From an uncultured Bacilli bacterium (GTDB lineage: Bacteria; Bacillota_I; Bacilli_A; RF39; UBA660), in NCBI GenBank assembly GCA_947631155.1, contig CANRKG010000003.1, positions 1 through 32,000 of the forward strand: 32,000 bases of DNA, in the 5' to 3' direction. Below the pieces are notes generated by a model. That model made no database searches and had not been told where the DNA came from. It saw only the letters and a program-made list of their open reading frames with translations. Below, piece after piece: positions 1 through 32,000 of the stretch (within the stretch, counting starts at the first letter, position 1; each line of letters starts with the position of its first letter). Both the position numbers and the translations under genes were made by a program.

Positions 1-180
1 TTGAAATAGATGATAGGAAAACAAGAAAAAAGGAAGAAAACTTTATTGTGTCATTTGACCAAGAAAACGTGGTTTAGCCATATTGCAGTAGAAGTACCAG
101 GTGAAGAAACTTCAAACGAGTGGTTAGAGCCAGTTACTGATGAAGAATATAATAAATTAGATTAGAAAAAATTTAAAAAT
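1..180 (+). repeat. Copy A of a ~190-bp degenerate direct-repeat family (A/B/C); contains a 51-codon ORF at 10..165
   Basis: The core GGTTTAGCCATATTGCAGTAGAAGTACCAGGTGAAGA (71..107) recurs with a few substitutions starting at 1238 and 2214. The tail GTTACTGATGAAGAATATAATAAATTAGATTAG matches the copy C tail GTAAGTGATGAAGAATACTATAATTTAGATGATTAG. Only copy A keeps an open frame (MIGKQEKRKK...WFSHIAVEVPGEETSNEWLEPVTDEEYNKLD*). The repeat may extend left of the window. Confidence 0.6.
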
Positions 181-209
181 TTACAAGCAAATTATTTTAA
201 AGAAAAGTA

Positions 210-238
210 TTGTCAAACAAATGTTCTTGTTATATAAT
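210..238 (+). promoter_or_regulatory. Sigma-A-type promoter candidate for the first Bro-N/DinD-like gene
   Basis: TTGTCA (210..215), a 17-nt spacer, then TATAAT (233..238), about 20 nt upstream of the ATG at 259. Confidence 0.5.
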
Positions 239-258
239 ATTCTTATGGGAGTTTTTTA

Positions 259-1116
259 ATGAATCAAGATAAAATGCATTTAGTAAATAAAATATTTAAT
301 AATGAAACAATTAGAACTGTGTGGGATAAAGAAAGTGAAAAATATTATATTAGTGTAGTTGATATTGTAGGTGTTGTTTCAGAAAGTGATAATCCAAGAA
401 ATTACTGGAAAGTTTTAAAATATAGGCTAAAACAAGAAGGAAATGAGTCGGTTACAAATTGTAACCAACTGAAATTAAAAGCTTCTGATGGTAAATATTA
501 TAATACGGATGTTGTAGATATTGAAGGAATGTTTAGAATAATTGAATCAATTCCGAGTAAAAATGCAGAACCTATAAAAAAATGGTTAGCGAAATTAGGT
601 AGTGAAAGAATTGATGAAATATTTGATCCATCATTAGCAGCACAAAGGTCAATTGATTTATATAGAGCCAAAGGTTATGAAGAAAAATGGATTACTAAAA
701 GAATGCAAAGTATTCAAGATAGAAAAAAACTTACTGATGTATGGAAAGAAAATGGCATTACTGAAAGTAAAGAATTTGCAATTTTAACAAATGAAATATA
801 TAAAACTTGGTCTGGAATGACTGCAAAACAATATAAGGAGTACAAAGGTCTTCGTAAAGAGGCTCTTCGAGATAACATGGATAATATAGAAGTATCTCTA
901 ACTGATATAAGTGAAGAAGTAACAAAGAGACTAGCAAAGAAAACGAAACCTAAAGGATTAAAAGAAAATATAAAAGTTGCTCATGCAGGTGGACAAATTG
1001 CTAAAAACACAAGAGATGAAATTGAAAGTCTACTTGGAGAATCAGTTATTACCAATCAAAATAAATTAAACTATCAATATATAGATGAAAAAGAAAAAAT
1101 AGAAAATAAAAAATAG
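259..1116 (+). CDS. Bro-N domain / DNA-damage-inducible protein D (DinD)-like protein
   Basis: A 285-aa ORF. Its N-terminus (ETIRTVWDKESEKYYISVVDIVGVVSESDNPRNYWKVLK) and central region (ERIDEIFDP...ILTNEIYKTWSGMTAKQYKEYKGLRKE.LRDNM) look like the Bro-N/DinD family as I remember it. A clear paralog lies at 2423..3244. Confidence 0.7.
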   Translation: MNQDKMHLVNKIFNNETIRTVWDKESEKYYISVVDIVGVVSESDNPRNYWKVLKYRLKQEGNESVTNCNQLKLKASDGKYYNTDVVDIEGMFRIIESIPSKNAEPIKKWLAKLGSERIDEIFDPSLAAQRSIDLYRAKGYEEKWITKRMQSIQDRKKLTDVWKENGITESKEFAILTNEIYKTWSGMTAKQYKEYKGLRKEALRDNMDNIEVSLTDISEEVTKRLAKKTKPKGLKENIKVAHAGGQIAKNTRDEIESLLGESVITNQNKLNYQYIDEKEKIENKK

Positions 1117-1131
1117 ATTTGCTAAAATACT

Positions 1132-1318
1132 AGCCTCCTACCAGGAGGAAAGAAAATATGCACAAAAACTATCTCCAGGAAATATTGTAGTAATACCTGC
1201 AAATGAGAAACATTTTCGTGGAGCAAGAAAAATTCTTGGTTTAGCCATATTGCGGTAGAAATACCTAGTAAAGATATAGAGAATGTTTGGACCTTTAAGT
1301 GATGAATAATATGATAAG
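1132..1318 (+). repeat. Copy B of the degenerate direct repeat (no open frame)
   Basis: It starts about 15 nt after the stop of the preceding gene with AGCCTCCTACC, compared with AGCCTACTAC in copy C. Its core is GGTTTAGCCATATTGCGGTAGAAATACCTAGTAAAGA, starting at 1238. The frame is broken by stops. Confidence 0.6.
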
Positions 1319-1336
1319 TTATAGGAGGATGGTAAT

Positions 1337-2122
1337 ATGCTTAATGAGTATTTAGAGTTTGCTAAAGAAATTGCCTTATGTGCAGGAAAAATAATGTTGG
1401 AATATTATAATGATAGTATTGATTTAAACTATAAAGATGATAAATCTGTTGTGACACTTGTAGATAAAAAAATAAATAGTTACCTAATTGAAAAAGTAAA
1501 AGAAAAATATAAGGATCATTCGGTCAATGGTGAAGAAGAAAGTTATAAAAAAGATTCAGAATATGTATGGGTATGTGATCCCTTAGATGGAACAGGTATG
1601 TATGTTAATCATATTCCAGTATTTGTATTTTCCTTAGCTTTAGTTCATAATGGTGAGCCTATTGTTGGAGTAGTATATAATGCAAATGAAGATAAAATGT
1701 ACTCTGCAATAAAAGGAGAGGGTGCTTATTGCAATAATGTTAGAATTCACGTAAATGATAAAAGCTTAGGTGATTTAGGGTATAGAACTAATATTGAAAT
1801 ATTTAATAACGATATAATCGATGAGGTATCTCTACTAAAGGAATTAAAATCTTCTTCAACGATTTCATCTATTGGAAGTGTAGCAAGAAGTTGTATGGCT
1901 ATTGCAACAGGAAATTTTTCATGTGATATATTTCCAGGAACTAGTCATGGTAATTGCGATTTAGCGGCATCCTATCTTATTGTTACAGAAGCAGGTGGTA
2001 AAGTGACAAATATATATGGTGAACAACAGCGATATGATAGTGATATAAAAGGGGCTATTATTACAAATGGGATATCACATTCAAAAATATTACAAAAGGT
2101 GAAAAAGTATATAAAACATTAG
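1337..2122 (+). CDS. Inositol monophosphatase (IMPase/SuhB/CysQ) family protein
   Basis: A 261-aa ORF with the WVCDPLDGT metal-binding signature, upstream GEEE and a C-terminal GG..TN segment. AGGAGG at 1323..1328 lies 8 nt before the ATG. Confidence 0.8.
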   Translation: MLNEYLEFAKEIALCAGKIMLEYYNDSIDLNYKDDKSVVTLVDKKINSYLIEKVKEKYKDHSVNGEEESYKKDSEYVWVCDPLDGTGMYVNHIPVFVFSLALVHNGEPIVGVVYNANEDKMYSAIKGEGAYCNNVRIHVNDKSLGDLGYRTNIEIFNNDIIDEVSLLKELKSSSTISSIGSVARSCMAIATGNFSCDIFPGTSHGNCDLAASYLIVTEAGGKVTNIYGEQQRYDSDIKGAIITNGISHSKILQKVKKYIKH

Positions 2123-2325
2123 CCTACTACAAAAAAAGAAGAAAATGATATACCAAACTATATCTAGGAGATATCGTAGTAATAAACACTTTCATGGTTC
2201 AAGAAAAATTCTTGGTTTAGACATATTGTAGTAGAAGTAACCAGGTGAAGATACAGGGGATGTTTGGTTAGAACCTGTAAGTGATGAAGAATACTATAAT
2301 TTAGATGATTAGAAAAAATTTTTAT
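2121..2325 (+). repeat. Copy C of the degenerate direct repeat (no open frame)
   Basis: It begins at the stop codon of the IMPase gene. Its core is GGTTTAGACATATTGTAGTAGAAGTAACCAGGTGAAGA, starting at 2214. The tail ends in GATGATTAG followed by AAAAAATTT, as in copy A. Confidence 0.6.
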
Positions 2326-2422
2326 AAGCAGACTATTTATGTTTGCTTTTTTGTATTAAATTTAAAATAATTTAAAAAATACATTAACGAACAAATTAGA
2401 AACAATCTCAAATCTATTTTAG

Positions 2423-3244
2423 AGTAAGGAAATCAGAAGTGTTTGGGATAGTGAAAAAGAAGAATATTATTTTAGCGTAGTAGATGTAAAAAGTGCTTTA
2501 ACTGAAAGTAACAATCCAAGAAATTATTGGAATATGTTAAAGAAAAGAATGACTGAAGAAGAACAGAGTGAGTTGTCCACAAAATGTGTACAACTGAAAA
2601 TGAAATCTAAAAAAGATGGAAAAAGTTATTCTACTGACACTTTAGATACCAAGGGAATATTAAGACTTATAGAATCTGTTCCTTCGCCTAAAGCAGAGCC
2701 ATTTAAGATCTGGCTTGCAAATTTATGTAGTGAAAGAATCGACGAAGTATTTGATCCTGAAATTGCTATTAAAAGAGCAATTAATTATTACCGGAAAAGG
2801 GGATATTCTGATAAATGGATTGAAGCTAGATTAAAAGGCATATTAGACAGAAATAAATTAACTGATATATGGAAAGAGGGAGGTGTTTCAAAAGATTATG
2901 AATATGGAATTCTAACTAATGAAATATATAAAGAATGGTCGGGTATGAAAGCAAGTGAATATAAAGAGTATAAAGGTATAAGAAAAGAATCTTTAAGAGA
3001 TAACATGTCTGATATAGAAATTGCCCTTACTGATTTAGGAGAAATTGCTACTCGTGAACTTGCTAAGGAGCATAAACCTTATGGTTTAGAACAAAATAAA
3101 GTGATTGCTAAAATGGGTGGTAATGTTTCTAAAGTGGCAAGAGATAATTTAGAACAAAAACTTGGTAAAACAGTAATTAGTAATAAAAATAATCTTAACT
3201 ATCAATATTTAGAGGAAAAAGGAAAATTGGAAAATAAAAAATAA
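2423..3244 (+). pseudogene. N-terminally truncated Bro-N/DinD-like paralog (longest ATG ORF is 2534..3244)
   Basis: The frame is open from the TAG at 2420..2422 and encodes SKEIRSVWDSEKEEYYFSVVDVKSALTESNNPRNYWNMLKKRM. This aligns with residues ~17-55 of the 259..1116 product, but there is no ATG/GTG/TTG before 2534, so the first ~17 codons and the start are missing. The remainder is colinear with the paralog through the ...NLNYQY..EK.K.ENKK end. Confidence 0.55.
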
Positions 3245-3271
3245 AAGTTGGTTTCATCTTAACCAACTTTT
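3243..3271. terminator. Bidirectional intrinsic terminator between convergent genes
   Basis: AAAAGTTGGTT / loop TCATCTT / AACCAACTTTT forms a perfect 11-bp stem, A-rich on the left and T-rich on the right. Confidence 0.75.
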
Positions 3272-3275
3272 AACT

Positions 3276-4067
3276 TTATCTTCTTATATGTTGTTCAAGT
3301 TTATCAATTATAAAATACATTAAATAAGAAATAATACCTAATATAACAACAGATGTAATAACAAGGTCAATATTAAATACTTGAGAACCATACATTATCA
3401 GGTATCCTAAACCATTTTTAGATACTAATAGTTCTCCCATAATAACACCAATTAAACTCATAGAGATATTTATTTTTAAAGCATTTATAACAGTAACATA
3501 ATTACTTGGTAAGACTACTTTAAAAAAGATTTGTCTTTTGGTGGCTTTTAATGATTTTAATAGAATAATATAATTTTTATTAGTAGAAATAAACCCATTA
3601 TAAATATTAATAATTGTAATAAAAGTATTAATTAATAAAGCCATAAATATTATAGAGTTAATACTAGCTCCAACCCATATAATTATTAAAGGACCTAAAG
3701 CAACTTTTGGTAAAGAATTTAAAATAGTTAAATAAGGATCTATTATTTTAGATAAAATTTTATTACTCCATAAGATAGTAGCAGATATAAGACCAATAAT
3801 AGAAGCAATACCAAAACTTAGTAGTACTTCGTATAAAGTAATTCCAATATGTTTAAATAAACTACCATCTTTAAATAAATCAATAGTGGTTTTAACAGCA
3901 TTAGTAGGACTAGAAGATAAGAAAGTATTAATAATATGATATCTAGATAGTAATTCCCAACCTATTAAAAAAGTAGCAATTATTAATAATCTAAAGATAA
4001 ATATAATAATTTTTTCTCGACGCTGTCTTTTTAAATACTTTTTATGTTCTTCACTAAATGTGGACAT
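3276..4067 (-). CDS. ABC transporter permease, NitT/TauT (SsuC/TauC-like) family
   Basis: A 263-aa ORF with multiple hydrophobic helices and a conserved cytoplasmic-loop region (LKSLKATKRQIFFKVVLP). Its start overlaps the stop of the upstream ATPase fragment, which indicates operon coupling. Confidence 0.8.
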   Translation of the reverse strand: MSTFSEEHKKYLKRQRREKIIIFIFRLLIIATFLIGWELLSRYHIINTFLSSSPTNAVKTTIDLFKDGSLFKHIGITLYEVLLSFGIASIIGLISATILWSNKILSKIIDPYLTILNSLPKVALGPLIIIWVGASINSIIFMALLINTFITIINIYNGFISTNKNYIILLKSLKATKRQIFFKVVLPSNYVTVINALKINISMSLIGVIMGELLVSKNGLGYLIMYGSQVFNIDLVITSVVILGIISYLMYFIIDKLEQHIRR

Positions 4068-4395
4068 CTAAATCCCTCCAAATAGTATCATAATAAGTAG
4101 AAAATTCTTTACATTTTCTATTATTTATAGGAGTTGATTTGTCTGTTAGATTAATTTCATATATACTTTTCACTTTAGCTGGTCGTTTTGTTAAAACAAT
4201 AACTCTATCTGACATACTAATAGCTTCAGCAATATCATGAGTTACCATAATAGCGGTTTTACCTTCATTTTTGATAATTTTATAAATATCATCACTAATA
4301 GCAAGACGGGATTGATAATCTAAAGCAGACATAGGTTCATCTAAAAGTAAAATATCTGGTTTGATGGCTAAGGTTCTGATTAAAGCAACTCTTTG
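4054..4395 (-). pseudogene. ABC transporter ATP-binding protein, C-terminal fragment (gene split by element 1)
   Basis: It encodes QRVALIRTLAIKPDILLLDEPMSALD (the end of the signature motif plus Walker B) and the H-loop VTHD. It has no Walker A and no native start; the MCLHNI start in the ORF track lies in element DNA. The missing N-terminal half is at 10305..10722. Confidence 0.9.
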
Positions 4396-4411
4396 AATGT
4401 TGTGTAGACAC
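4386..4411. repeat. Left junction (attL-like) of element 1: 10-bp direct repeat plus inverted-repeat arm
   Basis: CAACTCTTTG (4386..4395) is identical to 10305..10314. GAATGTTGTGTAGACAC (4395..4411) is an imperfect inverted copy of GTGTCTTTAAAACATTC (10285..10301). Confidence 0.8.
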
Positions 4412-4452
4412 AAGGTAATAATTGTTAGAAGTTAAGCTTATAATCAAATAAG

Positions 4453-4483
4453 TTGTTAAAACCATTAAAGATTGTGATATAAT
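4453..4483 (+). promoter_or_regulatory. Extended -10 promoter candidate for the first element-1 gene
   Basis: TGATATAAT (TGnTATAAT, 4475..4483) with a weak TTGTTA -35 at 4453..4458 and a long 19-nt spacer. The AAAGGAGG RBS follows, ahead of the ATG at 4509. Confidence 0.4.
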
Positions 4484-4508
4484 ATTATTAGTTAAAGGAG
4501 GAAATAAT

Positions 4509-5162
4509 ATGGCTGAAATAATTAGTAAAGAAGAATATGCAAAAATGACAAATGAAGAAAAGATAGAATATTTTTTAAAAAAAGAAAAAGATAGAACTGA
4601 GGATGAAATTCCACCAATGGCAGTAGCATTATCAAATGCACTAAAAGATGATGAACTGATAAAACATACAGCTTCAATTATAAAAAGAATGTGCGATGGA
4701 GAGCCGGTTAATAAAAATCCATTAACTGAAATTCCAACTCCTCAAATGGTATTATATGGGTTTTCAGGGGCTTTTAAAAGTGTATATTTTGATACAGAAG
4801 AAGAGTTAGAAGAATATGTAAAAACTCATGATACAAGTTTTGGAGGTACATGTGTAATAGAATATCTTGGTAATGTTGCAGGTCGTAGTGATGTAATTAG
4901 AACAACTTCTAAAAATCGTAAACCTATACTTTTAACTGCTTGTGATAGAGATGGATATGGGATTTATAATGAAGAAAGAAGTATATATCGTGGGGAATTT
5001 GTTTGGGAATATACTAATGGTGATATAGAGGATATGTATTCAGCATTTAGAGATAGAGGTATCGTTTTTGAAGATGATATATATGGTGAACTTGCAGAAC
5101 AAGATAGAAAATTATTACAGATGTGTAGAGAAAAAAATTTATTTAATATGGGAAAAAAATAA
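4509..5162 (+). CDS. Hypothetical protein (element 1 cargo, 217 aa)
   Basis: A long ORF with a strong RBS (AAAGGAGG, 7 nt spacing). I recognise no motif. The protein is acidic and has no TM segment. Confidence 0.6.
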   Translation: MAEIISKEEYAKMTNEEKIEYFLKKEKDRTEDEIPPMAVALSNALKDDELIKHTASIIKRMCDGEPVNKNPLTEIPTPQMVLYGFSGAFKSVYFDTEEELEEYVKTHDTSFGGTCVIEYLGNVAGRSDVIRTTSKNRKPILLTACDRDGYGIYNEERSIYRGEFVWEYTNGDIEDMYSAFRDRGIVFEDDIYGELAEQDRKLLQMCREKNLFNMGKK

Positions 5163-5335
5163 TTGAAAAGTGTCATTAAGAGTGATGCTTTTTTTGTGAA
5201 ATGTAGTGAACTAATTGACATAATAGATAAATAAGTATAGAATAACTAATGCAAATGAAATTTTGCAATATCGTTTATGAAAGGTGGTGTTAGTTATGTT
5301 ATATAGAGACTACACCAAAAATTCGTATAAATGAT

Positions 5336-5737
5336 TTGACCCGAGCTTATGTTTCGGGAGCCGGATATTACGATGTTATACGTGAAGTCGGAAACATAAT
5401 ATCCATACAACCTCTTTATAATCAAACTTTTGATGAATTACTCTTTGAATTTGTAAAAGGAAATAACTGGACATTTAAACATTTAGCAGAAGTACTAAAT
5501 GTAGATGAAAAAACATTATATCGTCATAGATATGGTGAAATAAACGATAGAGAAATGACAATAAATATATGTATTGCTCTTGGATTAGATTTAGTTTCTA
5601 CTATTATAGTTTTGATGTCAAAAGGTTATATTCTTAACCCTATTAATAGAATTGATAAAAAGATTATTGTTTTTGTTAATACTAATAGGGAAATAGGACT
5701 TCAAAGAATAATAAGTTATGAAGATTATATGAAATAA
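5336..5737 (+). CDS. Putative helix-turn-helix protein (133 aa); start uncertain (TTG)
   Basis: It contains an HTH-like stretch, WTFKHLAEVLNVDEKTLYRHRYGE. There is no in-frame ATG near the 5' end. The TTG at 5336 lies 1 nt after the stop of a 12-codon ORF (5296..5334) that owns the strong RBS AAGGTGGTG. Confidence 0.5.
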   Translation: MTRAYVSGAGYYDVIREVGNIISIQPLYNQTFDELLFEFVKGNNWTFKHLAEVLNVDEKTLYRHRYGEINDREMTINICIALGLDLVSTIIVLMSKGYILNPINRIDKKIIVFVNTNREIGLQRIISYEDYMK

Positions 5738-5755
5738 TGGTTGTATTGTATGCAA

Positions 5756-5784
5756 TGCGCATCCAAAAATGGATGTGCTTTTTT
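5756..5784 (+). terminator. Intrinsic terminator
   Basis: GCGCATCCA / AAAA / TGGATGTGC forms a stem (one G-U pair) followed by T7. Confidence 0.75.
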
Positions 5785-5852
5785 TGTGGCATAAAATGCC
5801 CGATAAATATTATAACTTGGGCTTAAAATGTTAGTCAGGAGGTGAAAAGACT

Positions 5853-6167
5853 ATGAACATAAGAGATTTAGTAATTGATGCTAAAGCTACAATTGGTGAA
5901 AATCTAGTATGTGTAGATGTTGTAGAAAAAGCTGTCTACAAAGATGGTGTTAAAACTGATGAGACAATATATACCTACGATATAGTTTGCATAGACCGTA
6001 AAATGCTTCATATCAATGTTAAAATTCCTGGCAAACAATTAATTAGTTTAGATGGTAAAGATGTTGTGTATGTATCACTTACAGGTTTAGTTATAAAACC
6101 ATACTTAATGAACAATCAATTAAATTTCACAGCAACAGCTACAAGCATCGTAGAATTAAAAAATTAA
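5853..6167 (+). CDS. Hypothetical 104-aa protein; possible HelP/DUF961-like helicase processivity factor, judged by position only
   Basis: RBS AGGAGGTG upstream. It has the same size and position (immediately upstream of the FtsK-like gene and Rep) as ICEBs1 helP and Tn916 orf22/23. I cannot verify any sequence-level match. Confidence 0.35.
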   Translation: MNIRDLVIDAKATIGENLVCVDVVEKAVYKDGVKTDETIYTYDIVCIDRKMLHINVKIPGKQLISLDGKDVVYVSLTGLVIKPYLMNNQLNFTATATSIVELKN

Positions 6168-6223
6168 GAGAGATTTTTCTCTCTTCCCTCTAGATAGGGA
6201 AAAAGGTAAAGGAGAAATGTATT

Positions 6224-7426
6224 ATGTTTAAAAAAATATTAAGTAAAATTAATGTATTTAAAATAATTATAGTAGAGCTATATATAGTGTTGGCTCAATT
6301 AATGTGGCACTTAAAAGAATATCTTTATACGTTAGCAAATATTCAAATTAAATCATTCTCTTACTATGTATACAACACAGGTATAACTGTATCACTAACA
6401 GCAATATTGATTGCTTTAATTGTTAAGTTAAAAAATCCAATTAATACAAAGAAGGAGGAAAAAATTATGTTGGATATAGGATTAAAAAATAGAAATAGTG
6501 AAATACCAAAATTAAAAGAAACATATAATGACCCTGATAAAGAAAATGGTGTTGTTTATAGATTTATAAGTAAAAATATACCAAAATCAAAGTTTGAGGA
6601 ATTTACTGACGAATTAGAAAGAGCTTATGATATAAACATATATGGTATGAGAGAAATACCTGGTAAAAATAAATATATAGATATCTATTGTGTACCAAAA
6701 ATCTTTGACACATTAAAAGAATTTAGATTATCAACAGAAGATAAATTTATGGATAATTTTATACATGAATTAGTTGTTGGAGGTACAAGAAGTGGTAAAA
6801 CTTTTTACGCAAAAGGTAGAATTGTAAAGGCAGCTATGAATTTAGAATTGAACGAAAATGAAGAAGTGGAACTTTTTGTAGCTGATTATAAAAATGAGGA
6901 TTTCATAGAGTTTAAAAATAAAGCTAATTATTATGGTTTTAATTCTTCAGTTGATGGCATAAATAAAGTATATGAAATTATGAATGAAAGAGCTAAAAAT
7001 GGTAAAGATAGTTCAAACTATAGCACCGTCATACTACTAATAGATGAATATAGCACTTTACTTGCATCCTTAAAGAAAGATAAAGCTAATGAAATAAAAG
7101 ATAATGTTGCTAGTTTATTAAGAATGGGAGCTAGTAAAAAAATTAAAGTTATTGTGATTGACCAGGGTGGATATTCAGAACTATTTCAAGGAGCTAGATT
7201 AAATTTTAAAAGTATAATTGGATTTTCACAAATGAGTAGTAGTCAAATAGAGATGTTATTTAAAGATTATAAATCTCAAATGAAAGAAATTAATAAACAA
7301 GGTGAAGCTTATCTTTGGGAAGATGGTAAACCAGAATTAACAAGAGTTAGGGTTATTAAATATAGTGAAGATGAAGAAAAAATAATAAGTAATGTGATTG
7401 GTAGCAAGATGGGAAAGGATAAATAA
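6224..7426 (+). CDS. FtsK/SpoIIIE-TcpA-like DNA translocase / coupling protein
   Basis: A 400-aa ORF with two N-terminal TM helices, Walker A GGTRSGKT and Walker B VILLIDEY. This architecture is typical of Firmicute ICE/IME coupling proteins. Confidence 0.75.
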   Translation: MFKKILSKINVFKIIIVELYIVLAQLMWHLKEYLYTLANIQIKSFSYYVYNTGITVSLTAILIALIVKLKNPINTKKEEKIMLDIGLKNRNSEIPKLKETYNDPDKENGVVYRFISKNIPKSKFEEFTDELERAYDINIYGMREIPGKNKYIDIYCVPKIFDTLKEFRLSTEDKFMDNFIHELVVGGTRSGKTFYAKGRIVKAAMNLELNENEEVELFVADYKNEDFIEFKNKANYYGFNSSVDGINKVYEIMNERAKNGKDSSNYSTVILLIDEYSTLLASLKKDKANEIKDNVASLLRMGASKKIKVIVIDQGGYSELFQGARLNFKSIIGFSQMSSSQIEMLFKDYKSQMKEINKQGEAYLWEDGKPELTRVRVIKYSEDEEKIISNVIGSKMGKDK

Positions 7427-7430
7427 GTTG

Positions 7431-7504
7431 GTGAGGTCGCACGGCTGTAAGCAAGTGCGATCCACTGCCACCGTAGGTGGCTTTGACTTGATATCTTATA
7501 ACAC
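7431..7504 (+). promoter_or_regulatory. Candidate oriT/double-strand origin (hairpins plus CTTGATA nick-site-like sequence)
   Basis: A locally GC-rich patch contains hairpins GGTCGCAC/GTGCGATC (7435..7462) and GCCACC-GTA-GGTGGC (7467..7481). It is followed by GACTTGATATCTTATAACAC (7485..7504). CTTGATA sits at 7487..7493. Confidence 0.55.
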
Positions 7505-7524
7505 AAAAACATTTAATATTTTTT

Positions 7525-8409
7525 ATGAAGATAGAACGATTAAAAGATAACCCTAAAATATGTTTAAATGCTGATAGCCAAGTTGTCGTAAAAGAAACAG
7601 GAAATCTAACCGAAGTTAAGTATATGATTAATAATACTGGTGGTGTAATTAGAAAAATAGATAAAGATAATTATTTTGATATTCGTTCAGGTGAAGTCAA
7701 AAGGTATGAACATAAAGCAAAATCTAGAAAAGACAATAAATCTTCAATTAAAAGAACGATGAGAAACTTAAGGGATATTATTAATACTAATATTACTGAT
7801 TATAAAAAAATATTATTCATTACTTTAACTTATAAGGAAAATATGACTAATTCTAAACAACTTTATCAAGATGTTAGAAAATTTCATCAAAAATTAAAAA
7901 CTTATTTAAAAAATAAAAATTTACCTTATGATTTTGAGTATATTTCGGCTACTGAATGTCAAGCTCGTGGAAGTTTTCATCAACATAATCTATACATCTT
8001 TAAAACGAAAGCTCCATTTATTAAGAATGATGAATTAGCTAAAATATGGGGGTTAGGTTATACAAAGATTAAATCTTTAAAAGGTGTTTCAAATATCGGT
8101 TTATATCTTACAGCATATTTAACTGATTTAGATTTAACTGAAAATTTACAAAAGAAAAATAAAAGAGTTACTAAAGCTATAATCAAGGGAAAAAGATTAT
8201 CTTTTATACCCAAAAATTTTCGTATATATAGGTGTTCAAAAAATATATTGAAACCTACTATTTATAAAACAACTGAAAAAGAAGCTATGGAAAAAGTAGA
8301 TAATTCTATTTTAACTTATGAAAAAACTATTCGTATTTCTAATTATGATGGTAAAACAATTAATATCATTAATTATAGAAATTACAACAATATTAAAAAT
8401 ACGAAATAA
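7525..8409 (+). CDS. HUH-type rolling-circle replication initiator / relaxase (pC194 Rep_1-like motifs)
   Basis: A 294-aa ORF with FITLTY (compare Rep motif 1, FLTLT), FHQHNLYIF (HUH-type His pair) and Tyr-containing LYLTAYLTD. There is no obvious SD before the ATG. Confidence 0.65.
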   Translation: MKIERLKDNPKICLNADSQVVVKETGNLTEVKYMINNTGGVIRKIDKDNYFDIRSGEVKRYEHKAKSRKDNKSSIKRTMRNLRDIINTNITDYKKILFITLTYKENMTNSKQLYQDVRKFHQKLKTYLKNKNLPYDFEYISATECQARGSFHQHNLYIFKTKAPFIKNDELAKIWGLGYTKIKSLKGVSNIGLYLTAYLTDLDLTENLQKKNKRVTKAIIKGKRLSFIPKNFRIYRCSKNILKPTIYKTTEKEAMEKVDNSILTYEKTIRISNYDGKTINIINYRNYNNIKNTK

Positions 8410-8466
8410 TAAGAGATATCTCATATAAGAAAAAATGAAGCATATCTTTTGGTAAGGAGGTTTTGC

Positions 8467-8592
8467 TATGAAATATAATGTTATTGATTTAATAGAACCA
8501 ACTCTAACCGATGAAGAATTAAAAAATATTATTAATAAAAAATTATTTAATTTTATTATGTTTATGGAAATGAGTTTAAATAATAGTGGATA
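8467..8592 (+). CDS. Small ORF (41 aa) immediately upstream of the recombinase
   Basis: AAGGAGG lies 7 nt before the ATG. The product is MKYNVIDLIEPTLTDEELKNIINKKLFNFIMFMEMSLNNSG. This ORF is not in the supplied track because it is too short. Confidence 0.4.
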
Positions 8593-8664
8593 GATGCTAT
8601 AATTATATCGGTTATAAGTTTAACTTAATTAATAATTATTGCCTTAAGAATGGAGGTAATAGTT

Positions 8665-10272
8665 ATGAATGAAATGGAGAGTGAAAGTAAACTATTAAGA
8701 GTTGGTAATTATTATCGACTATCAGATGAAGATAGAGATAAACAAAACAAGTTAGATGATAGCGAAAGTATTAAAAATCAAAAACATTTATTATTAGATG
8801 AAATAGCAAAGCATCCAAATTATGTATTAGTAGATGAATATTGTGATGAAGATTTATCAGGAGCTGGAACTTATAGACCTGAATTTGAAAGACTAATAAG
8901 AGATTGTGAACTTGGTAAAATTGATATTGTATTATGTAAGAGTCAATCAAGATTTTCAAGAGATATGGAAATTATAGAAAAATACTTACATAATAAATTT
9001 ATTGAATGGAATGTAAGATTTATAAGTTTATCAGATAATGCTGATACCTCTAATCCAGGTAATAAAAAATCTAGACAAATAAATGGTTTAGTAAATGAAT
9101 GGTATTTGGAAGATGTTTCAAATAATATAAGAAGTGCTTTTCATTCAAAAATGAAACAAGGCGAATTTATATCTCCCTTTGCTTCCTATGGTTATGAAGT
9201 GTCTGAATATGATAACAATAAATTAGTTATTGATCCTGTAGCTAGTGAAGTTGTAAAAGATATCTTTGATTTATATTTAAGTGGTCTTGGTTTTACAGGA
9301 ATAGCTAAACATTTAAATAGTAAAAATATACCTTGCCCATCACTTTATAAATATCAAAAGGGAATTAAATTAAATGTAATTAGCAATAGACCTAGAGAGC
9401 AAATAAAATGGAGTGCAAATGCTATTAAAACAATTTTAACAAATGAATTATATTTAGGTCATTTAATACAAGGTAAAAGAACAACAGTTAGTTATAAAAA
9501 TCATAAAATTATAAGTAAAGATAAAAGTCTATGGATTAAAAAAGAAAATATGCACGAAGCTATTATTGATGAAGAAACCTTTAATAAAGTTCAAATGGAA
9601 ATGAAAGAAAGAACTAAACCTATCAAAAAGACAGGTATGGTTCATATCTTTTCAGGTAAAGTATTTTGTTTAGAATGTAATCATTATTTAAGAAAAAAGA
9701 ATTCACCAAGACACGAATATTTAGTTTGTTCTAATAATCGTGATGGCTACGATGATTGTATCAATAAAGCATCTATGAGATATGATACTTTAGAAGATAT
9801 TGTTTTAAATGCTATTAATGAAAAAATTAAAAAGTTCTATGATGAAGAGATTTTAAGGCAAGAAGAAAGTAATAAGAATATATCTCGTTTTGCTGATAAA
9901 ATAAAATCTTTAGAAAAAGAAAAGCTAGAGCTTGAAAGTAATTTATCTAAAAATAAAAATTATCTAAAAAGTCTTTATGAAGATAAAGTAAATGGATTAA
10001 TTAATTCTGAACAATTTAAAGATTTATTGGATGACTATAATAAGAATGAAGATATTTACAAAAAACAAATAATACAAATAAATAATGATATTAATTTTTA
10101 CACTTTAAAACAAGAATCATCTTTAAATAATAATAAATTATTTAGTAAATATAAAACTCTTAATAAATTAAATCGTGTTATTGTTGATGAATTTATAGAT
10201 AAAATTTATATCGGAAAAATAAATAAAGAAACTAATACAAGAAATATCCAAATAAAATGGAATTTTGAATAA
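8665..10272 (+). CDS. Large serine recombinase (element 1 integrase)
   Basis: An N-terminal resolvase-type catalytic domain (YYRLSDED Ser, SQSRFSRD) is followed by a recombinase domain, a Cys-rich zinc-ribbon region (CLECNH...C..NRDGYDDC) and a coiled-coil tail. I prefer the ATG at 8665 (GGAGG at 8652..8656, 8 nt spacing) over the track start at 8650. Confidence 0.9.
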   Translation: MNEMESESKLLRVGNYYRLSDEDRDKQNKLDDSESIKNQKHLLLDEIAKHPNYVLVDEYCDEDLSGAGTYRPEFERLIRDCELGKIDIVLCKSQSRFSRDMEIIEKYLHNKFIEWNVRFISLSDNADTSNPGNKKSRQINGLVNEWYLEDVSNNIRSAFHSKMKQGEFISPFASYGYEVSEYDNNKLVIDPVASEVVKDIFDLYLSGLGFTGIAKHLNSKNIPCPSLYKYQKGIKLNVISNRPREQIKWSANAIKTILTNELYLGHLIQGKRTTVSYKNHKIISKDKSLWIKKENMHEAIIDEETFNKVQMEMKERTKPIKKTGMVHIFSGKVFCLECNHYLRKKNSPRHEYLVCSNNRDGYDDCINKASMRYDTLEDIVLNAINEKIKKFYDEEILRQEESNKNISRFADKIKSLEKEKLELESNLSKNKNYLKSLYEDKVNGLINSEQFKDLLDDYNKNEDIYKKQIIQINNDINFYTLKQESSLNNNKLFSKYKTLNKLNRVIVDEFIDKIYIGKINKETNTRNIQIKWNFE

Positions 10273-10284
10273 AAATAGTTATAA

Positions 10285-10314
10285 GTGTCTTTAAAACATT
10301 CATCCAACTCTTTG
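10285..10314. repeat. Right junction (attR-like) of element 1
   Basis: GTGTCTTTAAAACATTC (10285..10301) is the inverted partner of 4395..4411. CAACTCTTTG (10305..10314) is the direct repeat of 4386..4395. Confidence 0.8.
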
Positions 10315-10722
10315 TCTCATACCTCCAGATAGACTAGCTGGATATTTATCTTTAAATTCATATAATCCATAAGTTTTTAGTAAATCTAATACATATTGTT
10401 TACTTTCATCATTTAATTTCTTAGTTACTTCTAAACCAATTAAACAATTATCTAAAATAGTTCTCCAAAAGAATAGGGAATCTTGTTGTAACATATAACC
10501 GATAGTAATATTTTCTTTTAAGTGGAACATTCCCCCAGATTTTTTTTCTAACATAGAAAGAATGGAAAGTATTGTTGACTTTCCACATCCACTGGGTCCT
10601 ACTATTGAAATAAATTCTTTATCATAAACATCAAATGTTATATCTTCTAAAGCTTTAATTTCACTTTTTTTATCATGGTAGCTTTTTTTCAAATGCTGAA
10701 TACTTAAAATTTTATTTTTCAT
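10305..10722 (-). pseudogene. ABC transporter ATP-binding protein, N-terminal fragment
   Basis: It has Walker A GPSGCGKST, a Q-loop region and the signature LSGGMRQRV, then runs into element DNA (G, stop). It continues at 4395 as QRVALIRTLA. Confidence 0.9.
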
Positions 10723-11116
10723 TATAGATCAACTTACTATAATCAACTTTTTTAGTTAAGTCACCACTATCAATCATTATATCTTGTAAATGATTAAATG
10801 ATTCTTCACTGAATTTTGTTGTATCAGGCCAAGTATCATTTTCTCTATATCTTTTAACTGCACTAGTTAAATCATTTAAAGATGTATCTGGAAATTGTTT
10901 TAAAATAGTTTTTGCTACTTCTTTATCAGAATGATTTTTTACATAATCTAGTCCTTTTTGGATAGCTTTTTCGAAATTAGTTATTAATTCTTTATGATTG
11001 TCTAAATAACTAATTCTTGCTGAATATGATGTATATGGAACTACACCACCTAGTTGTCCAACACTAGCGACAACATGACCATAACCTTGTTGTTCTACTT
11101 CTGTAGCATTAGGTTC
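10712..11116 (-). pseudogene. ABC substrate-binding protein (NMT1/THI5-SsuA-like), C-terminal fragment
   Basis: An unlisted minus-strand frame encodes EPNATEVEQQGYGHVVASVGQLGGVVPYTSYSARISYLDNHKELITNFEKAIQKGLDYV...DYSKLIYNEK*. It has no start codon, and its stop overlaps the ATPase ATG. The N-terminal half is at 21237..21833. Confidence 0.8.
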
Positions 11117-11247
11117 TCTTAATGCAACAATAAGAAGTCACTAATATTATTAGGTTTATAAAAATGTCTAAAAATGTATACAACAGATAAAAAACATATT
11201 ATAACTTCAAAAAATTTGTTAAAATTATAATTAGGAGGCGATAGATA

Positions 11248-12003
11248 ATGTTTATGGGCGATGAACCAATTCATATTAATGCAAAACCAGGTGATATAGC
11301 TCCACTTGTATTAATGCCAGGAGATCCATTAAGAGCTAAATATATTGCGGAAACATTTTTACACGATACTATAGTTGAAGATTTTTCAATAGATAATAAA
11401 AATGTTGCAAATTTAAGAAATATGTTAGGGTACACAGGTTTTTATAAAGGAGTAAGAGTAACTGTTATGGCATCAGGAATGGGAATGCCAAGTATGGGAA
11501 TTTATGCTTTTGAGTTATTTCATTACTTCAATGTTGAAAAAATAATAAGAATAGGAACATGTGGCTCATTAAAACCAACTGTAAAAGTACCTGATCTTAT
11601 TTTAGCAAATAGTTCTTACTCAGAATCAAATTTTGCTTATACTTTTAACGATTATAAAGAACATATTACTTATCCTTCAAATTCTTTAAATAATACTATT
11701 ATAGAAACAGCTGAAGAATTAAACTATAAACTTCATGTTGGAGATATAACTACTATGGATGTATTTGGTCCATATATTGACTATGATAGAGTGTTAGCTA
11801 GAGTACCTAAAGATTTAGATATAGTAGCAGAAGAAATGGAAGCTTTTGGTTTATTTCATATAGCAAATCATTTTGAAAAAGAAGCTGCTTGTATTTTAAC
11901 AGCGGTAGATTCAAAATATAGTAAGATTGTTTTAAGTGGCGAAGAAAGAGAAAAAAGTTTAAATAGTATGATTACTCTGGCATTAGAATCCATTATAAAA
12001 TAG
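11248..12003 (+). CDS. deoD: Purine nucleoside phosphorylase, DeoD type
   Basis: HINAKPGDIAPLVLMPGDPLRAKYIAETFL, GYTGFYKG, IRIGTCG and EMEA are all colinear with E. coli DeoD as I recall it. AGGAGG RBS upstream. Confidence 0.85.
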   Translation: MFMGDEPIHINAKPGDIAPLVLMPGDPLRAKYIAETFLHDTIVEDFSIDNKNVANLRNMLGYTGFYKGVRVTVMASGMGMPSMGIYAFELFHYFNVEKIIRIGTCGSLKPTVKVPDLILANSSYSESNFAYTFNDYKEHITYPSNSLNNTIIETAEELNYKLHVGDITTMDVFGPYIDYDRVLARVPKDLDIVAEEMEAFGLFHIANHFEKEAACILTAVDSKYSKIVLSGEEREKSLNSMITLALESIIK

Positions 12004-12008
12004 TTTAT

Positions 12009-12033
12009 AAAACAAGCTGTTAAGCTTGTTTTT
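12009..12033 (+). terminator. Intrinsic terminator after deoD
   Basis: AAAACAAGCT / GTTA / AGCTTGTTTT forms a perfect 10-bp stem followed by a T run. Confidence 0.8.
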
Positions 12034-12103
12034 AAATACAAAGTTATTTTTTATTTAGTGTTATTTTATTTTAGATTTCATAATGTTAATTAAAGGAGAC
12101 TTC

Positions 12104-12280
12104 ATGATGAAAAATATTATGAAAGAGGAAAATATAAAATTTAATGATACAGAAATAGTATTAGAAGTAGCTCTTTTTTTAAACAAACAACTATTTGATG
12201 AACAAAAAATATCATATAAAATGTTCAAATATACAGAAGAACATATCTTAAAAGAATTCAATAACATTAGGAGTATATAA
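12104..12280 (+). CDS. Small ORF (58 aa) that precedes recombinase genes of this type
   Basis: AGGAG lies 5 nt before the ATG at 12104 (the track start at 12083 lies upstream of that RBS). The product is MMKNIMKEENIKFNDTEIVLEVALFLNKQLFDEQKISYKMFKYTEEHILKEFNNIRSI. A frameshifted homolog lies at 13411..13570, directly upstream of the intact recombinase. Confidence 0.45.
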   Translation: MMKNIMKEENIKFNDTEIVLEVALFLNKQLFDEQKISYKMFKYTEEHILKEFNNIRSI

Positions 12281-12431
12281 AGAAAAATCATTAGTGGACT
12301 TATATAACAGAATATGTAGATGATGGAATAACTGGTACTAGTGATGTAAAAAGAGATAATTTTATGAAGATGATTCTAGTTATATGACAGGTCAAGTTAT
12401 TCACAATAATGGTTGGGAAGTAATGGGATAA
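12269..12431 (+). pseudogene. Fossil recombinase-SDR fusion remnant (two internal deletions)
   Basis: 12274..12375 matches recombinase 13720..13821 (GTATATAAAGAAAAATC...TGGACTTATATAACAG.ATATGTAGATGATGGAATAACTGGTACTAGTGATGTAAAAAGAGATAATTTTATGAAGATGATT). 12376..12431 matches the SDR 3' end at 16217..16272 (CTAGTTATATGACAGGTCA.GTTAT.CACAATAATGGT.G.GAAGTAATGGGATAA). Confidence 0.85.
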
Positions 12432-12556
12432 TATTGTTCGAATAATTTCTATAAAAATCGTGATTAATAAATTATATTTGTAAAGCATAAATTTGACAAA
12501 AAAAAATTAAATAGTATAATACAGTTAAATATTATTAAAGGGAGGCTTTAAGTTTT

Positions 12557-13261
12557 ATGGAAAAACAAACACTTGATGTTATGGCGGACAAATTATCAGA
12601 AAGAATGAAAGGCATTAATGATTGGATAAGAAGTAATCCAAATACAGATCCTAATTTTTATGAAATAATGGATTGTGAAGTAGAATTAGGAAAGTTATTA
12701 TCATACAAGAATCAGTATTATCAGGAAAATGGTTATCCAGAAAAGAAAAATGATAATGGCACAAACTCTTTATATACACATCATGAAATTTTTAAGTTTG
12801 ATGAACATGTAAAAAAAGCACATGATGAATTAAAGGAAATGATTAATTTAAGAGGTTCAGGAATAGCGAAAGTATTACAAGATATTCCTGAACTATATAA
12901 TATGTGGCAAGAAATAGGTTATCGTACTGGAATAGCAGAATATCATGATCCAAAAGGCGATATGTCTGAAATAAAAAAGAAAATTCTTTGTAAGAGTGTA
13001 AGTATTCCATTTTATATTTGGCAAGAAAGAAGAACAAACCCTGACTTCCAATATGATAATACAGTTGAATATGATGAGTTAAAAGAAATGTATGATTTGT
13101 ATAGTGCACAAGTAGGAAAACAAACAATAAATGAACATAAAGACGGAAGTTTTTATGAAGGACCGCAATTTGGTGAAGAAATTGAAAATTTAATTGGCTT
13201 TATTGAAAAATCTTATAAATATAGTACACAATATGGTAACGATGGAGCAAAGGCAAGATAA
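12557..13261 (+). CDS. Hypothetical protein (234 aa)
   Basis: A long ORF with GGGAGG RBS. I recognise no motif. The protein is soluble and rich in aromatic and acidic residues. Confidence 0.6.
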   Translation: MEKQTLDVMADKLSERMKGINDWIRSNPNTDPNFYEIMDCEVELGKLLSYKNQYYQENGYPEKKNDNGTNSLYTHHEIFKFDEHVKKAHDELKEMINLRGSGIAKVLQDIPELYNMWQEIGYRTGIAEYHDPKGDMSEIKKKILCKSVSIPFYIWQERRTNPDFQYDNTVEYDELKEMYDLYSAQVGKQTINEHKDGSFYEGPQFGEEIENLIGFIEKSYKYSTQYGNDGAKAR

Positions 13262-13283
13262 TCTTAAATAATATAAATTAAAT

Positions 13284-13327
13284 GAGTTCTAATGAAGTGA
13301 AAAAATTTCATTAGACTCTTTTTTTTA
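13284..13327 (+). terminator. Intrinsic terminator
   Basis: GAGTTCTAATGAA ... TTCATTAGACTC forms a stem (one bulged T) followed by T8. Confidence 0.7.
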
Positions 13328-13410
13328 GAAAAATGTTTGCAAAGTTAAATTTTTTCTTAAAGTATTATTTTATTACTTGTTTCATAACTTAAAATAGAGG
13401 AGAATTTACA

Positions 13411-13570
13411 TGAATTTTAATGATTTTACTAAAATTGCAGAAGTAAAGTAGTATTAGAAGTAGCTCTTTTTTTAATAAACAACTATTTTATGACCAAAAA
13501 ATATAATAAAAATGTTCAAATATACAGAAGAACATATCTTAAAAGAATTACATAACATTAGGAGGATATA
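13411..13570 (+). pseudogene. Frameshifted copy of the small pre-recombinase ORF
   Basis: It is homologous to 12140..12280 but stops after 13 codons (ATGAATTTTAATGATTTTACTAAAATTGCAGAAGTAAAGTAG) and has further frame breaks. Its 3' end (...ATCTTAAAAGAATTACATAACATTAGGAGGATATAA) supplies the recombinase RBS. Confidence 0.6.
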
Positions 13571-13572
13571 AT

Positions 13573-15276
13573 TTGGATTTATATGATGTTAGAAAAAAAC
13601 TTAATATGGGAATATCACTTACTAATATAAAACTTAAAGTTACTGATTATGCCAGAGTATCAACTGATTCTCATGAGCAAAAAAAATCTCTTCAAAATCA
13701 AGTAGAACATTTTGAGGAGTATATAAAGAAAAATCCCCAGTGGACTTATATAACAGGATATGTAGATGATGGAATAACTGGTACTAGTGATGTAAAAAGA
13801 GATAATTTTATGAAGATGATTGAAGATGCTAGACAGGGTAATTTTGATTTAATTATTACAAAAGAAATTTCTAGATTTTCTAGAAATACTCTTGATAGTA
13901 TTAAATATACTAGAGAACTTTTATCATATGGAGTAGCTGTGTTATTTGTAAATGACAATATAAATACAGCTATGCCTGATTCTGAACTTCGACTTACTAT
14001 AATGGCGTCCATGGCTCAAGATGAGATTAGACGTTTATCAGAACGTGTTAGATTTGGAATGAATAGAGCTATAGAACGTAGAGAAATACTTGGAAACAAT
14101 TTACTTTATGGTTATAAAAAAGATAAGAATACAGGTATATTGAATATTATTCCTGATGAAGCTAGTTTAATTAAGCAAATATATGAATACTATGCCATAG
14201 AAGAATTATCTCTTTCTAAAATTGTGAAAATTTTAAATAGTGAAAACAAAAAAAATCATCAAGGTCATAAGTGGTATATTTCAACAATTTCTAGAATGAT
14301 TGAAAATCCTAAGTATAAAGGTTACTATTGTGCAAGAAAGTCGGAAGTAGTAGATTATATGACTAAGAAAATAAAATATTTTGAAAAGGATCGTTGGATT
14401 ATCCAAGAAGATAAAGCTAAAATTCCCCCACTAGTTTCAGAAGATTTATGGGAAAGAGCTAATAAACGGTTAATTTCAAGAAAAAAAGCGTTTAAGTGTC
14501 GAAATCAAGATAAAGAAATTTATACAAATAGATATTTATATAGTGCTAAAATTTATTGTAAAGATCATAATACAGCTTTTTATAGAAGAAAGTTTAGAAA
14601 AAGTAGCGATGATATAACATGGGTTTGTGCAGAATATCTCAAAAATGGGAAAAATGCTTGTGATTCACCTAATATTAGAGAATCAGAATTAGATTATATT
14701 TTTAAAGATTTAATAGAAAAATTACCAATTAATTTTGATGAAATTATTGATGTTCTTATGAAGTGTTATAAATGCGTAGAAATAGATAAGGAACTTAAGG
14801 AAGAAATTGTTACCAGAAAAAAAGAGTTAGACAAACTTTATATAAAAAAAGATAAAATATTAGAACTTAATATTCAAGGTAGTTTATCTAATGATGAGTT
14901 TATGATAAAAAATAATACGTTTAATGACAATATAAATAAACTTACTAAAGAGATTAATGAACTTAAAAATTCACAGGAAAAGATAGACAAAGTAGACAAT
15001 ATAACTAAAGAGTTTGCAACTATTGTAAAGTTAAAAGTTAATTCGCAATCTACAATAAATAAAATAATTAGTTTGATACTTAAGTATATGAAAGTTTCGA
15101 AGATTAATAATGATAAGAATAGAGTAAGATTAGATATCTTTTTATCTTATGGAGAAAGTTATAAAAAGCCATTATTAGGTTCTTATTTAAAAAATATTTA
15201 TGAGTTTAAAAGAGGATATGATACTAAAGGTACAAAAAGATATACAGTTTACTACCAGGTTAATTGTTATTTATAA
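13573..15276 (+). CDS. Large serine recombinase (element 2)
   Basis: A 567-aa ORF with the catalytic YARVSTD, ISRFSRN and MAQDEIRRLSERV motifs, followed by a recombinase domain, a Cys-rich region (CKDH...C..YLKNGKNAC) and a coiled-coil tail. It has a TTG start with GGAGG 7 nt upstream. Confidence 0.9.
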   Translation: MDLYDVRKKLNMGISLTNIKLKVTDYARVSTDSHEQKKSLQNQVEHFEEYIKKNPQWTYITGYVDDGITGTSDVKRDNFMKMIEDARQGNFDLIITKEISRFSRNTLDSIKYTRELLSYGVAVLFVNDNINTAMPDSELRLTIMASMAQDEIRRLSERVRFGMNRAIERREILGNNLLYGYKKDKNTGILNIIPDEASLIKQIYEYYAIEELSLSKIVKILNSENKKNHQGHKWYISTISRMIENPKYKGYYCARKSEVVDYMTKKIKYFEKDRWIIQEDKAKIPPLVSEDLWERANKRLISRKKAFKCRNQDKEIYTNRYLYSAKIYCKDHNTAFYRRKFRKSSDDITWVCAEYLKNGKNACDSPNIRESELDYIFKDLIEKLPINFDEIIDVLMKCYKCVEIDKELKEEIVTRKKELDKLYIKKDKILELNIQGSLSNDEFMIKNNTFNDNINKLTKEINELKNSQEKIDKVDNITKEFATIVKLKVNSQSTINKIISLILKYMKVSKINNDKNRVRLDIFLSYGESYKKPLLGSYLKNIYEFKRGYDTKGTKRYTVYYQVNCYL

Positions 15277-15351
15277 TTGATTAAAATTTAGTCTAAATGT
15301 TCCCATTTTTAAGTCTTCTCATATACTATATTTAGTTGAGGAGGAAAAATA

Positions 15352-16272
15352 ATGAATTTTGATTATCAATATGGAAATCAATATTATCGATACTTTTATC
15401 CAAATGGACTTAGAAGTACAGAATATAAGATTCTAGCGCCAGAACAATCTCAAAATACTCAACCAGGTATGGAATATTTAATGAACCCTTTACCTATTTT
15501 TGATAATCCTAATTATGTTGGAAGTGGAAAACTTAAAAATAAGGTAGCAATTATTACAGGAGGAGATAGTGGTTTAGGTAGAGCTGCCGCTGTTGCTTTT
15601 GCTAAAGAAGGAGCTAAGCTTGTAATCCCATATTATAATGAACATAGGGATGCTCAATATACTAAACAGTATATTGAGAAACTTGGTGGAGAATGTATTA
15701 TAATGTCAGGGGATATTTCGGATAAGAAATTTTGTAAACAAATTGTTGATACTACTTTAAATACTTTTGGAAAAATAGATATTTTAGTAAATAATGCTGG
15801 AGTACAATATCAGCAAGATGAACTTGCATCCATTAGTGATGAACAATTTGATTGGACGATGAAAGTCAATGTTTATGGAATGTTTTATTTAACTAAAGCA
15901 GCGTTACCATATTTAAAATCAGGGGCATCAATTATTAATTTGAGTTCAGTAACAGCCTTCTATGGTGATCCACAATTAATAGATTATGTTACAACAAAAG
16001 GTGCTATTGTGGGCTTTACTAGAGCTTTGGCCAGAAATTTAGCTTTAAAAAATATTCGTGTAAATGCTATAGCTCCAGGCTTTTTCTGGACACCTTTACA
16101 ACCAGCTTGTTGGGTAAAAGAAAAGATTCCTTCATTGGGATCAAATGCTGCGATGGCAAGAGGTGCTATGCCATATGAATTAGCTCCAACATTTGTGTTT
16201 TTAGCATCAGATGATTCTAGTTATATGACAGGTCAGGTTATACACAATAATGGTGGAGAAGTAATGGGATAA
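15352..16272 (+). CDS. Short-chain dehydrogenase/reductase (YhxC/YdaD/YghA-like general-stress SDR)
   Basis: It has the TGGDSGLGRA cofactor motif, NNAG, S...Y...K (YVTTKGAIVGFTR) and the pre-Rossmann PGME..M.P.P segment typical of this SDR subgroup. Confidence 0.8.
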   Translation: MNFDYQYGNQYYRYFYPNGLRSTEYKILAPEQSQNTQPGMEYLMNPLPIFDNPNYVGSGKLKNKVAIITGGDSGLGRAAAVAFAKEGAKLVIPYYNEHRDAQYTKQYIEKLGGECIIMSGDISDKKFCKQIVDTTLNTFGKIDILVNNAGVQYQQDELASISDEQFDWTMKVNVYGMFYLTKAALPYLKSGASIINLSSVTAFYGDPQLIDYVTTKGAIVGFTRALARNLALKNIRVNAIAPGFFWTPLQPACWVKEKIPSLGSNAAMARGAMPYELAPTFVFLASDDSSYMTGQVIHNNGGEVMG

Positions 16273-16323
16273 TATAAAAAGAGACTAATACATAGTTTCT
16301 TTTTCTTTAATGATACAAATTTA

Positions 16324-16872
16324 CTACAAAAATAATCGTTTAAACATTAATTTCATATAATTTATAATTTCATCAAGAGAATATGGAACTTCTTTTCGAT
16401 AATGTTTAATTATTAGATGCATACAACCATCTACAAAAAAAGGAATATGAAATTCTAGGTTGGTAATTTTTTTTTGTTTTAATAGGTTATATAAATTTTT
16501 CGAGATAATTTCACTAAAAGACTCTATAAAAAGAAGGGGATCTTTACTAGATAAAATCATTGTATAAATTTCTTCATTAGCTTCTAAATAGTTCTTAATC
16601 TCATCGAAATAAAGGTTTATATCCGCAATAGATTGTACCTTTTTCATGTTTTCAACAAAAATAGCAAGACTTTCTTCTTGAAATTCTTTGGCAATTTCAT
16701 AGATATTGTCATAATGTGTATAGAAGGCACTTCTTGTTATATCTGCCTTCATAACTAAATCTGTCACCGTCAATTTGTTCAAACTTTTCTTCTCCGAAAG
16801 AAGTTCTGCAAAAGCGTGTCTAATTTTTTCTTTAGTCTTTCTAGAAGAAGAATTTATCCCTTTTACTTTCAT
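16324..16872 (-). CDS. TetR/AcrR-family transcriptional regulator
   Basis: It has an N-terminal HTH (LTVTDLVMKADITRSAFYTHYDNIYE) and is divergent from the MMPL gene. I prefer the start at MKVKG (GGGAG 8 nt upstream) over the track start at 16887. Confidence 0.8.
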   Translation of the reverse strand: MKVKGINSSSRKTKEKIRHAFAELLSEKKSLNKLTVTDLVMKADITRSAFYTHYDNIYEIAKEFQEESLAIFVENMKKVQSIADINLYFDEIKNYLEANEEIYTMILSSKDPLLFIESFSEIISKNLYNLLKQKKITNLEFHIPFFVDGCMHLIIKHYRKEVPYSLDEIINYMKLMFKRLFL

Positions 16873-17023
16873 ATAATCAACTCCCATCTAAGAAGTAGTA
16901 TATCATAATTTTGATAAAATTCAAAAAAATGTAGAAATTTTGACACAAACAATATTTTTGATATTTACGAATAAAATGATAGGTGATATAGTAGAGCTTA
17001 TGCACTTGAAAGGAAGGAAAATT

Positions 17024-20000
17024 ATGAAAAAAATCACAGATTTTATAGTGAAAGGACGATATTTCTTTTTATCATTATTTATTATTTTAGCAGCAGTGGG
17101 TTTATATTTTTCAACCAAGGTTGATATCAATGAAGATATTATGAAATATTTACCAGCGACATCTGAAACCAAAATTGGTAAAGATATTATGGAAAAAGAA
17201 TTTATTGAACAAGATTCTTCTATATTGAATGTTATGTTTAAAGGACTCTCTAGTAATGAAAAAAAAGATATCCTAAAGAAATTAAAAAATATTAATGGAG
17301 TAAGTTCTGTTGATTATGCAGATACGAAGCAATATAATCAAAAGAATTATACTTTATATGTTTTGAATGTAGATGATTATGCACAATCACAAACTGCAAC
17401 AAATGTTTACAATGATGTTAAAAATCATTTTAAGACCGCAGGAATGAGTGGTTCAATTTATGATGAAAACAAACCTATATTACAATTGTGGATTGTTGTG
17501 CTTGCTATTACGTTTGCAATGATTATACTAATAATATTAAGTGAATCTTATGTTGAACCCTGGCTATATTTAATTTCAATTGGAATAGCAATCTTTATTA
17601 ATAAGGGTACTAATATTATGTTTGATAGCGTTTCTTCAATAACAAATTCTATTGTAGCTATTCTACAGTTGGCGTTATCTATGGATTATTCTATTATGTT
17701 ATCAAATAGATATAAACAGGAAAAAGAAAATCATTCTAATAAAATAGAAGCTATGAAAGAAGCTCTATATCAATCCTTTAAATCTATATCTAGTAGTTCT
17801 GTTACAACAATTGTAGGATTAATTGCTCTTGTATTTATGAGTTTTACAATTGGTAAAGATTTAGGTTTTGTTCTTGCTAAAGGGGTTTTATTAAGTCTTG
17901 TAAGTATATTTTTCTGTTTACCAGCTTTACTTTTAATTTTTGATGATTTAATAGCAAAAACTAAGAAAAAAGCTCCTAAATTTAATTTAACTAAATTAGG
18001 TAAATTCATCTATAAAACTAGATTTGTTCAGTCTGCATTATTATTAGTTCTATTTATAGCGGCTTATTTACTAAAAGGAAATATTGGTATTTTATATACT
18101 GGTTCTGAACAAGATAAAGTAGGTAAAGTTTTCCCAGCTACAAACCAAATAGCTATTGTATATAATAATAAATATGAAGATATAATTTCTAAATATTGTA
18201 AAGAATTAGAAAAAGATCAAAAAATAGATCAAGTATTGTGTTATTCTAATACAATCAATGAAAAATTAGCTTATGATGAGTTAAATAAGAAATTTAAAGA
18301 TTTAGGACAAAATGTAGAAATAGATGATTACTTAATTAAACTTATTTACTATAACTATTATAATCAAGATAAAAGTAATAAAATGACTTTAAATGAGTTT
18401 ATTTCATTTATTAAATCAGATATTTATACTAATAATAAGTTTAATAATTCTTTAAATCAGGAAACAAAAGATAATTTAGAGTTACTGGAAAACTTTACTT
18501 CTGCATCTTTAATAACTAAACCAAGAACTACTCAAGAAATTGCCCAAATTTTAGGTATGAATGAAGATGATGCTAAAAATATTTTAATTTACTATAACAG
18601 TAAAAATTTAAATACTACTATGACAATTAAAGAATTTGTAAATTTTATGCTTAATGATGTAGCTAATGATTCCAAATATTCAGCAAGATTAGATAAAAAA
18701 ACGATTTCTAAGTTAAAACAATTACAAAGTTTTACTGATTTTTCTAAAATAAATAAAAAAATGACTTCTTGGGAACTAGCTAATATTTTTGGTATAGATA
18801 AAGATTTAATAGAACAATTATTCTTATTTTATAGAACCACAATAGAAAGTAATACTAAATTGACATTAAATGAATTTTCTACCTTTGCTCTAGAAATGTC
18901 TAGTAATGCAGCTTATAAAAATATGTTTGATGATAAATCCATTCAAAAATTAACCATTTTACAAACCTTAAGTAATAATCAAACTATAAATGTTGAATTA
19001 GATAAGGATACTATGAAAAAGACCCTTGATAATTTAGGGATTAGTTTAGATGATGACTCTATAGCACTGTTATATTATTGCTATAAAGGATATTATTCAG
19101 AAACTTTATTAACTTTAAATGATTTTGCTAATACTGCCCAAGAAATTGCGAAAAATCCGACTTATCAATCTTATTTTAGTGATCCTAAGATGCAAAAACT
19201 TTTAACGAATATTCCAAAATTAACTACTTATTATAAAACATCATTACCAAAATCATTGTTATATTCAATGTTTGAGATAGATCCAACAGTACAACCATTA
19301 TTAGATAAATATATTCTTGATGATTATTTGACTCCTGAAGATTTTGTAAATAAAGTATTAGATATAATATCATCCAATGAAGAATTATCTGATATAATAG
19401 CAGAGTTAAAAGTTGCTCAATATATCATGGCTAATGCTACTACACAATATAATATGAGTAACTTATCAGACGCTTTATCAGGATTAAATCCCAATATAAG
19501 TAAAAGCGTTATAAGTATCATTTATGGATATCATGATGCTAGTGATTTAACTAACGTAAAGATATCAATTAAAAATTTAATTAATTTTCTATATGAAAAT
19601 AAATCTGATCCATTATTAGCACAATATTTAAATGGAAAAGCAGATATATTAAATTTAGCATCTGTAGTAGTAAATACTACTAATATGCCTTATAGTTATA
19701 AAGAGATAAGTCAATTAACAGGAACTGATATATCAACAGTAAATATGATATTTGGTGCTTATGATTACTATCATCAACAAACCACATTAACACCTTTAGA
19801 ATTTGTAAACTTAATATTGAATAATAAAGAAAATGAATTGTTAAAAGGAAAATTATCTATCTCATCAGTCAGTGAATTGTCTTTGGTAAATGAAGTTATG
19901 AATTCGACTATAAATCAAAAAAAATATACATCTTCACAATTAAGTTCACTACTAGGTATTGATAATGATATAATGAAATTATTATTTAGTTTATATAATT

Positions 20001-21103
20001 CCAAATATATTCAATCTAATCAAGCTATTTCATTATCTAATTATGTAGATTTTATTGTTAAAGATGTTATGAATAATAAGGAATATGCTGCAAGTTTTGA
20101 TGAGGCAAAGAGGCTAAAATTAACGACAATTAGTTCTTTGATGGAAAACTCTATGAGAGAAGTTAAATATACATCAACAGAGGCTTTTGGAATCTTAAGT
20201 ATTTTAAGTAATAACTTAGATAAATCTTTATTAGATTTAGTTTATATGTATTATGGTAGTAATAAAGAATATAATGAATCATGGAAAATGACTATTGAAG
20301 AAGTTGTAAATTATTTAAATTCAGATATTATAACTGATAATAGATTTGATGACTTTATAAGTAATAAAAAAAGAGCAACTATAAGGAGTGCTAAAAAAAC
20401 AGTTGATAAATCTAAAAAATTGATTGTTTCAGATAAGTATTCAAGAGTGGTTCTTAATACAAAATATGCTTTTGAAGATAAAGATACCTATAAGTTTGTA
20501 AATAGAATAAAAAATAAAGTTGACAAAAATGATGATGTTTATGTAGTAGGAAATTCTCCTATGGCAGTTGAAATGAGTAAAACATTTAATAACGAATTAA
20601 ATAAAATTACTATATTAACAATGATTTTTATATTTATTGTAGTGGCAATAACATTTAAAGATTTAATTATTCCATTTGTTTTAGTGTTGATTATCCAAAC
20701 AGCTGTGTATATTACTATGAGTGCTATTTCATTAACAGGTGGTTCAGTATATTTTATATCTTTATTGATTGTTCAGGCAATACTTATGGGAGCAACCATA
20801 GATTATGCCATCGTCTATACATCTTACTATCGAGAATCTCGATTAACAATGGGGATTAAAGACTCTATAATTAATGCATATAATAGGTCTATTCATACTA
20901 TTATTAGTTCTTCAACGATTTTAATTATTGTTACATTAGTAGTAGCAAATTTTGCCTCAGCAATTGCTGCTAAAATATGTGAAACTATTTCACAAGGTAC
21001 ATTTGCAGCAGTAGTATTAATATTATTTTTATTACCTGGTGTATTAGCTACTACAGATAAATTAATTTGTCGAAAGGGTTATTATAAAGAAACTAAAAAG
21101 TAA
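17024..21103 (+). CDS. MMPL/RND-superfamily membrane transporter with a giant repeat-containing extracytoplasmic loop (1359 aa)
   Basis: There are two TM bundles with MMPL hallmarks (SMDYSIMLSNRYKQEKE; GATIDYAIVYTSYYRESR). The N-terminal TM is followed by ...YLPATSETKIGKD. I prefer the ATG at 17024 (AAGGAAGG RBS) over 16940. Confidence 0.8.
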   Translation: MKKITDFIVKGRYFFLSLFIILAAVGLYFSTKVDINEDIMKYLPATSETKIGKDIMEKEFIEQDSSILNVMFKGLSSNEKKDILKKLKNINGVSSVDYADTKQYNQKNYTLYVLNVDDYAQSQTATNVYNDVKNHFKTAGMSGSIYDENKPILQLWIVVLAITFAMIILIILSESYVEPWLYLISIGIAIFINKGTNIMFDSVSSITNSIVAILQLALSMDYSIMLSNRYKQEKENHSNKIEAMKEALYQSFKSISSSSVTTIVGLIALVFMSFTIGKDLGFVLAKGVLLSLVSIFFCLPALLLIFDDLIAKTKKKAPKFNLTKLGKFIYKTRFVQSALLLVLFIAAYLLKGNIGILYTGSEQDKVGKVFPATNQIAIVYNNKYEDIISKYCKELEKDQKIDQVLCYSNTINEKLAYDELNKKFKDLGQNVEIDDYLIKLIYYNYYNQDKSNKMTLNEFISFIKSDIYTNNKFNNSLNQETKDNLELLENFTSASLITKPRTTQEIAQILGMNEDDAKNILIYYNSKNLNTTMTIKEFVNFMLNDVANDSKYSARLDKKTISKLKQLQSFTDFSKINKKMTSWELANIFGIDKDLIEQLFLFYRTTIESNTKLTLNEFSTFALEMSSNAAYKNMFDDKSIQKLTILQTLSNNQTINVELDKDTMKKTLDNLGISLDDDSIALLYYCYKGYYSETLLTLNDFANTAQEIAKNPTYQSYFSDPKMQKLLTNIPKLTTYYKTSLPKSLLYSMFEIDPTVQPLLDKYILDDYLTPEDFVNKVLDIISSNEELSDIIAELKVAQYIMANATTQYNMSNLSDALSGLNPNISKSVISIIYGYHDASDLTNVKISIKNLINFLYENKSDPLLAQYLNGKADILNLASVVVNTTNMPYSYKEISQLTGTDISTVNMIFGAYDYYHQQTTLTPLEFVNLILNNKENELLKGKLSISSVSELSLVNEVMNSTINQKKYTSSQLSSLLGIDNDIMKLLFSLYNSKYIQSNQAISLSNYVDFIVKDVMNNKEYAASFDEAKRLKLTTISSLMENSMREVKYTSTEAFGILSILSNNLDKSLLDLVYMYYGSNKEYNESWKMTIEEVVNYLNSDIITDNRFDDFISNKKRATIRSAKKTVDKSKKLIVSDKYSRVVLNTKYAFEDKDTYKFVNRIKNKVDKNDDVYVVGNSPMAVEMSKTFNNELNKITILTMIFIFIVVAITFKDLIIPFVLVLIIQTAVYITMSAISLTGGSVYFISLLIVQAILMGATIDYAIVYTSYYRESRLTMGIKDSIINAYNRSIHTIISSSTILIIVTLVVANFASAIAAKICETISQGTFAAVVLILFLLPGVLATTDKLICRKGYYKETKK
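18383..20420 (+). repeat. About nine tandem divergent ~73-87-aa repeats encoded within the MMPL gene
   Basis: Repeat starts are read in frame at 18383, 18620, 18860, 19109, 19328, 19562, 19787, 20027 and 20288. Each opens with [ML]T[LI].EF..F........ and closes with ....LG[IM]....[IL]..L[FY].[YL]Y. Confidence 0.75.
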
Positions 21104-21126
21104 ATATTGAAAAAAAGATTTATAGA

Positions 21127-21154
21127 ATACACTTCCATCTGGAAGTGTATTTTT
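21127..21154 (+). terminator. Intrinsic terminator after the MMPL gene
   Basis: ATACACTTCC / ATCT / GGAAGTGTAT forms a perfect 10-bp stem followed by TTTT. Confidence 0.8.
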
Positions 21155-21236
21155 AGATTAACTTTATATATGTGGATTAAATAGAAAATATATTAATAAA
21201 TTTATTAAAAAGGGGAGTTATTATCATTACACTATC

Positions 21237-21833
21237 TTCGAATAGTGTAACAAAGTCTCCTTGACCACCAATAAATGCACCACTCATAGCGGCAAATGCT
21301 ACTGATGTATCAATATTAACATCTGTTTTAGGATTAATTCCATTTTGTCTTAAGGCATATTCAAATGTCATTTCTGGCATTCCACCAGCTCTACCTCCAA
21401 TGATAGTTTTACCTTTTAAATCATCTAAGGTGAAATTTTCTATTTTTTCTCTGGATACTAAGAATGTACCATCTTTTTGTGTAAGTTGAGCAAAAGTTTT
21501 AAGATAATCTTTTTCGCCACCATTATAGACATAAATAGTTGCTTCACTTCCACAGAAACCAATATCAGCATCACCAGATAAGACAGCAGCAGTAACTTTA
21601 TCAGCCCCTGAAGTAAGAATTAAATTAATATCAATGCCATATTCTTCAAAATAACCTTTTTCAATAGCTACATACTGTGGTGCATAAAAAATGGTATGCG
21701 CTACTTCGGCTAAGGTTACTTTTTCTAAATTTGTAGATTTAGAGTCTTGTGCTTTATTGAAGTCAAATAGAACTAAAAATGCTAGAGATAAGATAATAAC
21801 CCCACTGATTAAATAAATAATAATTTTTTTCAT
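21237..21833 (-). pseudogene. ABC substrate-binding protein (NMT1/THI5-SsuA-like), N-terminal fragment
   Basis: It has a signal/anchor peptide MKKIIIYLISGVIILSLAF, then HTIFYAPQYVAIEKGYF...GGRAGGMPEMTFEYAL...GGQGDFVTLFE. After this the ORF runs into element DNA (DSVMIITPLF...). The ATG at 21833 follows an AGGAG RBS; the track start at 21848 is a TTG inside the RBS. Confidence 0.8.
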
Positions 21834-22034
21834 ATTCTCTCCTTTCAATCAAAGTATTATATGTTTATTTAGTAGAGGGTGTTAATCAATTTTACTATTA
21901 AAAATAAAAATAATTAGTTAACTTTTTTAATAAAATATCTATAAATAGACATTTTTTTTGAATATTTTATTGCAATTATTTCAAAAAAATATATAATAGA
22001 AAGACATATGGATATATTTGTTTAAAAATGAGAC

Positions 22035-22063
22035 TTGCAAAAATTATAAATCTGTGTTATAAT
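22035..22063 (+). promoter_or_regulatory. Sigma-A promoter with extended -10 for the adhesin-sortase operon
   Basis: TTGCAA (22035..22040), a 17-nt spacer, then TGTTATAAT (the -10 is at 22058..22063). The GGAGGGGG RBS lies ahead of the ATG at 22093. Confidence 0.6.
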
Positions 22064-22092
22064 ATAGCCACAAATTTGGAGGGGGAAATTTT

Positions 22093-24006
22093 ATGAAAAA
22101 AAAGTTTTCAAAAATAAGTAAAATCATTTCATCTATTGTTTTAGCAGCAGTAGTTATATTTAGTAACTTACAAAATGTAGATGCAGCATCAAAAACTGTA
22201 TCTATTGGAACGGCAACATGGTTGCCAGGATATGTAGCTGGAGTTAAATTCCACATTAAACCATTAAATGGTGGTGGATATGCTTATTGTTTAAATTTAC
22301 ATAAAGCAACAGCTTCAAACATCACAGAGTATTTACAAGGAGAGATGAATGCAGGGGTAGCCTATATACTAGAAAATGGATATCCTCATAAATCATTTAC
22401 AGGAACTAAAAAGAAAGACATTTATATTACTCAAGCAGCAGTATGGTGGTATTTAGATGATACTACAGGATCTTCAAACTTATCTAAAGCTTTTAGATCT
22501 ACTGGTAAAGATAACAATGGTTTGAGAAAATATATTAAACAATTAGTTAGTGATGCAAAAACTGCTAAAAATAAAGGGTATGCAAATCCTTCATTAAAAG
22601 CATCAGTTAGTAATAATAAAACGTCATTAACTTCTGATGGACAATGGTATGTTTCTAATGCTATTGATGCTAATGCAAAAAATATTGACGGTAAATATAA
22701 AGTTTCTATTGTTGATGCTCCAAGTGGTACAGTAATCGTTGATGTTCATGGTAAAGCTCAATCATCATTTACAGCTAGTGAGAAATTTAAAATTGGTATT
22801 CCAGTTAGTAGTATAAAAGAAGGAAAAACTGTAACTGCTAAGGTAAAAATAACAGCTTCTGGTTCAGTTAAGAAAGCTTATAAATATGAACCTAAAGATA
22901 GTAGTGTTCAACCAATTGTAGTATTGCAAAAAGAAGATAAATCATTATCTGATACTGTCAGTGTAAAAGCTACTAGACCAAAAACACCAGAGCCAGCACC
23001 AGTAGCAGAACCTGCACCAACGCCAGAACCAACACCAACGCCAGAACCAACACCTGCAGTTGTTAAAATTTTAAAATTAGATAAAGATACAAATACAGCA
23101 GTATCTGGAGCAGTTTTAGTAGTAAAAAATGCTAGCGGAGCTGAAGTAGCAAGATTTACTTCAAGTTCAGAAGTTTATCAAATTAATAATCTTGCTAATG
23201 GAACATATACAGTAGAAGAAGTACAAGCACCAAATGGATATGAATTAAGCACTGAAAAACAATCATTTACTATTACAGATACAGTTAGAAGTGCAGAAGT
23301 TAAATTTTACAATAAAGCTAAAGCATCAGTTGTTTCAATTGTTAAATTAGATAAAAATACAAATAATCCAATTGCTGGAGCAACTTTAGTTATTAAAGAT
23401 GCTAATGGTAACGAGATTAAGAAATTTACTTCTTCTGTCAATGGAAATACAATAACAGGACTTTCTAATGGAACATATACAGTAGAAGAAGTACAAGCAC
23501 CAAATGGATATGAACTAAGTACAGAAAAAGAAACCTTTACTTTAAGTGATACTACAAAAACAGTTCAAGTTAAATTCTATAATGTACCAAAAGATAGAGT
23601 GGTAACTATTATGAAAGTTGATAGTGCTACTGGGTATCCTTTAGCTAATGCTGTTATAGTAGTAACTAATGAGAAAGGTGAAGAAGTAGCAAGATTTACA
23701 ACAACTAATGAAGCATATGTTCTAAAAGATTTAGCTGATGGAACATATACAGTAAAAGAAGTAGAAGCACCAAATGGTTATTTCTTAAATGAAGATAGTC
23801 AAACTTTCACTATTGATAATGAACATTTATCATATCAAATTACTATTAAAGATGTACCTAAAACATGTGAAAATGGTGGTTTAGATGGTGATGAATGTTA
23901 TGTAGAAGTTCCAAATACAGGATCTAATAATACTTTATTCTATTTATTAGGTATAGCTATTATGATTTCTGGTGTAGGATATGTTTATAAACATAACCGA
24001 GGATAA
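22093..24006 (+). CDS. Cell-wall-anchored thioester-domain (TQxA) adhesin with three CnaB/SpaA-like repeats
   Basis: It has a signal peptide (..NLQNVDA/AS), YAYCLN (Cys66, 22288..22290), ILENGYP and YITQAAVWWY (Gln114, 22432..22434). A Pro-rich linker PKTPEPAPVAEPAPTPEPTPTPEPTPA is followed by 3 x ~89-aa repeats (K.LK.D ... GTYTV.EV.APNGY ... VKFYN). The sorting signal VPNTG (23908..23922) is followed by a hydrophobic helix and KHNRG. Confidence 0.8.
   Translation: MKKKFSKISKIISSIVLAAVVIFSNLQNVDAASKTVSIGTATWLPGYVAGVKFHIKPLNGGGYAYCLNLHKATASNITEYLQGEMNAGVAYILENGYPHKSFTGTKKKDIYITQAAVWWYLDDTTGSSNLSKAFRSTGKDNNGLRKYIKQLVSDAKTAKNKGYANPSLKASVSNNKTSLTSDGQWYVSNAIDANAKNIDGKYKVSIVDAPSGTVIVDVHGKAQSSFTASEKFKIGIPVSSIKEGKTVTAKVKITASGSVKKAYKYEPKDSSVQPIVVLQKEDKSLSDTVSVKATRPKTPEPAPVAEPAPTPEPTPTPEPTPAVVKILKLDKDTNTAVSGAVLVVKNASGAEVARFTSSSEVYQINNLANGTYTVEEVQAPNGYELSTEKQSFTITDTVRSAEVKFYNKAKASVVSIVKLDKNTNNPIAGATLVIKDANGNEIKKFTSSVNGNTITGLSNGTYTVEEVQAPNGYELSTEKETFTLSDTTKTVQVKFYNVPKDRVVTIMKVDSATGYPLANAVIVVTNEKGEEVARFTTTNEAYVLKDLADGTYTVKEVEAPNGYFLNEDSQTFTIDNEHLSYQITIKDVPKTCENGGLDGDECYVEVPNTGSNNTLFYLLGIAIMISGVGYVYKHNRG
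23056..23859 (+). repeat. Three tandem ~267-nt CnaB-like domain repeats
   Basis: Repeat units run approximately 23056..23322, 23323..23589 and 23590..23859. A 50-nt stretch, CTAATGGAACATATACAGTAGAAGAAGTACAAGCACCAAATGGATATGAA, is identical at 23195..23244 and 23465..23514. Confidence 0.85.
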
Positions 24007-24643
24007 TAAAAAAAAGAAAAAAAGAATCTCACCTAGTTTAGTAGCTTGTATAGGTACTATTATAATAATAATAGGTGGATTCTTTCTTTCATATAACTAT
24101 ATTATGTCTAAAAAAGTCATGGTATATGAGTATATGAATAATGTATTTTACAGCAAGAATGAAGAAAATTCACCACAAGTAGAAGAAGAAAATATTCATA
24201 ATAGTGATCAAGGTATTCCAGAAGAAAGTATGGATCCAAATCAATATATTGGTTATTTGGAAATTCCAAAACTTAATTTTTCTAAAGGATTTTATCCAAA
24301 ACATTCTAGTCTCAATGATGTTGATAAAAATCTTTTAGTGGTAAATGAGTCTGACTATCCAAATGTTTCTAAAGGAAATTTAATAATTGCTGGTCACTCT
24401 GGAAATGCTTGGAATTCTTTCTTCGATGATTTATATAAGCTTTCTGTAGGTGATCAATTAAAAGTAAAATATAATAATAAAACTTATAATTATAAAATTG
24501 TCAATATCTATAAAGCAGATAAAACCGGACATATTGCAATTTATAGAAATCAAAATAGAACAACTCTAACATTAGTTACATGTACTAATAATGATAATAA
24601 AACACAAACTATTTATATTTCTGAGTTAGATTCTATTGAATAA
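23981..24643 (+). CDS. Sortase-family transpeptidase (class unresolved)
   Basis: It has a Lys-rich N-terminus plus a TM anchor, YIGYLEIPKL, the catalytic-type IIAGHSG (His139) and TLTLVTC (Cys201, 24581..24583). Its start overlaps the last 26 nt of the adhesin gene. Confidence 0.75.
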   Translation: MFINITEDNKKKKKRISPSLVACIGTIIIIIGGFFLSYNYIMSKKVMVYEYMNNVFYSKNEENSPQVEEENIHNSDQGIPEESMDPNQYIGYLEIPKLNFSKGFYPKHSSLNDVDKNLLVVNESDYPNVSKGNLIIAGHSGNAWNSFFDDLYKLSVGDQLKVKYNNKTYNYKIVNIYKADKTGHIAIYRNQNRTTLTLVTCTNNDNKTQTIYISELDSIE

Positions 24644-24664
24644 AAATTAAAAAGGGGGTTGAAG

Positions 24665-25669
24665 ATGATGAGTGATTTGTCATTCTATGAAAAATTGAAA
24701 ATTTTTGTTGATGTCTCATCATCTTCAAAAATATCAATTGCGACAATAGGAATATTAATATTTTTAGCGTTCATACTTTTAACAGTTAATAAGAAAAATG
24801 CTAAAATAACTAAATTATTATTTTTAGGTATATATATAGTATTAATGCTAGTTATGTTTTTACAATATAATGACTCATTAAAAGAAATGTTTGAATACAT
24901 GATGAATAATTTCTTTATTGTCTTTTATTTTCCAAATGTTGCTATCTATTTAGCGGCAATTATTGCTACAAATATTATTTTATGGGTGACTATATTTAAT
25001 TTTAAAGAAGATAAATTACTAAAAGTACTTAATACCATTATTTACTGTATAATTCATTATTTACTTATATTAATTTTAAGTATAATTAGTAAAAAGAAAT
25101 TAGATATTTTCAGTCAAGCGGCCATTTATGGAAATAAAAATATCGCTGCTTTAATTAGTTTAACAAGTATTATTTTTATTACCTGGATTATCTTTTTAAT
25201 CATTTATAAGATTATAAGATCAACCCAAAAAGATAAAGATGCTGCTGTTGTAACTAAATATGTAGAAGTACCAGTAAAGAAAATTAATCCTAATATTATA
25301 GAGATTAAAGTACCTAATGTTGTAAAAGGAAATACTAAGAAAAAATTAGATATTGTACCAATTGTAGTACCTAATATTGTAAAAGGTAGTTTATCTAAGA
25401 AAGCTCCAGAAATTATTCCAGTAAAAGAAGTAGACTCTATTAACGATAGACAGGATTTAATTCAACAATATGAAAGTATGTTTACTTTAGAGGATTATAA
25501 AAAGGTCTTAGATATTCTAAAAAATGAAAATAATTTTAATACGCATCATAATGATAATACAGTTACAGTAGAAGAGTTTGATGAAGAACCAGTAGAAGAG
25601 GTTGTAGAATCAACAATTTCTTATGATAGTAATAATAGAACTAAATTAGATGAGTTATTAAATATATAA
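24665..25669 (+). CDS. Polytopic membrane protein of unknown function
   Basis: It has five or six hydrophobic helices in the first ~190 aa, then a Lys/Val/Pro-rich and acidic tail. I prefer the ATG at 24665 (GGGGG RBS, 6 nt spacing) over the TTG at 24659. Confidence 0.6.
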   Translation: MMSDLSFYEKLKIFVDVSSSSKISIATIGILIFLAFILLTVNKKNAKITKLLFLGIYIVLMLVMFLQYNDSLKEMFEYMMNNFFIVFYFPNVAIYLAAIIATNIILWVTIFNFKEDKLLKVLNTIIYCIIHYLLILILSIISKKKLDIFSQAAIYGNKNIAALISLTSIIFITWIIFLIIYKIIRSTQKDKDAAVVTKYVEVPVKKINPNIIEIKVPNVVKGNTKKKLDIVPIVVPNIVKGSLSKKAPEIIPVKEVDSINDRQDLIQQYESMFTLEDYKKVLDILKNENNFNTHHNDNTVTVEEFDEEPVEEVVESTISYDSNNRTKLDELLNI

Positions 25670-25689
25670 GTGTCTTTGACACTTTTTTT
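25668..25689 (+). terminator. Intrinsic terminator
   Basis: AAGTGTC / TTT / GACACTT followed by a T run; it overlaps the stop codon. Confidence 0.65.
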
Positions 25690-25743
25690 CTTTGTCTTTT
25701 AATTAAAAATAGGTTATAATTATTATAGGAAGTAGGTTAGGAT

Positions 25744-27834
25744 ATGGACATAAGTAATCTCAATGAATTTCAAAAGGAAGCAGTTTTATATAATCAAGGA
25801 CCTCTTCTAATTTTAGCAGGAGCTGGTAGTGGTAAAACACGCGTTTTAACAACAAAGATAGCATATTTAATAAAAGATTTAAATGTAAGTCCTTATAATA
25901 TTTTGGCTATTACATTTACTAATAAAGCAGCCCAAGAAATGAAGGAAAGATTAGATTTATTAGTTGGAATTGATTCTAAAAATATTCAGGTATCAACTTT
26001 TCATAGTTTTGGACTTAAAATACTTAGAGAAAATTGTGAAGCTTTGGGATATGATCGTAATTTTGTTATCATGGATAGTGATGACTCTTTAACCGTTGTA
26101 AAGAAAATATTAAAACAATTAGATTATGATCCTAAAGTATACAATCCTAGAGCTATTAGAAACAAAATTAGTAGTTGTAAAAATGAATTGATTTTACCAA
26201 ATAATTATGAAAAATACGCAGTTAGTGAATATGAAAAAGTAGTTTTAAAAGTATATGAGAAATATGAACAAAAATTAAAACAAAATAACTCAGTTGATTT
26301 TGATGATTTATTAATTCTACCAATTATTTTATTTAAAGATAATCCTGCAATTTTAGAAAAATATCAAGATAGATTTAAGTATATTTTAATTGATGAATAT
26401 CAAGACACAAATGAAGCTCAATATATTATATCAAAAATGATAGGAGCCAAATATAGAAATATTTGTTGTGTTGGTGATAATGATCAATCAATTTATTCAT
26501 TTAGAGGAGCAAATTATAAGAATATTTTAAATTTTGAAAAAGATTATAAAGATGCTAAGATAATTTTACTAGAAGAAAATTATCGTTCAACGCAAAATAT
26601 TTTAAAAGCGGCGAATAGTGTTATTAAAAATAATAAATCAAGGAAAGATAAAAATTTGTGGACTTCCAATAAGGAAGGGGAAAAAATTAATTATTATCGT
26701 GCATATAATGAAAGAGATGAAGCTCAATATGTTATTAGGAAAATAAAAGAATTAAGTAACAAAAATCTATCTTATCAGGATATGGCGATTTTATATAGAA
26801 CTAATGCTCAATCTCGTATTTTAGAAGAAGAATTACTAAAGGAAAATTTACCTTATCGAGTAGTTGGTAGTTTTTATTTCTATAGTCGTAAGGAAATAAA
26901 AGATTTAATTGCTTATTTAAGACTTATCCATAATAGTAAAGATAATGTTAGTTTAGTTCGAATTATAAATACTCCTAAAAGAGGAATTGGTCTAAAGACT
27001 ATAGAAAATTTAACTACAAAAGCAGATTTAGAAAATAAAAGTATTTATGAAGTTATATCATCAGGTAAAGAATTGGCATTTAAAGAAACCATAGAAAAAT
27101 TAAAAGTTTTATCTCAAGAATTAACCCTAACAGAATTAATTGATAAAGTATTAGATGCGACAGGTTTACGACAAGAGTTAGAATCAGAAAATACTTTAGA
27201 TAGTGAAATAAGATTAGAAAACTTAGAAGAATTTAAATCAATTACTAAATCTTTTGAAGAAAGAGAAGGTTTAATTTCATTAGAGGACTTTTTATTAGAA
27301 ATTAGTTTAATTAGTGATGTTGAAGAATATAAAGATGATACTAATCGCATCAGTTTAATGACAGTTCATTCTGTTAAAGGATTAGAATTTGATCATGTAT
27401 TTGTAGTTGGAATGGAAGAAGGAATTTTTCCACATATAAATTCATTAATGGAAGAAAGTGAATTAGAAGAAGAAAGAAGACTTTGTTATGTTGCTATTAC
27501 TAGAGCTAAGGAATGTCTATATTTAGTTAATGCTAAAAGAAGAACTTTATTTGGTAAGGATCAAATTAACCATCCAAGTAGATTTATTAGTGAAATAGAT
27601 AAAGAATTAATAAATAGTAATACTAACATAGAAGAAAAAGAGATAAAATTAGATAAAACAGAAGTGTTTAGAGATGAAGAGATAGATTATCAAGTAGGTG
27701 ATTATGTATATCATGAAACATTTGGAACTGGTCGAGTAGTAGAAGTTACTAATACTTTGGTAAGTGTTGCTTTTAAACATCCTCATGGTATAAAAAAATT
27801 AATGAAAAATCATAAGAAATTAACAAAAGTATAG
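25744..27834 (+). CDS. pcrA: ATP-dependent DNA helicase PcrA/UvrD
   Basis: It has AGAGSGKT (motif I), TFTNKAA, the DEYQDTN Walker B, the YRS, VHSVKGLEF and YVAITRA motifs, and a C-terminal GD.V.H..FG.G.V tail. Confidence 0.9.
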   Translation: MDISNLNEFQKEAVLYNQGPLLILAGAGSGKTRVLTTKIAYLIKDLNVSPYNILAITFTNKAAQEMKERLDLLVGIDSKNIQVSTFHSFGLKILRENCEALGYDRNFVIMDSDDSLTVVKKILKQLDYDPKVYNPRAIRNKISSCKNELILPNNYEKYAVSEYEKVVLKVYEKYEQKLKQNNSVDFDDLLILPIILFKDNPAILEKYQDRFKYILIDEYQDTNEAQYIISKMIGAKYRNICCVGDNDQSIYSFRGANYKNILNFEKDYKDAKIILLEENYRSTQNILKAANSVIKNNKSRKDKNLWTSNKEGEKINYYRAYNERDEAQYVIRKIKELSNKNLSYQDMAILYRTNAQSRILEEELLKENLPYRVVGSFYFYSRKEIKDLIAYLRLIHNSKDNVSLVRIINTPKRGIGLKTIENLTTKADLENKSIYEVISSGKELAFKETIEKLKVLSQELTLTELIDKVLDATGLRQELESENTLDSEIRLENLEEFKSITKSFEEREGLISLEDFLLEISLISDVEEYKDDTNRISLMTVHSVKGLEFDHVFVVGMEEGIFPHINSLMEESELEEERRLCYVAITRAKECLYLVNAKRRTLFGKDQINHPSRFISEIDKELINSNTNIEEKEIKLDKTEVFRDEEIDYQVGDYVYHETFGTGRVVEVTNTLVSVAFKHPHGIKKLMKNHKKLTKV

Positions 27835-27847
27835 AAAAGGAGGTATT

Positions 27848-28222
27848 ATGGAAAACAAACTAAAAGAAGGATATAATTTATTTATTAAAAGAGATGAAAA
27901 TAATAATTTAGTGGGAGTACTAAGTTTGAAAGAAAATGATGAAAATTATACAGATATTATACAATTAGAGATAGAACAACTTGAATCGTTAAGAGATTAC
28001 GCAACTGTTTATAATCAAATTTCAGAAGATTTTGCTTTATTTATTAGTTATCATCCAACAGAAAACGAATACTTTGTTTCAATTCAAAAGAAAGAAAATG
28101 GTGGCGAATACAATGATCAAATTATTTGGAATAACATTGTTGTTAGTACTAAAACTGATTTGTCAGTTGCGCTTCATAGATTAGAAGAAAAAATACATAC
28201 TAAATTAGAAGGAGTTGTTTAA
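27848..28222 (+). CDS. Hypothetical protein (124 aa)
   Basis: AAGGAGG RBS upstream, and the gene is tightly packed between pcrA and the nucleotidyltransferase gene. I recognise no motif. Confidence 0.55.
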   Translation: MENKLKEGYNLFIKRDENNNLVGVLSLKENDENYTDIIQLEIEQLESLRDYATVYNQISEDFALFISYHPTENEYFVSIQKKENGGEYNDQIIWNNIVVSTKTDLSVALHRLEEKIHTKLEGVV

Positions 28223-28223
28223 A

Positions 28224-29138
28224 ATGAAAAAAGATATTACATTAGTAATTTTAGCTGGGGGAATGGGAAGTAGATTTGGTGGCCTAAAACAAATTGAGCC
28301 AGTTGGACCTAGTGGAGAATTTATTATTGATTACGCTATTTACGATGCGGTAAAAGTAGGATTTAATAAGGTTGTATTTTTAATTAAAGAAGATAATTAT
28401 CAAGTATTTAAAGATACTATAGGAAAGCGTATAGAACCATATGTAAAAGTAGAATACAGTTTTCAAAAAAATGATAATTTACCCGATGAATATGCCGAAT
28501 TAAAAGCAAGACAAAAACCACTTGGAACTGCTCATGCTATACTTTGCTGTAAAGATAAAGTAGCTGAACCTTTTGCAATAATTAATGCTGATGATTTTTA
28601 TGGAAGAGATGCTTATTTAAAAGCTTATGAGTTTCTAAGTAAAGAACATGAAGAGGAAAAACATCATTATGGTTTGGTAGGTTATTTAGTTAAAAATACT
28701 CTTACTGATAAAGGGGCAGTTAAACGAGCAATTTGTGAAGTTTCTGATAATAAATTAACTAAATTAACAGAAAGTAGTGTTGAAAAAATTGGTAGTAAAA
28801 TTATCGCGACTCCACTTGATGGAAGTCCTGCTTTTGAGGTTTCTGATGATAGTTTAGTTTCCTTAAATATGATTTTGTTTGATCCATCCATATTTGATTA
28901 TCTTGAAAAAGCCTTTCCAAAATTCTTAGAAAATAGCCAAGATAATATATCTGATTGTGAATTTTTAATTCCTGATGTATTGTTTGATAGTATTGAAGAA
29001 AATTATGCTACTGTTGATGTATTAAGAACCACAGCAACATGGCATGGTGTAACTTATCGAGAAGATTTACCTAGTGTAAAAGAAGCTATTAAAGAATTAG
29101 TTTTAAATAAAGAATATAATGATGATTTGTGGAATTAG
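28224..29138 (+). CDS. Sugar-phosphate nucleotidyltransferase family protein
   Basis: It has the LAGGMGSRFGG.K N-terminal nucleotide-binding signature, KPLGTAHA and INADDFYG. I prefer the ATG at 28224 (AAGGAG RBS), which avoids overlap with the upstream stop at 28222. Confidence 0.7.
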   Translation: MKKDITLVILAGGMGSRFGGLKQIEPVGPSGEFIIDYAIYDAVKVGFNKVVFLIKEDNYQVFKDTIGKRIEPYVKVEYSFQKNDNLPDEYAELKARQKPLGTAHAILCCKDKVAEPFAIINADDFYGRDAYLKAYEFLSKEHEEEKHHYGLVGYLVKNTLTDKGAVKRAICEVSDNKLTKLTESSVEKIGSKIIATPLDGSPAFEVSDDSLVSLNMILFDPSIFDYLEKAFPKFLENSQDNISDCEFLIPDVLFDSIEENYATVDVLRTTATWHGVTYREDLPSVKEAIKELVLNKEYNDDLWN

Positions 29139-29172
29139 ATTTAATATGTTAAAATAAAAATGAGGTGATAAA

Positions 29173-29814
29173 ATGGAAAATAGAATTTATTCAAAGATGT
29201 TTAGTTGGCTATTTATTGGCCTATTAATTACATTTATATCAGGATATTGTTTATCTTTAAATCAAGTGCTATTGATGCAAGTATTAGCAATAGGAGTAAT
29301 ACCTATTATAGTTATAGAATTAGTTATTGCTTTTGCCATGGGATTATTCATTAAAAAATTAAGTCCTTTCATGACGAAACTATTTTATATATTATACTCT
29401 ATAGTAACAGGAATTACTTTTAGTACTATCTTCTTGACATATGAAATGAAATCTATAATTATGGTCTTCTTAGTAACAGCGGTACTTTTTGGTGCTTTAG
29501 CGTTATATGGTTATAAAACTAAAAAGGATATTACCAAAATAGGAACAATACTTTTTGTTATGCTTATAGCATCTTTAATAGTATCCTTATTAAATATATT
29601 TATATTTAGAAGTAGTAGTTTAGAATTAGGATTATCAATATTATGTATTGTAGTATTTTTAGGCTATGTTATTTATGATATGAATAATATTAAATATTTA
29701 GTAAATGTAATGGATGAGGATAAAGCAGCTGTGTATGGTGCTTTCCAACTATATTTAGATTTTATAAATATCTTTATTAGATTATTAGAATTATTTGGTA
29801 AGCGAGACGATTAA
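29173..29814 (+). CDS. Bax inhibitor-1/YccA-family membrane protein
   Basis: A 213-aa ORF with seven hydrophobic helices, YGYKTKKD and the C-terminal GAFQLYLDFINIFIRLLELFG motif characteristic of the family. Confidence 0.8.
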   Translation: MENRIYSKMFSWLFIGLLITFISGYCLSLNQVLLMQVLAIGVIPIIVIELVIAFAMGLFIKKLSPFMTKLFYILYSIVTGITFSTIFLTYEMKSIIMVFLVTAVLFGALALYGYKTKKDITKIGTILFVMLIASLIVSLLNIFIFRSSSLELGLSILCIVVFLGYVIYDMNNIKYLVNVMDEDKAAVYGAFQLYLDFINIFIRLLELFGKRDD

Positions 29815-29842
29815 TAATATCATATAAATTGGAGTTGATAAT

Positions 29843-30376
29843 ATGTCTAATAAATATTTCAGTTATTCTTTTCAAGTTCATCGTACTAGAAAAACTATTA
29901 TAATTTTTATAATCTTTGTGATTGTATTAGTAGGAGGTTTTCTTCTTTTTTATAGAAGTAAAAGACATATAGATAAAATTGATAAACTAAGCTATGATGT
30001 GGTGCTTGGAATGAATGAATTTGAAGATAACAGTTGTGACAAAATTTACAGAATGAGTTATAAAGAAAGTACTTGTGGAACAGTTTGTGTAAATGTATCC
30101 AAAAGTGATAAAAACTTTTTAAATACCACAAAAGACAATTTAAAAAAGAATGGTTTTACAGTTGGCAAAATAAAGGAAAAAGAAATTAACAAGAATAATT
30201 GGAGTTATTTTACAACCAGTAAAGCTACTCCTTCCATCAGTTATTATGCCATTGACTATGGTAATAAACTTTATAGTATAGAAATAATTAATCAAACAGA
30301 ATATTTGTCAAAAACTAAAGCCAAAGAATGTAATAAGGGATTTAATAAAATGCTTAAATCAATTAAATTAAAATAA
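29843..30376 (+). CDS. Hypothetical membrane-anchored protein (177 aa)
   Basis: It has a single N-terminal TM helix (IIIFIIFVIVLVGGFLLFY) followed by a soluble domain. I recognise no motif. Confidence 0.55.
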   Translation: MSNKYFSYSFQVHRTRKTIIIFIIFVIVLVGGFLLFYRSKRHIDKIDKLSYDVVLGMNEFEDNSCDKIYRMSYKESTCGTVCVNVSKSDKNFLNTTKDNLKKNGFTVGKIKEKEINKNNWSYFTTSKATPSISYYAIDYGNKLYSIEIINQTEYLSKTKAKECNKGFNKMLKSIKLK

Positions 30377-30396
30377 GAGTAAGGATACTCTTTTTT
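30375..30396 (+). terminator. Intrinsic terminator
   Basis: AAGAGTA / AGGA / TACTCTT followed by a T run. Confidence 0.6.
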
Positions 30397-30480
30397 ATTA
30401 GAAGTAAAATATAAAACATTTATTATACTATCTTTTTTTAATAATTATTAGTATAATATTGAATATATGGATGTGAGATA

Positions 30481-31503
30481 ATGAATAGTATTTATAACAT
30501 GGATATAGAAGAAATGGAAGAGTATTTTTTGCGCCATGACGATAAAAAATTTCATGCAGATCAATTGTTTAATTGGTTGTATGAAAAAAGAGTTTCGAGT
30601 TATGAAGAAATAACTAATATCAAAAAAGAAACATTAAATAATTTAAAACAAGAATATAGTCTTAGTAAATTAACTTTGGTAAATGTAGAAAAAGATACAG
30701 ATGTTAATAAATATTTATTTAAACTTAATGATGGACAACATATAGAAGCCGTACTAATGAATCATAATTATGGAAATAGTATTTGTGTTTCAAGTCAGGT
30801 TGGCTGTAATATGGGCTGTAAATTTTGTGAAAGTGGAAGAAGAAAAAAGGTAAGAAATTTAGAAACAGCGGAAATGGTTTTACAAATATTACAAGTAGAA
30901 GAAGATATAAAAGCAAGAATTAGTCATGTTGTAATCATGGGAATTGGTGAACCTTTTGATAATTATGATAATGTTTTACGTTTTATTAAAATTATAAATC
31001 ATCCTAAAGGTTTACAAATCGGAAGTAGACATATTACTATTTCTAGTTGTGGAATTGTGCCTAAAATAGAAGAATTTATGGATTTTCCTTATCAAGTCAA
31101 TTTGGCTATTTCTTTACATGCGCCAAATGACGAACTAAGAAGTAAGTTAATGCCTATTAATAAGGTTTATCCATTAGAACAATTAATGAATACTTTAAAA
31201 AAATATTTACAAAAAACAAATCGTAGGATTACTTTTGAATATATTTTATTAGATGGTATTAATGATCAAACAACTCATGCGGAACAATTATCTAAGTTAA
31301 TTAAAGGAATTAATGCTTATGTTAATTTAATACCATATAATGCTACAGATAATTTAGGATTTAATCGTAGTAAAACTATACAAATTATGAAATTTTATGA
31401 TATACTTAAGAAGAATAAGATTAATGTAACAATCAGACGTGAGTTTGGAAGTAAAATAAGCGCCGCATGTGGACAACTCAGAAGTAAGGAGGAGGCTTTA
31501 TGA
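30481..31503 (+). CDS. rlmN: 23S rRNA/tRNA (adenine-C2)-methyltransferase RlmN (radical SAM)
   Basis: It has a CNMGCKFCESG radical-SAM cluster, GIGEP, the LAISLHAP and IPYN motifs, and a C-terminal ACGQLR. It is followed by a PP2C phosphatase gene, the conserved Firmicute gene order. Confidence 0.9.
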   Translation: MNSIYNMDIEEMEEYFLRHDDKKFHADQLFNWLYEKRVSSYEEITNIKKETLNNLKQEYSLSKLTLVNVEKDTDVNKYLFKLNDGQHIEAVLMNHNYGNSICVSSQVGCNMGCKFCESGRRKKVRNLETAEMVLQILQVEEDIKARISHVVIMGIGEPFDNYDNVLRFIKIINHPKGLQIGSRHITISSCGIVPKIEEFMDFPYQVNLAISLHAPNDELRSKLMPINKVYPLEQLMNTLKKYLQKTNRRITFEYILLDGINDQTTHAEQLSKLIKGINAYVNLIPYNATDNLGFNRSKTIQIMKFYDILKKNKINVTIRREFGSKISAACGQLRSKEEAL

Positions 31504-32000
31504 AATCATTTTATCTTACAGATGCTGGAAAAGTACGAGATCACAATGAAGACAGTGTTATTATTGTTAAAAATGCCAATAACGACTATTTAATGGCAGT
31601 AGCAGATGGTATGGGAGGACATTCAGCAGGAGAAGTTGCTTCATCAATCGCTATTAGTTATTTAGGAAAACATTTTAATGAAACATTCTTAAATATGAGT
31701 AAAGTAGATTCTGTGAATTGGATAAGAGATTGTGTTAATGAAATTAATACACTAATATTCCAGTATGAAAAAAACCATCCTGAGAGTAAAGGAATGGGAA
31801 CAACTTTGGTTATGGCTATTTTAACAAAAGATTATTTATTATTTGGTAATATTGGAGATTCATCGGGATTTGTAATGAAAGATGATACACTTCATAAGGT
31901 TACGTATGATCATACTTTAGTTAATTTATTAGTGTCGGCTGGAGAACTTACAAAGGAAGAAGCTAAAGATCATCCGAAAAAAAATGTATTAATGAAAGCC
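31500..32000 (+). CDS. PP2C-family Ser/Thr protein phosphatase (Stp/PrpC-like), 5' part; runs off the window
   Basis: The product begins MKSFYLTDAGKVRDHNEDS...VADGMGGHSAGEVAS...GTTLV. Its ATG overlaps the rlmN stop (ATGA). Confidence 0.85.
   Translation, partial: MKSFYLTDAGKVRDHNEDSVIIVKNANNDYLMAVADGMGGHSAGEVASSIAISYLGKHFNETFLNMSKVDSVNWIRDCVNEINTLIFQYEKNHPESKGMGTTLVMAILTKDYLLFGNIGDSSGFVMKDDTLHKVTYDHTLVNLLVSAGELTKEEAKDHPKKNVLMKA

Follow-up and report, generated by a model that had tools for sequence, protein, structure and literature searches.

The window analysed here, a 32,000-nt stretch of DNA from an uncultured Bacilli bacterium, carries a 5.9-kb element that splits an ABC ATPase gene. 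The element is a member of an established class of site-specific integrative elements. It is very probably of the integrative mobilizable element (IME) type, with a TndX-like large serine recombinase (LSR), an attB site in an SsuB/TauB-like ATPase gene, and mobilisation through a Rep protein and a TcpA-like ATPase. Coordinates of all features are listed in Table 1.

Table 1. Features of the element, its junctions and the interrupted importer operon in the window.
Feature	Position	Strand	Remarks
Permease, same importer operon	3276..4067	-	BPD_transp_1, SsuC/TauC-like; synteny with L002
ABC ATPase, C-terminal half	4054..4385	-	ALIRTLAIKPDILLLDEP ... H-loop ... stop
Left junction core	4386..4395	.	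One CAACTCTTTG copy; predicted crossover dinucleotide AC at 4388-4389 (+ strand)
Integrated element	4390..10308	.	5,919 bp crossover-to-crossover; missing from sister-strain contig L001
Left attP half-site	4396..4411	.	Element-side arm AATGTTGTGTAGACAC; conserved TGAAT-N7-AGACAC
217-aa protein	4509..5162	+	Variable cargo position: present in L007, replaced in L005
133-aa protein	5336..5737	+	44% identity in L005, L007
104-aa protein	5853..6167	+	95-96% conserved in L005, L007
TcpA/FtsK-like P-loop DNA translocase, candidate conjugative coupling protein	6224..7426	+	N-terminal membrane helices
Rolling-circle replication initiator (Rep), candidate relaxase	7525..8409	+	PF23343, E 3.5e-17; PHROG 3419
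Large serine recombinase	8650..10272	+	Resolvase, Recombinase, Zn-ribbon and DUF4368 domains (Pfam)
Right attP half-site	10285..10304	.	Element-side arm GTGTCTTTAAAACATTCATC; conserved GTGTCT-N7-ATTCA
Right junction core	10305..10314	.	Second CAACTCTTTG copy; crossover dinucleotide AC at 10307-10308
ABC ATPase, N-terminal half	10315..10722	-	Walker A ... LSGGMRQRV; truncated by element after 140 aa

Interrupted gene and empty site

The insertion is confirmed, and its boundaries are well resolved. As the initial annotation proposed, it is bounded by a perfect 10-bp direct repeat, CAACTCTTTG, with exactly two copies in the window. By chance, 0.05 matches to this sequence are expected, and two copies were found in none of 100 shuffles. 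The G+C content of the element is 25.8%, compared with 26–27% for the host. When the minus-strand segments 10315–10722 and 4054–4395 are joined through one repeat copy, they form a 750-nt ORF (249 aa plus stop) that reads ...LSGGMRQRVALIRTLA... and matches PF00005 (ABC_tran, E 2e-26), so the predicted in-frame restoration of the gene on deletion holds. The interrupted gene is a NitT/TauT-type (SsuB/TauB-like) ABC ATPase gene, and integration splits and inactivates it. Neither half contains a stop codon or a frameshift. The same is true of the neighbouring SBP gene, which is also in two halves.

Intact 249-aa orthologues of the ATPase are abundant, and that of a sister strain (P0001) has 98% protein identity to the rebuilt protein. 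The empty site is present in L001, a sister-strain contig with 93–97% nucleotide identity to the window. Positions 1–1187 of L001 align to window positions 11498–10305, and positions 1178–1787 to 4395–3786. Hence, the two alignments overlap by exactly the 10-bp core, and the flanks are joined through a single copy, as expected for the uninterrupted gene.

The genome is MAG-like and AT-rich, with frequent short repeats, and errors of assembly or binning, or a repeat arising by chance beside a decayed pseudogene, might give a similar picture. However, the chance statistics for the 10-mer, the recurrence of the junction across dozens of assemblies made independently, in different studies and from different hosts, and the existence of an empty site effectively refute an artefact, and we give these explanations almost no weight.

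att sites and the crossover

Imperfect inverted arms had been described just inside the repeat. They are present as GAATGTTGTGTAGACAC on the left (4395–4411) and GTGTCTTTAAAACATTC on the right (10285–10301; reverse complement GAATGTTTTAAAGACAC). Joining the element ends yields a near-palindromic 46-bp dyad, the attP-type structure anticipated in the initial annotation, in which 16/25 positions pair around the centre. The arm motifs are kept in 28 relatives. The reconstructed attP has the form GTGTCT-N7-ATTCA-N4-GT-N4-TGAAT-N7-AGACAC; this dyad is conserved, and many relatives have it as a perfect palindrome centred on GT. Further copies of the element (L005, L006, L007 and L102) and about 50 more distant relatives share these arms and this junction.

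Across 32 complete attL/attR pairs, the only positions identical in every pair are GT (AC in L048), which indicates a 2-bp crossover. On the coding strand, the AC at 4388–4389 (plus strand) reads as GT and belongs to the Val139 codon (...LSGGMRQR-VALIRTL..., with the hyphen at the crossover). The crossover is therefore five codons downstream of LSGG rather than within the LSGG codons, where it had been placed, but an attB of 40–50 bp would include these signature codons. The run shared by attL and attR drops to 2–8 bp in relatives. The 10-bp “direct repeat” consists of the 2-bp crossover and further identity between attP and attB that is due to chance or convergence. For the right half-site of attB, the outer motif fits attP best at a 5-bp outward shift, with an identity of 0.49–0.52 compared with 0.20–0.36 at other shifts. 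This shift agrees with a model for the LSR zinc-ribbon domain reportedly put forward by Rutherford et al. in 2013. Scans of IMG/VR and JGI metagenomes for free attP (the circular form) gave nothing or chance matches only.

Element genes and a possible route of mobilisation

Six ORFs occupy the element, with gaps of no more than 240 bp. The last encodes the recombinase and stops 32 bp short of the core. The recombinase ORF called initially is real, and its start at 8665 (535 aa) is likely to be the true one, preferred to the ATG at 8650 because homologues are 535 aa long. The protein matches the PHROG 95 integrase family (E 5e-103). TndX is the closest annotated relative found (31.7% identity over 97% of the length), and its relatives in the PDB are 3g13, SPbeta SprA and the catalytic domain of TnpX.

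The Rep protein aligns along its entire length with Reps of 1.5–2.6-kb Firmicute plasmids (31–40% identity), and also matches inovirus Reps. For the 400-aa ATPase, the Pfam match to FtsK is weak. The top match for its AlphaFold model is pCW3 TcpA (6o1w, E 1.2e-14), followed by the FtsK motor; confidence in the TcpA-like model is moderate (pLDDT 73, TM about 0.5). Relatives of this ATPase adjoin Rep genes in small tyrosine-integrase elements. Three of the six element proteins (217, 133 and 104 aa) have no assignable function, and the 104-aa protein has no family match in Pfam, NCBIfam or PHROG. No oriT, double-strand origin or recombination directionality factor (RDF) was identified for the element.

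The presence of a rolling-circle Rep together with a TcpA/FtsK-fold ATPase makes the element look like an IME. Indeed, non-canonical IMEs have been described with this same architecture (PMC5704250). We infer the following route for catalysis, excision and mobilisation. The recombinase (8665–10272) would act on the 46-bp attP of the circular element and the attB in the ATPase gene, with strand exchange at the GT of the Val139 codon cutting the gene in two. Excision at the same dinucleotide would restore the gene exactly. The excised element would replicate via its Rep, and a co-resident conjugative element would mobilise it, with Rep taking, by analogy, the role of relaxase and the TcpA-like ATPase that of coupling protein.

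Could the element instead be an integrated filamentous (inovirus-/plectrovirus-like) prophage, or a rolling-circle plasmid with an acquired integrase? In a prophage, Rep would serve replication and the P-loop ATPase would be a pI/Zot-type morphogenesis protein. The Rep match to PF23343 (“ORF2/G2P”), and its 32% identity to the Rep of bajarodino inoviruses, whose 5.8-kb genomes are similar in size to the element, are consistent with this, as are the hosts, Mollicutes-like Bacilli, in which plectrovirus carriage is known. However, the ATPase has no Zot match; it has N-terminal membrane helices, and its nearest fold is that of a conjugation coupling protein. Moreover, the short gaps leave no space for a string of small coat genes and a large adsorption gene, as in bajarodino virus 9, and the ATPase has relatives in Rep-TcpA-Xis-Int elements, which are typical of IMEs. 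We consider a prophage or plasmid very unlikely.

One integration site for many cassettes

Our survey covered 57 loci, including the window, with recombinases at least 57% identical. The junction is at the same codon, LSGGM[R/K]QR-V, at 52 loci: both junctions are present at 31, the C-side junction only at 17, and the N-side junction only at four. The other five loci lack a junction, their contigs breaking off no more than about 1.2 kb from the recombinase gene. No other target was found among the 57 loci. The recombinases form one clade, from which two outgroup clades, not in the ATPase gene, are separate. Hence, site specificity is clade-wide.

A very wide target range had been predicted from the conservation of the signature motif. 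This holds across hosts, in which the targeted orthologues are 49–98% identical and the flanks have 22–33% G+C, but it does not extend to paralogous ABC ATPases. Six distinct paralogous genes (eight loci) lying in the same loci are all uninterrupted, although a large part of the core is present in them, two matching as far as CAAAGAGTTGC. That core-bearing paralogues are intact means that specificity resides in the flanks (the LIRTL codons) and not in the signature motif.

These data bear on whether a low-specificity transposon of the TndX/TnpX type landed in the ATPase gene by chance. The recombinase is TndX-like and has a DUF4368 domain, which is typical of “multi-targeting” LSRs and occurs in only 0.73% of site-specific ones (Durrant et al., PMC10083194). 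Nonetheless, not one locus has a different junction, and paralogues whose core is largely the same have not been hit. The dinucleotide of TndX and TnpX is GA, and these enzymes accept many targets, whereas the clade described here uses GT and has been found at a single site. A chance landing is extremely improbable. Tn5397 (TndX) and Tn4451/Tn4453 (TnpX), from Clostridioides and Clostridium, are otherwise comparable, with an LSR of the same subfamily, a DUF4368 C-terminus, circular intermediates and a 2-bp crossover, although the elements described here are much smaller than Tn5397. For TndX and TnpX, one enzyme integrates and excises without an RDF (PMC5704250).

Relatives of the element have only the recombinase and att sites in common. 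Their cargo differs, and includes genes for a MobV relaxase, metal resistance, and Bro-N and Fic proteins, as well as van-like genes. They range from 2.8 to 13 kb, are inserted in both orientations, and occur in tandem arrays. The arrays contain internal attP-like sites. Such arrays are unexpected for a strict attP x attB-only integrase, and the enzyme may have looser requirements than the simple model implies. Two elements (L005 and L007) are 91–93% identical to that of the window at the DNA level, and their host ATPases are 53–74% identical to the window's (tblastn with the halves), demonstrating horizontal spread. Within the same species, L028 has a different, 10.4-kb element at the same site in the opposite orientation.

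An alternative explanation is a domesticated gene-interrupting element of the skin/sigK, SPbeta/spsM or fdxN/XisF type, with programmed excision rebuilding the ATPase. Excision would restore the ORF exactly, the halves of the ATPase and SBP genes have remained open, and the best-scoring NCBIfam name for the recombinase is XisF, though at 116 bits relative to a cut-off of 375. In contrast, the species is polymorphic for occupancy (the site is empty in L001 and holds another element in L028); cargo, size and orientation are free to vary; tandem arrays are present; near-identical elements occur in distant hosts; and the element has its own replication and mobilisation genes. Together, these observations argue for a selfish mobile element and against a fixed developmental switch, making domestication highly improbable. 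As in A118/phi10403S in comK, SPbeta in spsM, skin in sigK and the fdxN element (XisF), an LSR cuts a coding sequence and excision would be precise. Excision is regulated in those cases, which are either phages or fixed developmental elements, whereas the element here is a small, polymorphic, horizontally moving cassette.

Among the closest parallels to the proposed IME are streptococcal and clostridial IMEs that combine site-specific serine recombinases with an RCR-Rep-type relaxase and a TcpA coupling protein (Coluzzi et al. 2017; Guedon et al. 2017, PMC5704250). These are also small, rely on one serine recombinase to insert into a dispensable conserved gene, which is thereby disrupted, have very short direct repeats, lack mating-pore genes, and carry a Rep-family putative relaxase gene adjoining one for a TcpA/FtsK-like ATPase. 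The element described here differs in its recombinase clade, its target (an ABC ATPase gene), its Rep (PF23343/Rep_1, not PF01719, PF02407 or Rep_trans) and its hosts, which are uncultured gut Bacilli; its mobilisation is predicted. SCCmec (CcrAB/CcrC into rlmH) similarly combines a conserved LSR and att module with highly variable cargo (resistance, restriction and metabolic genes), one site in a conserved gene, and tandem or composite arrays with att-like sites between. However, the recombinase here acts singly and is not of the Ccr family (NCBIfam CcrB, 90 bits relative to a cut-off of 900), and its target is inside an ORF, destroying the gene, whereas SCC leaves rlmH intact.

Shared-attB LSR sets, such as those with prolyl-isomerase or Mg-chelatase/ComM targets, are also comparable, in that many LSR orthologues (down to 48–58% identity) use one conserved coding site (Durrant et al. 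2022, PMC10083194). The main text of that study makes no mention of an ABC ATPase target, and its DUF4368 LSRs are mostly multi-targeting, whereas the DUF4368 clade described here is site-specific. This clade is monophyletic, and is a common integration module for many unrelated cassettes at one site in uncultured gut Bacilli.

An ATPase gene interrupted by a serine-recombinase element

On the + strand, the 10-bp sequence CAACTCTTTG occurs at 4386-4395 and 10305-10314, with no further copy in the window and 0.05 matches expected by chance. Imperfect inverted repeats lie directly inside the two copies (GAATGTTGTGTAGACAC, 4395-4411; GTGTCTTTAAAACATTC, 10285-10301). Joining 10722-10315 to 4395-4054, and so removing the 5,919-bp element, yields a 249-aa protein with a complete ABC_tran domain (E 2e-26), which among named families comes closest to NitT/TauT-type ATPases (SaoA, nitrate, taurine and sulfonate families). 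The rebuilt protein is 84-92% identical to dozens of intact 249-aa gut-metagenome proteins, and 98% identical to P0001, the intact ATPase encoded on a sister-strain contig, L001. DNA identity between L001 and the window flanks is 93-97%: L001 1-1187 aligns with window 11498-10305, and 1178-1787 with 4395-3786. These coordinates indicate an empty site, at which the flanks abut via one copy of the 10-bp core. The initial annotation had described the direct repeats with their inverted arms, expected precise rejoining to restore the ATPase, and looked to related genomes for the uninterrupted gene; all of this is borne out. In L002-L004, from a relative further removed, it lies within an operon for a substrate-binding protein (SBP; NMT1), the ATPase and a permease.

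A short direct repeat might instead be a target-site duplication made by a DDE transposase. We reject this explanation: no transposase is present, the repeat sequence belongs to the restored ORF, and the length of the overlap varies from 2 to 12 bp among relatives.

Genes of the element and of the interrupted operon (window coordinates)
Feature	Coordinates	Strand	Remarks
BPD_transp_1 permease gene	3276-4067		after ATPase gene; domain match
ATPase C-terminal ORF	4054-4413	-	includes ...QRVALIRTLAIKPDILLLDEP...
217-aa protein	4509-5162	+	no family match
133-aa protein	5336-5737	+	no family match
104-aa protein	5853-6167	+	no family match
400-aa P-loop protein	6224-7426	+	N-terminal membrane helices, TcpA-like fold
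Rolling-circle Rep, 294 aa	7525-8409	+	PF23343, PHROG 3419
Large serine recombinase	8650/8665-10272	+	Resolvase, Recombinase, Zn_ribbon_recom, DUF4368
ATPase N-terminal ORF	10300-10722	-	C-terminal end reads LSGGMRQRVG, then stop

Recombinase class, crossover and target choice

The recombinase has an N-terminal resolvase-type catalytic domain (PF00239, E 5.9e-21, residues 21-172) with a serine at the expected position (YYRLSDED), followed by matches to PF07508 (E 8e-24), the zinc ribbon PF13408 (E 1.3e-10) and, at the C terminus, DUF4368 (PF14287, E 1.3e-6). It matches PHROG 95 "integrase" (E 5e-103), aligns to SPbeta SprA over residues 16-456, and is 31.7% identical to the annotated TndX of Tn5397 over 97% of its length. 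Its relatives in the PDB are a C. difficile conjugative-transposon recombinase, SPbeta SprA and TnpX. Domains and full-length similarity place it in the TndX/TnpX-like subfamily of large serine recombinases (LSRs), with predicted catalytic activity.

Where does strand exchange occur? We aligned attL and attR, the element junctions, from 32 loci according to the reading frame. Just two positions agree between attL and attR in all 32 pairs, the GT of the Val139 codon (AC in locus L048); positions beside this dinucleotide match in 16-31 of the 32 pairs. Hence, the 10-bp repeat of the window comprises a 2-bp crossover and 8 bp of chance resemblance between attP and attB. In L048, AC replaces GT in both junctions (2322 and 9498, in the orientation of the ATPase gene), giving a Thr codon for Val; this locus is a natural central-dinucleotide variant with divergent attP arms.

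The predicted attP of the window, reconstructed from the element ends, is a 46-bp dyad, GTGTCTTTAAAACATTCATCCAACTCTTTGAATGTTGTGTAGACAC, and those of its relatives are near-perfect palindromes about GT, as in L008 (GTGTCTTCACTATATTCATACA-GT-TGTATGAATGTTGTGTAGACAC). From the centre outward, the half-site consensus is T(G/c)nnTGAAT-N7-AGACAC. The consensus for attB, the empty site, is ...TTATCTGGWGGWATGAGACAAAGA-GT-TGCTTTAATCAGRACWCTWGC..., and the outer motif of its right half fits the attP arms best at a 5-bp shift (identity of 0.49-0.52, vs 0.20-0.36 at other shifts). This is the offset expected under the zinc-ribbon-domain model of LSRs, which was reportedly put forward by Rutherford et al. 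in 2013. Outer attP arms read AGACAC in most loci and AACCAACA or AACCCACA in L044, L045, L047 and L048, with the crossover codon unchanged despite the different arms. The sites are thus imperfect palindromes of ~40-50 bp that have only a 2-bp crossover in common, as is typical of LSRs, and the attP dyad proposed initially is of this kind. A scan for a free attP of exact spacing found none in IMG/VR or in all fetched loci; a fuzzy local search found internal attP-like sites within tandem arrays.

Scanning one genome per GTDB species with the recombinase as query gave 80 loci, almost all from metagenome-assembled genomes (MAGs) of animal or human gut origin whose labels read uncultured Bacilli or "Tenericutes". 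When searched with the rebuilt ATPase (tblastn), the relatives proved to be split alike, with residues ~1-140 on one side of the element and ~137-249 on the other. Recombinases at least 57% identical to that of the window occur at 57 loci, the window included. Both ATPase junctions are present in 31 of these, the C-side alone in 17 and the N-side alone in 4; in the other five, the contig ends within ~1.2 kb of the recombinase gene. None of the 57 shows a different flank. The relaxed target choice of the TndX/TnpX-like subfamily is therefore not seen here: 52 of 57 loci share one site, with crossover at GT. One more distant recombinase (L065, 48% identical) is also at the ATPase site, and the other 23 loci, with recombinases <52% identical, are not. 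The ATPase-targeting recombinases group into a single clade in a neighbour-joining tree, apart from two non-targeting clades, and the targeting clade is probably a site-specific offshoot of the TndX-like clade.

Sets of diverged LSRs are known to converge on one conserved gene, and DUF4368 LSRs are mostly multi-targeting, the domain occurring in 0.73% of site-specific LSRs; the main text of that study mentions no ABC target (Durrant et al. 2022, PMC10083194). We found no earlier description in the literature of an ABC-ATPase target or of this recombinase clade. A Thermotogota provirus preprint treats ABC transporters as receptors, not att sites.

The initial annotation had also foreseen a very wide target range, given that the site lies in ABC-signature codons. 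Across hosts this holds: targeted orthologues span 49-98% identity (median 59%) and their flanks 22-33% G+C, which makes the ATPase site usable in a broad host set. It does not hold across paralogues. Eight of the loci also contain paralogous ABC ATPase genes, six distinct ones in total, and these are intact despite having much of the core in common (e.g. ...CAAAGAGTTGCAATAGCAAGAGC... in two paralogues; ...CAACAAAGAGTTGCAATAGCAAGAGC... is a further example). Comparison of these sequences suggests that the signature-motif codons alone are insufficient as a target and that the LIRTL-coding flank is needed, although the paralogue sample is small and off-target events may occur rarely. A search with the attL pattern AGAGTWGNWTGAATRNNNNNAGACAC of JGI metagenome contigs and IMG/VR gave 5 + 1 matches, all due to chance and none in an ABC context; the host group is apparently absent from these collections.

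Mobilisation module, cargo and recent mobility

The six ORFs of the 5.9-kb element are all on the + strand. Rep matches PF23343 (E 3.5e-17), and full-length alignment with the Reps of Firmicute and rumen plasmids 1.5-2.6 kb in size gives 31-40% identity. The 400-aa ATPase has weak sequence matches to FtsK_SpoIIIE and EccC, and sequence searches of the PDB gave no match for either protein. An AlphaFold model of the ATPase built from 14 homologues (pLDDT 73) is most similar to the pCW3 coupling protein TcpA (6o1w/6o1x, E ~1e-14, TM 0.5-0.58) and then to the FtsK motor, and we predict that it is a TcpA-type coupling protein. Rep-type relaxases are known to go with TcpA, in an architecture termed "non-canonical IMEs" (integrative mobilizable elements), and site-specific serine-recombinase IMEs disrupt dispensable genes (PMC5704250). 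The element carries its own integration and excision module, i.e. the LSR with both att junctions, and no complete mating-pore (T4SS) gene set is present among its six ORFs. Rep, as a candidate relaxase, and the TcpA-like ATPase could allow mobilisation in trans by a helper element. Horizontal spread of the element is an indirect pointer to such help.

TcpA-like homologues (45-49% identical) in other small elements (L093-L098) are encoded directly after Viral_Rep and before a Tn916-type Xis and a tyrosine integrase. Hence, Rep-TcpA forms a predicted mobilisation module that is portable and can be combined with different kinds of integration module, and this arrangement shows module exchange between serine- and tyrosine-recombinase IMEs. 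The Rep family led us to consider an inovirus or filamentous prophage; this was rejected because no Zot match is present, the ATPase is TcpA-like in fold, and coat genes would have no room.

Among the compared elements, the Rep/TcpA module is common only to those of the window, L005, L007 and L102. The others are 2.8-13 kb long and have unrelated genes, with each cargo cluster common to at most 6 of 30 elements. Cargo types include a Mob_Pre (MobV) relaxase with an AAA_25 protein; a P-type ATPase with HMA and ArsR proteins (metal resistance); alanine racemase with D-Ala-D-Ala ligase; Bro-N, RhuM-Fic and YhcG nuclease proteins; a methyltransferase with an AAA ATPase (assigned by reading translations rather than by Pfam scan); and proteins of 1,100-1,750 aa, not domain-scanned, some of which read as surface-like. 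The racemase and ligase genes of L025 and L056, accompanied by further genes in L025, are reminiscent of van-type glycopeptide-resistance clusters. The smallest element, L047, consists of the recombinase and a Bro-N protein alone.

The recombinase gene is found in either orientation relative to the ATPase gene, and the orientation opposite to that of the ATPase, as in the window, occurs in at least six separate branches of the recombinase tree. A nearly palindromic attP permits both orientations, polarity then being set only by the central dinucleotide. Full attP-like sites lie between stacked elements in L007, L026, L034, L051 and L102. In the tandem array at the ATPase site of L102 (5040-16032; ERZ15610138), a window-like Rep/TcpA/LSR element comes first, then a Bro-N and LSR element in opposite orientation, and the two are parted by the full attP-like site GTGTCTTTAAAACATTCAAACAACTCTTTGAATGTAGTGAAGACAC (11623-11668). 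This array implies that attP recombined with an already occupied junction, whereas a strict attP x attB integrase would not be expected to do so. With variable cargo on a constant recombinase and site, and with tandem arrays, the system resembles the staphylococcal cassette chromosome (SCC). The likeness is functional, however, as the recombinase is not of the Ccr family (CcrB 90, CcrC 87 and CcrA 53 bits, vs cut-offs of 700-900).

How recently have these elements moved? Those of L005 and L007 are 91-93% identical to that of the window at the DNA level; their host ATPases are 53-74% identical to the window's (tblastn with the halves), and apart from this their flanks gave no blastn match to the window. 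Within the window's own species, a rabbit-gut MAG (L028; Lapin-017 bin14; flanks 92-96% identical) has a different, 10.4-kb element at the same site in the opposite orientation, with a recombinase 74% identical, and L001 has an empty ATPase site. Three states of the site in one species, together with spread across hosts, show recent mobility. A developmentally regulated intervening element (such as skin, SPbeta or fdxN) was considered; the insertion is not fixed, since other members of the species have the site empty or filled by a different element. The element is a site-specific, LSR-driven cassette or putative IME, and belongs to a known kind. The LSR-insert model of the initial annotation was right overall, with insert, empty site and att architecture all confirmed.

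The importer operon as a repeated target

A second interruption in this operon lies in the SBP gene, at Glu197 (GDFVTLFE/PNATEVE; window 10715-11131 and 21237-21833, both on the - strand); here the insert is about 10.1 kb (~11117-21236), with GAA common to both junctions (21239-21237 and 11116-11114). This insert encodes a second, unrelated LSR (13573-15276, 567 aa) that is 23% identical to the first and lacks DUF4368, as well as PNP, SDR, TetR and a 1,387-aa MMPL protein. In L026, L038 and L050, relatives of the second LSR (61-71% identical) interrupt the SBP gene at this residue too. The arrangement in L102 is as in the window, judged from called genes, and the SBP insert is present in both L001 and L028. 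Within the second insert, 12047-12434 matches, in blocks of 71-100% identity, the sequence upstream of the second LSR gene together with the 5' part of that gene (13351-13844), and then continues as the end of the SDR gene (3' side, 16209-16275; 94% identity). This stretch seems to be what is left of a tandem copy after deletion.

In L020 (4424-10156) and L026 (from 21468), the ATPase gene is interrupted at the H-loop (after MVTHD), downstream of the Val139 site, by a third type of element, 5.7 kb long. It has genes for a sortase, a small serine recombinase of 364 aa and a surface-type protein of 646 aa, the last not domain-scanned. In L030, the SBP gene is split elsewhere, at ~residues 140-158 (3515-3919 and 8075-8641), and the locus has a second recombinase match. 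In all, the operon seems to offer serine recombinases at least four distinct targets. Two Bro-N-domain genes (259-1116 and 2534-3244) lie immediately past the permease gene of the window and are homologous (the first at 64% identity) to the Bro-N genes that follow the recombinase in L016, L026, L032, L047 and L102. They could be accessory or directionality factors, or remnants of older elements.

We give roughly even chances to a joint reading in which the SBP-ATPase-permease operon is a multi-site landing pad for serine-recombinase cassettes. The TndX-derived DUF4368 clade would be strictly specific for the QR/V codons that follow the ABC signature and would serve unrelated cargo as an exchangeable, SCC-like integration module, with insertions in both orientations and tandem stacking; at least three further serine-recombinase lineages act at SBP Glu197, SBP ~140-158 and the ATPase H-loop. 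In the same reading, the arrays imply that attL and attR are usable as partners, and ~30 attP variants with one nearly constant attB form a data set for the LSR DNA-recognition code.

Our analysis provides an exact attP/attB pair and crossover dinucleotide, comparatively validated, for an uncharacterised LSR. With ~30 diverged orthologues, one attB and differing attP arms, the family is raw material for learning or engineering serine-integrase specificity. In MAGs of this sort, "pseudogenes" that are halves of the ABC importer genes should be annotated as occupied att sites. A cassette-exchange system is documented in poorly known uncultured gut Bacilli, and strict site specificity proves possible for a DUF4368/TndX-like lineage, a group generally regarded as multi-targeting.

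Follow-up and report, generated by a model that had tools for sequence, protein, structure and literature searches.

Gene content of the integrated element

The window, that is the whole stretch of 32,000 nucleotides that was analysed, contains an inserted element of about 5.9 kb (approximately 4396-10304) with a GC content of 26% and six co-directional genes. The element splits a gene for an ABC ATPase (ABC_tran), of which the N-terminal half is found at 10300-10722 and the C-terminal half at 4054-4413, both on the minus strand, and both junctions read ...QRV. The element boundary is formed on either side by a 10-bp repeat, CAACTCTTTG, located at 4386-4395 within the split ATPase gene and at 10305-10314.

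Two small genes of the element, on the plus strand and co-directional with rep, have no assigned family. Another (5853-6167, plus strand) encodes a protein of 104 aa and is kept beside the coupling-protein gene in the related loci L001-L011. The model of this protein was poor (pLDDT 62), so its PDB matches, which were all OB folds and included OrfM of ICESt3 (E 0.02-0.1), are a hint only; we tentatively suggest from this weak model that it may be an OB-fold ssDNA-binding accessory factor resembling HelP/OrfM. Next is the gene for an FtsK-like, membrane-anchored P-loop ATPase of 400 aa (6224-7426, plus strand). The family profile of this protein had its best PDB match, at E 2e-12, in the 'DNA translocase coupling protein' entries 6o1w-6o1z, with FtsK and EccC ranking lower, and PF01580 was present in eight of nine orthologues, and on these grounds we assigned it as a TcpA-type coupling protein. 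It is followed by rep (7525-8409, plus strand), which encodes an HUH rolling-circle initiator or relaxase of 294 aa, and by the gene for a large serine recombinase (integrase; 8650-10272, plus strand) with Resolvase, Recombinase and Zn_ribbon_recom domains. The order of coupling-protein gene, candidate origin and rep was found in about 20 loci. No conjugation genes (helper or T4SS) were detected in the 32-kb window, the remainder of which is ordinary chromosome (PcrA/UvrD, RlmN, MMPL and others). The layout of the element is that of known integrative mobilizable elements (IMEs) (PMC5357655, PMC5704250).

The Rep protein

Rep matched the profile PF23343 (REP_ORF2-G2P) with 62.9 bits (cut-off 27.8, E 3.5e-17), and this domain was present in 115 of 117 Rep homologues. 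The score against Rep_1 (PF01446) was 20.5 bits, under the cut-off of 33.2. The Pfam profile search gave no PF02486 domain in Rep, and none of the NCBIfam models matched it. The profile searches identify Rep as an HUH initiator of PF23343 and indicate no family with a different nick-site consensus. The motifs pointed out in an earlier note on this DNA, FITLTY, H152-Q-H154 and a tyrosine motif (Y194-L-T-A-Y198), are real and conserved in 33 homologues: T100 and T102 of TLTY, the histidines of H152-x-H154 and Y194 were invariant, and Y198 was found in at least 90%.

With hhalign, Rep aligned to pC194 RepA with a probability of 58% (E 1e-4) over motifs I-II only. The likeness to the pC194 family that had been proposed therefore holds for these two motifs; it does not extend to the Rep_1 profile score, or to the active site, which is of the Glu/Tyr type in pC194 (E-M-A-K-Y), unlike Y194-L-T-A-Y198 in Rep. 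pC194 RepA was the only detectable sequence relative of Rep with a mapped nick site. The comparison with phiX174 gpA was not significant (E 0.17), although corresponding motifs were aligned, and in motif III (GLYLTAYLTD in Rep, GFYVAKYVNK in gpA) the two-tyrosine YxxxY spacing matches.

As a sequence search of Rep against the PDB returned noise only, the structure of Rep was predicted instead. The AF2 model had a pLDDT of 86.5 and placed both tyrosines on one helix (191-200). Foldseek matched the model to the nuclease domains of gemini/circovirus Rep and of RepB in the PDB with probabilities of 0.9-0.99 at E values above 1e-3. Fold matches in BFVD were to 'Replication gene A protein' and Microvirus initiators (E 1e-11 to 1e-6), and the nearest predicted folds were viral 'ORF2/G2P', 'gene A' and Microvirus (Microviridae) initiators. 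We conclude that Rep is an HUH protein of PF23343 that is distantly related to pC194 RepA. Relatives of Rep were found on plasmids of 1.5-2.5 kb, on pKH9 and in an inovirus-like genome.

The gap between the coupling-protein gene and rep

The end of the FtsK-like ORF (7426) and the start of rep (7525) are separated by a gap of 98 nt, GTTGGTGAGGTCGCACGGCTGTAAGCAAGTGCGATCCACTGCCACCGTAGGTGGCTTTGACTTGATATCTTATAACACAAAAACATTTAATATTTTTT (7427-7524). Within it, GACTTGATATCTTATAACAC is found at 7485-7504, with CTTG at 7487-7490; the gap, this string and their positions are all in the sequence as previously described. The GC-rich patch, which had been called conspicuous, is so by measurement: with a GC fraction of 0.58, 7429-7490 contains the highest 60 nt of the element, compared to 0.47 for the runner-up and 0.26 for the element overall. 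There is no tRNA in the window and no Rfam family was matched at 7427-7524 even at E up to 1, so the patch is neither a tRNA-derived att site nor a known RNA, and a tmRNA, tRNA or Rfam identity was rejected for it.

The candidate origin core, TTGACTTGATA, is located at 7483-7493 on the plus strand, 31 nt before rep, and includes a putative Rep nick site between G7490 and A7491. On the 3' side of the predicted nick there is an AT-rich block, TCTTATAACACAAAAAC (7494-7510, plus strand), which is identical in loci L001-L006 and has one change in L007. This block resembles the ATAACAC of the phiX174 origin and may be a Rep-binding or melting region. No obvious Shine-Dalgarno sequence for rep was seen here.

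CTTGATA alone occurs nine times in the window, compared to 7.3 expected, which is chance level, and the heptamer is therefore no evidence by itself. The longer arrangement ACTTGATAT-N3-ATAACAC is unique in the window, with 0.11 occurrences expected even when two mismatches are allowed. A second exact copy of TTGACTTGATA, at 31090-31100 on the minus strand, lies within the rlmN-like gene without hairpins and was taken as chance.

Conservation of the core

We compared 80 related rep loci, of which 73 had enough upstream sequence for counting the pattern W-CTTG-W-T. Of the 73 loci, 65 had the pattern on the rep strand no more than 300 nt from rep, usually 30-75 nt before the rep start codon, against a background of 0.14 per 310 nt. 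In 53 of the 80 loci the longer pattern TT[AG][AT]CTTG[AT]T was present in the 300 nt that precede rep, in comparison to 0.031 per kb elsewhere, and several of the loci that lack this 10-mer have one-base variants of it. Conservation was also seen at positions that are not part of the search pattern, as among 59 unique loci position -4 was T in all 59, position -3 was T in 53 and position -2 was A or G. The base 3' of the predicted nick was A in 50 and T in nine of these loci. In loci whose Rep is as little as about 33% identical, and in hosts that range from Bacillaceae to Clostridia, CTTG was invariant and the flanking TT invariant or nearly so.

The family consensus is tATTAACTTGATtat, and distant relatives have tATTAACTTGATtat...ATtAcnAGAAAA with a looser downstream block. 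As judged from this alignment the conserved core is TT[A/G]ACTTGAT[T/A], 11 nt in length. The alignment of homologous elements thus found a conserved core with a hairpin in front of it, as the earlier note had anticipated. Its nick heptamer CTTGATA is kept in part: the CTTGAT portion is conserved, whereas the seventh base is T in most relatives. The core of the window together with the downstream ATCTTATAACACAAAAA is identical in relatives with a Rep at least 74% identical. ATAACAC is not conserved in the wider family, and this phiX-like part is accordingly lineage-specific.

The core also precedes initiator genes outside integrated elements. On the plasmid pGTG5 (1.5 kb) it was found 45 nt in front of the Rep5 gene, and the plasmid pBAW301 likewise has it in front of rep. 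On pKH9 it comes after the FtsK-like gene, in Bajarodino virus 9, an inovirus-like genome, it is located 43 nt ahead of the gene for the initiator, and it recurs in IMG/VR contigs. Since replicons of 1.5-1.8 kb that have the core carry hardly anything other than rep, the simplest reading of it is that of a replication origin. The plasmids that have the core in front of rep were 1.5-3 kb in size.

Hairpins upstream of the core

Both hairpins that had been proposed for the GC-rich patch do fold. In the DNA fold of the plus strand, hairpin 1 occupies 7431-7465 as a long GC-rich stem-loop with imperfect pairing and a small hairpin inside it; the shorter structure described before (7435-7462) is its core. 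Hairpin 2 (7467-7481, plus strand) was confirmed as GCCACC-GTA-GGTGGC, with a 6-bp stem and a C-GNA-G triloop, and ends 5 nt before ACTTG. The ssDNA fold of the whole gap had an energy of -16.7 kcal/mol (z = -3.4 against dinucleotide shuffles), and the complementary strand of the gap folds equally well.

Similar structures were found in the relatives. In the 59 unique loci, the 70 nt before the core had a median fold z of -3.4, with 68% of the loci below -2, and a GC fraction of 0.52 compared to 0.39 for the loci. The last hairpin pair was usually 4-8 nt before ACTTG. In 23 of the 59, in comparison to 6% in shuffles, a perfectly paired stem of 5 bp or more ended 3-11 nt upstream of the core, and these 23 proximal hairpins had 19 distinct stem sequences. 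The stems thus vary yet stay paired (GCCACC/GGTGGC, GCCGCC/GGCGGC, GCAAAC/GTTTGC and others). Since MAFFT misplaced some stems across distant relatives, covariation was counted on close relatives and on independently detected hairpins. In the close relatives 92% of the cells were paired and five pairs had changed on both sides (compensatory); this level of pairing and compensation was reached by 0 of 500 shuffles, and slid controls gave about 30%.

GNA triloops were found in 10 of 13 cases, all closed by C-G and on the plus strand only, and the inner loops of the hairpins were often GCGAAGC or GCGAAAGC. Loops of the C-GNA-G and GCGAAGC type are exceptionally stable DNA mini-hairpin motifs (PMC13037366, PMC3201870). 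The GNA loops and a conserved G-T pair are features specific to the plus strand. The strand with the GNA loops is also the strand predicted to be nicked and displaced. The hairpins are not universal: in several mini-plasmids of Bacillaceae no strong hairpin accompanies the core.

The coupling-protein gene is replaced by a gene of a different FtsK-like family in L003 and L007. In these loci DNA homology to the window sets in exactly at the 5' foot of hairpin 1 (at 7435 for L007) and extends into rep. Homology over this stretch despite the swap of the coupling-protein gene indicates that the hairpins are inherited with rep, and the block of hairpins, core and rep stays together where the upstream gene belongs to another family. 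In these comparisons the conserved block of origin and rep has its 5' edge at hairpin 1.

Proposed origin function

The 98-nt gap is very probably the site at which Rep nicks one DNA strand to start copying, and probably transfer, of the element. We consider it likely that 7431-7510 is the cognate origin of the HUH Rep of the element and serves rolling-circle replication, and, as a TcpA-type coupling-protein gene lies upstream of rep, that the same nick is most likely also used as oriT. The predicted nick between G7490 and A7491 (CTTG|AT) is drawn from phiX174 and pC194, to neither of whose families Rep belongs by profile score, and the use of the gap as oriT is likewise suggested by analogy.

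The serine recombinase would excise the element of about 5.9 kb as a circle. Rep would then recognise the origin, where the GC-rich hairpins on the plus strand, 5-10 nt 5' of the cleavage site, would serve as a mark, both when extruded from supercoiled DNA and later in the single strand after its displacement. Rep is expected to cut the plus strand at CTTG|AT with Y194 or Y198 and to stay on the 5' phosphate, while the 3'-OH would prime rolling-circle synthesis by the host polymerase with a PcrA-type helicase. The second tyrosine would cut the regenerated origin upon its displacement, and the strand would be re-ligated as a single-stranded circle. In transfer, the secretion system of a conjugative helper element would receive the complex of Rep and ssDNA from the coupling protein, and rep and the integrase gene would enter the recipient first.

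It is also conceivable, if somewhat unlikely, that the region is a replication origin only, at which the nick starts a rolling circle of the element or of its excised circle without a role in conjugation, with the FtsK-like protein acting, for example, in dsDNA translocation (as actinomycete TraB) or in segregation. The core does serve rep-only mini-plasmids and an inovirus-like phage without a coupling protein, and T4SS genes are absent from the 32-kb window. In the literature we found no demonstrated transfer for IMEs with a TcpA-type coupling protein and a Rep-like relaxase, and helper elements for this class are listed as 'proposed' (PMC5704250). However, the upstream protein is closer to the solved TcpA-type conjugative coupling protein than to FtsK, the synteny of coupling-protein gene, origin and rep outlasts replacement of the coupling-protein gene, and the related HUH Rep_1 initiators, those of plasmids of the pC194/pUB110 type, work as relaxases together with the TcpA-type ConQ in ICEBs1-mediated mobilisation (PMC5714925). 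It appears highly improbable that the core is no cleavage site but a promoter or operator of rep, or that it matches by chance. TTGACT resembles a -35 hexamer, and the chance frequency of CTTGATA alone would be in line with coincidence, but a -10 hexamer at 16-18 nt is absent from both the window and the family consensus, and no promoter over 7483 was listed by the scan. Moreover, the core is only 6-75 nt from the start codon, and such uniformity in hosts from Bacillaceae to Clostridia would be unexpected for a -35 box.

Other explanations concern the hairpins and leave the core as part of the origin. They could mainly be a terminator, an attenuator or an RNA 3'-end stabiliser of the coupling-protein gene that limits read-through into rep, with only ACTTGAT belonging to the origin, which we consider unlikely. 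Hairpin 1 begins 5 nt past the stop codon of that gene, and hairpin 2 with TTTGACTT passes a simple terminator scan (5 T in 8). Hairpin strength tracks an upstream co-directional gene, as strong hairpins were found in 19 of 19 TcpA-positive loci, in 18 of 24 others with an upstream co-directional ORF and in 3 of 16 without such an ORF, a split into strong and weak that is approximate, since the fold z-score comes out too weak for hairpins where a locus is very rich in GC, as in L025 and L027. On the other hand, a T-run of at least four after the hairpin was seen in only one of 34 strong-hairpin loci (median 4 T in 8), whereas the canonical terminator-like site of the element itself (5757-5778) has T7. 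The hairpin travels with rep and not with the upstream gene, the triloops are of the DNA-specific C-GNA-G type, and the phage and some mini-plasmids likewise have a hairpin before the core. It also seems quite unlikely that the hairpins are a single-strand (lagging-strand) origin, which would fold in the displaced or transferred plus strand, recruit RNA polymerase or primase, and be placed just upstream of the nick so as to be exposed last. Single-strand origins of rolling-circle plasmids are usually found just upstream of the double-strand origin, which was counted in favour of this explanation; an ssDNA replicon needs such an origin, and the hairpin features (GNA loops, conserved G-T pair) are indeed specific to the plus strand. 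The structure is, however, only about 50 nt long, no promoter-like hexamers or known single-strand origin motifs were seen in the hairpin region, the tight spacing of 4-8 nt to the core is unnecessary for priming, and mini-plasmids without the hairpin must prime elsewhere. Between Rep recognition, attenuator and single-strand origin, Rep recognition is the favoured role of the hairpins.

Beyond the assignment of 7431-7510 as the origin of Rep, we tentatively propose, with slightly less than an even chance of being right, that a plus-strand mini-hairpin, TTAACTTGAT and a two-tyrosine HUH Rep form one portable cassette of IMEs, cryptic plasmids of 1.5-3 kb and filamentous phages, in which the replication nick doubles as oriT in the IMEs.

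Significance of the proposed origin definition

The type of element, the chemistry and the nick motif are already known, and nothing is overturned. What is new is a family-wide origin definition for this Rep family, derived from sequence comparison and common to IMEs, mini-plasmids and a filamentous phage. We found no description of a family-wide origin for PF23343-type Rep in the searchable literature, where the core sequence string was found only in unrelated primers and CTTGATA together with nick site and rolling circle only in one unrelated paper. IMEs that combine a Rep-like 'non-canonical relaxase' with a TcpA-type coupling protein are, according to published reports, very common in Bacillota. 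With an 11-nt core and a hairpin 4-8 nt upstream of it, the nick site and the roles of the two tyrosines can be tested directly, as can a replication origin doubling as oriT and the guiding of an HUH enzyme by DNA mini-hairpins. The motif could be used for annotation of origins on cryptic mini-plasmids, IMEs and inovirus-like genomes that carry relatives of Rep. For the phage-Rep-like (PHA00330-type) IMEs with non-canonical relaxases we found no oriT definition in the literature, and if the portable-cassette proposal is true, it would supply their oriT together with a searchable signature.

Comparison with known systems

The origin sequences of phiX174 and pC194 were taken from their sequence records. 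The phiX174 record has CAACTTGATATTAATAACAC (cccCAACTTGATATTAATAACACtat), with rep_origin annotated at A4306, directly after CTTG. Based on this record, the likeness of the gap to the 30-nt phiX174 origin consists of ACTTGATAT and ATAACAC, which are separated by a spacer of 3 nt here and of 2 nt in phiX174. The resemblance noted earlier is thus genuine in the window, but its ATAACAC portion is kept in the closest relatives only. Rep and gpA also have the two-tyrosine motif G-x-Y-x-x-x-Y in common. Unlike here, the phiX174 origin lies inside gene A without a 5' hairpin, and, as described above, the sequence comparison of Rep with gpA falls short of significance.

In the pC194 record, on the strand of rep and about 190 nt ahead of this gene, a hairpin is followed by ...cttatCTTGATAATAAggg (ctttcttatCTTGATAATAAggg). 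The double-strand origins of pC194/pUB110 resemble the gap in having a CTTGAT(A) core (993-999 in pC194) on the rep-sense strand, upstream of rep and with a hairpin before it, and motif I (F-x-TLT) and the HUH motif are common to Rep_1 and Rep. They differ in that Rep is below the Rep_1 cut-off and has YxxxY in place of E-x-x-x-Y. Furthermore, the distance from core to rep is 31 nt here, and the present element is integrated whereas pC194 is a plasmid. The plasmid pSTK1 was also considered; it is grouped with pT181-family literature and was not evidently relevant.

The element is similar to IMEs with a TcpA-type coupling protein and a relaxase resembling rolling-circle initiators (Coluzzi 2017, Guedon 2017), which are small and integrated, have an integrase and lack T4SS genes. 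In the same group the coupling-protein gene is directly upstream of the Rep-like gene, and insertion by a serine integrase disrupts a gene (PMC5357655). The streptococcal classes of this type have tyrosine integrases, in contrast to the serine integrase found here, and the present host is an uncultured low-GC Bacilli lineage. A tie to the Rel_PHA00330 class is indirect and goes through the Rep of pKH9, which is cited for that class and is 31% identical to Rep; the origin of pKH9 is not defined in the preprint on the pKH9 shuttle vector.

ICESt3, Tn916 and ICEBs1 (MOBT, Rep_trans) have their nick region between, or at the junction of, the coupling-protein and relaxase genes and use it for both transfer and plasmid-like replication (PMC6499999, PMC3542172); in ICEBs1 a single nick serves the two processes with PcrA (PMC3542172). 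As in ICESt3, a gene for a small OB-fold protein may be located upstream of the coupling-protein gene here, as the weak matches of the 104-aa protein suggest. These elements differ from the present one in their relaxase, which is of PF02486 and not HUH, in their nick sequence and in having their own T4SS. The earlier note had taken ICEBs1 as its example of an oriT between coupling-protein gene and relaxase gene. This order has been shown experimentally for ICESt3, where oriT is the intergenic region between the two genes (PMC6499999), whereas the oriT of ICEBs1 lies within a nicK fragment and not in the conQ-nicK gap (PMC3542172). ICESt3 is thus the better analogy for the layout of coupling-protein gene, origin and rep found here.

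Gene context of the probable origin

In two close relatives of the integrated element (related rep loci L003 and L007) the block of hairpins, predicted nick core and rep was the same, and it was preceded by a different FtsK-like P-loop protein of 479-511 aa. The gene for this alternative protein lies at 4453-5892 in L003, 5' of the block, and in L007 the corresponding 511-aa ORF ends about 95 nt 5' of the core. No tblastn match was found between these 479-511-aa proteins and the 400-aa TcpA-type coupling protein of the window (6224-7426, +). In these relatives the coupling-protein gene has been exchanged, while the origin remains with rep.

Directly 5' of the coupling-protein gene a conserved gene encodes a 104-aa protein (5853-6167, +). 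Its predicted structure was of low confidence (pLDDT 62), and its sole matches were OB-fold ssDNA-binding proteins (SSB, PriB) and OrfM of ICESt3. Based on this model the protein may be a HelP/OrfM-like helicase accessory or a relaxosome accessory factor. Further upstream (5757-5778, +), 3' of a gene for a 133-aa HTH-like protein, a hairpin with a T7 run behind it has the canonical form of a terminator. This suggests that the OB-fold gene, the coupling-protein gene and rep are transcribed separately, as a unit of their own.

No recognisable Shine-Dalgarno sequence for rep was present in the window (7500-7527), and the rep start codon was TTG in three related loci (L003-L005). In some Rep homologues (P0003 and P0013; 318 aa and 309 aa) the gene caller placed the start further upstream, so that the predicted ORF spans the origin; this extension is probably an artefact of annotation.

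TTGACTTGATA occurs once more without mismatch in the window, at 31090-31100 (-), within an rlmN-like gene and with no hairpins. This copy was taken as a chance occurrence: matches with at most one mismatch numbered 8 against 10 expected.

Another large serine recombinase, of 567 aa, is encoded in the window 3.3 kb beyond the right end of the element (13573-15276, +, together with 12557-13261), and may be a sign of another integrated element or a remnant. Rolling-circle replicons use PcrA-type helicases as a host factor. Within the PcrA/UvrD helicase gene of the window (25744-27834), an Rfam match above the gathering score was found to RF03531 (n00280, 'C. difficile sRNA included into helicase gene') at 27439-27538 (+).

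Comparison with known replicons

In pC194 a hairpin (1000-1045, -) is located immediately 5' of the nick core, and its loop contains TAGCGA (gagcgTAGCGAaaaa), which resembles the motif CS-6 found in single-strand origins of the ssoA type. The Fusobacterium plasmid pKH9 (NC_003091) carries the core ACTTGATATATAGGATATC at 3882, about 100 nt 3' of an FtsK/SpoIIIE gene. This core is not immediately 5' of rep but about 1.4 kb upstream of it, across the record start. In Bajarodino virus 9 (PQ006132), a genome classified as an inovirus, GC-rich hairpins followed by TATTAACTTGATTAT (640-725) are found between the Zot gene and rep, 43 nt upstream of the replication initiator, and this origin architecture is the same as that of the integrated element.
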